The notes: a model not told the origin generated them from the sequence alone. Positions 1 to 64,000 are shown, counted from the stretch's first letter. The stretch is 64,000 nt of DNA from Massalongia carnosa (GCA_965645245.1 OZ287071.1:2666001-2730000), one strand, 5' to 3'. A program made the numbers and translations.

Positions 1-1992
1 TGCTTCGTCACCAGCTGCAGCTTTAGTAAACTCGATGGACTGTCAATACGTGATCCGCCCCAGGCCATGAGCATCATGTGAACAATCTGTACGCCGCAAT
101 TGAAGGTGTATATTCTCTCCAGGTTAATATTTCCAAGGCATACCGGAATGTGAATACCTTGGATTTTTTCGAGTTGCGTGTACACCTCCCCCTCGTGAAC
201 GAGGTCCTCGACGTACGCGTATATAGTGCACTTAGCCGCAACGGTGTATCCATGTGAGAGCAGTTGCACCTTGAACAAAGCCCCCGAGAACCCTGCACAT
301 AGAGAGGGTAGCAGCCAGCGTCAAGGTTCTTGAAGAGCTGCTGTCGGACGAGAAGAAGAAAGGTCTCCGAAGTGATGGAGTGATAGTCGCCGTGTTTATG
401 ATGACGCCGATGGTTAGGACAATTTCTATCAAGGATGCCCCCCATCAACAAGCCACGAAGGCAGCGCTGTGTACAATACGCTACACGTAGTCCCGAGTTC
501 TGGTGTCGTAGCGCTTGCGAGGGGCCATAGATTTTTTGAAGTCTCGGTGCCGGCCTGATTGCCGACTTGGAGTATCAACATCATCATCTTTGTCCTCATC
601 TCCGTCGCCGTGTTGATCATCATCCTCATCATCGCCCGAGCTCATTTGGTCATCCTCATTTACTCCATCTAAATCGAATTGGCGGAGGCTTTCAGCTTTA
701 GAACGAAGAAAACGGGGAGAGTGAAAGACGAGAAGTTCTTGTCGCCGTGTCGTACGCTTGAACTCGGAATGTGCGATCTCTAAGCGCACCGATTCGGGGA
801 TTTGTGCCAGTATTGACTGAGGGTCAACCACCCATCTGTCGAGCACTCCTTTCGCCTTGCCAATCCACTCAGCTCCTAGAGCCCGCTATTGCAAAGTCTG
901 GAGAGTGAATGCGAGGACTTGCCCAAGCGCTGTCAAATGTAAACGGTTCGGTGCTGTAGAGTCAGGGGACCACCCGGTGCTGGAACCAACATCGATGTTG
1001 GGAATAGACAGATGATAGTACACCGTTGTTGGGTCCTCGGGGCGCACATTTAAGAACACAAAGCCTTCTCCCGTACAAACGTAACCGAACTGTAGCCCGC
1101 TCTCCACCATATATGAAAAAGCTTGCGTGATGACTGCAGCCACGAGAAGGCCAGAGTGATATGCAACTCGAGCTTCGGCCTGGTCTTTGCTCGGAATATT
1201 TGGGCATTGCATCAGGTCCTTCATCGGGTTCATGGGCCGAAGTCCCTCCTTCAAGTGTGCCAGAGTTAACTTATGGGGGGCCTTGTACTCGATAATAAAA
1301 CACACAATGTTCTGGCCCTATGCCACGTTATATACACACATCTGATCCGTATGCTTTAGTACGAGTTCGGGAGCTCTTGCCATGACCGGATTGTGTTTCG
1401 TAGAATCCTTTCGAGGACTTAACTGGTGCATGCGGCTGGCAACTTCAGGGTCGTCGAAGCTTAAAGTGTTCTGGTGATTTTCAAAAACAACTCCACCGTT
1501 AAGATGCAGTTTCTCCTTGATTACAGGGTCGGTGCTAAAGTGTTTAATAATCCGAGAGACTTGGCTTTCGACAGCGTATCGCTCGAAAAACTCTAGATCC
1601 TTCTCGGATGCGATCATCCTCTCAAACTGAAACTCGGACCCCTCCAAGTAAGCCAGTGTGCTGAAAACTCGCGAAGACTTGATAGTGTTGCTCAACTCCT
1701 CAAGTTGTTGCCACGTAGCCTTCTGTTGGGTGTTGAATTCTATCCATGGTTTAATGAGCCTTGGACAAAGTTTCCCGTCGGCATTAGAGGGATCGCCTTT
1801 AGTTGCCAATGTTTTATTCATCTGCACCTTCATATTCATGGAGAAGTTAACATGTGCTGCATCTAAGAACTCGAGAAGAGTTGTGCTGCGAAGTTGTCTC
1901 TCAGCTTGCTCCCGAGAAACTCGCTCATTTTCGAGATTTTGCTCTGATCGCCGAAGAAGCTCTCTTAGCTCGGCGACGGTGAGAGACTCCAT
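1..1992 (-). pseudogene. Spok-family (spore killer-like) coiled-coil / PD-(D/E)xK nuclease / Cys-cluster / kinase gene, disrupted; 3' end runs off the window start
   Basis: Joined ORFs 1318-1992, 886-1305, 481-846 and 74-451 plus shifted frames give an N-terminal coiled coil, TTLLEFLDAAH, GKLCPRLIKPWIEF, TDQMCVY..IIEYKAPHK, TQAFSYMVESGLQFGYVCTG, an acidic linker, YCTQRCLRGLLMGGILDRNCPN, GYTVAAKCT..HEGEVYTQL..IPVCLG..HMMLMAWGG. This is the motif order I recall for Podospora SPOK proteins. In-frame TAG at 1318-1320 and 886-888; frameshifts near 481 and 283. Confidence 0.85.
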
Positions 1993-2388
1993 TTTGAGTG
2001 GACTATCGCTGTGAATGGAGTGAGAATGAACGTGACAAATATTAAGATGGAAGCATCGGCATTTTAATAGACAAGTGGGGGGAACTTATTGTGAAGTTGG
2101 CAGAATATGTAGTATTCACGAACCGTTGGCATGGTGATATTGGTCGCAAACGTCGGTCACCGCCAACACAAATGAACATTACGACTCGAAGCAAATCTAT
2201 ACAGAGTACTCGTTTCATGGGTTGGGAATAGAACTAGGTGATCTTATTACGAATAATACGTGTTAGAACATTTTGCGTTGTAAGAACTCAGTCAGGTAGT
2301 TAAGACATGATAACTTTGATATTTCAACCTAAATCCTTTGGATTCCGTTGTATGCAAGCTCTAAACCTTCAGCTCATATATGCAGCCA

Positions 2389-3093
2389 TCACTCTAGCTC
2401 CTTGTGCTCGCTATCGTTTTCATCCTCATCCTCATCCTCATCCTCATCCTCATCCTTCTTTACCCAGCCCTTAGCTAAGTTCTTTCTCGTTACACGCAGC
2501 TGCTCCGATGCTAACATCCTTCAGGGTCGGATGGCAGCTTCCAGTAAGTTTTTCCATTCGACAGCGTGATCAAGATATTCTGCAAACCTAAGCAAGTACT
2601 TCCGCTTGATCCAACGGCCTCTCGTGCCCTAGAAACGCTTGGCAAATTCTGCAGCAACTGGATTACTCTTTCTGTGGTCAGGCAGTCAGGCTTGGCGCAA
2701 AAGTGAAATCGCGAATTCCAATAGAGATACCGAGCTCGGGGACGATGATTACTCGTGAACTGGACTTGTTGACCATCTAGTTCGCGCCAGAGCTTTCGTT
2801 TTCCGTGGGGCTCGTTATCAGCACTGATGAATGACACCACCTGTCTCATAAGTCTGTTATCTGGGCAAAGGACTCGCAGCTTGTACCCTTTGACCTTCAG
2901 TTGAGCCCAAGCATCAAGTTCCCCAACCGATGCATCGACCGGCACATCAGGCACAAGCACCATCCATCCGTTCGCTATCCTCTTCTCAGCTTCATCACAC
3001 ATCATCAAGCCATTTTCTGGCTCGAATAACTCTGCTCTAACTTCATCATCTCGCTCAAAAAACTCGTCCATAGCTGTTTGTCCAGCGACATAC
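2389..3093 (-). pseudogene. Fungal HNH-endonuclease (HNH_2-like) gene, 5' truncated and frameshifted
   Basis: ELFEPENGLMM..GWMVLVPD..YKLRVL..WRELDGQQVQF..RPRARYLYW resembles fungal HNH_2 proteins. Frameshift near 2700. Acidic tail encoded by (tcatcc)n at about 2420-2455. The N-terminus is replaced by the retroelement starting near 3095. Confidence 0.65.
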
Positions 3094-3095
3094 TA

Positions 3096-4675
3096 GTTCG
3101 TCTATGACGAGAGCTAGTGCGGGACCGATGCTATTCGGCTACCAGCGGATTCGGCTACCAGCGGATCGACTACCAGCGGTTCTCCACGCATGACGGGGAT
3201 AACAGGTGAAGCAAAATCCGGACCTCTTCAGTTTTGCACGGTTATCCGCCAGGAGCTGGTTCGGATAACGACGGGGGATCGGATAGGGAATGATGGATGA
3301 CAGGGGGGAGATGGAGGCTATATATCCTCATCATCTCGGATTCGGAGGTAGCACTGCATAGTAGTTGTTGAGTCCGATCCAACAATCCTCCAACCTAACG
3401 AAAAATCCATCCTTCTTCCCTTCTTCATCTTCGATAAACACGTATAAACCTAGCTCCGCTCTACTCCCTTCTATAAACAGAATGCCTACTACCCGCCGCA
3501 TTGCGTCCACCGCCGACGATAGCGGCCCCACTGGCCCCCTCACCCCCCTTGTGCCGGACTCTCAGCCGACCTCCGCAATAATGCAGGCCGGCCAGCCAGC
3601 GGAAGAAGGGCCTACACGCCCCGGTACCCCTGATGAGCTACTTGAACTTCGCGTACAACGCGACATTTTGGTACTAGAGGGGCGCCAGGCCGAAATGAGA
3701 AAGCTTAGGTAGGAAATTGTCGACAAACATGCCGCGTTGGAGGTGGAGGAGGCCCCTACTGGATTTCAGCATGGGGGATCCCAACAGACAAATCAGGCCT
3801 TTCAGAGCGAAGGTACGGATGACCCAGAATCCTCCCTCTGACAAGTGACTTTCCGGCCATAAACCAGCTGTATTTCAAGCAGATTTTGGAAAATAAGTTT
3901 GACCCCATCAATATCGCCAAGATGTGCAGCGACGTTATTCTGAGCAAGTCTACGAAGAAATCTATCAATATCAGCAAAGGTCTGGAGGTCATTATTGGCG
4001 AGGATGACGCATCGTTGAGCGAGATCAAGGGTATCACCCACCTAATTCGTTGTCTTTTGGTATACAGGCAAGCGGTATTGCACTTTGCACAACCAAGTCT
4101 GTTCAAAGATCTAGCAAGGGCCTTCATGAAATACGACGACCGGTTGCTTTTGCTTCACAATACCTGTAGCCAATCTCGTAACAATCCGAATTGGACACCG
4201 GTCAAGAGGAAGGATTGACTACCCGGCCCATATGACCATATCGCGGAAGGTTTTCCGTACAGACTGATGGAAAAACTCGAGGCTCTTCAGCAAGGACAAC
4301 TCATCCTCGCCGGCTGGAAGAAGCACCTAGAAACTTATCCCGATAACGTGTACAAGCAGGCTATTTTTGATATTATTCGGTATGGGGCCAAGCTTGGGTA
4401 TACCGGCCCAGAACAATTCATCCTCAGCCCCAATCTGCTATCAGCAAAAGAAGCTCCTGATATACTCACTAAAGATGTCGAGGAGCAGAGGGATAAGGGA
4501 CGATTGACGCGAGTAGATATTCTTCCCTCCAAGTTCATATCATCCCCATTAGGTCTCGTACCAAATAAAATGGTACATGGCGCCGTATCCATCATTTATC
4601 TCATCCTGAAGGATCGTCGGTACATAAATGACTTCATCCCTCAGGAATGGGCCTTGGAATACCCCACATTCAAAT
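3096..4675 (+). mobile_element. DIRS/Ngaro-type (tyrosine-recombinase) retrotransposon 5' fragment: gag-like remnants plus RT N-terminus
   Basis: ORF 4267 onward reads IIRYGAKLGYTGP..NLLSA..FISSPLGLVP, and shifted frames continue GTWRRIHHLSHPEGSSV..NDFIP..LEYPTF, typical of the DIRS-type RT start. Broken gag-like ORFs at 3482-4218. A 16-bp tandem (ttcggctaccagcgga) at about 3133-3180. Truncated by the LINE at about 4680. Confidence 0.7.
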
Positions 4676-4679
4676 GCTG

Positions 4680-7600
4680 TGTCGACGGGAATTATCCGTA
4701 CAGCATGGTCGCTGCAAATGAAAACTGTTTTAGTATATCTGCCCGCATTAGCCATGCCGTCAGCTTTTTCAATTTTGCGGAATTTTCAATTAGCGTGCGA
4801 TAATTGTTAGTTTTCACTTGATTAAATAATTCATTTCTTCCGTCTATCAGCTGACAGTGCATGATGACGTGTTTGGCCGTCTGCCTTGGCCATCCACATA
4901 TGCACGCCGGTGAGTTTACATTGGGTACCCTTCGGTTGAAAAGAAAGTTGGCTAGCCCGATTTTCTCCGTGCGAATTTGCGTTGCTAGTGAACTCTCCGC
5001 TTTTGCCAAATTGCTGTGAATTTTTAATCTCTTTTTGTCAAGCGAAGCTTGTTGAGCCTCGGTGGGGAGTGGAATGCGATTTTGATAAGTCACCCATGTT
5101 GACTTCCATATTTTCATATGATGCTCCATGAGCCGCGTATGATGTGCCCGTTGGGCCGTTCGCGCTTCACTCAGCTCCTTGAGATATTCTGGACTTGGCT
5201 CGTACCACGGGGGCGCGGAAGGCGGTAATCTGACGGCGGCCTCTCCATTTAACATTGCCTTGGCCCATGTGTGTTTCAGTTCTCCGGGTGTTGGCGGTGG
5301 AGTTCTTCTTCGACCCGCTCTTTCCCGTAGCTTATTAGCTATTATCTTGCATGCGGAGTTAGTGAGTGCTTTTTGCCCCGTGATTAGTAGTCGATATCTG
5401 GCTTTAGCCTGCAGTTGATCCAGATACACATCTATTGGGGCTATGTGTGTTTCTGCCTCTAGCACCGGTATCGGGGTAGCCTTGAACGCTCCGGCGACTG
5501 TGCGTAGGCATCTGTTCTGAATGACCGCCAATTTGGACGTTATGGATTTATTTCTATTTACGTCTTTCGGGGTGTGCCAGACGATTGAACCATATGTCAT
5601 GGCCGGCCGCACCACCGCCGTGTATACTTGCCTTGCCCTAGCGAACGAAGCTCCCCAGGTAGACGTGGAAATTTTTGTTAAGGCCATGCTCTGCTTGACC
5701 ATCTTCTCCTGCGTTTTCCGTATGTGAGCACCCCACTTAAGTTTAGTATCTATTTGAAGGCCGAGTATTCTTATATCCGCTTTTGCTTTGATTGGGCTGT
5801 TTTCTATATTTAATAGTAGCCGTCATATCAAATTTCTTTGGATTTCTAGATAAATGAATAAGCTCATACTTAGTCGGAGCAAATAAGGATCCGTGCCGCA
5901 GAGCCCATCTTTCACATTCTCTGTGAATTTGTCGGACTGTGGCTCATACAAAATTCTCTTCTTGTAAATTTAGGCTTAGAGGATTCATCAAAAATCCATC
6001 AATAAATCAATCATCTATTTCACTATCAAGAGATATTCTTCTGACGTAAATATAAATTCATCATAGAGCTCATTGTTATCATAAATTCAGCTCAACAGAA
6101 TTCTTTCTAGCGTTCTGCAATTTTCTTGCGTGCTTTTCCCATGCTAGTACATTGATGTCATCGACGAATCCGAGTCCGCTCGTTTTCGTGCCGGGCCTGT
6201 TACATATGTCTAGTAAATCCGCATTGTAGAACAAATACAGAATGGGAGAGATGGGTGAACCTTGCGGAATTCTGGTTCTCGCATCAAACTCGTCGGTGGT
6301 TCGTCGGTTGATCGTAAGAGTGGTCCTTCTGTTTTTCAAAAAGCATTCTATCCAGTTGGTGACCCACTGTGGAAATTTTCTTCTTCGAAGATTGTGGATC
6401 AGTCTTTGATGCGAACCCGTGTCGTACGCGCCGGCCACGTCCATGCTGAGCAGCGTGGCAACTTTATCATTACCTTGACCCCACACTGTGTGAATCTGTT
6501 CGGTTAACAGCTCCAGTGCTGACTCGGTGGACCTTTCCCGTCTGGCTCCCATCTGGGTACCTGGTAGTAACTCGTGCTTTTCGGCCATGTGAGTGATCTT
6601 GCTTGCCATGATGGCTTCCATCACCTTGCCTAGCGTATTCAGCAGTGCTATCGGGCGATAGGCCTTCGGTGTTTCGTAATTGTCATTGCCCGCCTTTTTC
6701 AGCGTTATCGTGTGCGCTGTTCTGAATGCTCGCGGGTGATATCCCAGATTTACGCATGCCTGAGATAGAGGAATTAACAACTCGGTCAGCGTCTCAGAGC
6801 ACGCTTTGAGAACTCTGTTGGGTATACCAGCCGGTCCAGGAGCCGTGTCGGGTTTGAGGCGTAGAATGTTCGTGAGCACCTCTTTCTTCGTTATGACTGT
6901 TGGGCACTCCGAGGCTGCCGGATAGACCGACCCGGGTATGTCCTGTAGATCCGCCGGAGGCGGAGCAGGAAAGAAGATGCCTTTCAGCATTTCAGCCTTC
7001 TCTTCGAAGGTGTTCGCACTGTGATTGTTGAAAGTCAGTGTTGGCATTTTTGGTGTTTCGCGCGCCTTGTGGCTCTTGTCCTTTGCCCATTTCGCCAGCC
7101 GCTATATGCCCTGAGATGATTCAGACGCTTTACTGATCTCGTTTCGGAATGACAATGTTTTGGCTTTCTTGATTATCTTTTGCTTTTTGTCATTCGATTT
7201 CATGTACGTTTTCCAGTCATTGAGATTTCGAGAGGCTGTCCAAATAAAATTTTCGATTCTGCGTGTTTCTCTCATGGCGTTGTTGCAGTCCTCGTTCCAG
7301 AATGGCTTTGCATAAGCACTAGGCCTTGCCCATGGAACGGCCGCAGATATTATTTCATGTAAGACCTTTTGTATTTTATCCGTCTGTCGATCAATCTCCT
7401 CCACTGTGAGGAAGTGTTATCGGGGGAGCGTTGCATTCTGCTGTTCTCAACTTTTCCATGTTCAGCAGCTTCCAGGCTCTGCGTTTTGTCTGTGTTAGCG
7501 TCTCACTTTCCAAAGAGATGCGGGAGGATATCGGAATGTGAGCGGATGACTGATTGAGTTCTGGTCTTGACATGCAGTGAATTAGCCTCTCTGTTAGGAA

Positions 7601-10600
7601 TTGTGACATGAAAACCAAATCGATGGTGCTGAATGAGTTCCGGGCTTCCCATGTGACGGTTCCATTGGGCAGGGTTAGCGACAGATTGGCTTCATCGACT
7701 ATATCTAGCAGCTGATCCGCGGCTGCGTGTTGCGTGGGTCTGGTGGCTCCATTCCAGAAAGGATGGTGTAGATTGAAATCCCCGAGTAAGATGTGACGAG
7801 CGTCGGCGGAGAGCTGGCGTTGAGCATCTGGGAGGGTGGAGGGGCTGTCTCTTGAAGAATATGAGGTGGGTGATGGATTATAGACGTTGTGAATGTGTAT
7901 TTTCCTTGTGGCTTCCGTCATTCTCGCGGGGGTGCAATATCAATGTGCATATGTCAGCGGTTGGAAATTCTACTTTCCAGCTTTCCGGATCTATTTTATC
8001 GTTGATGTAGAAGCACACTCTCGTGTCACCTCCTGGCCGATAGAGTAGATGAAAGCCGCTTTGATGCGGGCTGAGCGTGGTCGCAGCGTGGGGGTTGCGC
8101 CACGGCTCCTGGATTGCTATGATGTCGTAGTCCTGTATATTTGAATCCGCTAGCAATGGTATCATAGTACTTACGCGATCATTTCTGACATTGTACTGTA
8201 GGATGCTAATTGATTTTTTGTCCTTCATAAAGCTTCATCCATGTCTCTCGAGGGAGTCGTTTTCGATTGGGTAGGGATTTGTACCTCCAAGTGGGCCCCT
8301 TGCGGAGCGGTCGCGGTAGGATGGTGGGTGGGGGGCGGAGCGGTTAGGGTGACTGCTGGTTTGGATGAGAGAGGGATGGGAGGAGATAGGGTAGTAGGGG
8401 GGCAGGGGGCACTATTGACAGCGTTGGGGGGTCTACCCAGAGTGGGCTTCGCCATCGCCCTTATTCTGTTTGCCGGGTTCATGATCTCGATGTCCTTCCA
8501 TGTGATTCCGGTCTCGGCATCTGGTAGGCTCCTCGGCTGATTCGCCTGTGTGGCGGATTGGGTTATTGTGCGCGATATTTTCCTTTTTTTCCCATTAATA
8601 AGACTCCATGTGGTAGGTAAGTCTTCCGTCCGTAAGTCTAGGTCTACCGTTTTAGTCCCTGCCTCTGCTGGGGGGTTGCTGGCTCCGAAATTGAATGCTG
8701 GCGCCACCGCCAGCCCTTCAGCTTCGTATAGATGCGCTTTTCTTTTCCTTGCGTCGTTTACTTTCTTCTTCTCCTTCGTTCGAACCACACACACAGGGGA
8801 CCACACTGGGTGACCAGGCTTCTCGCACGTGGCACACATGGGGTGGGCTCCGGTCGTCTCGGGATTACACTCGTGCGTAGGATGTCCGCCGGCACAACGC
8901 CCACAGGCCGTGGGGTGTTTACACCATTTGCTGATATGCCCATACTTATAGCAGTTGAAGCATTGCACTAGTATGTTATTTTTGTGAAATCTTTCACAGT
9001 GCTTGATCTCGTAGTCCACGAGCAGACCTTCGTTGATGAGCCGGTTGGCCATCGGTGCAGTTTCAACTTCCATGTGCAGCGTAGAGTGCACTTTTCCTTC
9101 TCTGATGGACCAAGCGACCTTTACGATCTTCAGTCCCGCATGCAGTCGTGCATTAACGGCATGTAGGTACTCAATGGCTCTCGTCTGATTGGTGACGTCG
9201 ATGTGTTGCATCCTGACGCCACGTACCTGTATGGCAAAGGTACGCCTTTGCACCGCTGCCGATGCGGCTACTTCACGCACCCAGCCCGTATTCTCATATA
9301 GTGACTTCTTAATCGATGCCGTTTCGGTGTGTATCCTAATGTCTCCACTGTTGGACGCGATACTCCTATTATTCCTGCATTTCTCTTCTGTAGCGCCTCC
9401 ACCAAGTCCTTTGTGGACGTTTGCTTTATTCTTTCTCGATCCTCGCTCTTCGTCACTCGTATGGTGACTTCCCTTGCCCTTTTGATCATACTTGGTGTTT
9501 GTTCCTTCGCTTTCTGCGTCTTTACGTTGTTTAGAGTGCTTCGAACCGGCACAGATCCGCCCTCATTGAGGTGTCCCGCCGCGGCGACGGCGGCATAGTT
9601 TCTTGCTGTTGGGATCTCCTTTCTGCTTTCAATTCTCTGTAGAGTGCTTTTGATATCATTTAGAGCAGATACCACGTGTGTGGTGTCGTGCGATTTTTTG
9701 TCTAATTGATTTTGTTCCTCCAGCACAATTCTCGATTCCTGCAAAATTTGCAACGCTACCGGGTCTCCTACGTTACCCACACGGTCAAGATACTCTTTGA
9801 TTTTAATTATCAGAGACTCTTTCGCCTTTCTATGCTCACTTTCGCACTGTGCACTTCTTGGTACGAGATTTCGTTCATGGTCGCTCCAGAATGTCATCGT
9901 TGCTGATATCTTGTAGAATGAAATTCGACCGCCACCGGAGTCGCTACAAATGGGGACCATGAGGGCACGGTTGATGTGATTCTCGGTTCTGTCGGTTCGG
10001 GTGTGACGCCGTTATTGGATTGTAGTAGTAGGTATTGGGGCTATATCAGTCAGTGGAATCTGCTGGGTTATCTGGCGCTGGTCTTCTCGGCCATCGAAGT
10101 GGATGATGTTCGAGATGAGGGATATGTGTCGATGAACGAGCAAGATCGATACAATGATGATCTCTGTGGGTAGCCTTTGATTTCATCCTCGCTGTTCATG
10201 CGTTATGTGAACCATGCGTATTCTAATGCTGATAGATGATGGGTCGGAGCTTTTCCTGAATGCGCCCGTCTCGCTGCAGCTTGTAGGCAGGTAATTCGAG
10301 GACGAAAGGTTCGGATGTCTTTGATACGCGTTCGGCGACGTGCTGACGGCAAATCAGGTCATACCGATTTTAGAGTACCCAAAGGAGAAGATCGATCTAC
10401 CGTTTGGCGGAAAATATCGACCTTCTGGTCAGGATCCGAATCCCGTAGATTTGTCAAGTGTTTCTCAACAATAAAGTCGTACAGCAGAAGATATCGCACA
10501 CAGTTTTGACTCAGGATATTGATGCCCTCGAAAGCGTCTCGATATCACGAAAGGGGGGTTCGTCCTATGTCTCAAATGCGAGTTTCTCGATAACTACTCT

Positions 10601-11205
10601 CATCTTCCTTCAAACCCATTCGTGTGTCATCTCGTGATTCGTTTTAAATCCTCCTTTTCTCCATCCACCCATCTTCTTTTCTATCCCACCACCATAACCT
10701 CTCCACTCCTCTCCTCTCCTCTCCATCGCAATCCTATCATCAAACTCATTTTCCTACCGCTCTATCGTAAAAGCGCGTCTCACACGACGAACCCGCCTTG
10801 CCCTCTCCCAAACCTTGATTGAGATCCCCCTTAGCCATCCCAATCTCCAGCCCAAGTCCCGTATTCACTCGCCCTCACTCCCTTCTCCTTTCGAGTTCTG
10901 ACCCCCACCCCCTCCGAAAAAGGTCCTGAACGATCCATATGGTGGAGCTTCTTATGTACTGTACCCCATCTCATATTCATATCTCATATTCCTACATCAC
11001 ACAACACAACACGTCATGATCTGAACTGAGTCACTCCCCGTGGATCGCAGCTCGCGGATCGCGCAATGACGAATCCTGTAGTTGCTGCTCGGTTGGTCAC
11101 GTGAATGAATGGGGAAAATTGGTGTAGGTTCTGCTTCTTCCTTTTCGATGACTGATGCAGTGATGTCGGTTTGTCGGTTTCGTGACGCGTTTGTTTGTTT
11201 TTTGT
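4680..11205 (-). mobile_element. Tad1-clade LINE retrotransposon, near full length but frameshifted
   Basis: ORF1 (9960-8225, one frameshift) has three Cys/His knuckles (CFNCYKYGHISKWC, CGRCAGGHPTHEC, CATCEKPGHPVWSPVC). ORF2 (8228-4692) has an APE endonuclease (ILQYNV, IAIQEPW, LLGDFNLHH, IDLVF), RT (YRPIALLNTLGK, IPQGSPISPILY, FVDD) and a C-terminal CICG..KHVIMHC. The 5' boundary is approximate. Confidence 0.93.
5930..6097. mobile_element. Solo LTR (168 bp) inserted in the LINE RT region
   Basis: Begins TGTCGG and ends TCAACA. Flanked by the 5-bp direct repeat GAATT (5925-5929 and 6098-6102). Removing it restores the LINE reading LERIHRECERWA. AT-rich. Confidence 0.85.
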
Positions 11206-11602
11206 TTTAGTTTATTTTTGTCGCATTACTTAATGACGTAATGAGTGATATGTCGATATTTGATAAGAATAGTGATGGTCGGAGTGGATGAAACTGGAGG
11301 TGGGCTGAAAATGAAGGGGTAGATGGGTACACAGCAGTAGATAGGCTGCAAATGAAATAAAAGATAGACAACATATAAAGTATTATCATGTCAACAGTAA
11401 ATGAAATACTAATCTGGCAAGAAATGAAATAACAGATGAACACCAGGAAATCGGGATATCAGCATCATCTAAGGGGTATAGCAGCATAAAAAGGGGTGTA
11501 ACGATAGCAGAATTCTATTGCTCAATCGCCTTCGGGTTGTAGAGACGATCTAGGAGTAGACGATCGAAAGAGAAATCCCGCAGAACGACACTCGCGAATC
11601 CA

Positions 11603-13224
11603 CTATGCCATGACGAAGCCCCATTCCTCATCATCACGGCCCCTTCGCCGTAAAACTCTGACCTTGATATCCCTTTCCGGCGGGAACACATTGGTAGCCA
11701 GACTCTCCTGCCTCTGATGTGGTACAGTCCACTGCCCGTTCAACGGCTCCAGATCGAAGTTCAACACCATACACGCTGTCAAAGCCAAAGTCTCCAAAGT
11801 CACAAAGTGCCGCCCGGGACACAACGAGGAACCCCCCCCAAATGGTCGGTAGGCGCTCGAGTTCTGCCTGTGGAGAAATCGTCGTGGCTGGAAATCTTTG
11901 ACGTCAGGTCCCCAGACAGCAGGATCTGAGTGCATGACCGCCATCGGCATCTGGACGATCATGCCTTTCTTGAGGAGATACTGATTGTTCAGCATGATGT
12001 CTTCACGAACGAAGCGGGCGCTGGCCCCAAGAGCATGCACTCGAAGAAGCTCCTGGAAGGTAGAATGCAGAAGCTGACATTTTTCACGCATGGTAAGGAT
12101 TCGGAGCTGTCGTTTTGTTTTATCAGGGTCAGTTGATACAGACGTGGTCTCTAGCTCATTTCTGATATCTTGAAGGAGTACGGGATCAGAATAGACATGG
12201 ATTAGCATATAGAACACGGAGGGAATCGTATTTGCGAGAATTCCAAGCAACGTGCCAGCTTCGAGGCGCCCTTGATTCTGTGATGTTATACCGTATCGAG
12301 TGTTTGCAGAGTATCGGGCCTCAATCATCGCGGAGCTCTGCGCATTTTCAGGAATGTAGCTTTCAAAGTACTGCTGAAATGCATACGCTAGCTGTGATCG
12401 AGCGCGGCTGCCTCTCGGCGCAATGATGTCAGGTGCTATATCCACAATAAGTAGATTGAGGGCGTGATCAAAGTCCCTATTGAAAGGTCAAAATCACCAA
12501 GTCTCAGCAATCATGTCTCGATACGAACCAAAAAGCGGTCGTTAACTTCGGATTGCTGTTGAACGGGTTTTTGGGTCCATATATCGCCCTTGTGCTACAC
12601 ATCGTTACCATTTGCCGTGTCCACGCAAACAGATCTAAATCCTTCCCCTCAAGTTCTTGAAAATACTTCGAAGCTTCCCGCAACATGGCCTCCGTCATCT
12701 TTTCAAGGTTCTTACCTGGTGCGAGGGCTGCCACTAAGCTATCATGAACTTGGATGACATAGCCCAAGCCTTGTCCACCATTCAGGTTATGTTGTACTAT
12801 CTGACTTGTGCCTTCATCATGACCTGTAATACGCTTTCCAAGCTGAGCAATGAACGGATTGAAGGCTAAGACCTTCGAGTTTCGATTGACGGCGCCCACC
12901 AGGTCGGGTGAGGTGATAATGTAGACCTTGCTATTTAACATATTAAGGCTATATATAGGGAGCCTACAATTGGCGCTGACAGTAGATGTGATTAGCTTTC
13001 CTCCTCGTGAGTGAGTCGCTGGAAGCCTACCTTGTCATCTCATAGTATCTTGTTCCATGTCGAAGGAGGCCTATGATATGACCTACGTAAGGAATGGGAT
13101 GCGACACCACCGGCGGCTCATCTGGATGGTGTTTGGGAACGTAGAAGTAATCCAACAAGTACCAGATGGTCGTAGCAGTAGCAATCAGAAGTATTATCGT
13201 TGTAAAGTTCAGCATACCCTCCAT
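11603..13224 (-). CDS. Cytochrome P450 (CYP7/prostacyclin-synthase-like fungal group), 3 exons: 13224-13031, 12975-12529, 12476-11603
   Basis: N-terminal TM anchor, PPVVSHPIPYVGH, ExxR (ELLR), FQPRRF and heme motif PFGGGSSLCPGRHF. Two short GT..AG introns keep the frame. Confidence 0.92.
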
Positions 13225-14116
13225 TGTGCGACTCTTGGACGGTAACTCTGGCCTAATTTCTCTGCGCTCGACACTCATGTAAAGCGAACCTCCACCACCT
13301 TTCTAAAAACCATATAGTAAGGGAACATCAATCACCTTGAGTCCACTGCTTCCGTGGATCGGGGTGGCGCGGTATTCGTCAAGCATCTTGGAGCGCATAT
13401 TATGTACATACATGGAACTTTCACCACCGTCATGCTATGCCACAATCCAAGAAGTATACGTTCCCAACCCCCCACACAATACATGATAATGGCTTGGTGA
13501 GTGTTTTGCGACTCGAAGGGGTTTAGAATACTCTAGTCTACCTTACGTGCCCTGAGACTGCAGGAAAGGGTTGAAACCGATTTGTTTCTGTTATAGCGGC
13601 ATGGATCATGTCAACTGCCAGATCAGCTTGTCATCGTGCATTCTATATGTACATCGTGCGGCTTTATGTTGATGTCAACAGTCGAATCATGTCCAGCGGA
13701 GTTGTGGCGTGGACAGTGGGGGGCCGATGCTCCAAGTCGTGCATCGGGACACATAATCAAAGTGTCTGAAACAGACGACGTAGCGATTTTCATGGATAGA
13801 GAAACATAGTTCACGAAGGCAAAGACCGACAACTTGCTCTGTATTTTGTTTGTGGAATCTTTGCTCATGACACAGTCGACAGGACGCCTTGACATGGGCA
13901 TACGCTTCAAGAGTAGTCGTTTTATTCACGAAGTGAATAGTCTTGCTGATAGTCAGAGTGATAGTTCGAATTGTCTACTCGAAGTACGATCGCACTGATT
14001 AGTGGCCCTGACAAGACATATCTCATACAGCTTCCGTCTATATATAAATGTTGCTATGAGCTGTGGAGCACTCGATCCACGATACAGTGTATGATGTCTC
14101 ATGCCGAAACTTCAAC

Positions 14117-15000
14117 ATGCATCTCGATTGCCGCGTATCGGGTAAAACTCCATTACCCTGCATTGGTAAATATTATGTGTCAGAAGCTTACGATGTGTTT
14201 AGGGAGTAACGAGCGCTTTGTCTGGAGTCGCCATCATCACATACGCTAGTCGTGCCTACATTCGTGCCAGGATCCTCAAGCAATACTCAGCTGAGGATGC
14301 CCTTCTTCTCTTCGCCGCTATATGCTTGTGCGCTACAACAGGCTTGACTTTCAGCATCTTACAAGAGCAGTACGATTTGATTCAATTGATACTATATAAC
14401 CCCAGCATCGACCTGCTTCTTACGGTCGTACACGAAATCCTAAGAGTAACCAAAGCGGAGAACTCTGTGACGACTCTCTGGTGGTTTGTTATTTCCTCGG
14501 TGAAACCGGCATACCTGTTTTTCTTTCGCCGTCTGATCGTCCGCTTGCCGAACTTGAAAAAATGGTGGTGGTTTGCCGTGGCGTTCACCTGCCTGGCGGT
14601 ATCATGGTTAACATGTCCGTATTTTTCTCTGGATAAAGTGCTAAGTCAGTAAACCTAGTCAAACTCCCAACTTCTCTAATCATGCTCGTTTATCAGCATA
14701 TTCAGGACCTTCTGCCAGCTACAGAACCATTCGCAGCATCACCATCTCCACCGTCATGAATATAGCAACCGACGCTGTAGTTTTATTGTTCCCGATTGCT
14801 CTCCTATGGAAAGTCTGGACGAGAGTCCGCCCAAAGATCGGCCTGGCTCTCTCGCTGTATCTTTCAATCGTCATGATCATCGTAGCCATCGTGCGAATCG
14901 CAGGTGTAAGACTATATCGACGGTTCTACCGTCGATATAGTCTGGCAAGCCTTCTGGCAGCAGCAAGAATATAATATCGCAGTAATCATGAACGACGATT
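14117..15000 (+). pseudogene. PTH11-like / rhodopsin-domain integral membrane protein remnant
   Basis: SRAYIRARILKQYSAEDALLLFA, SVKPAYLFFFRRL, MNIATDAVVLLFPIALLWKV..KIGLALSLYLSIVMIIVAIVRI, then a frameshift to STVDIVWQAFWQQQEYNIAVIM with the C-terminus lost. Boundaries approximate. Confidence 0.65.
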
Positions 15001-15694
15001 TCAATCGTAGTACTTATATCGCACATTCGAGATTCTGAAAAGTAAAGATTGACTTTATAGGGTGGCGATAACTGTGTTTTCACAATAAAAATCATCGCAT
15101 CTGAATAAAGACCACAATATGTCTAGAATTTATCTTTACCTTGCACGACGTTATCTCTTAATTATATTGAGGTAGATACAAAGAATATGTTGAACGTTAG
15201 GGACTTAAAATTACGAGCGATTTCTACTGAATTTATGAATGTGATATGTTATGAGAACGGACTCGGTTACTTGATTGTCGATCTTCGTTCCAGGACGATC
15301 ATGATTTCATGATTGATCGAATAGAAGCCTGAACTTATTGAAGCCACGCGGAGAAGTTACGACCACAGTTGATGGACGCTCATCTGGCTTGATTAGATGG
15401 TAATCTAGACTTCGGTGGATGATAAATTGCTTCTATCACGATGTCTGTCTTATTGGAAAACCCGATGTTTTAAAACATCATACATAAGATTTATGCTGAA
15501 CCTTCGCATAATGTTGGAAGTCAGAACATCGTTGGACTCATGTTGAGCGTTTGAGCGAGTCTACATATCATATCTCCATTCGCATATCTCGACATTTGAA
15601 CTGCACACAAACTCTCATGTTAATTCTGTAATTAGTAAATCCTTTTCTTTGAGATGAAACCTAAAAGTCTGAACTCTAATCTCATTTACGCTGT

Positions 15695-17081
15695 TCAGAG
15701 GGAGCTTCTATATTCCACAGCCAGGGTTTCACCCTTTTTCAATAACAATTGCTCCTTCAATAGCAGTTGCGCATTTTCTACTTGGCGGTTCATGTCTTCG
15801 TTCCAAATCCAATCCCAAGCATGTTCCAAATATTTTCGTGTTGCCTCTATATCATCTCCAATGACCTTGTCCTCGAAGTCATAAACCGCTCCGATTTTTC
15901 TACTCGAAGCCACCAATTGCTGCGATCTTGGTCTCCGCACCGCGTCATAGACAGCGAAGGCGCTTACCAGTTCTCCCGTGCTTTCAATCGAGGCCAGTAA
16001 TCTGGATAAGATCAAAGCATCTTCTACCGCCATGCCAGCACCGGCGCCGTGGTGTGGTGTGCTCGCGTGTGCCGAATCGCCAAGCAGACAAATCTTGCCC
16101 TTCCAATGATACGTTGCCGCTGGCAGATGGTCAAATAATGCCCATAATGTGGGCTTCTTGATCAAGCTAAGAATATTAATCACCGGCTCGCTCCAACCAT
16201 GGAAGTCCGCAAGCATTTCTTCCCTCGTTGCGGGCCTCATCCACGTATCCTCGTTCCATCTCCCATCTTCCTTCGTATGATACCCAACTACGTTGATAAT
16301 CTTGCCCTGCTCGATCGGTGTCATGAGTACATGACCATGATTTCCCAGGTCTAGCTGATCAGCACCATGGCGCCTACCATGAAGAGATTGAACACTCACA
16401 CATCTGGCTATTGAGCGCCAACTCCTCCCCTAAGATCATTATAGCCTCCTCCGCCGGTACAAGCCCGCGATAGCAATACTTGCCCGAGAACACTGCCTCG
16501 CTCGTTTCATATCCTTTATCAAGCAACAGTTTTCTCATCTGGCTCTTGATCCCATCGCATCCCACAGCCGCATCATGTCTCGCCTCGGTGCCGTCACAAA
16601 ACCTCAACAGCACCCCTTCTCCGGCCTCAGTCTCGATCCCCACAAGCCTCTTCCCAAAACTCGCCGCGCCCTGCGGCATTAATTCCACCAGCTCCTCCAG
16701 GAAGCGCGCGCGATGCACGCTAGATGTCTTGCCCTCGGACCTGACCTCGCATATCAACTGGCCTGCTACCATCCCGTCCACTCTTGGCTTCTCCATGCCG
16801 TAGCGGAAGTTGAAAAACCTCCCGTCCTCCAAGGGCGATGCGAACGTCGTCTCGCACCGCTTGTACCCTTCCAGAATAGCCGTGTCCAGCAATGCCATAG
16901 CTCTCAGCGCGTTGGGGCCGAGGCCTACACCCGCGCCAGTCTCGGAGAAAGCGGCCGCGGCCTCGTACACGTGGACGGAGATGTTCCGGCGGGCGAGAGC
17001 GATGGCCAGGCAAAGCCCGCCAATCCCACCGCCGACCACAGCGAGGGAGAAAGGTTTGGAAGAGAAATTGGGGGCGTCCAT
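15695..17081 (-). CDS. FAD-dependent monooxygenase (salicylate hydroxylase-like), 2 exons: 17081-16400, 16350-15695
   Basis: GxGxxG (VVGGGIGG), VHRARFL, GCDGIKS and LLGDSAHASTPHHGAGAGMAVEDA. A 49-nt GTGAGT..CTAG intron joins the two ORFs in frame (SQM-YLGNHGH). Confidence 0.92.
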
Positions 17082-18711
17082 TTGGTTGGGACTTGTGAAT
17101 TAAGCTTTGGGGAGGGAGAGTTGGTGAGGTTGTTGTTAAAAGTCATTCATATACGATCAGCCAAACTGAAGGAGAGAGAGAAATGTTATGTAGCACTACT
17201 CGCGCGCCCGGGTGGGGGGGGGGGCCATCGCGATAGCCTCGATCCAAATTTAAATACTCTGTACATTACTACCCTACCTCCCATCTATCATCTTTCAAAC
17301 CCCTCGGAAAACGCAAAAGCTCGGGTGGGGAAGCCAACTGCAAAAACGCGCCGAAGGGGATATAAACTTTGCGACACGATACGCGAATTAGTTACATATT
17401 TGAGCTAAGCCAAGTTTGAAATAAGCTTAACCAGATTAATTAAGTTAAGTGAATTGATTAGCGTCGTTGAAACTGCTTTAAGTTACGCAAAATTGAAGAA
17501 AAGGACAGAATAAGAAAGATATCAGTAGAAGCGTCATGGCTTGACAAAAAAAGAAGCCTCCTCGGACGGTTTCAATGCGTGCAATCTAGATGAAGCAATT
17601 TGTTTTTTTCTTGAAACGATTTCTCTCCTGTCCGCTACCAGTTGAACCTTCGTCTTCTCTTCCTAGAATTTTATAGTCGAGAAGATAAAGAACACAAGAA
17701 CGCGAAATCATAACATCAACGACATGATGACAAGAAGAAAAAGCAGCTGAGAGTTAACGACTATAACAACGCGGTTTATTGTAAGATTCCAAGGGACTGT
17801 CTTTCCGCCACAGGGGAATAGAGGCTTGACAAAGATGGAGAGCAGACTTCAGAGCGATTATGTTTGCTAAGACTCTGTAATCGTCGGCCTCGCTTAGCTG
17901 CCTCCATACGGGGTGTACCACCTAGTGCACCTCTAGTCGGGGAAAGCGTTATTTCAATTTCAGGATTTGTATCACCCATTTTATAACCTATTTTGCAGCT
18001 TTTTGCGACACTTCTCGACCGCAACCTACGACCGTTAACTGTTATTATTCATATCATAAATAGATATCATCTGCACATCCTAACTGCTCATTTATCAATC
18101 GGGAATGCATTATATTTTTTCCAATTTCATCAGCTTTTATCACCTATTTACAACTCATTTGCGACGCCGTCTCATCATGATTTGCAATCTTCATTTGCTT
18201 TATTTTCAACCTCATTTGCAAATATTATTAATAAGTAGATATATATCAATAGCGCGTTCTAATAGTAACTCCTAGTCTGACGATAGCCTTCTTGATAAAA
18301 GTTAAACTGCTTATTCTCATCATCCTCATCATCCTTATCATTCTTATTATTCTTATCAAAAGCTATAAATATCACGGTCTGTAGGTAGAGGTCCTATCCA
18401 TGTGGTGCAAAGTGCTTTATTATGAAGTATGCTACATGATAGTGAGGAGGGGTAGTGGGTAAAAGGCGGTACTGATCGTGATAGATCAATGGTGCTATTT
18501 TCGATCATATTTGTTTCGATTAACTAATCACGATACAATTAAATGCATAGAAAGATGTTATATCGAAAACCAACAAGTTATATGCCCCACGTCGCTCTTC
18601 GCTAGAGTCCTACCGCACTAATGTTTGGACAAGATCTTCCAATCACACGAACGGGCTACCCATTAACAGAACTCTGATACGAACAGTAAAGCAAGTCTTC
18701 GAGCCCCTCTC

Positions 18712-19337
18712 TCATCTTCTAGATTCATCCTTCACGTTCTTGGCATTATACAGATCCTCATTTAAATCATCGATATCGCGAGGATACTGATCCTGGCTTT
18801 GTCTATCGCTGCGTACGCCCGTTAGTCCATTGGCTTGACAACACTTCGAAAGGAGGAAAAAGCTAACCTCTTTATGAACTGATCACCTGCTCCGACTACG
18901 TGAGCGGAAAATGCGTTTTGAGCAACGGCATGGCTCCGTAGGCGATTGATGTTTCTAGGATTGACATTAGGAGCGGCTGCTTGGTGTTGTCGAGGCTGGG
19001 GGCTTTCAAAGATCTCCTCACTTCCAGTCAACCATTTCTCGATGGACGAATCCTTCCCGAAATGATTGACATTTGTCGGCCCATCGCGCTCCAAGAGTGC
19101 GACCTTGATTGGAGCCTTGTCATTCATCGGCCATGTCCAGGCCCGAGTATCCACTGAGATTGGTCGCTGTTGCTGCCGATCGAGTGTTATAGCACTACCC
19201 CTGTCATTCCTCGATATGACAGGATCAATGTCCTGCGACTTCTCAGCATGAATTATGTCTTTGGCTGAGTGACGATGCTGGCCGCTGTTCCCTAGTGCCA
19301 GGGTTGAGACATGTGGTTTCTCAGTTGCGGGAGACAT
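18712..19337 (-). CDS. Small hypothetical protein, 2 exons: 19337-18868, 18808-18712
   Basis: Open frame from MSPATEKPH. Intron 18867-18809 (GTTAGC..GACTAAC..CAG) splices in frame to SDRQSQDQYPRD..ESRR*. No recognisable domain. Confidence 0.45.
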
Positions 19338-21163
19338 GTTTATTTCTGAGCATGCAGCGTACACGAGAAGATTTGAATGATATGATAGTATGAAAAGGCC
19401 AAGGTAAGGATACAATTGTGTTCTCTGAACTTTTTTCAGACTGATGGCCAGCTACTCTTACATCTTCATGCGAGGAGTTGAGTCTGCGTAGCTTCATTCA
19501 CCAACTGTCTCCTCGCGACGAGCCTACAGTCTTTGTTAGGATTCGAGAGATAAGGGGGAAAGCCCTGTTTCCTCCCTATCAACCTTTTGTGTCCAAGGAA
19601 CTCGTCCCGTGACATCACCTACACTAGCGTTGAGCCTTGAATATTGACTGGACTTTGCGGGGGACATGTCATTGTAACATGTCTAGCGACCACTTCACAG
19701 AACTGTACCTGCTGTGGCGGAGGAAACAGTCTTTCCTCCCATCCTTTTCAATATATGGTCCGAAGTAACCGACCCAAGCAAGGGAATTCCTTTCTCTTTT
19801 CTCTTTCTCCGCTGGCAGACCTATGAATGCCGCCTGCTGAAACACAGCTCTCGATCCAAATGTACCGTCTTTCTTATCGATTATAAGGACTTTTTCCGAC
19901 TACCTAGCTATCCGTTGTGAAGCAAAACATCTTACATCAAGCCTATCATAAATTGGATGGGATTAATTTGCCAATATTAAGAACACTATTGGTGTACTAT
20001 GTTGAGAACGTGAAAGTTTCTGAAAAAATAAAAACGAAGGCATATTTCTTGCATCTAAGCAGTCCAGCAGTATACAATTTTAACCTTAGTTCATTAAGTT
20101 TTCGCTTTCATCTATTTAAGTATCTGAGGAGATTCCGGTGAGGTGTATGTCATGGTCAACCTGCTTCTGATGTCGTTGAAGCTGATCTTTGCGTGCGAAA
20201 CCATCTTTGCTTGGGCAATTCGGTACACCACACCTGAAAGGCTTATCGTGCTTCTGCATGTGTGACCTTGAGTGGCATTAACTACAAGACAATATCGAGT
20301 GGTAGATGGTGAGAGATAGGTGAGTGTGTGTTATCGTACCTGTATGATGAGTTTTGCTCAAATATGACAAGCTGACCATCAGGCTTAACGCCGCCTTTGG
20401 TGCAGTTAAAGCCGTAAGAACAACGACGGTTGCCTCTCCCACGACCTAACAACCCGTTTTGAGGATTACTCGGTAGATACTGGGACGAATCGGACCTAGG
20501 CGAGTAGTTCGCCTCATCTACAGATTTATCACGTGGCCTTAGGAAAGCGCCTGCAGTCCAGGATTTGAAGACCGATGAGGTGTGGGTCGAGAAGGCAGTA
20601 CGAACTGGTCAATAGGGCTCATTGTGCCGCTCGCCACGGAGAAAGACGTTGTCCTTCTTGTTTTGGATTTCTGCTCAAAACATGTTTTGGGGCTTTGCGC
20701 CCAGATGCCTTCCAGAACGTGTGTAGTTTCTGTAAGATTTGAAGCAATTTTCCTACCCATAATTAAGTCAGGTTCAGAGTTCTGGAGTAAGGAAGGGGTG
20801 AAACGAGCTTGAGATAGTGGTTTTTATCATCTAAATAGTCCAGGGATCCGAATTCCGAAAAATCGTGAGAGGTCGTCCATCTCTTGGAGTACCTGCTTGC
20901 AATAAATATCTATGTGTTCCCCTTGAACTAGCTTCTTAGTTATTTGCGATATCATCCGTATAATCAGGACTAGGAAATCGCCAGTATCCGCGAGAAGACA
21001 ACCTCTGCCAAGACGGTGTGCGGTTGCATTGATGGTGGAGGTGGATGTCTGAGCAATCGCAGCCCGGAGTACTGTGTAAGTCGCCAAGCCAGGTGTCAGG
21101 GTCCACGCAGGAGAGAATAGCGTTGACTAGGGGTTGTGCCATGATTTTTAGTTGCTCAGGCTT

Positions 21164-22715
21164 CGAGTAGAATCGCCAATCTGGCAGACTCGTAAAGTTC
21201 TACTGCTTATTAGGACTAGCTTAAGCCTCACCCTCACACTAAATTAACAGTCCATCTACTAATGCAACGTCCCCCCGCAAGCTTCATATACCTACCTAGT
21301 TGATTATAACCCAGTCACTTGCAACATTACTTGTTGCTGTAGCCAATTCAAACATCACACGTAGCTAGCCTCTGATTATTTGATGTGGGGTAATCATCCC
21401 ATATACCCAACGTTTATCATCTTTTCGATTATATTCTTTCTCTCAGTTATGGCCTCCGCCTTATTTTCCCTAGATCAGAAAATTGGAAAGACCAAGGCCC
21501 TTCTCCCTCCAGCCCATTGTCTCCCTCCCTCAAGAGGGAGAAGGTTTCGCTAGCTGAGAGGAGGGAAAGGCTCGCCTTCAGGACTATGCTTTTACCCAGG
21601 GGTTCGCGATAGTCATAGACTCTTTTCTGAAAACACGGGGTGTCATGTTATTAGAATGCACACGTCATCATCGAAAAGAGAGAAACACCAGAAAATTGGC
21701 TGAGACAGACCGCCAACGAAAGAGCACGAAAGTTTCGTTCAATAACTACAAATATAGAGTCCGCCTGATAAAAAAAGATGAGATCTGGAGCTTAGCACTC
21801 ACCAACCCCGTACGCAATCATTCCATGGCCAATGATCCTTTCAGTTTCAAAGATCATAATAGGGACCCCGACCGAGCAGAAACCCTAGATCATGCGAAAG
21901 GTCTTCGCGATTCATGTACTAAATATACCCAAGCCTCAAGAACTCTGCGTGTTCAGGGACTTCGTCTTTCGAAGAATGATTATTACAACCTAGTTCGATC
22001 TGAAGGAAGTCATACATCCGCAGAGGAGATGGATTATACACTTGGATGCTTGAAAGAAGGAGGGTTTCACGTGCGCTGTTTGGAGAAATATATAGTTAAA
22101 AACAACATACGGCAGCGACGTGTTGTGAAGTTATTTTTCTTCTGCAATAAAGAGCCAATCAGATTTGTTGCAATGAGTTGTATATGTTTAAAATAGGAGG
22201 GATGGATAGAGGATGATGGACCCAATGCACAGAAAATAGGTGGCAGAGTGCCAGAAGTCTCTGGATAGTACAGAACTTCTATGAATGAAATAATTCAGAT
22301 TATTGCGACTAATCTCTATGCTATGCGTAGGAGTGATGCTATATACATATTGATCACAGAACATTCGAGATTCTCCTCGAATGTCTATAGACCTGAATTT
22401 CTAAGCATCGAAGATACCAGAAATTCTCAGATGTAGCTATTCCCATATCAGTAAAATACGCGAAGGCATTCGCATATTACGTCAGATATGATCCAGCTGG
22501 CTTGGCATTCGCAACAGTATATAATAGTAATGAAATAGTAGAGTGTAATAGGTGTGACTTTTTCATACAGTCAATCTGGATATAACGATATTTTCGGCTT
22601 ATTAGCTAGGTATATGAAGCATTCGGGACGTTACATTAGTAGATGGACTATTAATTTAGTGTGAGGGTGAGGCTTAAGTTAGTCCTAATAAGCATTCCGA
22701 GGGGTCTGCCAGATG
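21164..22715 (+). mobile_element. Internally deleted MULE (family A) non-autonomous derivative
   Basis: Left end CGAGTAGA..atctggcagac..ctcacactaaattaacagtccatctactaatg, with an inverted copy at about 22600-22713. The transposase 5' part (near-identical to 25144-25962) is fused directly to the family 3' end (gcaatgagttgtata). The right terminus is not exactly resolved. Confidence 0.8.
22185..22516. mobile_element. Solo LTR (332 bp) inside the MULE derivative
   Basis: TGTTT...CAACA termini with the 5-bp TSD GTATA (22180-22184 and 22517-22521). Removing it restores sequence homologous to the MULE-A 3' end. Confidence 0.85.
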
Positions 22716-22773
22716 GTGTGCCTCAGTACCTCAGACGTGCTGTGGCTCAGCCTTCGCCTTTATTAACCTTTTC

Positions 22774-25700
22774 CGGAAAAAGTCATACCTATTACGCTCT
22801 ACTACTTCATTATTATATACAACTCATTGCGATGGCCTCAACTCTGAAAACTCATCAATCAGTTGCGAAACATCCTCCTTTCTAGGCTTCATAGTCCTAG
22901 CAATCTTCCTAGCTACCGCCTGCTTCTTCGCCTCGGCCTAGCCTGTTTTTATCTGCTTGCTCTGCCCTTTGCTGGGATTCCAACTCCAACAGAGCCTTTG
23001 ATTTTTTGGCTACACCCCGAGACCTTCGCGTTGTGGCAGACGAAGTAGGAGGCAACTGACTGAAGCGGAAGTTTTAACTAAGACTATAAAGGGACGGGGC
23101 CGTTTGAGATGAGACTTTTTGGCTTTGTTTCGCCAGCACTTCATCAATATCTTCAAACGAATCGGAAGACGTTGAAGATGCATCGGTGTCATTCGAAGGA
23201 AGTGTGAGACTCGTAGAAGGATCGAGAATCGGCTGAGTGTCTACATAATGCAGATCATCGTCGTCGGAGACGATGACCGCATCTTCAGCCAAATCTACTA
23301 CATCATATGTTAGCCGCGCTGCGTCGATTTGCTTATATCATGGGTTTTTACCATCGCTAATCACAGTCTCGTTTTCATCGCTTTCACGCAGTTTATCATG
23401 CCGTCGCCTTCTCCCTTGTTCAATCAAGTCCCTACGTCTAGCACGTCACTGATTGGCCTCATCTGCCTCAGCTGCCTCGCGGCCAGTGTAAGCACGCCGA
23501 CGACTTCCTCCCTTTTTCCACCTGAGGTTTTCCTTCGTTCGGATTTCGTCAGGGAAAGTTGTTGGGATAAGAAATCCAGACGACTCCCTTTCCAGCCATT
23601 GTTGATTGAATTTGGCGCTGTTTGCTACGTATGCTCGAGCATACTCCTCATCTCGATGTGAATTTTCCATTGATTTGTGCAAATCCATTGGCTCAAATGC
23701 TGCAGATTGCATCATATCAACTCCACCGCGGCGATATCTATCACCGTCCTTCTTCACTTCTCCCCCTTTGCCTTTCCTTCTTCTCACCTCCTGCTCATCC
23801 TCCTCTTCCATCTCCTCCTCATCCTCCTCTTCCACCTCATCCTCACTCTCCCTCCATACCTCCTCCTTATCCTCTTCCTTATCCTCTTCCGGCTCCGCCT
23901 CTCCCTCTCCTGCAGCGTTTCTAAGCATGTCTTCAAAGCTTAAGGCAGAATTGAAAGTCATTCGCCACGAGATAACAGCAGGCGGACCATCGAAAAACCA
24001 GCGAGGATGAATGAGAGAGATGGGGATGGGAATGACGTCAACGACGCAAGAGTACAACCAACACTTGCACGGGAGACCAAATCGCAAAAGCAATTGACAA
24101 TTATGTACACAACTCTCGCCTGTTAGTTCAATTGGTGAGGTCAATCCTGAATAGACTCGCTGATCGAACTCTTCAGCTAGCTTTTTGGCCCCATCCAACT
24201 CTCTGGAGACGAGGTCAATAGCTTGATGAGTTATTTTTCCCGTGAGATGTCTGAATGCAAACCTATCCATCAATCGAGGATTATTGATTCGTTGCTGATT
24301 GATCATGGTTTCATATTCAATCTGCTTCTCCTTAACCTCATCACAGATTTTCTGAACGGATTTTCTCATGGGAGTATGCCTATTGGTCACACTTTTGATC
24401 ATAGGATGTAGGCCTTCAACCCGCTGAGTGCTATTCGCACCTAAATTAGGGAGCTGATTGGTATGCGCGTGCACAAAGTGAGCTTCCTGGCGTTTATAAA
24501 ATTTTATAAGATAATCCTGCATATAAAAACATATCTATTAGTCGTAGTCCTCGAGAAAATTAATCTTAACTCTAACTCAATCAGGTTTAACCTCAGGGTT
24601 AAACCTCAACTTCTACACATCAACATACCTTTTCTGAATCGTGCAATTTGTTCAACAACATCCTCCTTCTTTCATTCAATTTTTCGATAGTAGGAGACTT
24701 TATCCACGCCCAGATCAACGCCATCAATTCTTTCCGAATCTCTACTGGATAGGTCCCCGCCTTGATGAGTCGTTTCTTAATGGCTTCGGCTGCATGCCAG
24801 CTGCAAAGCTGCAAAGCGCAGTCCTAACCGCCCGCGGTCATCGATTGAGAGACTTGCCATGCCATGCCCAATGCAGCGTCAGCATCTACTGTCTAAAGTC
24901 TTTTTCTCTGCATCGCCGCCGATAACCCAGCTGCAAAGTCTCCAAGTTTGACTCTAGGACCAGGGCATTCGTCATGAAAGATCAAGTCCTTCATACAATC
25001 AAGTATAAAAGTGAAGCACTCCGCCGATTCGGAAGTTATATAACAGTAGGCCACGGGGAAGGTAAGTCCTGTATTAGTGACTCCAACTACAACGGACAGA
25101 GGCAAGTTCAATTTGTTAGTATTGAACGTTGCATCCGTTTCGATCAAAAACCCACTGACAAAACGTCTGGTAATCTGATTTGCTCTTTATTGCAGAAGAA
25201 AATTAACTCCACAACACGTCGCTGCCGTATGTTGTTTTTAACTATATATTTCTCCAAACAGCGCATGTGAAACCCTTCTTCTTTCAAGCATCCAAGTGTA
25301 TAATCCATTTCCTCTGCGGGTGTATGACTCCCTTCAGATCGAACTAGGTTATAATAATCATTCTTCGAAAGACGAAGTCCCCGAACACGCAAAGTTCTTG
25401 AGGCTTGGGTATATTTAGTACATGAATCGCGAAGACCTTTCGCATGATCTAGGGTTTCTGCTCGGTCGGGGTCCCTATTATGATGTTCTTTGAAACTGAA
25501 AGGATCATTGGCCATGGAATGATTGTGTACGGGGTTGGTGAGTGCTAAGCTCCAGATCTCATCTTTTTTTTTTCTTAGGCGGACTCTATATTTGTAGTTA
25601 TTGAATGAAACTTTCGTACTCTTTCGTTGGCGGTCTGTCTCAGCCAATTTTCTGGTGTTTCTCTCTTTTCGATGGGGACGTGTGCATTCTAATAACATGA

Positions 25701-26177
25701 CTCCCCGTGTTTTCTGAAAAGATTCTATGACTATCGCGAACCCCTGGGTAAAAGCATAGTCCTGAAGACGAGCCTTTCCCTCCTCCCAGCTAGCGAAACC
25801 TTCTCCCTCTTGAGGAGGGAGACAATGGGCTGGAGGGAGAAGGGCCTTGGCCTTTCCAATTTTCTGATCTAGGGAAAATAAGGCGGAGGCCATAACTGAG
25901 AGAAAGAATATAATCGAAAAGATGATAAACGTTGGGTATATGGGATGATTACCCCTCATCAAATAATCAGAGGCTAGCTACGTGTGATGTTTGAATTGGC
26001 TACAGCAATAAGTAATGTTGCAAGTGACTGGGTTATAATCAACTAGGTAGGTATACTGTGTATGAAGCTTGCGGGGGACGTTGCATTAGTAGATGGACTA
26101 TTAATTTAGTGTGAGGATAATAAGCAGTAGAACTTTACGAGGGGTCTGCCAGATGGGGTCTGTCCCGAATCTACTCG
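22774..26177 (-). mobile_element. MULE/Mutator family A copy, transposase pseudogene (about 25893-22824), 3' TIR missing
   Basis: FAR1-like N-terminus (LQDYAFTQGFAIV..NPVHNH), MULE core (ETDATFNTNKLNLPL, LGDFAAGL, LCSWHAAEA, STQRVEGLH) and SWIM-like RFGLPCKC. The terminus is the reverse complement of CGAGTAGATTCGGGACAGACCCC at 26177. Several frameshifts and stops. Confidence 0.9.
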
Positions 26178-26347
26178 ATCTCTGTAAAAGGTTCAGTATG
26201 TCAAACCTCAGAAGTTGAAAATAATGAATGATAAATTCACGTGTATGTATAATAGCATGATTGTCATTGAAGGTAATTATCTATGTGGGCTACTTGTCTG
26301 CTTTATATAGCAGTCACAAAACAGTCACATCTAGGAGCTTAAACGGT

Positions 26348-27532
26348 CGAGATGCTTAGGGACACCCCCCGACCGTCCCCCCTTGTGTAAATCTTTACTA
26401 GTAAACAGCCTTTTTACTACTCATCCAGGGTGCGTACAAGCTAGCAGTTACACTACGTATTAATAATGTTGCTGTTACTGACTAAATGTATTCAACATCT
26501 ACAAATCTACCTATTGCGATGACTTCAATTCCAAAAACTCGTCAATCAATTGCGATACATCATCTTTTCTAGGCTTCATGATTTTAGCCATCTTTCTCAT
26601 CGTCGTTTCCTTTCTCGCTTTAGTCCTAATCTGTTTGATTTCTCGACTCTTTCCTGAGATTCCAACTCCAACTGAGCCTTTGATTTCTTCGTCGCATCTC
26701 GAGACCTTCGCGTTGTTGCAGAGGAAGTAGGAAGAATTCGACTGACGCGCACAGTTTTGACTAAGACTATAAAGAGATGAAGGCGGCGCTGCCTGAAATA
26801 GTGCTTTTTGACTATGCTTGACAAGCACATCGTCAATATCTTCGAGCGAATCCGACGAGGCTTCTGATGAAAGCATAACATCATTATCGTCATCCGAAGG
26901 AAGCATAGGACCCATAGAACGACCGAGAATGAGCTGAGTGCTTATATACTGCACCTTGTCGTCGTCGGAGACGATAGACGCATTTTCGATTCTCTTCATG
27001 ACTAAGTTTTCTCCTAAACCTATTGTAGCTTGTATTCAATATTAATCGATCCGGGCGCAATAGTGAGTTTTGTGATCAACGCGAAGCCTTAAATGAAGGC
27101 ACAGTCTTGAAGACGAGTCTTCACCTTTTCTCAAGACGAAAATAACTCATCCTCTTGCGGAGAGAGGAGGTGAGATGAAGATAGAAGGGCAATGACATGT
27201 TGCTTCCGTGCATCCAAAGAAGTGAGATCGGACTTCATCGCGATGAGGAGTAATAAAATATATAATATGAGGTATAGCATAAATGGAAGAAGAGATTTAG
27301 GGAGGAGGACAAGGGCAAGGAGAAATGATAAGTGAGGGTGAGGATGAAGGTGAGGGTATGCTTTATCAGACCGAGTAGGATAATTATTAGTAGCAATAAA
27401 CACGTGCTGTTGGCAGTTGCATTACTAGCTTGTACGCACCCTGGATGAGCAGTGAAATGGCTGTTTACTAGCAAAGATTTACACAGGGGGGGGGGGGACA
27501 CGGTCGGGGGGGGACTGTCCCTAAGCATCTCG
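26348..27532 (-). mobile_element. Non-autonomous MULE (family B) deletion derivative, about 1.19 kb
   Basis: About 110-bp imperfect TIRs CGAGATGCTTAGGGACA... / ...TGTCCCTAAGCATCTCG. Degenerate 9-bp TSD ttaaacggt / ctaaacgct (7 of 9 match). Internal ORF 26511-26999 matches the 3' end of the family-B copy at 59350-59860. Confidence 0.85.
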
Positions 27533-27539
27533 CTAAACG

Positions 27540-27625
27540 CTCAGACCTTGTCCCCCTATATCTGCTTGTTTAGGCACCCTGACGGTCAGACCTTGGTTCC
27601 CATATCTGCTTGTTTAGGCACTTTG
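27540..27625. repeat. About 46-bp direct repeat, 2 copies (cagacctt..atatctgcttgtttaggcac)
   Basis: Two visible copies; the MULE-B derivative is inserted at the start of the first. Confidence 0.7.
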
Positions 27626-27684
27626 CCAGGCGCCTCCCGAGGCTCATGATGGATGCCCATATTGATGGTGGCCTCATCATGTAA

Positions 27685-27942
27685 CATCTAACAGAAAACA
27701 TCTAACAACAGCTGACAGCATCTAACAGCAAAGGGGTGTCATCTAACAGAAGCCTCTATTATCTAATAGCAAAGTGCGTCATCTAACAAGAATTGGAAGC
27801 ATCTAACGGCAGCGGACAGCTTCTAACAGCAAAGCGTGTCATCTAACAGAAGCTTCTATCATCTAATAGCAAAGTGAGTCATCTAACAAGAGCTAGAAGC
27901 ATCTAACAGCGGACAGCATCTAACAGCAAAGTTGATGTCTAA
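27685..27942. repeat. Non-coding array of (c)atctaaca motifs with 20-bp period and 100-bp higher-order repeat
   Basis: atcta/ttcta starts at 27741, 27761, 27781, 27801, 27821, 27841, 27861, 27881 and 27901, with looser copies on each side. 27741-27840 is repeated at about 27841-27930. Confidence 0.9.
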
Positions 27943-28224
27943 TCCTTGTGATTATTAATCTTTAGCAACGGTTAACATATAATGATATCCATTAACCTGT
28001 AACAATAGTTACCAGGTGTCATGGAAGCGGTAACGAGTCCGTGGCACTTCAGACCTGAAGCGTTGAAGACGGCGGACATAGCAGAGGACAACAGTGTTCT
28101 TTGCGGAGACGATAGTAATGAATATAGTAAGCACCCCCGAAAAGCCTAATTCCTGCCCTAGACCTGCTCATCGACGCTCCGCAACGGCCCTTCGCCACAT
28201 TCTTTGTGAACTGAATATTCACCT

Positions 28225-28410
28225 CTTATACCACCTTTTGACCATCATCTAGACTATCTTTCGTCAACCATTTATCTACCATCCAGATCACAACCCAGAT
28301 TACCTTTCGACCACCATCCAGACCACCGTCTATACCACCTTTTGACTATCATCCAAACCACCTCTTGCATACTATCGATACGATCATCCATATCTTTGAC
28401 TACTGTCCAT
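28225..28410. repeat. Degenerate accaccttttgacc / accatccagacc repeats
   Basis: tataccaccttttgac..tcatc occurs at about 28227 and 28332, with several accatccaga copies between. Confidence 0.5.
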
Positions 28411-30062
28411 ACGAAGGATGCTGTGACATGTGTAATCTATATCTCGATGAACAAATCAAGTAGTGGACTCTATTTGTCAGGTTAATATAACCAACCGAGT
28501 CCATTTGTATTGCGACCGAGAGCGCCCCCATATCGCACGTCCCATATATCTAGACCTTCATGTGCTCTTGAATCCTTCAGACTCAATGGATTGGGTGTTT
28601 GGTTTATGTTTGGGATTATAACTTAATGTTTAGGATTATAACGTAACCTGTTGTGTTATGTTGAGATGAAAGAGAATTGGTTTCCTAAACGCATGCGCTT
28701 TTCAATAGGATAAGGAAGGGCTTCCGTCTTAGAGGGACTGTTGTTCCAGAACAGATGAGCTTAATATGTCGTCGCGGTAGTAGTTGATCTTCTAAGACTT
28801 CGGCTCTGAAGGGATTAAGCAGGCTTTCTCATCATCAATTCAAAGAATAATGAGAATCACAACCACGTAGTGATGTAGAATACTGTTGATCTTCGAGAAC
28901 TTAATGTGCGTAACTTTATCTTCGACGAGACATGTGAGTTGGGTTGCGCATTATAAAGATATTTTATACGCAAGATACAAAAGCTGCAACGAAGTCAATG
29001 TATGACGATGCGACATGTAAAAAGAGCAGCTGAACAACCAAGATTACTCTGCGACAGATAAAGAGGACGTAAAGATAGAATAGAGCGGATAAAATACGAC
29101 TGAATTATTAAAAGGTCGAGGTACCTTGTGTGCTTGTACACGGATGACGGAGTATCCCATCGCCTCGCCTCACCTCCCCTAGCTCGCCTGCCTAGTGTCA
29201 TCTACCGAAGTATTTCGGCGACCGAGGTATTTCGTAGACCGAAAATACGAGATAGTATGTGCAAGGTATAGAAGAACTTAGGTGGTTGATTGTCCTATTC
29301 TATATAGATCAATAATCAAGCACTTCAAAAGGGTAGCATTTAGTCTGCCCTTTGACCCGACCTTACCTATTTGTACCTCTGTTGTGAGCATCACGTTGTG
29401 TAGCCCCTGTGGATCCCGTCTTCCAGTAGTGAATGCCTGCTGGGAGAAGGTCTCCCCGTTTCAAAAACAGCCGGAAGTGTTGTGTCTTGAATTATAAGAA
29501 ATTTATTGTGTTGATAAAAGTTGAATATTTTAGAAATATTCAAGTCTTATGCATAATATAAAATGATTGTCGGTAGAAATCAATCAGCGAAGAAGCGATT
29601 GCTTGCGACTGTTGTGGATGCAGAAAAAAAACACTCTCGACCCAGAGGAAGAGAAAAAAAAGTCGATCGTCAAAACGATACGAACTTCGGTGTTCGACGT
29701 AGAAAAGTCGTCGGGCTTCAAAATAAGCGGCTGAGAAAAGCGGCTGAAGAAAAAACCTTATGGTTTCGAACACGAGACTGAGATGCACGGAGGAAAATTG
29801 AAAAAAAAACAATTGATTATCCGAAGTATTTGGTGTCGAACTTGTTTATTCATGAAATCCCTGACATAGTATTCTTACGCTTCATTCGCCGTCGAACTTG
29901 ACGATGTTCTCGCGACCATAGCCTTTGCCGCAGACCTTCACCGCCTCGTTTTATAACGTCTGCCCTGTGCTGCGATGAACCGCTTCTATTGACCCGCCTC
30001 TACAGACGGAGCGAGCGTCTGTCTACTCGTGCATTTATTTTCCAAACACGGAAACGCCGCGT

Positions 30063-32090
30063 TTACGTCTCGTCCGGGATAGCGAAAAACTCCAAGTCTT
30101 TTCCGAGAGTGACACCCTTGACTTTCTTCCGTCTTCTTGCCTTGACGAGTAGCTTTAGGAGCTTCCCGCTACTCTTTGGGACATCCGTCTGTAGGAACAT
30201 GAACGAGATCAACAAGACCGGCGCAGACACGGCAATCCAAGCCCAGAGATGGATCGATGAGCTGGTGCCGAGCTCGGTTACATTCATGCCAAATAACGCA
30301 GCCGTGAAGGATAACGGAACGAAGAAGAAGGCAAGTTTAGTTAGTTTGGCGACCTTTTCCGCCTGTATCAAGGCATTCTGCGACTCTTGAGCCATGGCGT
30401 TTTTCATGATGATTTCCATGCCCGTGTCGCATTCGGCCGCGAGCGCTCGGGCCTGAGCGAGGAGACATTCGAAATCCTTGACCAAGCGAAGGGTGGCCTT
30501 CTGTGCAGTGAACTCGGGGTTCTGATGAGGTGGCCAATCGCAGTCCGCTCGGCCCTGAATGAACGTGATAATATCTCGAATGTATTCCGCATGGCGCTCG
30601 AGGAACTGTTTGTTGTAAACCACATTTGACAAGGCTTGGCTATCTCGCTGGATAATAATCGGGTGATTGAGTTCGGCCCGTAGACTTTTCTTTATCATGT
30701 TAAACAGCTGTTTTTTCGTGAAAGCTTCAAATCGGAGAACATCATGTATGGCATATACCGGATCACAGGCCATGATCTCTGGATTAAGCTTCTGACCGTA
30801 GTTCAAGTGAAGGAGAGAAGCGCTCTGGAGAATATCATCGTGCGGCCGGGGCAATCCTGTAGTATCGGCCAAAGGTGGGCGAGGTCGGTGTTGCTTCAGC
30901 GCGACTCGTGGGCTATGCTGAATAGTGGGGAAATATTCGATTTGCCAAGATTTCGTGCTCCAAGGCTCAGTGTTCCAAGGCCCGTGGGGGCTTCGGTTCA
31001 AGTCGTTGCCGACATCGAGCCAGATGATTGCTATCGAAGCGTCAGCATATAGGGTCTCGCTTAATCGTTTCCGCTCAGGATGTATACCGATCCAACCTCT
31101 CTGCGCCGCCGTGATGTATATCGAAATGTTCTGTTCGATCGAAAAGTACTCTCTGTCATGAATCGAAAAGTCCCGCACGATGGAGTCGCCGAGGTGTGCT
31201 TCGGGGTTGCGCTGTCTGGATAGCCCGTCAAAATATTCTCTCAATGAAGCTCGCGCTTCCTTCCTCATCGCATCTAGCTCTCTCTGCGACAGTGGACAGG
31301 TTCTTCCGCGTGCCTTGCGAACACCAATGGTCGTTACGCGCAGGCGAAGCATGTTTAGATTCGTTGAGGGCAGCGAAGGGGATGAAAAGTAGTCTGGCCT
31401 TCCGATCGTCGCAGCAAAGTCGCGGTGCCGGCAGAAGAACTCCGGATCGACATGGTATTTGGCTCCAATATGATTGAGCCATTCCGGCGACGCGTTCCCT
31501 CGAAGAAACAGCAGTCTTCCATCCTTGCAGGCATCGTAGCTGGATCCCTCTTGCTCCTCACGGCGAGTGCGCTCTGCTGGCCCATCTACGTCGGAGGTTG
31601 CGGTGTCATTATCAATGCCGTCCAACTCCTCAGGCGTCTTCACGTATCGGAATCGCTCCGTCCCCTTCTTTCCGAGTCGGTACAAGGCTGCAAATTCATC
31701 ATTCTGATCCCGGGGATCAGCGATCGTGCCTCCGGCGGGGACCGATGGAGCATGGGTTTGGAATGGCTCCAGGAGGTATGAGGCAAGGCTGCCAAAATTG
31801 TGGCCGGGATAGAGCGAGTCGGCAATGGACTGCTCGGAGTGTGCTTGCACTGCGTTGGCATATCTGCGCGGAGTTCCTGAAGTCACGTACAACACGGTTA
31901 TAGGTTAGCCTTGCCTTCTCACGACACGTGACTTCAATCAGTCTAACGAACGTTGTTTGCTTCGCCCGAATTTGGACTGGAGAGGAATGAGGGTGGGAGA
32001 CTGTTGTCGCAACGGATGGGTGTGAGTTGACGTTGCGGCGGAACTTGGCCGTGCTGGCCTACCAATAGAGACTACATCGTTGGAGGTCAT
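30063..32090 (-). CDS. CorA-like membrane protein (long fungal type, about 631 aa), 3 exons: 32090-31952, 31876-31088, 31030-30063
   Basis: C-terminal KLTKLAFFFVPLSFTAALFGMN followed by a second TM helix (WAWIAVSAPVLLISF). N-terminal LFLRG..SPEWLNHIGAKYHVDPEFF. Introns 31951-31877 (GTTCGT..GCTAAC..CAG) and 31087-31031 (57 nt) give an uninterrupted frame. Confidence 0.85.
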
Positions 32091-33052
32091 CACGCTTCAG
32101 CTCTTGTACATTCCACGCAACGAGGCGATTGGAGAATTACAATGGCCAGGCTTTGTGTGGTGTAATCGTAAGACTTACGTCTGGGGTTCTGACGATCCCT
32201 ATTGCGACTCTGCCAATTCCCACGGAGAAAAGAGATAAAGGTTCCTGATTCATGTCTTCATATTATGCGGTAAGAGTCTCTGCTTTTAAGCTATTGTGAT
32301 GAGCCTTTCACTCTCATCGTCGCGGAGCCGCAGAGGTCTTTGATATGAGGAGCCACGAGGACTTCTCGGCATCAGCAAGGCATCATGTACGACACGAAAG
32401 ACAGCAAACCGCTTCGCAGACGATAGGAGAGTAGGAGATGCACGTAGACTTGAAATCCACGACCAATCGACTATTCTCCAACCCTTTCGACAATGAATTG
32501 ACGTGTACTCGGTTTGATATTAATCTTTTCCTAACTGGTCCGTGTCATCCTCTTCCATGGTAGAGAATATCTTGCTAGAGAGTACCTTCTTCTAACCTCT
32601 TGTGCCTGATGCCTTGGTGTTCTTACGAAAGCAGGTGAAACAGCATGGACTCTATTGTATTACCTTTCGAAGAAACAAGTGCACTAGATGTGGCACCTTT
32701 AATTGGTCCCGGGTGAATGCGGCCTAATTAACGATTAAGCCATAAGAATTAAAATCCCCATTCGGGTCCATCGTTCCTCGTGTGGCCTAGAAATGCTGTG
32801 TTCGGTTTTTTATTCGGCCTCAACTGTTGAGCTGCCCAACGGGCCACAGCAAATTGAGATTTTGGGCACGGGTGTGGTGTTTATTGCATGAGGGAGGGGG
32901 CTCAGTCAACCCAGCAGGCACCCGTGCGAATCAGGCGCTTTCGAAAATTTGACTCATGTCGGTGGGTGATCATAGGGATATAGGTATTACAAATTGCTAC
33001 TCCCTAGCGCCAATAGACCCCAGCGAAATTCGAAGCTTCATTATTAAGTTAA

Positions 33053-35525
33053 GGGAATCAATACCGGGACACCCCTTTTCACTACCTTGACACCCCATTT
33101 CACTATATTAACACCCCCCAAGTAAGCTAACCAAATCGGGTTGTTTCTCCGTTCCGGAGCTGGAACTTCTAAAATTTCTGCACTCATATCTGCATCCATT
33201 CCATTCGTCATTGCATGCACATTAACCAATCAGCTATCAATATAAATCTTGCCCCTCCCACCCACATGCTGAACGAAACATATGGATCGCTCAATCTTCT
33301 TCTTGTCGCCATGCAAAAACACGCAGGCTCTGAGGGGTATGCTGTCTGCTAGCTTCGCACCAAAAAGTGTGCGACCACTGGATTGATAGACACATGTTAT
33401 ATTTGTTGCGACCGAGGACGAAAGGACCGTCAGCCTCGAGGACAGAAACGCTTACATGGAACCTCCAGGACCATTGACTGTCCTTTCTCTGTAGTGGTCA
33501 AGTCTAAAGACGATGAATGGATAGTTCACGATATTCGAAATCTAGTCCACAATCACTCTGCTACCGTGGAAGGCTCTCATCCATCGCTCAGAAAACTTGC
33601 TATCACCCCAGCTATAGCTGATGAAATTGTGCGCGCAACGAAGGTGCAAATGAAACCGAGTCAAATCCTTTCGTCTCTTCGGCTCGGTCAGACTGACGAT
33701 ATAAATGACAATAATCCTCTTTTCAAGCGACAAGATATTTATAATGCGAAGGCGGAAATTCGACACAAGGCACTAGGACGACTGACTCCCATTCAGGCGT
33801 TGATGCAGGAGTTAAATCAGCCTCATTGGTATGTACGGAGAAGATGCAATGTTTTACATACTAAATTGCAGTAGGAATTCGTTTTATCTCAAAGACAATC
33901 TCGATCGCATAACACATCTTTATTTCAGCAAAGATTCCTGTCAAAGCACCCTGATGACCAACCCCGACGTGTTAATCATGGACTGCACCTATAAAACAAA
34001 CAGATACAAATTACCATTGATATCAACAATGGGAACAACGGCCCTAAACACCTCATTTTATGTTGGGTTTGCCTTTCTTCGTCAAGAACGTAAAGAGGAC
34101 TATGTTTGGTTTCTTCAACAATTAAAAACCTTTTATCGAATGCTGAATATTTCCTATCCAAAGGTATTAGTCACCGATCGAGACATTGGCCTCATGGCCG
34201 CTATTTACAGTGTGTTTCCTGACACACGTCATTTGTTATACTTGTGGCATATTCACAGGAATGTTCAGGAGCATTGGAAACCTGTTTTTAGACATAGTGC
34301 TCATTCCAACGATGACTGGATGGCCTTCGAAAGCATGTGGCATGCGGTGGTTTATTCAAAGACCGAAGAGGAATATGAGGTCAATTGGGACGCTCTGAAT
34401 GATGCTTATTCACATGATCATTCAGCGGAAGTGCAGTATCTGGTAGACACATGGCTAGCCCCATATAAATGAAAATTCGTCAAGGCATTCGTCGACAAAG
34501 TTCTTCATTTCGACAATATTGCTACCTCTAGTGTGGAGGGGGGCCATGCTGTCTTGAAACATCAGTTGGGATTTTCTACCGGTGATCTCAAAACGGTGGT
34601 TGACAATATTGATTTGTTACTAAAGAATCAGCATCAAGAGTACGTGATAAAACTGGATGAGGCTAAAATGCGCTTTCCTACCCGACTACGAAGACCTCTT
34701 TACAGCGATGTAAGGGCTTATATCACGCCTTTTGCATTGTTGAAGGTGCATAGTCAGTACGAACGTCTTTTGGATCAAACGACCCCTCTTTCATTATGCA
34801 CCGGGGCATTTCGAGCAACAATGGGGCTACCATGTGCTCATGAAATCCAGGAAAGTTGATAAACTGAAGGAAATAGCCCTGAAAACGTACTAATTCTATT
34901 GCAATTAGGTTCGACTTTTGGCCCGGCCCCCAATGTGCTTCAGCGCGACGACATTCACATCAAATGGTGGTTTCAGCGCCCCCTTGATCGGGCTTATTAT
35001 CGCCACGAATCACCACCTCCAAATGTCATCGATCCTTTGCTATTGGTGCGCGACCCCGAGGTAGCAGCGCGACCCCGAGGGCGTCCGTCAATCGCGATGC
35101 GTTTACAATCGGAAAGAGCTCAACGGGAGGCTGATAACTCTACCCAACGGGAGTTATCAGGGTTCGAACATGTCGAGGAGGTGTTGAATGGGCCTCCGAA
35201 GCGGGGGCGAGGGCGAGGGCGAGGGCGAGGGCGAGGACGGGGCAGAGGACAGTCACAAGGTGAAGGGGTGACTTCCGGTGAAGCTATTCAATCGATTGAA
35301 GTAGATGGAGTGGGTTTGCTCCAGGCCTTTCAAATGTAAACACGAAATGAAGCCCAATTCAATGAAACAATCATCGAGAAAGCATCAAACGGCTGTCTAA
35401 AACACACCTGAATCGAGCATGTTTTCTCCAATTATTTCTGCGCCTGAGGGAAATTTATACCCGATTTGGTTAGCTTACTTGGGGGTATTAATGTAGTGAA
35501 AAAGGGTGTCCCGGTATTGATTCCC
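33053..35525 (+). mobile_element. MULE/Mutator family C element with both TIRs; transposase pseudogene
   Basis: TIRs GGGAATCAATACCGGGACACCC..cccccaagtaagctaaccaaatcggg and their inverse ending at 35525. Motifs CDRG..DCPF..HNH, LIMDCTYKTNRYKLPL, VTDRD, LWHIHRNV, EGGHAVLK, MGLPCAH, RPRGRP and a (GR)n tail. Premature stops. TSD not clean. Confidence 0.92.
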
Positions 35526-35583
35526 ATTATTAATTGTTGTGCACAGATGAGTTGAGTATAAACAACCAACCGCTCGGAGAGCA

Positions 35584-37589
35584 ATGAAGTTCCACACCCC
35601 CCTTAGAGTGAATCTCACGTCCTCGGCGCTTTGTGCATGTCATCCGGAATCTGGCGACCATCGGATCTTCAAGGTTGGCGAGGCCGATTATTTGGCATAT
35701 TTATCATTCCAGGTGAGTAGATACTCATCCGTATGCAGAGACGCTAAGGATCGTCGTGCCAGCTCCCCAAATTCTTCTGTGGACAGGTAGAACGCCCTGT
35801 AACAGTACTTCCGGTTGATCCCCAGACGTCAATCACAAAAGAATGGCTCGACCGCACTCTGCACATGTGTCGAAGCGACGAAATCTTCGATCAGAGATTT
35901 CTTTCCAGCCTTGTCTTCGTCGGTGCCGCCAAGAAGGACATGACAAGAACACGTGAAGCCCGGGAGCTGATAGCACTTCTTGACGCTGATTGGATTGAAT
36001 TTATTCCAAAGAATCGATGCCCTCAACAGCCGACGCTTGGCCCTCACATACTTTACCACTGTCGACTCTGGCAGGCTTTCAGGCTATGCGATGATGTGTT
36101 TGGAGCCTTCATCATTGGCTTGTACCCACAAAGCCCCCCTTGTAAGTCAAGGCATGTGATGGGATATGAATGCAAATTCTTGTGTTAACGGTACCTAGAC
36201 CTAAAACTACCACCGTATAAGGAGCTTCTCGTCCCAGGGAAGAGCTATCAAACGATCAGCATTGCGATACCATCTCGCGTCGCCTCCTTGAACTTTTCCA
36301 AGTCACAACCTTTAGCGGGCAGACGTATCGTGGTGAAGGACCTGTTCCATTTGAAGGGACTCAGGACCTCATTGTGTAATCGAGCCTATCTCGACATCAG
36401 CAAGCGGGCTGAACAGACTGCGTCTGCCGTGACAGCTTTGACGGACGCAGGGGCTCATGTGCTCGGGATGACCAAGCTTAGTTCTCTCATCTCCCGAGAG
36501 GAGCCGACAGAAGCCGTTGACTATCCGATGGCTTTTAACCCCCGAGGTGATGGCTATCAATCCCCTGCTGGAAGTAGTAATGGCAGCGCCGTTGCTGTCG
36601 CGGCATACACGTGGGTGGATTTTGCAATCGGGACCGATACATCGGGCAGCGGCAGACGACCTGCGCTTGTAAACGGTATCTTCCAGCTACGGCCAACCCA
36701 TGATGAGCGACACCTCGACGGTATGGTGCCCACATTCACGGATTGGGACACACCCTGCTTATTTGGGAGAGATATCACAAGGTTCGAGGAGATCGCGCGT
36801 GTTTGGTATGCTTCAAAAATGTTGTCTAAGCCCCATGAGCGTCTCAAGAAACCTGCCATCATCTACCCGTTGGATTACTTCCCGGTTCAAAACACTATGC
36901 AGATGGAAATTGTAGATCGCTTTGTATCCGACCTGGAGAGATATCTAGGAGTCGTGATCTTTAAAGTATCCATCGCTTCATTATGGGACAAAGACCCGCC
37001 GCTAGAAGGCAAAGGTCAGTCGGTAGAAGACTACTTGAGAGACACGGTGATTAATAGCTATTATCGTGAGTTTTATGACAACACTGAAAAATTTCGGGCG
37101 ATGTATCGAGGGAAGCATCACAAGGAACCATTTGTCACTCCGTTTAATCGTTGGCGCTTGGAGATAGGCGAGCAGGTCTCTGAGGCGCAGTATGAGGATG
37201 GCAAACATCGTCTTTTGGTCTACAAGCAATGGTTTCTGAAAGCTGTGATGCAAGAGGGCGAGCTGGAAAGTTTCCTCGTGCTTCCGATTGCCAACGTAGA
37301 GCCTAACTACCGCGACACCCCGCCGCCTGAACCCAGTCCGCCAACGGGGTTTGATTCTTTGTTCATTCCTCCGATCCTGGGTTCACCGGACTTGGTCGTT
37401 CCTCTCGATGAAATTCCATACCACTCGCGCATCAGCAACAGGAAAGAGTTTCTGCCCGTGGCAGTTGATATCGTAGGGCTTCCACGCGCTGATCTTGCGT
37501 TGATCAAGACAATACAAGAATGCTTAAACGCAAGCGGAAGAAAACAGAAAGTCCACGCCGGCTCTAGGATGTTTCAAGATAATATCTAA
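35584..37589 (+). CDS. Amidase-signature family enzyme (about 632 aa), 3 exons: 35584-35712, 35763-36141, 36199-37589
   Basis: Catalytic motifs are intact: IVVKDLF (Lys), PAGSSNGSA (cis-Ser) and GTDTSGSGRRPA (nucleophile Ser). Two GT..AG introns (50 and 57 nt) keep the frame. The start codon is inferred. Confidence 0.88.
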
Positions 37590-37771
37590 AGCTGTTTATC
37601 GGGCTTTCCTTGGACCAAGGGGTTCGCCCGGCCCCGCTGTTTCCATCCAGTACTTCCGCCCGGTATGTGCCGTTCCATTGTATGTATCGCTGGAATCTGG
37701 CAGTTTTCATCAATGATATTTTGACATATGTGTGCTAACCTCACACAGACATCCACTACGCTAAGAATACT

Positions 37772-40700
37772 TCACTTTGACCAAAACGTAATGAGTGCGT
37801 CAAAATCCTGCTCTGTTAGGTCTTTGTATCCTTTAGTCTCCTGCGGTGAGAGGCTCTTCAACATCGCCGCGGCCTGCTTCAACATGACCATAGCTCCCTG
37901 CTCGTCACCAAGCCCATACATCACCTTCGCCTTTAAAAACGATGTCCTACCGATTTCCGGCTCGTAGGCCGTTTTGTCGGCATTCCAGACGGAAAGTGCT
38001 TGATCCACAAAGAGTAGAGCCTTTCCGTAATCCCTATGCCGTAGGCAATGCTGCGCAATCTTATGGCAAACATCCGCCGTTCGATGGTGATTATTCCCTA
38101 AAACCGCTTGATAGGAAGCAAGTGCTCTTTGATGATATGACTCGCTCTCCTCAACGAAACCTTGGTCGGCGCGGACGTTTCCGAGAGCATGTAGCAGTCG
38201 TCCTGTCCTACAGCGCGGTTAATTGCCCATTGTATCAAGTCCTGCCGCTCACGCTTACCGGAACGATTCGTGATCATCCTTGCCGAACATACTTTCCCTG
38301 TCAAACAACCCTTGTTTCAACACCTCATATGCCTTTTCGAGACGATCCTGTAGCCAGTACGCGAGTCCTAGATTCGCTAAGGGGATTGAGAGCATATACT
38401 TGTTAAAATTTGATAATTCCTGGTACGTGTCTATGGCTCTCTGGAAACTTGTTGCTGCTTGAAAAACGTTATTTTTCATCATCAACGCGGTGCCCATTTG
38501 ATTGTAAGCTATCCCAAGCCACAGGTCGGCTTTCCTGTTCTTCTCCCTTATCGTTTCCCGGATTTTCAACAAGGCAGCGTTGTGGTAAAAACACGACTCG
38601 GCGTCATTAGTCTCGTTGGCTACAGCTCCTAGGCTGTAATGAATATCGGAGAGCAGGTCTTCAATATCTCTATGCGAGTTCTGTTCACAAATCTCGTAAG
38701 CTAAGTGAAGAAGATCCCTATTGCCATCAGAGCTTTGGGAATTGCCCTTTTCTGTCTGCCACCTGCTCCCAAGGTCAGCGGCTAAGCAGATAGAGACCTG
38801 TAGCTGAACTAACAGCAGCAACGACAAATGGGGAAGACACCCACCAGCCGGCTTCGTTTAACAACATCGCGAACTTCACATGTAGATCCGAATCTCCTTT
38901 TAGTTTATGCTCGATATACAAGGTCCGCAGATAGAGGATATGCGGATAGATCCTTTGATACAAGGCCCATCTTTTGATATTATGCCGCCCCTCTAATGAC
39001 GCTTTCGGCCAGACAAGATGAACAAGGTTAACGGCGCTGGTGAACACCCACAGTCTTTCTTGGACATCCATCGTGCCTCGTACAATATCTTGCAGCACTC
39101 GATGAATCCAGAGCTCACCTTTCTCTTCGTTGCGACGAATAAGCGACCCACTCAGGAGCTCTGCCTGTGCAGAATTAAACTCGTTCTTAGTTTTAGGGAA
39201 TTCTAAAGGCACCTCTAGGCTCGTGGGATGAGACCTAAGAAGCTGTTCAGGAATGAAATCGGGGATACTATCCGGATCTAGAAACGCGAGGAGTTTCAGC
39301 AAACTTCTTGAATGCGGCTTAAGCGTTTCAATGGCCCAAACCGTTGCAACACTGCCCCGAGCTGCCAATTGCCGTGGTTGCAGTTCTAAGCTGTACAACA
39401 ATAGCCTCTCCGTCTGGTCATCATACGTGCTCAGAAAATCCGACTAAGTAAGCATCTGACGGTGAATGATGCCAGCCATTTGAGAAATTGCAAGGGGAAG
39501 GCCGCCTAATTTCTTTCCAATCTGAAGAGTGTCCTCTGGCTGGCGCGTCTTACCTACTATTTTGTACAGCAGAGCTCTGGCATCTTCATCGTTGAGTGGT
39601 TTGAGATCGACGGCCAACGAATTGGATGAGAAAGTGTCTTTGGCAAGTGGATGTCGACTAGTGACCAGGACAGATCCGCTAATAAAAAAGTGGGTATAAT
39701 GCGCAAGAACGTCTGGATCATCTGCATTATCGAATACGAGCAGCCAATTCGCTTCCGCTGTTCCAATAAAGTCGTTTTCGTGGTCGAGGAACTTTTTCGG
39801 ATTCGAGAGCCAGCCCTTGGCTAACTCACGGGAGATAACCTGGCGCTCTGCAGCATCACCGATTTCTTCAAGGCCAAGATATGAGGCAATCTTCGCGACG
39901 TCGGTATCCAGCTTATCCTGATCATCAGCACGCAACCAAAAAATAGCGTCAAACTTGTCTTTTCTTGAGAACACAAGCTCTAAAGCAATCTCGGTCTTCC
40001 CTAAGCCCCCCATGCCGCAAATAGCTGCGTATCTTCGCTGCTGCGACTCGGAAGAGACGAGAAATTCCTTTGTTGGCAGCAGAGTAGTGTCTAGTCGCTC
40101 CAGCACATCTCCGCGCCCGACGAAGTTACTGTTCTGCTGAAATGTCTCTACCATAAAGCACGGAAGCTTTGCCTTCTTTCGGACGGGAGAGAATTTGTCT
40201 ATGATTGGAACCATGATGGTGTCGAAAGCCGTCGAGCCATGGCTAGCTTGTCCGGTGTCGTCTTTTTGAGCGTCGCTCGTAGGCTCTGAGTTGGCTAGTT
40301 TACTCAACGCTTGAGACACAGCCTCAGCCTAAACCATATTATAGGAAGAGATAGGGCGCACCATTTCGCATTGCGCTGAGTGACGAAGTGCTACTTGATG
40401 TTGAGCTCGGCGCATTCCGAAGATGAACTTTTCGTATCAGCAAACCTACTCTAATTCTCAAGGACCAACCAATCTGAAAAGCGAGAAGCTTGACCGACAT
40501 CTTTTCATGCGCACTGCGATGTTTTGCATAGACACGTCAATAACATCCATAAGCCACTGTAGGACTTGGTTCTGGGCTTCTTCAGAATCATCTACCAGCT
40601 TGTGAAGACCCAGGTGGTTCAGCTGAAGACCAAGAAACTGTTCATAATGCGACTGCGTGGTGCAGAGTGCTTTGGCCACGAGCTACAACATTCAGTCAGT

Positions 40701-41553
40701 AGCTCCATAATCTAACATGAGGTCGAAGAAGCTCACTATTTGCTTTGAAGACTTGGCAAAAAAACTGGACTTCTCGATTTTGGTTACTCGCTTCTCGTAG
40801 ATGGACATGATATCGACATGAATGTTCATGTCATGAAATCGGTTCGCTACATCTTCGAGCATCCAAAAGTCTTTGATTAGATCAGACATTTGCTGCTTGC
40901 TAAAGACTACACCATTCGAGCAACATTTGAGAAGGAGGAATATTCTATCCCGAAACTCTTCTTGATTTGACTGATTATGCGGTGTTCCTAGAAACATGAT
41001 TCCAGAAATCAGATTTAGGACATGAGCATATCTGTGGTGCTTTTGATTCGCCAAAGAGAGAGCCTACACCAATTGTCAGATGTAGAAGAAGCACCTTTAT
41101 CGCGGGCATACCTGTTTGACAATGGTGCCTCCCAAGCTGTGGCAGATGAACAGAATTGGGCGTTGAGACTGCGTGCAATTAGTAATACCTTGGCAGAACA
41201 ACTCTATGGCACCAATGAAAAGCCACCTTTGTCTCGGCGTAAAGAGTGTATACTGCATTTAAAAGATCCTCCCCAACTGTCAACAAGCCTCGCCAAGAAA
41301 AGTCTTCGTCGACTTTCAAATCATGATCAAAGGCAATAATTCTGGATTGTGCGTTGCATCCTGACAAGCCGTCCAAAAAGCTTGGAGACAAAATAGCCCA
41401 CTCTTCAACGGCTGCGCATCCAGGCCTCGGCCCCGGCACCAAGATGAGGCTCACAAGCCGGTCAGTAGGTAACCGATGTGATGCTATCTGGAGAAGTCCT
41501 TACTCGAGATCTTGTAGCTTTGTTCGGCGAAAGGCGGAGCTCGCGCAGAGCAT
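37772..41553 (-). pseudogene. Fungal NLR: SesB-like alpha/beta hydrolase - NB-ARC - TPR; multi-exon, with in-frame TAG codon(s)
   Basis: Spliced N-terminus RPILFICHSLGGTIVKQAL..GIMFLGTPH..LNH. P-loop AICGMGGLGKTEIA, Walker B WLLVFDNADD, VLVTSR, GGLPLAISQMAG, winged-helix LWIHRVLQD, then TPRs (LGIAYNQMGTAL, LANLGLAYWLQ, TGRLLHALGNVR). TAG at 39444-39446 interrupts a continuous frame, and a second probable TAG lies at 40329-40331. Start codon uncertain. Confidence 0.85.
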
Positions 41554-42409
41554 CCGGCAGTTTTTCTCTATCAGCGTACATAATACTAGCAGCGCCCGAA
41601 ACCTGTAGTTATGGAGGAGTTTCGAGGAATGACATTGATGTAGTACCCGACTCTTTAGGCTCAAGTTTTGCGACGTGGAAATTCGAGCAATATAAGGTCA
41701 ATTACCGACTTAATGGCGATTAAACTCAGTGTGTTGCTATTAATTCTAGTTGGTGGAGAAGAGATATATTGCTCATCTTCGCATTAGTTGCTTCTAATCT
41801 TCATGCCAAACGCCTTATCCATCAAACAAGGCAATCTAACCATATGATTGCATCATCTGTAGCACCTACCTGGCTTCCCACTGGGACGAAACCACGTCAG
41901 TACTGATATGCACGTGCAGCAAAGCAATGGTCGAAGGAAGTCCGAGGTCTGCATCTTCTCGTGCAGGTAAGTTATTTTTTTATTTTATTAACTCATTAAG
42001 CGTATGCATCCTAAGGATATGACGCTGTGACTGCTATTTATGGCAGGTGACTTGTAGACGTGAGGCTCAAATACTTCGCTTCAGCCCCCACTACCTCCCT
42101 CCTCTTCAATACACCGTTGCTTCAATTCAGTCCTCACTCATCAACCTGTTCATCGGCAAGACGAAGCCATTTAGCTCAATAAACGTCAATTCAATAGCCT
42201 CACAACAAAGGTCATGAATCGGGACTGCCGCATCATCCCCAGATCGCTGAATAACAAAGGTGTATAACCTTCTGCACATCAGCAAAGCGAAGCCTTTGAA
42301 TTCAACAAATCATAAGTCAAAACTCACAAGGTAAACTCCAAAACCTGGGCTGCGGCATCCTCACAAGTCGGCTGAAAACCACAGTAGCATACCCTCCTCC
42401 TTCCTCACG

Positions 42410-42652
42410 ATGCCTGAAGCCAATGCCGTCAAAGCTCAACCTTGGAAAGTGGGCTGGCCTCCTGGGCCCCCAAACAGTGAAGAAGCTACGCAGAAGTCCG
42501 GTACGCAACACGGATTCAAGAAGAATGAAATGGTGGTTATGGATGGCAATATCGCGCCTAATGATGGCAATGCCACGCCTAAGGATGGCAATGTCGCGCC
42601 TAATGATGGCAATGCCACACCTAATAACTCTGATCCCCCCAAGCTGAAATGA
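42410..42652 (+). CDS. Possible 80-aa peptide with four DGNxxP(N/K) heptad repeats
   Basis: ATG-to-TGA ORF containing a 21-bp tandem x4 (about 42542-42625) encoding DGNIAPN-DGNATPK-DGNVAPN-DGNATPN. Coding status is unproven. Confidence 0.35.
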   Translation: MPEANAVKAQPWKVGWPPGPPNSEEATQKSGTQHGFKKNEMVVMDGNIAPNDGNATPKDGNVAPNDGNATPNNSDPPKLK

Positions 42653-42943
42653 CCGAAATTGTCGACCAGTGTTGACGGTGTGGCTAAGCGAGGATGAATG
42701 TCAGTCGTTCATCGAGGGCACGCTTCCTGGGAGTTTGTTGTTTTCGATATCAGCTAAAGGGCGTTTTTACACATAAACTTATGTTACGAGAGCCATTCAA
42801 TTTATCACCACACATGAAGTGCACGTCTAAATTCACTCATAACTGTCCCCAAAGTATTCAAATCATATCCGATGAATGTTCGAGCAAACCTCCTTTCTAA
42901 CAAGCCGAGGCTCCATGAAATGTGCCTAGCCGCCTACCGTCCT

Positions 42944-44069
42944 TCAGCGAGTCCCATAAATATTACTCAATTCAGGAGGTAAACAATCAGTGTTGATGTA
43001 AAACAAATACGCTCTGCACTCGATACTTTCACGCGGGGGTTCAGAAGGGTCGGCCATGGGGTTGAAGAACCCGGTATGTGGACAGACTGAATCCGTCGAA
43101 ATATTAGCAAGACTCATCGAATGAGGGTTCCCAGAGAGCGAGTGCATACCTGCATTCCTTAAGTTCTCGGACGTCGCGCTTTTGAAAATCAAGACTTCGG
43201 ATGGAAGTTGCCGCGGGAGGTGAAACCATTTCTGGGATGGGTTGTGGTGGATTTGCAAGTTCTCGGTATTACAATCGCGATAAACGATGTCACCGGACAT
43301 CGTGTCTGCTGCAAGATCGACGCTGGAGGCATCACACAGGGCAAGCGGCCAGTCTTGTAATGGTCCGCGGAGAGGTCTCCATGCGCTAAAGCTTGTCAGC
43401 GGCAGAAAAAGACGTTGAGGTTTAGGAGGCCTCCATTACTTGACAATCTGCCAGGGGCTTTGCAACAGCTTGTCTGCCTCATGCCCGTACACGTTCCGGA
43501 GCATGAGCTGCGCTTCTTGTCTGGTGAAGTCTGACCAAATCTTTAGAAGCATGCCAGAGTCGTGTTGACTTTCACTTAGCTATGTACTCACCAACATGAG
43601 CCATGGCGGTAGGCTGGGGATGTTGGTAGTCCTCGCCGGTAGAAAGGGGAAACGTATGATGACGGCGACGCACCTAAAACCGTCAACAAGCACGTCATCT
43701 AAATATGGCACTATCTTCACGAACAACATGGTCTAAGATATAGACGTGGGAAGCGCCAAGGTCCTTCAGTGCTTGCTTGAGTTCTTCCAGATACACGGTG
43801 TGAATCTTGGACTGATCCTTGAAATCTTCATAAGACATCTGTGACTCCAATGACATTAAGCGAAAACCACATTCATTAAAGTCAAGATCCTCCAAGCGTG
43901 GGCGCATGTTATGAATCGATATTGTATGGCACTTGTGCAGAATATTCGATTGATCTATGGAAATGTGAGGCGGATAACGCATACTGTACGGCTTTTCATG
44001 ATTGTACCGCGGATTTCTTGCTAGGAAGTATAAATCTGCCTCCAATCCATCATGAGGGTTAGAATTCAT
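42944..44069 (-). CDS. asaB/CmcJ/GA4-desaturase-like Fe(II)-dependent hydroxylase/desaturase, 5 exons
   Basis: Spliced product has LYFLAR..EKPY, ECGF, LGASHVYILDHVVRRR, QPTAMAHVDFT (HxD), WQIVNAWRPLRGPLQDWPLALCD, CPHTGF and RESIECRA. Four GT..AG introns preserve the frame. Confidence 0.88.
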
Positions 44070-44639
44070 GTTTATTTTCATATAGGAGGATGGCAACAGG
44101 GGATTCAACCTGCCTTGACCTCGGTAGTAGGTAGCCTCGAGAGGGCCAGCGTGAAGAGGATATGAAAGGGTTGAAGTAAAGCCACCAATCAATGTCGACG
44201 CCAGCACACATGATTACGAAGAAGTTCATGACTCTTCGAAAGCCTACTACTGCCAATGAGCGGCTAGCTCTTAAACCCGTAAATTAGTGAATGACACCTG
44301 TGCAGTATTAGACACAGTTTGCCGTCAGCCCTTAAGTGACCAATTATCGGTAACAAACATTGCGAACAGCATGCAGAGCGGTCATCAAAGAATTTGACGA
44401 TAACTTTTGTTATCATACACGGAATATCAACAAACAAAGAAATTGTAACGTTGTCTTACCTATTTATTGCTGAAGAGATTGAAGCATCGAAATCAACTTT
44501 GCACTTTTCGAGTCTTTCAAAGAAAGATAACAGACTAACAGCAATATTGTTACGTAAATACTCATAGTTCAAATGATTTCAAAAACCTGTCACGGTTCGA
44601 TTACAATAATCTAACTATCTGACTTTTTAAACACCTGAT

Positions 44640-47600
44640 TATTCTGATTGTCAAGTATAAATCATTTTAATCTTCAAAGAATCATTGCGATTCTGTAAAA
44701 CATGAATGAAAAATGAAAGGGAGATGAATTCATTCAATCAGCAATGCGCGCTCCTAAGTGAGCACTACGAAAAGAAGGAAAACTTGCGTGAGATGATTAA
44801 GGATTATCTTGATCGAGTGGGCATCGTTGGTGACCCGGTGGCACTACAGTTGCTGAAAAACTCAGCGGAGCTTTTGCAAGCACAAAAGCAAATTGACGAC
44901 GAAGTCGCAAAGACGCCCAACATCTTAAACGACACTTCTACTATCTATACAACAAACACTGACACGCATTGAACGCAACGAGACGACTCCTCGAAACTAC
45001 GCCGCTGCCGCTACGGGTCGAAGTCGCGATGGACCCGCGCCCTCAGCGAAACAAAACACCAAGCCTCAACAGACCCCTAAGGACAAAACACTCACACCGA
45101 AGGAAGTGAGACGCGCTCAGGAAATCACCGTTCACATAACGGAGAATGCAGATAAGGAAAAAATAAAGCTGATGCCAACCAACGAGCTGGTGGAAACATT
45201 GCAAAATGGAACGAAAGGAGTACGAGGAGTGTCGCGTTTATTAAACGGCGACATAAGGATTCATGTGGAATCATTGGAGGCAAAGAAAATCCTGCAGGAA
45301 AATACGGACTGGAGCCGGATGATGGCCGCTTCCGCGGCGGTTCACCCTCGTACCTTTACCATAAGGGCGAATGGGATCAAGGTGGAAAATATCAAAGTGG
45401 CCAATCAATAACGGCTATTGCGTACCTTCGGGCCGCTAACCCACACCTGCATCCTGACCTCAAAATCATCAAAGTAGCTTGGTCAGTCAAGGCCATCAGG
45501 GAGAAAAAAGCATACTCAACGCTACACATGAGGTCGCTACCGCCGAAATGGCCAACCGGCTCATCACCGAGAGCCTGATGGAGGACTACGAAATAAAGGA
45601 CTGTGAGCGTTTCACACGTGGTTGCACCATGACCCAATGCTTTAATTGTCAAAAATACGGTCATATAGGTAGAACATGTTGCAATCCCGCCGCTTGCGGT
45701 CACTGCGCTGGTGGATACTAAAGCAAACAATGTAATTTGGAGACAACTGGGCGCAGATGTGCCTTATGCGGAGAGAAGGGACAAGAAGCGTAGTCTACAG
45801 CATGCAAAGTCTGAAAAGCTGAAAAGCGAAAAACTGAAGTCGCTATGCAAAATCGTGTTCCTCTTTACACAATCGAGTCATAACTGCCGTGATTTTAATT
45901 GAAGTAAGCATCGACACTCGCAAACACATAAACGGACGAAATTCCGTCAACGTGGAAGACTGTCAATGGCAAGAAAAGAAAAATGCATAACGCGGCACTT
46001 CTACCAGGTCTGTCACCGGGCTCGCCTCGAGGAGAGCAACATCAACCTGGGCTAACATAGGCATAATGAATCCTGAAAATATGGTTAACCCCGCACAGAA
46101 TCCGTATCAGAGACGGAGATACCTCAGTCATCCCGGCCACAGTGGTCGAAACCATGGACATTCTATGAGGGACACAAAATCCCTCTCGATATTGTAGTAT
46201 AATGTTAGGAATGACAGAGTAAGTACCATGATACCCCTCGTAGCAGACACAAATACCTAGGATTATGATATCATCGCAGTACAGGAACCGTGGCGCAATC
46301 CTTCCGCCCAAACATCGCTCAGCTCACATCAAAGTGGCTTTCATATTCTTTATCGTCCAGGTGGCGACACTAGAGTGTGTTTTTATATCAACGATTCTAT
46401 AGACACGGAAAGCTGGGAGGTGGAATTCCCCTCGGCCGACATGTGCACGCTAAAGTTAGAAACATGCACAGAAGGAGTAGCGGAGGTGATTTATATACAT
46501 AACGTATACAATCCCTCCCCTGCATCCTATTCGTCTACTGACAGTACTTCCACCTTATCGACCGCTCGGAGCATGCTAACTGCAGGCGTACATCAAATTT
46601 TGCTTGGTGACTTCAACCTGCATCATCCCTTTTGGAACGGTCCTTCAAGACCAACACAACACGCTGCAGCTGATCAATTGTTAGAAATCATTGATGACTT
46701 CAATCTCTCGCTAACATTGCCGAAAGGCACCGTACATGGGAAGCAAGAAACAATTTTAGCACGATCGACTTAGTGCATGTCCAGACCAGAATTAAATCAA
46801 TCGTCCGATCACGTACCGATATCAACCCGCATCCTACTCGGTGGCGAGACGCAACCAAAAATAAAACGCAGGGCATGGAAACTATTCAATTTGGAAAAAT
46901 TAAGGGAAGCAGAGCGCCACGAACCTTCACCGGCGTCTCCCCATACACCTGCCGAGATTGATGCGTGCACAGAATCAACTTAGAAATTCCTACAAAACGT
47001 CATAAATATAGCCGTTCCATGGGCGAAACCTAGCGAATATGCTAAGCCTTTCTGGACTGAAGAATGCAATATTGCCACCAAAGCCACACGAAAACTACGC
47101 CGCACATGGTCTGACACACGAGACCTAGCGGATTGGTCCAGCTACATGAAATCCAATGACAAGAAACAGAAAATTATCTAAAAAGCAAAGAGGACAAATT
47201 TTCGTCAGGAGATCAGTAAGGCTGCCGAAACGTCTCAGGGTCTGTGGAGGCTAGCGAAATGGGCCAAAGACAAGAGTCACTCAGCTAGGGAAGTACACGG
47301 AATGCCGAAATTAAAGTTCAATGATCAAATAGCAGACACGTTCGACGATAAAGCTGAAATGCTGAAAAGCATCTTCTTTCCCGCACCACCACCGGCCGAT
47401 TTAAGCGATATAGAAGGATCCTTCTATCCAACATCGTCGCACTGTCCAATGATCATTACCAAGTCAGAAGTGTCAAAAGCCCTACATCGGCTCAAGCTCG
47501 ATAAGGCACCGGGCCTAGACGGCATATCTAACAGAATACTCAAAGCATGCGCAGAAAAACTCGTTGAACTATTAACACCTCTGTTTCAGGCGTGCGTCAC

Positions 47601-49452
47601 ACATTCGTACCACCCGCGGGCCTTTAAAATGGCAAACAAAATATCGGTAAGAAAAATAGACAAAGGATATTACACCACGCCGAAGGCTTACCGACCAATT
47701 GCATTACTCAACACGCTCAGCCAAGTAATGGAATCTATCATAGGATCAAAAATAACCTATTTAGCGGAAACACCCCGGCTCCTACCAGACATACAGATGG
47801 GAGTGAGAAAGGGCAGATCTACAGAATCGGCACTGGAGCTGTTAACTAACAAGTTCACACGATTTGAGGGCAAGTAAAGACAAAGTAGCCACACTTTTAA
47901 GCATGGATGTCGCCGGCGCATTTGATACTGTATCACATCAACGACTAACGCACAACCTACGCAAAAGAAAAATCCCAAACCGGATTACTGATTGGTTAAG
48001 CATCTTTTTAAATAATCGCAGCACTACTCTGGCCAAAAATCGGAAAGCAACCGGACGGTTCGCGGTAAGAACTGGCATACCACAGTGCTCCCCTCTCTCA
48101 TCCATTCTTTCTCTATTCTATAACGCAGACCTACTGGAAATATTGAACGACCAGGCACAAACACAAGTGTCATAGGATTTGTAGATGACGCCAATATTCT
48201 GGCATACGGAAAAAGCACCGAGGAGATTTGCAAGACTCTGGAGTCAATACACAGACAATGTGAAAAGTGGGCTTCTCGGCACGGATCCCTATTCGCTCCG
48301 ACTAAGTACGAACTCATTCACCTGTCCAGAAATCCCAAAAGATTCAATATGGCTGCATCCATCAACATTGCCAGTACCGAAATCGAACCAAAAACGGACA
48401 TCAGAGTCTTAGGCTTGCAAATTGACACCAAACTAAAATGGGACTGCATGTTCGCAAAACGCAAAATACAATGGTCAAACACTCCATAGCATTGACAAAG
48501 ATCTCCACAGCGACCTGGGGTGCCACCTTCGCCAAAACAAGGCAAGTTTACAGCGCCGTAGTTCGTCCGGTCATGACATACGGGTCAACCGTATGGCACA
48601 TGCCCAAAGAAGTCAAAAAGTCAAAAACGTCAACGAGAAAGCTTTCCGTCATGCAAAACAACTGTCTCCGCACCATAGCCGGCGCCTTCAAAGCCACTCC
48701 CATTCCAGTTCTTGAAGCAGAGACATATATAGCACCCATAGATGTACATCTCGACACGCTTCAGGCACAGGCCAGACACTGTCTCAGAGTTGGAGGTCAA
48801 TCGAAAGTCATTTCTTCCGCATGCAGCAGAATAGTTAACAAACTCCAAGGAAAGGTAGGCCGTAAACGCCTTCAAAAACCCACCCCAGGCGAGCTGAAGC
48901 ACACCTGGGCCAAAAACCTACTGATTGACGCAAAAATCGTTCAAACACCCAAACCACACCCACCATGGTCCGTTCCCTCCTCAGAAAATATCCTCGAAGT
49001 CCGCGTAGCAGCGTCGGCTCGTCAAAAACAATTGCGGACAATTAAAACACGACAGCTGAAAGTATGGAATGACTCGTGGCGCGCATATAAAAATCTTGTC
49101 ATCGAACCCTCTATAGCCCAATCAGTTCCACTGAGCAAAAAACGACTGAAAATACACACGCTGCTAAAAAAGGCAGAAAGCGCTCTGAAAACATAGATCC
49201 GTACTGGTAAGATCGGTTTAGCTGACTTCCTCTACGAGCGACGGGTCCCCGCTGTCACCTCACCGGCCTGCCCATGTGGCTGGCACAGACAAACTCCAGA
49301 ACACGTAATTATTTTCTGTAGACTCATTGACAACGGAAAACAGATGTTTCGCGCCGCTGGCACGAACAACTATCAACAACTGACCGAAACATCAAAAACT
49401 CTGAAGATATTAACTGCTTGGCTATTGAAAACAGGTCTACTGACCCAATTCA
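44640..49452 (+). mobile_element. Second Tad1-clade LINE, heavily decayed
   Basis: Fragments homologous to the LINE at 4.7-11.2 kb: IKDYLDRVG..DPVALQ, QCFNCQKYGH, LLGDFNLHHPFWNG, YRPIALLNTL, FVDD, CPCGW..HVIIFC. Many stops and frameshifts. The 3' end is cut near 49452 and the 5' boundary is approximate. Confidence 0.92.
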
Positions 49453-49600
49453 CTGGTATCTACATCATCAGTCGTGGTGTGCACCAGACATTGTTCACAC
49501 CACAATTCATGGTCTATGCCATCAGCCGTGGTGTATACTAGACGTTGCTCACACAACGAATCGTGGTCTACACTATCAGCCTTGGTGTACACCAACCGAT
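49453..49600. repeat. About 54-bp tandem repeat (about 2.5 copies)
   Basis: Unit tggtcta..catcagccgtggtgtacac..gacgttgctcacac. On the minus strand it encodes 18-aa repeats (LVYTxADxxDHxxxCEQR). Confidence 0.7.
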
Positions 49601-50779
49601 GTTCGATCACGAGATCACTATACATGTTATCAGAGAATGAGAGCCGTTCAGACGTTGATTGATTAGTCAATTTCGTCTTAAACATCGACAATCTTTATTT
49701 ATCTCCGTCCGTTTCTGTAACTACCGCACCGAGGATAAAAGGCGATTAATCGATATTGCCCATCGGAGCCAAATTTTGGATTCCGCTGGGCATGGTAGAC
49801 TTCGAAGCAGGCGATGAAAAGCCTTAGGGTTAGGTTACATTTCGAATCGCGAGGGTTTCCGCAAACCCTCGATGACTATCTATATTAGTCTTTGATTTGG
49901 CTCTCGCTCTCAGTCTTCGCTCATTGATCTCATCATCCGTCTTCTGTATTCCTGCATCAACGACATCCCGGATAGCGAGGAACGGTTTGCGGACAGTGGT
50001 ATGGCGCTTTAGGCCTCCAACGACGCGCTCTCGTCGGCCTCTTCGATCTACATAGCTAGACTTATTTTTAAAGCCTTTAATTTAACATCATGTCCTCCAA
50101 TGAAATGATACATTGAAGGTTCATGACCCCTTCTTTGCTCGAATGATATTCGAGAGAAAAGACGTCGAGAGAGCCGATTCTCTTTGAACCGAGTCTTGAG
50201 ACTCTTGTCCAACTTTACATCAAGTAAAGACCTGCATGATTCTTTCTTCATTAATTCCAGTACACTACATATTGAATATTTTATATGCTCGCAATGGGAA
50301 CATTATTCAAGGTTTCTCCTCACTCTTCCCGTTCTTCGTTATTTTAGCCTACATGCCATTCATATTAATTTTCTTCTTCTCTGGCGCTGCAGGGCTACCA
50401 TGATTAATTTCCTCATCGGCTCTTCCTAATACCTAAAATACTTCCCGTTGATATAGTGCTGAAATCTGCCTTACTCCTTTTCACTGCACAGAAGAGCATT
50501 GCTCTTAGAGCTCCGTCAACTATATGATCCTAACTCTCTCTCCTGTTTTCGAGTGACGCGCTCATGCATTAATTCCATAGGGGCTTATATAAATGACCTC
50601 CGATTGGCTCATGATGCGATGTCTCAATTCAAGAATTTTGGAAAACAAGGGGCTGAGATGCCGTGTTGCCAGATACGTAGGTATAAGAAGCTCGACTTTC
50701 CTCAGGCTTCGGCTTTCTCTTTATTTTCCTTTCTCATATTTCGAACCAGGTTTCTGTCACACACATTCAGTTCCCCATC

Positions 50780-51566
50780 ATGGCTACAGCTAGTCTTCCT
50801 TTCACATTTGATAAATTTGACCCCTTCGAATTCGTTCAATGGCCAACTCCAAGCCTGATGGAGGAGCTCGTTGACTTTGGCGAACTACTCTCCCTCAGAG
50901 AAAGTTCCACACAGCCCGGCATCCTTGATGAAGCTGCTCAGCCTTTATCCCTTAGTACTATACAGCCTTCTCTGACAAAGAATGCCACACAGCCTGGCAC
51001 CTCTGAAGAAGCTGCTCAGCTTTTTCCGCCTTCAAAGATTCCGTGAGGTTAAGCGTTCCGAATGAAGCCACCCAGCCCTTTATCGCCCAGGGTTCAGCCT
51101 GTTCACTTGTCAGTGAGCAAACATTCATTCAGATATCGCAGCCATCCGATATCGATATCAATGATGCCATGTAGCTATCTGTGCTAGGAATCGCTAAAGG
51201 ATCGTCAGGTAAAAAAGACGAAATGCTCTACATTTCTAATTCTGACAGATATTAGGCAACCCAATCGATATCGATATTTTGGAAAATTTGCTTTGTTCGA
51301 GTAAAAAGCGACCATCTTCGGATCAGTCAGAATCACGTTATCCTAAGCAATCGCGAGTTAAGACGAGTCATCCTGGTTTTGTCAGTGTCGAAGAAATTGA
51401 TCTTAATTCTCAGGAGGAGAAGGCTCTCGGCTTTATGACGGATATGTTAAAATATCTGATTAAAACATCGGGTTTGACTCTACAAGAGCTTGGGGATGTA
51501 TTAAGAGAGGTGATTGAGATGTATGAAGGTTTATCCGACGATAAACCTTACGAAGACTTAGAATAA
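50780..51566 (+). pseudogene. Unidentified gene remnant
   Basis: Two protein-like ORFs (50780-51046 and 51279-51566) with an internal TQPG..EAAQ duplication. No recognisable domain. Confidence 0.25.
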
Positions 51567-53775
51567 TCATTTGAATCGAAAACGTGTCAAAGCAGATATT
51601 GAAAAATTCGTGTACGCTCAGGTTTGGCTCTACTAGCTTCACTTTTACTCGGAGGCGAGATGATATCTCACGAGGATACTTGTGAGTATGCAAGGGGTTC
51701 CTGGTTCTAGGGGCTCCTGGTGCGAGTCTATCGGTGGACTTCAACATGAGTCTCCCCCATCCCAGCAGGGGATGGAGGGTACATCATAGCCCGCCTTCGC
51801 GGCCAGCCCCTCCTCGGCCCTTGTCGACCTGCCCCCTCTCCGCCGTAGGTAGCTGATTTCATATGTGGGTGGGACGGTGGGATGGTGGACTACGGGGGGT
51901 TGGGAGGATTGAGGGAATTGGGAGGTCGGGGTCCAGTGGGACGATGGGGGGAAGAAGACGCTGGAGGAGGAGCGGTTGCCCGATCTCAGCGACATCAGCT
52001 ATCACTTGCACCATCGGAACTCTCGAAAAATGAAGCCATAAAACTAGGGATAATGCGGGCATGAAAGGAGACAAAGATTGGCTATAAAACGTAAGAGTAT
52101 ACGGAGTATGAAACGGTGTTATATGACATTTAGTGATGTAGAGAAGACGAGTAGATTCGGGACAGACCCCATCTGGCAGACCCCTCGTAAAGTTCTACTG
52201 CTTATTATCCTCACACTAAATTAATAGTCCATCTACTAATGCAACGTCCCCCGCAAGCTTCATACACAGTATACCTACCTAGTTGATTATAACCCAGTCA
52301 CTTGCAACATTACTTGTTGCTGTAGCCAATTCAAACATCACACGTAGCTAGCCTCTGATTATTTGATGAGGGGTAATCATCCCATATACAGAACGTTTAT
52401 CATCTTTTCGATTATATTCTTTCTCTCAGTCATGGCCTCCGCCTTGTTTTCCCTAGATCAGAAAATTGAAAAGGCCAAGGCCCTTCTCCCTCCAGCCCAT
52501 TGTCTCCCTCCTCGAGAGGGAGAAGGTTTCGCTAGCTGGGAGGAGGGAAAGGCTCGTCTTCAGGACTATGCTTTTACCCAGGGCTTCGCGATAGTCATAG
52601 AATCTTTTCAGAAAACACGGGTGTCATGTTATTAGAATGCACACGTCACCATCGAAAAGAGAGAAACACCAGAAAAGTGGCTGAGACAGACAGACCGTCA
52701 ACGAAAGATTACGAAAGTTTCGTTCAATAACTACAAATATAGAGTCCGCCTGAGAAAAAAAAAAGATGAGATCTGGAGCTTAGCACTCACCAACCCCGTA
52801 CGCAATCATTCCATGGCCAATGATCCTTTCAGTTTCAAAGAACATCATAATAGGGACCCCGACCGAGCAGAAACCCTAGATCATGCGAAAGGTCTTCGCG
52901 ATTCATGTACTAAATATACCCAAGCCTCAAGAACTTTGCGTGTTCGGGGACTTCGTCTTTCGAAGAATGATTATTATAACCTAGTTCGATCTGAAGGGAG
53001 TCATACACCCGCAGAGGAAATGGATTATACACTTGGATGCTTGAAAGAACGAGGGTTTCACGTGCGCTGTTTGGAGAAATATATCATTGAAAACAACATA
53101 CGGCAGCGACGTGTTGTGGAGTTAATTTTCTTCTGCAATAAAGAGCAAATCAGATTACCAGACGTTTTGTCAGTGGGTTTTGATCGAACGGATGCAACGT
53201 TCAATACTAACAAATTGAACTTGCCTCTGTCCGTTGTAGTTGGAGTCACTAATACAGGACTTACCTTCCCCGTGGCCTACTGTTATATAACTTCCGAATC
53301 GGCGGAGTGCTTCACTTTTCTACTTGATTGTATGAAGAACTTGATCTTTGATGACGAATGCCATGGTCCTAGAGTCAAACTTGGAGACTTTGCAGCTGGG
53401 TTATCGGCGGCGATGCAGAGAAAAAGACTTTGGACAGTAGATGCTGACGCTGCATTGGGCATGGCATGGCAAGTCTCTCAATCGATGATCGCGGGCGGTT
53501 ATGACTGCGCTTTGCAGCTTTGCACCTGGCATGCAGCCGAAGCCATTAAGAAACGACTCATCAAGGCGGGGACCTATCCAGTAGAGATTCGGAACGAATT
53601 GATGGCGTTGATCTGGGCGTGGATAAAGTGAACAATTGAATGAAAGAAGGAGGACGTCGTTACAAATTGCACGATTCAGAAAAGGTATGTTGATGTGTAG
53701 AAGTTTGATGTTTAACCCTGAGGTTAAACCTGATTGAGTTAGAGTTAAGATTAATTTTCTCGAGGACTACGACTA

Positions 53776-55681
53776 TTCGTGCCCCACACTTTCGCTCGGT
53801 CGACTCGCTTAGTGCTAGCCAGCCATACAGCCAGGACCAGCCATACAGCCAAAAATCAACTATCCTACATACATCGAGGTTTTTTTCAGCAATTCCTTCA
53901 TGATCATCATCCATCTTTTGTGACTATTCATGCTTCTAGTCATAAGCATCTTTCTATGCGCTTTTGACTGCCTAACCACTTTGGTAAGAGCCGTACAATA
54001 ACGCTTTTCCCATGCGACGTTTCGCTCTTTCTCCCTTATCTCCTCCTGCTCCTCCCTACCACGAACCATTGAACGGGCCTCACCAACAGTAAGTACGCCT
54101 CCGTGATGAAGAATCTTATTGGCCTCTCGTTTACGAGCTTTCCGAGCAGTTTGGGCCTTGATTTGTTGTTCCCAGCGTTGTTCCAGAAGATCGCCTTTTC
54201 GAACCTCGGCAACAGCTCCCTTTACAAATTTGCTAACAATTTGTACGAGGTCATCCGAGCAAGCTGAATGCGTCATGATTTCTGTGGCTACTGTGGCCAA
54301 CTGTCGCACGGTTCGAGGGGTTTCTTGTACAGATAGGGGGGCTGTATGAGACGGAGTTGACTCACGAGGAGGGGGAGGAAGAAGTTCTCGAACTTTGTCG
54401 AGAACAATGCCTGGATTGAACGGAATCAAGCCTGTTTTTCTCCAAGCAGACTGTATGGTGGAAGGTTTAAAAGCCAGCGATCGAAACTTGCTAAATGCAT
54501 TCAGAAATTCGACTTTGGAAAAGGTTTGATCTCCATTCTGAATTGCTTCATTGACGGCCTCCGAATGCCAGTGTTTCAGAGGTTGAAAAACACACACATC
54601 CAATGGTTGTAAGAGATGTGTGGTGTGAGATGGTAATCCGAATGGAATGATGTTTTTCGTTTCACAATATTCTAGAAATTCTCGAGTATGATGAGATCCA
54701 TAACCGTCCATTATCAAAAGTCTCCAAGCCCCCTCTCTTATTTTTTCAGTGTGTTTGTCGAAATGCTTGATCCATTGCAAACTCAACCAGTCATTTGTAC
54801 AGCCTGATTCAGCTGTAGAAATGACTACATCATTGCTCAGATCGTTTTTGACCCAGGGAGCGAGAATGTTGATGCCAGACACAATTAAAAAAGGGGGAAT
54901 GTCCTGACCAGCCCCGTTGATACACTCCACCGCTGTCAGCGATTCTCGATTTGATGGATCGGAACTGTATGATTGTCGAGAAGAATCTGCTGTGATTATC
55001 CAATCACTTCGTGCCATACCAATACGAAACCCAGTTTCATCAAAATTCCACTGATCCTTCGGATTTATTCCATACTTGTTCACTACTTCTTGATATTTTT
55101 CAAAATGCCCCATCAATAACTCCAAATCATGCGCATTTTTGCGCTCAGCAGCTAGAGGCTTACGTTTAACCTTGTAAAGATCTGACTGACGTTTTAGCCA
55201 TCTTTTGATCCAATGCGAGCCGAGAGGAGGAGGAGGCGTCGAATCGGAAGCCGTTTGACGAAGAATGGAGTATGCAGCCACTTCCACCATATGCAGACGA
55301 GCCGGAATGTCCAAAGAATCCAGTTTCAAAAGATATAGACGTAGGGCCAACTCCTGATCGGGTTTTAGACGTCTATTATGCAGTCCTCGTACTTTCGTTT
55401 TAGATGACACCCCTTTGACCCGAGAACGAAGTCTTCCTCTAGGTACATTAAATTCTCGCGCAATTGCACTGAGTTTGGCGTTTTTGCGTGAGTTTAAGGC
55501 GTCAATGGCCTTTGCAATACGATTTTCAATTATAGTATAAGATTCAGGCATGATGGTGGTGGATAATGAATTTTTCAAAGGTGGTGGGTAGAAATTTGAA
55601 GATTTTGGCTGTATGGCTGGTCCTGGCTGTATGGCTGGCTAGCACTAAGCGAGTCGACCGAGCGAAAGTGTGGGGCACGAA
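53776..55681 (-). mobile_element. Intact Fot1/pogo (Tc1-mariner superfamily) DNA transposon, 1906 bp
   Basis: Perfect 79-bp TIRs (53776-53854 and 55603-55681) and TA duplication (53774-53775 and 55682-55683). The empty site is visible in the sister MULE copy near 24540. Confidence 0.97.
53860..55551 (-). CDS. pogo/Fot1 DDE transposase, 563 aa, uninterrupted
   Basis: HTH (SAIAREFNVPRGRLRSR), CENP-B-type HTH and catalytic motifs WNFDETGF, LIMDGYGSH, LQPLDVCVF. Confidence 0.95.
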   Translation of the reverse strand: MPESYTIIENRIAKAIDALNSRKNAKLSAIAREFNVPRGRLRSRVKGVSSKTKVRGLHNRRLKPDQELALRLYLLKLDSLDIPARLHMVEVAAYSILRQTASDSTPPPPLGSHWIKRWLKRQSDLYKVKRKPLAAERKNAHDLELLMGHFEKYQEVVNKYGINPKDQWNFDETGFRIGMARSDWIITADSSRQSYSSDPSNRESLTAVECINGAGQDIPPFLIVSGINILAPWVKNDLSNDVVISTAESGCTNDWLSLQWIKHFDKHTEKIREGAWRLLIMDGYGSHHTREFLEYCETKNIIPFGLPSHTTHLLQPLDVCVFQPLKHWHSEAVNEAIQNGDQTFSKVEFLNAFSKFRSLAFKPSTIQSAWRKTGLIPFNPGIVLDKVRELLPPPPRESTPSHTAPLSVQETPRTVRQLATVATEIMTHSACSDDLVQIVSKFVKGAVAEVRKGDLLEQRWEQQIKAQTARKARKREANKILHHGGVLTVGEARSMVRGREEQEEIREKERNVAWEKRYCTALTKVVRQSKAHRKMLMTRSMNSHKRWMMIMKELLKKTSMYVG

Positions 55682-57434
55682 TAATGGATATGTTTTTATT
55701 TGCAGGATTATCTTATAAAATTTTATAAACGCCAGGAAACTCACTTTGTGCACGCGCATACCAATCAGCTCCCTAATTTAGATGCGAATAGCACTCAGCG
55801 GGTTGAAGGCCTACATCCTATGATCAAAAGTGTGACCAATAGGCATACTCCCATGAGAAAATCCGTTCAGAAAATCTGTGATGAGGTTAAGGAGAAGCAG
55901 ATTGAATATGAAACCATGATCAATCAGCAACGAATCAATAATCCTCGATTGATGGATAGGTTTGCATTCAGACATCTCACGGGAAAAATAACTCATCAAG
56001 CTATTGACCTCGTCTCCAGAGAGTTGGATGTGGCCAAAAAGCTAGCTGAAGAGTTCGATCAGCGAGTCTATTCAGGATTGACCCCACCAATTGAACTAAC
56101 AGGCGAGAGTTGTGTACATAATTGTCAATTGCCTTTGCGATTTGGTTTCCCGTGCAAGTGTTGGTTGTATTCTTGCGTCGTTGACGTCATTCCCATCCCC
56201 ATCTCTCTAATTCATCCTCGCTGGTTTTTCGATGGTCCGCCTGCTGTTATCTCGTGGCGAATGACTTTCGATTCTGCCTTAAGCTTTGAAGACATGCTTA
56301 GAAACGCTGCGGGAGAGGGAGGGGCGGAGCCGGAAGAGGATAAGGAAGAGGATAAGGAGGAGGTATGGGGGGAGAGTGAGGATGAGATGGAAGAGGAGGA
56401 TGAGGAGGAGTTGGAAGATGGAGGATGAGCAGGAGGTGAGAAGAAGGAAAGGCGAAGGGGGAGAAGTGAAGAAGGACGGTGATAGATATCGCCGCGGTGG
56501 AGTTGATATGATGCAATCTGCAGCATTTGAGTCAATGGATTTGCACAAATCAATGGAAAATTCACATCGAGATGAGGAGTATGCTCGAGCATACGTAGCA
56601 AACAGCGCCAAATTCAATCAACAATGGCTAGAAAGGGAGTCGGCTGGATTTCTTATCCCAACAACTTTCCCTGACGAAATCCGACCGAAGGAAAACCTCA
56701 GGTGGAAAAAGGGAGGAAGTCGTCGGCGTGCTTACACTGGCCGCGAGGCAGCTGAGGCAGATGAGGCCAATCAGTGACGTGCTAGACGTAGGGACTCGAT
56801 TGAACAAGGGAGAAGGCGACGGCATGATAAACTGCGTGAAAGCGATGAAAACGAGAGTGTGATTAGCGATGGTAAAAACCCATGATATAAGCAAATCGAC
56901 GCAGCGCGGCTAACATATGATGTAGTAGATTTGGCTGAAGATGCGGTCATCGTCTCCGACGACGATGATCTGCATTATGTAGACACTCAGCCGATTCCCG
57001 ATCCTTCTACGAGTCTCACACTTCCTTCGAATGACAACGATGCATCTTCAACATCTTCCGATTCGTTTGAAGATATTGATGAAGTGCTGGTCTGCCAGAC
57101 TTGAAAAATGTAAGAAACGCCCAAGGGATCTATCGGACGGCGATGATACACTGAATGATGATGAACAGAGCCCTAGTGTGCTAAGCCTGAAGTATGATCT
57201 AAAGACAAGATATGACGGGTGCCTCTTTTAAGCGGGTATGAGGACAGAACCCCTAAGAATACTGACCACCGTAACGTTCCTCTCGTGGAAGTTATATGCA
57301 AGTACTGACATTGTTAAATAAACAGTTGACGGCATAATGTTGAAATTACTACGGAGGTAGCTGCTTGCAGGGCTGAGCTAGAGCTAATGGGGCTAAACGA
57401 GTATTCCAACACTTTGAGCCACACTAACTAAGTA

Positions 57435-57541
57435 ATCGTCGGCTCGCTTACCTCCGGGATCCGACTTGAAAAAATGTCGACCGCATTTTAAATGGTCGAC
57501 ATTTTTTCAAGTCGGATCCCGGAGGTAAGCGAGCCGACGAT
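57435..57541. mobile_element. MITE-like hairpin: perfect inverted arms with TA flanks
   Basis: 57433-57482 is the exact reverse complement of 57494-57543 (50 bp including the terminal TA), separated by an 11-nt spacer. Confidence 0.8.
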
Positions 57542-57559
57542 TATTGTTAAGAATAATGT

Positions 57560-59987
57560 GCGTGAGAGACGGGTGATGGAACAATTTTTTTTTGCAATGC
57601 GGAGCAAATTAGGCTGGCTCGAAGTTTCGTGGGTGGGTTTTTATTAGAAACGGATGCAACGTTCAATACTAATAAATTGAACTTGCCTTTATCCGTTTTG
57701 GTTGGAATCACTAACACCGACCTTTCGTTTCCCGTCACTTATTGCTATATAACTTCTGAATCGGCCGAATGTTTCACTTTTATTTTCGAATGTATGAAAG
57801 AGTTGATTTTTAATGATGATTGCCCCGGGCCTAGGGTGATTCTCGGGGATTTTGCAGCTGGGTTGACTGTAGCCATGCAAAGAAAAGCTAAAGCTCCGGC
57901 AATTGATCTCGATGCTGCATTGACCATTGTAAGAGAGGCCGCCGAAAATCTAAACCAATCAACGATGAAAGCGGGCGAGGAGAGATGCGTTTTGCAGCTG
58001 TGCACGTGGCATGCGGCCGAGGCAATAAAAAAACGACTGATCAAGGCAGGAAAATATCCCCAAGAAGTGCGCAAAAGGCTGGAGACTCTGATTTGGGATT
58101 ATATAAAACCCCCATTATTGATGAGTTGGATGAGAGACGAAGAAAGTTGCTGAATGAACTTCATCCCGCAGAAAAGGTTAGTAGTGATATATCAAATTAA
58201 ATTTCAAGCGAGTTAGGGCTACTGCTAACGCTACCTCTTTCGCAGGATTATCTCATGAATTTCTATCAACGCCAAGAAATTCAATTCGTGCATCATATAC
58301 TACTAAACTCCCTAGTTTAGGCGCACAAAGCACATAGCGTTCAGAAGGTCTGCATCGGTTAAAAATGTGACCAATAGAAACACTCCTATAAGACAATCGG
58401 TGCAGAAAATATGTGATGAGGTGCGGAAAAAACAATTATATCAGGAGATTTTGTGCAATCAACAGCGAATACGCAACCCTAGATTGATAGATAGAAATGC
58501 TTTTACGCTACTCATTAGGAAAATTACGCATCATGCCATTGGCCTTGTTTCAAGAGAACTCAATGCCGCCAAATCATTAGCTGAACGAATCCTTTCTATT
58601 GTCCCTGATGGTGGAAGGTGTGTTTATGATTGTGAATTGCCTCTAAGGTACGGTCTCCCATGCAAATGCTGGTTGCACAAATGCATCATCGACTCGGTCC
58701 CAATTCCCGTTTCCTCATCCACCCCCGCTGGTTTTTTGATGGCCCACCTTATGCGGTCTCTTGGCAAATGACCTTCGATCTCGCTCGCGGCTCGGAGCCC
58801 GAGGTCGAAAAGATCGTCGATGAGGTCGAAGGGACGGGAGAGATTGAGGCGGATAAGGATGAGGTCGAGCTCGAAGAAGGCGTGTTGGGTGAGGATAGAT
58901 TTCGCCGCGGGGGGCTTGATTTGCTACATTCTGTGGCATATCAATCTATTGACCTGCATCAATCAATAGAAGATTCTCATCGAAGGGAGGAGTACGCTCG
59001 CGAGCATGCTCACATCATTGAAAAGTTCATAAGAAATGGCAAAAGAAGGAGCTGGTAAGACCTCTCATCCCCACCACATTCCCCGACGAAATTCGGCCCA
59101 AAGAAAACCTCATGTATAAGAAAGGAGGGAGTCGTCGACGTGCCTACACTGGTCGCGAGGCAGCTGAGGCTAGAGAAACTGAACAGCGACGTACTAGGTG
59201 AAGGGACTCTATTGAAAAAGGGAGGAGGCTTAGATATAATAGATTGCATGCTGGGGGCGACGATGAGGTTGAAGGTGAAACAGAAGGTAAAACTCACGAT
59301 GTTGCAAAGTTATTGCGCCCGGGTCGGCTAATATCTGGTACAATAGGTTTAGGAGAAAACTTAGTTATGGAGAGAATGGAAAACGCGCCTATCGTCTCCG
59401 ACGACGATGACGAGGTGCAGTATATAAGCACTCAGCCCATTCTCGGTCGTTCTATGGGTCCTATGCTTCCTTCGGATGACGATAATGATGTTATTCTTAC
59501 ATCAGAAGCCTCGTCGGATTCGCTCGAAGATATTGACGATGTGCTTGCCAAGCATAGTAAAAAGCCCTACCTCAGGCAGCGCTGGCTCCATCTCTTTATA
59601 TCTTAGCCAAAACGTGCGCGCCAGTCAACTTCTCCCTACTTCCTCTGCAACAGCGCGAAGGTCTCGGGGTGTGGCGAAGAAATCAAAGGCTCAGTTGGAG
59701 TTGGAATCTCAGCAAAGAGTCGAGAAATCAGTCGAACAGGCTAGGGCTCAAGCGAGAAAGGAAACGGCGATGAGAAAGGTGGGTAAAACCATGAAGCCTA
59801 GAAAAGATGATGTATCGCAATTGGCTGACGAGTTTTTGGAGTTGAAGTCATCGGATTTGTAGGTGTTAAATACACTTAGTCAGTAACAGGAACATTATTA
59901 ATACGTAGTGTAACTGCTAGCTTGTACGCACCTGGTAAAATGGCTGTTTACTAGTAAAGATTTACACAGGGGTCCCTAAGCATCTCG
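57560..59987 (+). mobile_element. MULE family B copy, 5' truncated transposase pseudogene with right TIR
   Basis: ETDATFNTNKLNLPL, ILGDFAAGL, LCTWHAAEA and RYGLPCKC. Ends ..gtccctaagcatctcg at 59987, the same terminus as 27532. Confidence 0.88.
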
Positions 59988-60989
59988 TGTTAAATGGAAG
60001 AATATTCTTCCGATATCGAAACAGTGAGGTCGCCTATCTCGTCGCATGGCCGTCCCGTGGCCAGAGTTTGCCCGGATGAGCACCGATGTATGTAAGAGTT
60101 CGTTTTGTACTTCAAGCAATGACTGCGTGAAAAGATATGAACCTCCAAAATTGAAAGACTTGTTGGGCTAGTGTAACCACAGCCCTACAAGGCAGGCTAC
60201 CATTAACCGAGTCATCTCTCTGTTGCTAGCCAAAAAGGCTACCCACATAAAAGATTCGTAGCCACCTCTATAGATAGATCATCTTCCATAAGAATTCATA
60301 TCTACCGTGCCCGGGTAATGATCGCGTTCGCGTACCACCAGCTGATGACCAAACCGGGGGCTTGAACCCTCAGAGGCGTAATGCGTAATGAGCGCGGTGA
60401 CCGTGCATACGGCAGCCCTCCGAGTCCTTCTCCATTTCGTCTACGACGTGTCAGACGCATAAAATTAGCCTTATTTGATGAAAAAGAAACGGTCATTAAT
60501 TCAGTCCGTTCCAAGTGGTGAGGACCGATGGCCAGCAAGCTTAGTTGGTATAGACAAGCATGAAACGTGAAAAGAATTGTTAAAATATAGTTTATTTCAA
60601 AGAGTTTACGAGCTGAATTTATAAACTCCTCATCAAAGAATTCAAAATAAATTCGTCCTGAGGCACTTCGAAGAGCAGACGTCATCACAGTCACATTTGT
60701 TAAGGGTTCGGATACGGGGACACGGGGTAGGATGCATGTACACCGGGCACTTGATGCATGTACACCGGGCACTTGATACATATACACCCTCTTCCCAAAA
60801 AGGTAAAGGGCCGGCACATTTCGCACCACTTTACCTTTCTTGGTTAGCAGATGAAAAATCAGATGTTGATTTGAAAACTATGCGGCAATGAAGTTTTCAG
60901 CATTGATCTGTTGCATCTCATCAAGATTGGTAAGATGACATCTTCTAGCTACTCAGTCGCAATTGCCTCGTCAGTCCTACCCCTTCTTC

Positions 60990-61130
60990 CCCTGCCCCCC
61001 CTGCCCGCCCTGCCCGCCTCGCCGACCTTTTTCGCCTTGTCCGCCTTGTCCGCCCTGTCCGCCCTGTCCGCCCTGTCCGCCCTGTCCGCCCTGTCCGCCC
61101 TGCCCGCCCTGCCCGCCCTGCCCGCCCTAG
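60990..61130. repeat. 9-bp tandem repeat (gccctgtcc/gccctgccc)n in the MULE-D transposase tail
   Basis: Encodes RAG/RAD repeats in ORF 60949-61506. Confidence 0.85.
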
Positions 61131-61500
61131 TTGCTGCTTGAGTCGCAGGCCTGGATGAGGCACGAGTGCCTGCCACCTCACCTTCATCTCGTCGTCGCTC
61201 GCGCCCGCGCCCGCGCCCGCGTCCCGCTGGTGTAGCCTCGGCTCTTGCCAGAACTCGTTCGATATCCGCTGGCAGTTCATTCCCATGTTGCTCTGCTATT
61301 TCACCTTCAACGATTTCGAATTGAGATGGATTCCGATAGGTGGAGTTGTCCAATGCTTGTCTACGATTCTCCGCCCCTGCAGGACGTCCTCGAGGTTGGA
61401 CAACTGCTGGTTCTTCCACCTGAAGTAGCGGATCGAGAGCTGGATCATTGATTGGATCAGGTAAGGAAGATCTTTCAAACCTCCAATGAGGATGGACATC

Positions 61501-61797
61501 TATCAAGCTGGTTATCGCTTAGATATGCGTAAGCTTTCCAGCTTATTTGTTATGTAGGTTTTCGTTCTAAAGGAGACTCGTTTTGGATTTGATAAATTGA
61601 TCTGGTTTATCTAGGATAGTTGTTGATGATAGAAATCATCTCTAGCTAAATATCTATTTTATCTTATCCCATCACCTTTTGTGCGTACTCGGTAGCCAGC
61701 CATTCACTAAGTGCAACACTTGCTTACCGAGTGACACTTCTATTAGTGGTGATATTGGCAGGCCACCTACCAATTAGTGTGGTCTAATCGGTTAACA
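61501..61797. mobile_element. Solo LTR (297 bp) inside MULE-D
   Basis: TSD ACATC at 61496-61500 and 61798-61802. Ends TTAACA and starts TATCAA (TG changed to TA). Removing it restores the transposase reading CLILEDVHPHW. Confidence 0.8.
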
Positions 61798-64000
61798 ACA
61801 TCTTCCAAAATCAGACATCCCTCAGGTCCGAATAAACGTTCCTGCATTGTGACTGCATGGTAATCCGGTAGTAGTTATAAAGCTTCCAGTGCAACGATTG
61901 ACTGCCGTTGCTTGGTCCGTCAACAGTCTATATTGATCATCCATTCTTCTCAATGCGTATGGGGTTACGAACGCCGCGATGCGATTGAAAACTGGTTTTC
62001 GAAGATCCATAGGGTATCGCATCTTCGCTTCGTCAAAGGGTATCATGTAATTTTGTCGCTCGTTGATTAGAAGTAGGTTGATGCCATCTACAACTGTTTT
62101 CAAATCCCCTACAGCTCAGTCAGTATTGAATGTTTCTTAGGGTTGTACTCATTACCTGTTGATACTCCGAGATGACGTTTAAGAGCTGCGTGCCCCCCCT
62201 CACCTCTAGAAGTAGTTGTGGTTCCGAAATGTAACACCTGATCGGTTTGAAATTTCACGAAGCGACGATGAAAGGACATGATGTACGTTTCTCGCAGATA
62301 ATCCAAACATTCTCCATGCGTTAGATAGTAGGTGTCATTCATTCCCTGCCACGCCGACTCGTAATCAACTCTGGAAGCGGCTTATACAACAGAAGTCCAG
62401 GCGGATATGAAGTCATCCCATTCTTCTTTGGTATTGAAGTCCTTCTTGCAATTTGCCGTCACATTCTTGTTGATATGCCAAAGACAGAGCAGATGATTCG
62501 TATTGGGAAAGATCAATCGCACGGCATTCATCAACCCACGTTCCATGTCGGTCACAACAACCACCGGATCTGGAAGTTGCAACTGCGCATACAACGACTT
62601 CAATTGCCCCAATGTCCACTCGTAATCCACCTGCTTCTCCTTTGCCATGAAGCAAAACGCGACATAGAAATTAGTATGTAGGGCCGTTTGCCCGCTGATG
62701 ATCAGCAACGGAAGTTTATATCTGTTGGTTTTGTAGGTGCAATCCATGACCAGAACTTCATGATTGACCTTCAGTGGAGTTTGGGATGTTCCTCTCACGA
62801 AGAATAAGTGGGTGATCTGATTGCGAATGTCTTTCTGATAGTTGTACGTCCAGTCGTTTTGATCAAGTTCCTGCATCAATGCCTGAACCGGGGTTAAAGG
62901 ACCTAGAGTATCTCGTCTCAGCTGTGCCTTGATGTTGTAGATATCTCGAGGCTTGAATAACGGATTGTTGTCATCGGCGTCAATACGAAGAGTGGAGAGA
63001 ATCTTAGGAGCTGTTTGCACAGTCAATTGTCTAGAGATATCGTTCTTAATCTCTTCAGTCATAGCCATTTTGCGTAACGTTGGATGCGATCCAGCAATTG
63101 TAGCTTCATGATTATGGAATGGGTTGATTACTTCCAATAACCAGGTTCCATCCACTCTGTTTCGCACCGCCATGACCTTGAACTGACAATCGATGATTCG
63201 AGTATTGGTATGACGTCTATCTCTGCCTCGAGGTATTCGATTGCTACCTCCCCTGTCGCAGCGCAACCAGACTTTTCTCTTGATGCCAAGATCTGATTTC
63301 TTTGATCTAGCTGTGACTACCGCGTATCCTTCTGAGCCGGCGTGAGTATTGACGCTGAGAATGAGTTCTTCCAAGGTGGAAAAAACCTGGTCATCGTGAG
63401 GAGGAGCCAGAGGCATGATTTGAGAATGATTGAGAAAGATGATGCATCAATTGAAAATTTCAAGATCTCATTTGATTTTTCATCTGCTAACCAAGAAAGG
63501 TAAAGTGGTGCGAAATGTGCCGGCCCTTTACCTTTTTGGGAAGAGGGTGTATATGTATCAAGTGCCCGGTGTACTTGTACATGCATCAAGTGCCCGGTGT
63601 AAATGCATCCTACCCGGTGTCCCCGTATCGTTAGTTCTTTCCAAACGGTAAGGCTGTTAGTTAGTCATTCACAAGGCTAGTTATAATGCTTGAGAGTTAT
63701 CCCAAGTGCGCTTAGCCACTTTGGGGGGATGCGGCTGTTGATTCGTGCGCTGGTGCAGAGCGATACGAGGGCACGGATATACAAATAGAGATAGCTACCT
63801 AAAACAAATTTGATCTTTTGATATTTTAGGTCGCTACAATGATGTGCAGCAGAGACACAGTAAAGGCCTCAGGTCTTAATATTTGGGTCAGTGGCGAGCA
63901 AGACTGTAACGGACCCGAAGTAGAGTAAGACAAACGATTCTTCATGGAGTCGCAGCATCACTGACAAGCGTTTAAGCGTTATTGCAGTTCAAGGTCTCGG

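Follow-up and report, generated by a model that had tools for sequence, protein, structure and literature searches.

To our knowledge, most fungal NLRs lack a known partner, cue or output, and the NLR-linked micro-clusters that have been worked out amount to a handful: HET-S/NWD2, the gasdermin/protease pairs and PLP-1/SEC-9. In clusters of the NWD2/HET-S type, a short amyloid motif is common to the N-terminus of the NLR and the C-terminus of the effector, which is a HeLo-type or related protein. Among bacterial defense proteins, the CorA effectors of type III CRISPR systems are gated by SAM-AMP. PLP-1 and SEC-9, reportedly described by Heller et al. in 2018, are said to be genetically linked across genera (Neurospora, Podospora and Cryphonectria), PLP-1 having a patatin head whose catalysis is reportedly required and its partner SEC-9, an essential SNARE, being recognized rather than acting as an effector. 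The available part of PMC10197012 describes the NWD2/HET-S, sesA/sesB/het-eN and PNT1/HELLP clusters of NLR and effector genes as conserved across genera while their surroundings change, and places the pore former and its sensor-controlled activator of the gasdermin/protease systems (HET-Q1/HET-Q2, RCD-1) in micro-clusters as well. CorA-like, amidase or dioxygenase neighbors are not mentioned in the available parts of PMC4986451 and of later fungal NLR papers, including PMC10197012. CorA-domain proteins have come up in fungi in two other contexts. Expansions of the CorA family in lichen fungi were earlier read as a magnesium supply for the photobiont (PMC3897900). In Morchella importuna, the gene mimpvic32, which has 8 introns, encodes a protein of 765-773 aa with a CorA-like domain (PF01544); according to the available part of that report, its alleles are 92.6% identical and the interval is linked to vegetative incompatibility, with causality not shown (PMC8940278).

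Here we analyzed a window of 64,000 nucleotides from Massalongia carnosa, a lichen-type fungus (OZ287071.1:2666001-2730000). Four genes lie at positions 30063-44081 (Table 1): one encodes a CorA-fold membrane protein, one an NLR, and the other two an enzyme of the amidase-signature family and an oxygenase of the CmcJ/NvfI type. We found that these genes are one copy of a real, conserved gene module of Pezizomycotina.

Table 1. Features of the Massalongia carnosa locus, in window coordinates, and gene identifiers of related loci in named genomes.
Feature	Coordinates or locus tags	Strand	Description
CorA-like membrane protein gene	30063..32090	-	long ORF 30063-31904, 613 codons; probable first exon 32090-31952 with putative start codon, then 75-nt intron 31951-31877; predicted 57-nt in-frame intron from about 31085
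MULE transposon between CorA-like and amidase genes	33053..35525	+	44-nt terminal inverted repeats (33053-33096 and 35482-35525); transposase pieces 33353-35339
Amidase-signature enzyme gene	35865..37589	+	PF01425 93.9 bits, above cut-off; one predicted 57-nt in-frame intron (GTAAGT..TAG) containing a TAA at 36186-36188
NLR gene	37772..41499	-	alpha/beta-hydrolase-like head (CHSLGG, on a small exon near 41100), NB-ARC, DUF7779, TPR; premature TAG 39446-39444; 5' limit without assigned start codon
High-copy repeat between NLR and oxygenase genes	41975..42461		depth 20-30x that of its neighbors in four runs
CmcJ/NvfI/AsaB-type Fe(II)/2-oxoglutarate oxygenase gene	42944..44081	-	NCBIfam CmcJ_NvfI_EfuI NF041278; four exons; predicted introns 43720-43674, 43591-43531, 43439-43386; ATG at 44081 or 44069; stop TGA 42944-42946
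Cirrosporium locus	M1834_003261, M1834_003265, M1834_003266		CorA, NLR and amidase, respectively
Peltula locus	M1816_002939, M1816_002940		amidase and CorA, respectively
Cladonia borealis locus	JMJ35_006575, JMJ35_006579		amidase and CorA, respectively
Kuettlingeria locus	Q9207_006361, Q9207_006364		CorA and NLR, respectively
Aspergillus mulundensis locus	DSM5745_01288		one gene model: NLR 54-1145, CorA-like 1256-1786

Pfam and NCBIfam matches, open reading frames and inverted ends placed the four genes and the MULE where a preliminary description of this DNA had put them. Motif inspection in the window also agreed with its statement that the CorA-like, amidase and oxygenase genes are intact and have their key motifs; the NLR, with one in-frame TAG, is the exception among the four. 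By coordinates, the amidase and NLR genes are 182 bp apart, and the starts of the CorA-like and amidase genes are separated by about 1.3 kb once the MULE is subtracted. The surroundings are rich in transposons (LINE, several MULEs and a Tc5/pogo element). The transposase frame of the MULE inside the module is broken by stops and matches Pfam MULE at 91.5 bits as well as FAR1. In run X4, one contig joins 33022 to 35541, which is the empty site of this element. We considered that the module might be cargo of the MULE and rejected this, the element being missing at the other loci and in that contig. Similarly, the high-copy repeat is not a component of the module at other loci. With a TAG in the NLR and a MULE in the common promoter region of the CorA-like and amidase genes, the module may be decaying in this genome.

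The CorA-like protein has two C-terminal transmembrane helices, and a GMN motif (FGMNV) lies at the end of the first. Its match to Pfam CorA (PF01544) reaches 26.6 bits against a cut-off of 27 and is confined to the last 90 residues, and relatives score 28.7-47 bits. When an AF2 model (pLDDT 68) was searched with Foldseek, the best matches were to Thermotoga maritima CorA, with E 2e-5, an alignment of about 515 columns and a TM by target of about 0.5, and on this model the whole protein is predicted to have the CorA fold. PADLOC CRISPR-CorA models matched weakly and in the transmembrane region only (E 5e-4 to 9e-3). GMN is kept in about 20 of 22 relatives, the variants being GMS (L017, L034) and SMN (L001). 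The family comprises 1107 representatives at E <= 1e-30. In three family members, 450-630 additional residues precede the CorA-like part and contain GDSG/GDCG and His motifs. These motifs, picked out by eye, and Atlas values of 0.88-0.90 make a trypsin-like protease a putative assignment, to be taken as a lead only; the extension had no match in Pfam (E up to 5) or in a PDB profile search, and an AF2 model of one extension-plus-CorA fusion (P0334) had a pLDDT of 32 with an alignment of 3 sequences.

In the window NLR, Pfam detected NB-ARC (41.1 bits), DUF7779 (96 bits) and TPR_12 (56 bits), with TPR_10 and others matching too. Walker A (GMGGLGKTE) and Walker B (LLVFDNADD) are present and are kept in all linked NLRs, which are scattered across the whole NB-ARC-DUF7779-TPR family. 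Against the exons in the window, a profile of the family head gave E-values of 1e-25 and 9e-14, and the homologues P0016 and P0039 have an Abhydrolase_6 match at the N-terminus. The premature TAG aligns with F of the Cirrosporium homologue P0025, inside a conserved block; the gene may recently have become a pseudogene or be a null allele here, or the stop may be an error of sequencing. All other breaks in the reading frame fall at alignment gaps or at breaks common to relatives and were therefore read as introns. Heavy decay or RIP was rejected, as this TAG is the single sure stop, and the earlier impression of a badly decayed gene was not borne out. The hydrolase-like head is present in eight of the nine loci whose contig covers that end of the NLR. 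Its nucleophile Ser, the one residue of a possible triad that was placed, is kept in five of nine linked NLRs (window, Cirrosporium, L012, L024 and L034) and lost in the other four (L007, L010, L015 and L017). Catalysis by the hydrolase can therefore not be a step common to all, which is hard to square with the preliminary proposal that the hydrolase would free a signal, processed by the amidase and oxygenase, that gates the channel.

The amidase, which has an N-terminal extension of about 110 residues, is 55% identical to Cirrosporium P0136 over 562 aa. Its Lys, Ser-Ser and Ser motifs were found (VKD, GSSNGS and GTDTSGSGRRPA), and by FAAH and MAE2 we take them to provide the Lys / cis-Ser / Ser triad. 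PF26053 is pre-computed on relatives of the amidase in the source database. Since a PDB sequence search gave generic relatives only (allophanate hydrolase, 1e-14), no substrate can be proposed for this enzyme. The oxygenase matches NF041278 at 115.5 bits over 42944-43435 (cut-off 80) and at 47.2 bits over 43695-44213. Splicing of intron 2 restores its HxD motif (AHVD), and ..MPH.. contains the second His; the HxD...H residues are presumably the iron ligands. The closest solved structure, found with the relative L024 as query, is NvfI (2e-20).

A scan with an alignment of the CorA-like protein found 52 metagenome loci, which reduced to 38 non-redundant loci and 22 full-length-type matches. Linkage was scored in 11 non-redundant full-length loci that are flanked on one side by 2 kb or more of sequence and whose CorA-like proteins are 25-40% identical; non-redundant loci are not equivalent to independent species here, as metagenome names recur and several loci may share one organism. 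At least one partner was present in 10 of these 11 loci (NLR in 9, oxygenase in 7, amidase in 4). Seven of the eight loci with at least 5 kb of flank had a partner, and four of them (L010, L012, L015 and L034) had all three; L027, with 6.9 kb of flank, had no partner. Among control loci, which match the transmembrane part of CorA only, 1 of 10 had a partner. This locus, L035, is a decayed module copy with a fragment of CorA and an NLR with another head; the remaining control flanks (122 kb in all the control loci) contained no partner. When ORFs from 13 loci and the window were clustered, just these four families recurred, and gene order, orientation and flanks varied among loci, the flanks being unrelated housekeeping genes. 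A HET gene (L009) and a PNP_UDP NLR (L034) also lie beside CorA-like family members, a setting that, like the size of the family, would suit an immune-type family. Module genes lie side by side in named genomes, at least four of them and from different classes (Table 1), and the listed CorA-like and NLR genes of Bogoriella are on separate contigs. Because the set recurs at such low identity, in shuffled order and among unrelated flanks, selection must be holding these genes close to one another. The CorA-like gene and the NLR form the core; the oxygenase usually joins them, and the amidase, though often present, varies most in its occurrence (4 of 11).

Linkage of homologues and agreement of gene trees had been set in advance as a check on the module. 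Pairwise identities of the CorA-like proteins and NLRs correlate with r = 0.79 (66 pairs), a pattern expected of any vertically inherited genes. The two trees share three of nine splits, a number reached by 58 of 20000 label shuffles; the remaining six, which are deep, are not shared. Correlations did not discriminate which NLR sub-domain co-varies best with the CorA-like protein. The homologues are thus linked, and the shallow nodes of the trees agree. Linkage of relatives at numerous divergent loci, and in genomes with a name, supports the preliminary description in seeing an NLR-associated module rather than chance neighbors, and its remark that no fungal system of such composition had been described agrees with our literature search, which found none. 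The module is apparently undescribed.

The samples that contain the window also carry a second version of the module (four runs), in which the amidase is 88% and the CorA-like protein 72% identical to its counterpart. Across four runs, which come from three studies, the depths of the two versions stand at roughly 1:1, a ratio that suits paralogues better than alleles.

The reading that we favor, at a probability of roughly 40%, is that of an NLR-controlled response unit in which the CorA-like channel is the membrane output and the two enzymes are a small-molecule arm. A cue would be sensed by the TPR part of the NLR, the NB-ARC domain would oligomerize, and the clustered N-terminal domains, more a scaffold than an enzyme, would switch the linked CorA-like pentameric channel. 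The cation flux that follows would serve as the module's output and lead the cell to die or to enter a stress state. A small compound with an amide, acting as cue or brake, could be produced, altered or cleared by the oxygenase and amidase. A scaffold function of the head is suggested by sequence comparison, the head being found in 8 of 9 loci and its Ser in only 5 of 9, and by L035, where an NLR with another head goes with no more than a CorA fragment. The catalytic motifs of the two enzymes are conserved. What these enzymes do is a guess. An amidase occurs in 4 and an oxygenase in 7 of 11 loci. The strictly conserved GMN filter would be expected of a killer but equally of an ordinary cation-selective channel. 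A complex prediction for Cirrosporium proteins (head, P0025 1-330; cytosolic part of the CorA-like protein, P0002 140-600), with alignments unused, gave 0.08 against a mark of 0.34, a value that bears on binding in neither direction. We regard as speculative and rather doubtful the bolder proposal that the module is a widespread and undescribed arm of fungal innate immunity, with the CorA-fold pentameric cation channel as NLR-controlled executioner and the amidase and Fe/2OG oxygenase making or destroying its messenger or brake. If true, it would be a eukaryotic counterpart of bacterial systems that combine a sensor, CorA and a signal-degrading enzyme, and would point to a cross-kingdom design rule of STAND or CRISPR sensor, CorA channel and signal-processing enzyme.

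The same core could instead be a guard or allorecognition pair, in which the TPR part monitors the CorA-like protein, perhaps together with the enzymes, much as PLP-1 does with SEC-9, and mismatch or disturbance activates the NLR, whose lipase-like head kills. The architecture of the NLR is that of PLP-1 (a lipid-hydrolase-type head, NB-ARC and TPR), and the CorA-like protein and NLR are the constant pair, in 9 of 11 loci. The second version of the module, more divergent in the CorA-like protein than in the amidase, is also consistent with this idea; however, the 1:1 depth of the two versions suits paralogues better than alleles, and the four linked NLRs without Ser would be left without a killing activity of their own. 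The polymorphic CorA-domain gene in the vegetative-incompatibility interval of Morchella importuna points in the same direction, but this gene is likened to ours by its CorA domain alone and its role there is, in the available part of the report, unproven (PMC8940278). On balance, we consider such a pair unlikely.

Improbable to a similar degree is a small metabolic or detoxification cluster in which the enzymes break down or tailor some compound, the CorA-like protein transports either that compound or a metal, and the NLR-like STAND protein is a ligand-sensing regulator. Fungal metabolic clusters typically have shuffled order with constant membership, members of the oxygenase family act in secondary metabolism (NvfI being the closest solved structure), and the catalytic motifs of both enzymes are conserved among relatives. 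One CorA-like family member (P0398) is fused or merged with a DIOX_N oxygenase. The metal moved could, for instance, serve the Fe-dependent oxygenase, and MalT of bacteria is a STAND regulator for comparison. However, the CorA-like gene is accompanied more constantly by the NLR (9 of 11 loci) than by either enzyme (7 and 4 of 11), the NLR has no DNA-binding domain, and no backbone synthase, transcription factor or MFS/ABC exporter recurred in 14 loci (Pfam, 35 flank ORFs). We also know of no NLR-regulated metabolic cluster in fungi. Finally, it is very hard to credit that accessory genes came together here by chance, or that plain synteny was conserved with no functional link behind it. The region is transposon-rich and accessory-like, and amidases, NLRs and oxygenases are large fungal families, but partners occur at 10 of 11 loci versus 1 of 10 controls, and order and orientation vary between unrelated flanks. 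Identities of 25-40% argue against a single lineage as the source of closely related metagenome loci. Moreover, the genes are neighbors in four or more named genomes from different classes, and one gene model has them fused.

The conserved pairing offers a new, testable couple of NLR and CorA-fold protein, with intact orthologues in culturable fungi such as Aspergillus mulundensis and Talaromyces, and would bring an ion channel from a universal transporter family into the set of immune partners. The pairing also changes how the CorA-family expansions of lichen fungi may be read (PMC3897900), and it is a candidate explanation for the incompatibility-linked CorA-domain gene of morels; in the available part of that report, no NLR is reported beside mimpvic32 (PMC8940278). 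The window NLR itself falls in the broad class of sesB-like alpha/beta-hydrolase NLRs delineated in the available part of Dyrka et al. 2014 (PMC4986451). As in clusters of the NWD2/HET-S type, an NLR gene is kept beside the gene of a membrane-targeting or membrane protein. The present module differs in the complete hydrolase-like head of its NLR, in having a channel of the CorA fold as partner, and in the two enzymes that accompany them. The locus resembles PLP-1/SEC-9 in linking a lipid-hydrolase-type head, NB-ARC and TPR to a partner gene and differs in that the head is of the alpha/beta-hydrolase type, often without Ser, and the partner is channel-like and belongs to a large accessory family. 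Unlike HET-Q1/HET-Q2 and RCD-1, the module has no gasdermin fold, and a protease appears only as the putative lead in the extensions of some CorA-like proteins. With type III CRISPR systems it shares a CorA-fold membrane protein beside a sensor system and a possible signal-processing enzyme; in contrast to them, it is eukaryotic, has introns, lacks Cas10 and a nucleotide cyclase, and has an amidase and an oxygenase as its enzymes.

A module of a CorA-like membrane protein, an NLR, a CmcJ/NvfI-type oxygenase and an amidase-signature enzyme is real and conserved. In the window it occupies 30063-44081, where one transposon lies among four eukaryotic genes that have short introns; all four genes of the preliminary description were located. 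The amidase-NLR spacing of 182 bp given there was confirmed, as was the closeness of the CorA-like and amidase genes once the MULE is removed (~1.3 kb start to start). One contig from run X4, one of four sequencing runs covering this region, joins 33022 to 35541 and has no MULE, so the insertion is polymorphic.

Features of the module and its surroundings (window positions)
Feature	Position	Strand	Remarks
Transposon piece	6082-7939	-	
Cytochrome P450 and FAD-dependent monooxygenase	11606-13034 and 15698-17099	- (both)	P450, 95 bits; amid LINE remains
CorA-like gene	30063-31904 (ORF)	-	613 codons; two TM helices at end, GMN motif
MULE	33053-35525		44-nt terminal inverted repeats
Amidase-signature gene	35865-37589	+	PF01425, 93.9 bits
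NLR	37772-41499	-	hydrolase-like head with CHSLGG, NB-ARC, DUF7779, TPR
High-copy repeat	41975-42461		between NLR and oxygenase
Tandem repeat	42538-42621		21-nt; three overlapping 42-nt copies
CmcJ/NvfI/AsaB-type oxygenase	42944-44081	-	NCBIfam NF041278, 115.5 bits (cut-off 80)
Transposon piece	46261-47874	+	
Transposon piece	52636-53628		
Transposon piece	53863-55638	-	
Transposon piece	57566-58150		
Transposon piece	62385-63446	-	

The long CorA-like ORF has no early ATG; a predicted start at 32090 is followed by a 75-nt intron (GTTCGT .. CTAAC .. CAG) leading into the open frame, and a second predicted intron, of 57 nt, takes out 19 codons absent from relatives. An in-frame TAA of the amidase falls within a 57-nt GTAAGT..TAG intron, and the Lys, Ser-Ser and Ser motifs of this enzyme are all present. 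The oxygenase has three introns, and splicing restores its HxD motif. The NLR is 42-52% identical to an orthologue of 1100 residues in Cirrosporium, and all breaks in its ORF except one were read as introns, because the alignment has gaps of 16-19 codons there or because L012, a metagenome locus, is broken at the same point. The exception, a TAG at 39446-39444 (..Q M L T stop S D F L..) opposite a Phe within a conserved block, is a very recent inactivation, a null allele or an error. For the NLR, no start codon was located.

The surroundings of the module, in a transposon-rich part of a 2.8-Mb contig, are full of LINE, MULE and Tc5/pogo remains; these include three MULEs besides the one at 33053-35525, a Tc5/pogo DDE transposase and two elements of LINE type with RT and endonuclease. 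The P450 and FAD-dependent monooxygenase, 13-18 kb upstream of the module, showed no recurrence in related loci. The repeat between the NLR and the oxygenase, which has the short tandem repeat beside it, is of very high copy number, its depth exceeding that of adjacent sequence 20-30 times in the four runs.

Linkage was studied in public metagenome contigs, which were scanned with an alignment of CorA-like relatives. This gave 52 loci, and 38 were left after near-identical copies had been removed. In 22 of these the match spans the entire protein; in the other 16 it is limited to a fragment or the pore region. Partners, i.e. relatives of the NLR, oxygenase and amidase, were sought by tblastn (E <= 1e-4) with the window's three other proteins, their Cirrosporium orthologues and one intact oxygenase. 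Eleven full-length loci had a flank of 2 kb or more on one side, and at least one partner occurred in 10 of them (NLR in 9, oxygenase in 7 and amidase in 4). For flanks of 5 kb or more, the figure was 7 of 8. All three partners were present in L010, L012, L015 and L034, and tblastn found none in the 6.9 kb flank of L027. In contrast, a partner was found in only one of 10 pore-only control loci (122 kb of flank searched), and this locus, L035, is a decayed module with an amidase piece, a CorA fragment of 107 residues and an intact NB-ARC-DUF7779-TPR NLR (L035:1-7694). These counts support the proposal of the preliminary description that the genes are a module rather than chance neighbours.

An all-versus-all comparison of ORFs from 13 loci and the window returned the four families of the module as the only recurring ones. 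Pfam searches of 35 flank ORFs revealed unrelated housekeeping genes that varied by locus (Sec23/24, adenylosuccinate synthetase, UPF3, GEMI5, MFS, GH88). Gene order also varied: CorA< >amidase <NLR <oxygenase in the window, CorA> <amidase <oxygenase <NLR in L010 and L015, <NLR >oxygenase <amidase >CorA in L012, and <NLR >CorA >oxygenase in L007 and L024. Except for two closer pairs, the window and Cirrosporium (~50-59%) and L010 and L015 (~70%), protein identity between loci was 25-40% for all four genes. Since plain synteny would be lost at such identity and with changed flanks, this pattern argues that the four-gene set is held together by selection. Besides, a HET-domain gene adjoins the CorA-like gene in L009 (L009:301-2115, minus strand), and a second NLR, of the PNP_UDP-NB-ARC-TPR type, lies directly upstream of it in L034 (L034:4565-7842, plus strand).

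Linked pairs in named genomes were read from positional locus tags among the matches listed. In Cirrosporium novae-zelandiae (Xylobotryomycetes), the CorA-like gene (M1834_003261), NLR (M1834_003265) and amidase (M1834_003266) lie on one contig of 599,686 bp. The CorA-like gene adjoins the amidase in Peltula sp. (M1816_002940 and M1816_002939) and is close to it in Cladonia borealis (JMJ35_006579 and JMJ35_006575), while a 15-kb contig of Kuettlingeria erythrocarpa carries an NLR (Q9207_006364) and a CorA-like gene (Q9207_006361). Amidase and CorA-like genes of Lophiotrema nucula are on equally long contigs. In Aspergillus mulundensis, a single gene model of 1808 residues (DSM5745_01288) includes both NLR (54-1145) and CorA-like (1256-1786) parts and is either a fusion or a merge of neighbouring genes. 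Bogoriella is a counter-case, with CorA-like gene and NLR on different contigs among the matches listed. The module is conserved in at least five classes of Pezizomycotina.

Pairwise identities of CorA-like proteins correlated across loci with those of the NLR (r = 0.79, 66 pairs), amidase (r = 0.77, 27 pairs) and oxygenase (r = 0.74, 43 pairs). The preliminary description had proposed comparing gene trees; for 12 linked CorA-like/NLR pairs, agreement held at shallow level, with 3 of 9 splits in common (58 of 20000 label shuffles reached this number), but failed at deep nodes, which conflict or lack resolution. These data fit co-inheritance, as they would for any vertically inherited genes, and are weaker than the linkage evidence. 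A NOD-region tree showed the linked NLRs dispersed across the entire NB-ARC-DUF7779-TPR family, of which Aspergillus, Penicillium, Trichoderma and others have a well-conserved clade. The association with CorA-like proteins may thus be old, or perhaps common to the whole family. In an alignment of most full-length members of this NLR family (A3; Aspergillus, Penicillium, Trichoderma, Xylaria and other genera), mean column identity was 61% over 1100 residues, a likeness unusual among NLRs which suggests a conserved rather than fast-evolving sensor. The CorA-like family itself is very large (1107 representatives at E <= 1e-30).

With regard to the proteins, the CorA-like protein scored 26.6 bits against Pfam CorA (cut-off 27), over its last 90 residues only. 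An AlphaFold2 model from 12 relatives (pLDDT 68) aligned with Thermotoga maritima CorA over ~515 columns (Foldseek E 2e-5, TM by target ~0.5), and on this model the CorA fold spans the whole subunit, beyond the pore alone. GMN was kept in 20 of 22 CorA-like relatives, catalytic motifs in both amidase and oxygenase, and Walker A and B in every linked NLR. The nearest solved structures were generic only (allophanate hydrolase, 1e-14, for the amidase; NvfI, 2e-20, for the oxygenase). The hydrolase-like head of the NLR was found in 8 of 9 loci whose contig includes that end. Its nucleophile Ser is kept in the window, Cirrosporium, L012, L024 and L034 and replaced by Gly in L007, L010, L015 and L017, which suggests that almost half of the lineages do without head catalysis. 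In L035, whose CorA-like neighbour is a remnant only, the head is replaced by 330 Cys/His-rich N-terminal residues that matched no Pfam family. Two further gene models join a CorA-like part to GPIID_WHD and ankyrin repeats (P0360, Apiospora kogelbergensis) or to a DIOX_N oxygenase domain (P0398, Thyridium curvatum), either as fusions or as merges of neighbouring genes. P0334, P0367 (Whalleya microplaca) and P0396, two of which come from contig gene calls, are extended at the N-terminus by 450-630 residues that contain GDSG/GDCG and His motifs. Pfam and PDB searches gave no match to this extension and AF2 was uninformative; a protein atlas placed it near clusters with 10-35% Trypsin-family members (scores 0.88-0.90). 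A putative trypsin-like protease fused to the channel is a lead only.

The region of the module is covered by contigs from the four runs, which belong to three studies. Depth from 35.6 kb onward was about twice that over the CorA-like gene, with a second letter set at about half depth, and a second amidase-NLR-oxygenase version, 5-10% diverged, was present at 35600-44400 at about equal depth in all four runs. Variant letters gave the residue of P0134, an amidase of 88% identity that lies on a contig of 1.63 Mb, at 7 of 7 protein-changing amidase codons among the listed variants. As P0001, a 72%-identical CorA-like protein, is likewise listed on a contig of 1.63 Mb, two versions of the module are present in the same samples. 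That every run shows a ratio of ~1:1 favours two copies within a single genome over a polymorphism in the population. The versions may alternatively be alleles, if the thallus is heterokaryotic or mixed.

The logic of NLRs assigns sensing to the TPR end and output to the head. Because NLR and CorA-like protein are the most constant pair and the head has often lost its active site, we tentatively place the output in the linked partner, a membrane channel. Our favoured reading, tentative at a probability of roughly 0.4 and inferred from linkage and motifs, is an NLR-controlled channel: the oligomerised NLR would switch a CorA-like pentamer, ion flux through it would be the response, and oxygenase and amidase, which most but not all copies have, would produce or eliminate a small amide compound serving as cue or brake. 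This mechanism is directly testable. A close rival, though an unlikely one, is a guard or allorecognition system in which the TPR end watches the CorA-like protein. It has a precedent in PLP-1/SEC-9, and the second version diverges far more in the CorA-like protein than in the amidase. Also, vegetative incompatibility in Morchella has been linked to an interval that contains a polymorphic CorA-domain gene (PMC8940278). A metabolic cluster, similarly improbable and likewise a close rival, accounts best for the enzymes but worst for the NLR. Chance juxtaposition is excluded for practical purposes.

The module is apparently undescribed. As the preliminary description held, its composition has no described fungal counterpart in the full-text literature searched, in which no fungal NLR was linked to a CorA-like protein, this amidase or an oxygenase of the CmcJ type, and DUF7779 was not mentioned. 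The passages searched in NLR surveys (PMC4986451, PMC12258605, PMC9815663, PMC10197012) named none of these partners, which supplementary neighbour tables might include uncommented. One lichen-genome paper (PMC3897900), in which CorA genes are expanded together with HET, ankyrin and P-loop families, interprets the CorA expansion as a means of supplying magnesium to the alga; NLR linkage of CorA-like genes suggests another reading. Similarity to the CRISPR-associated CorA effectors is confined to the pore helices. Fungal NLR micro-clusters with a membrane-acting partner are known, such as HET-S/NWD2, gasdermin/protease and PLP-1/SEC-9, and the module described here is of the same kind but differs from them in composition.
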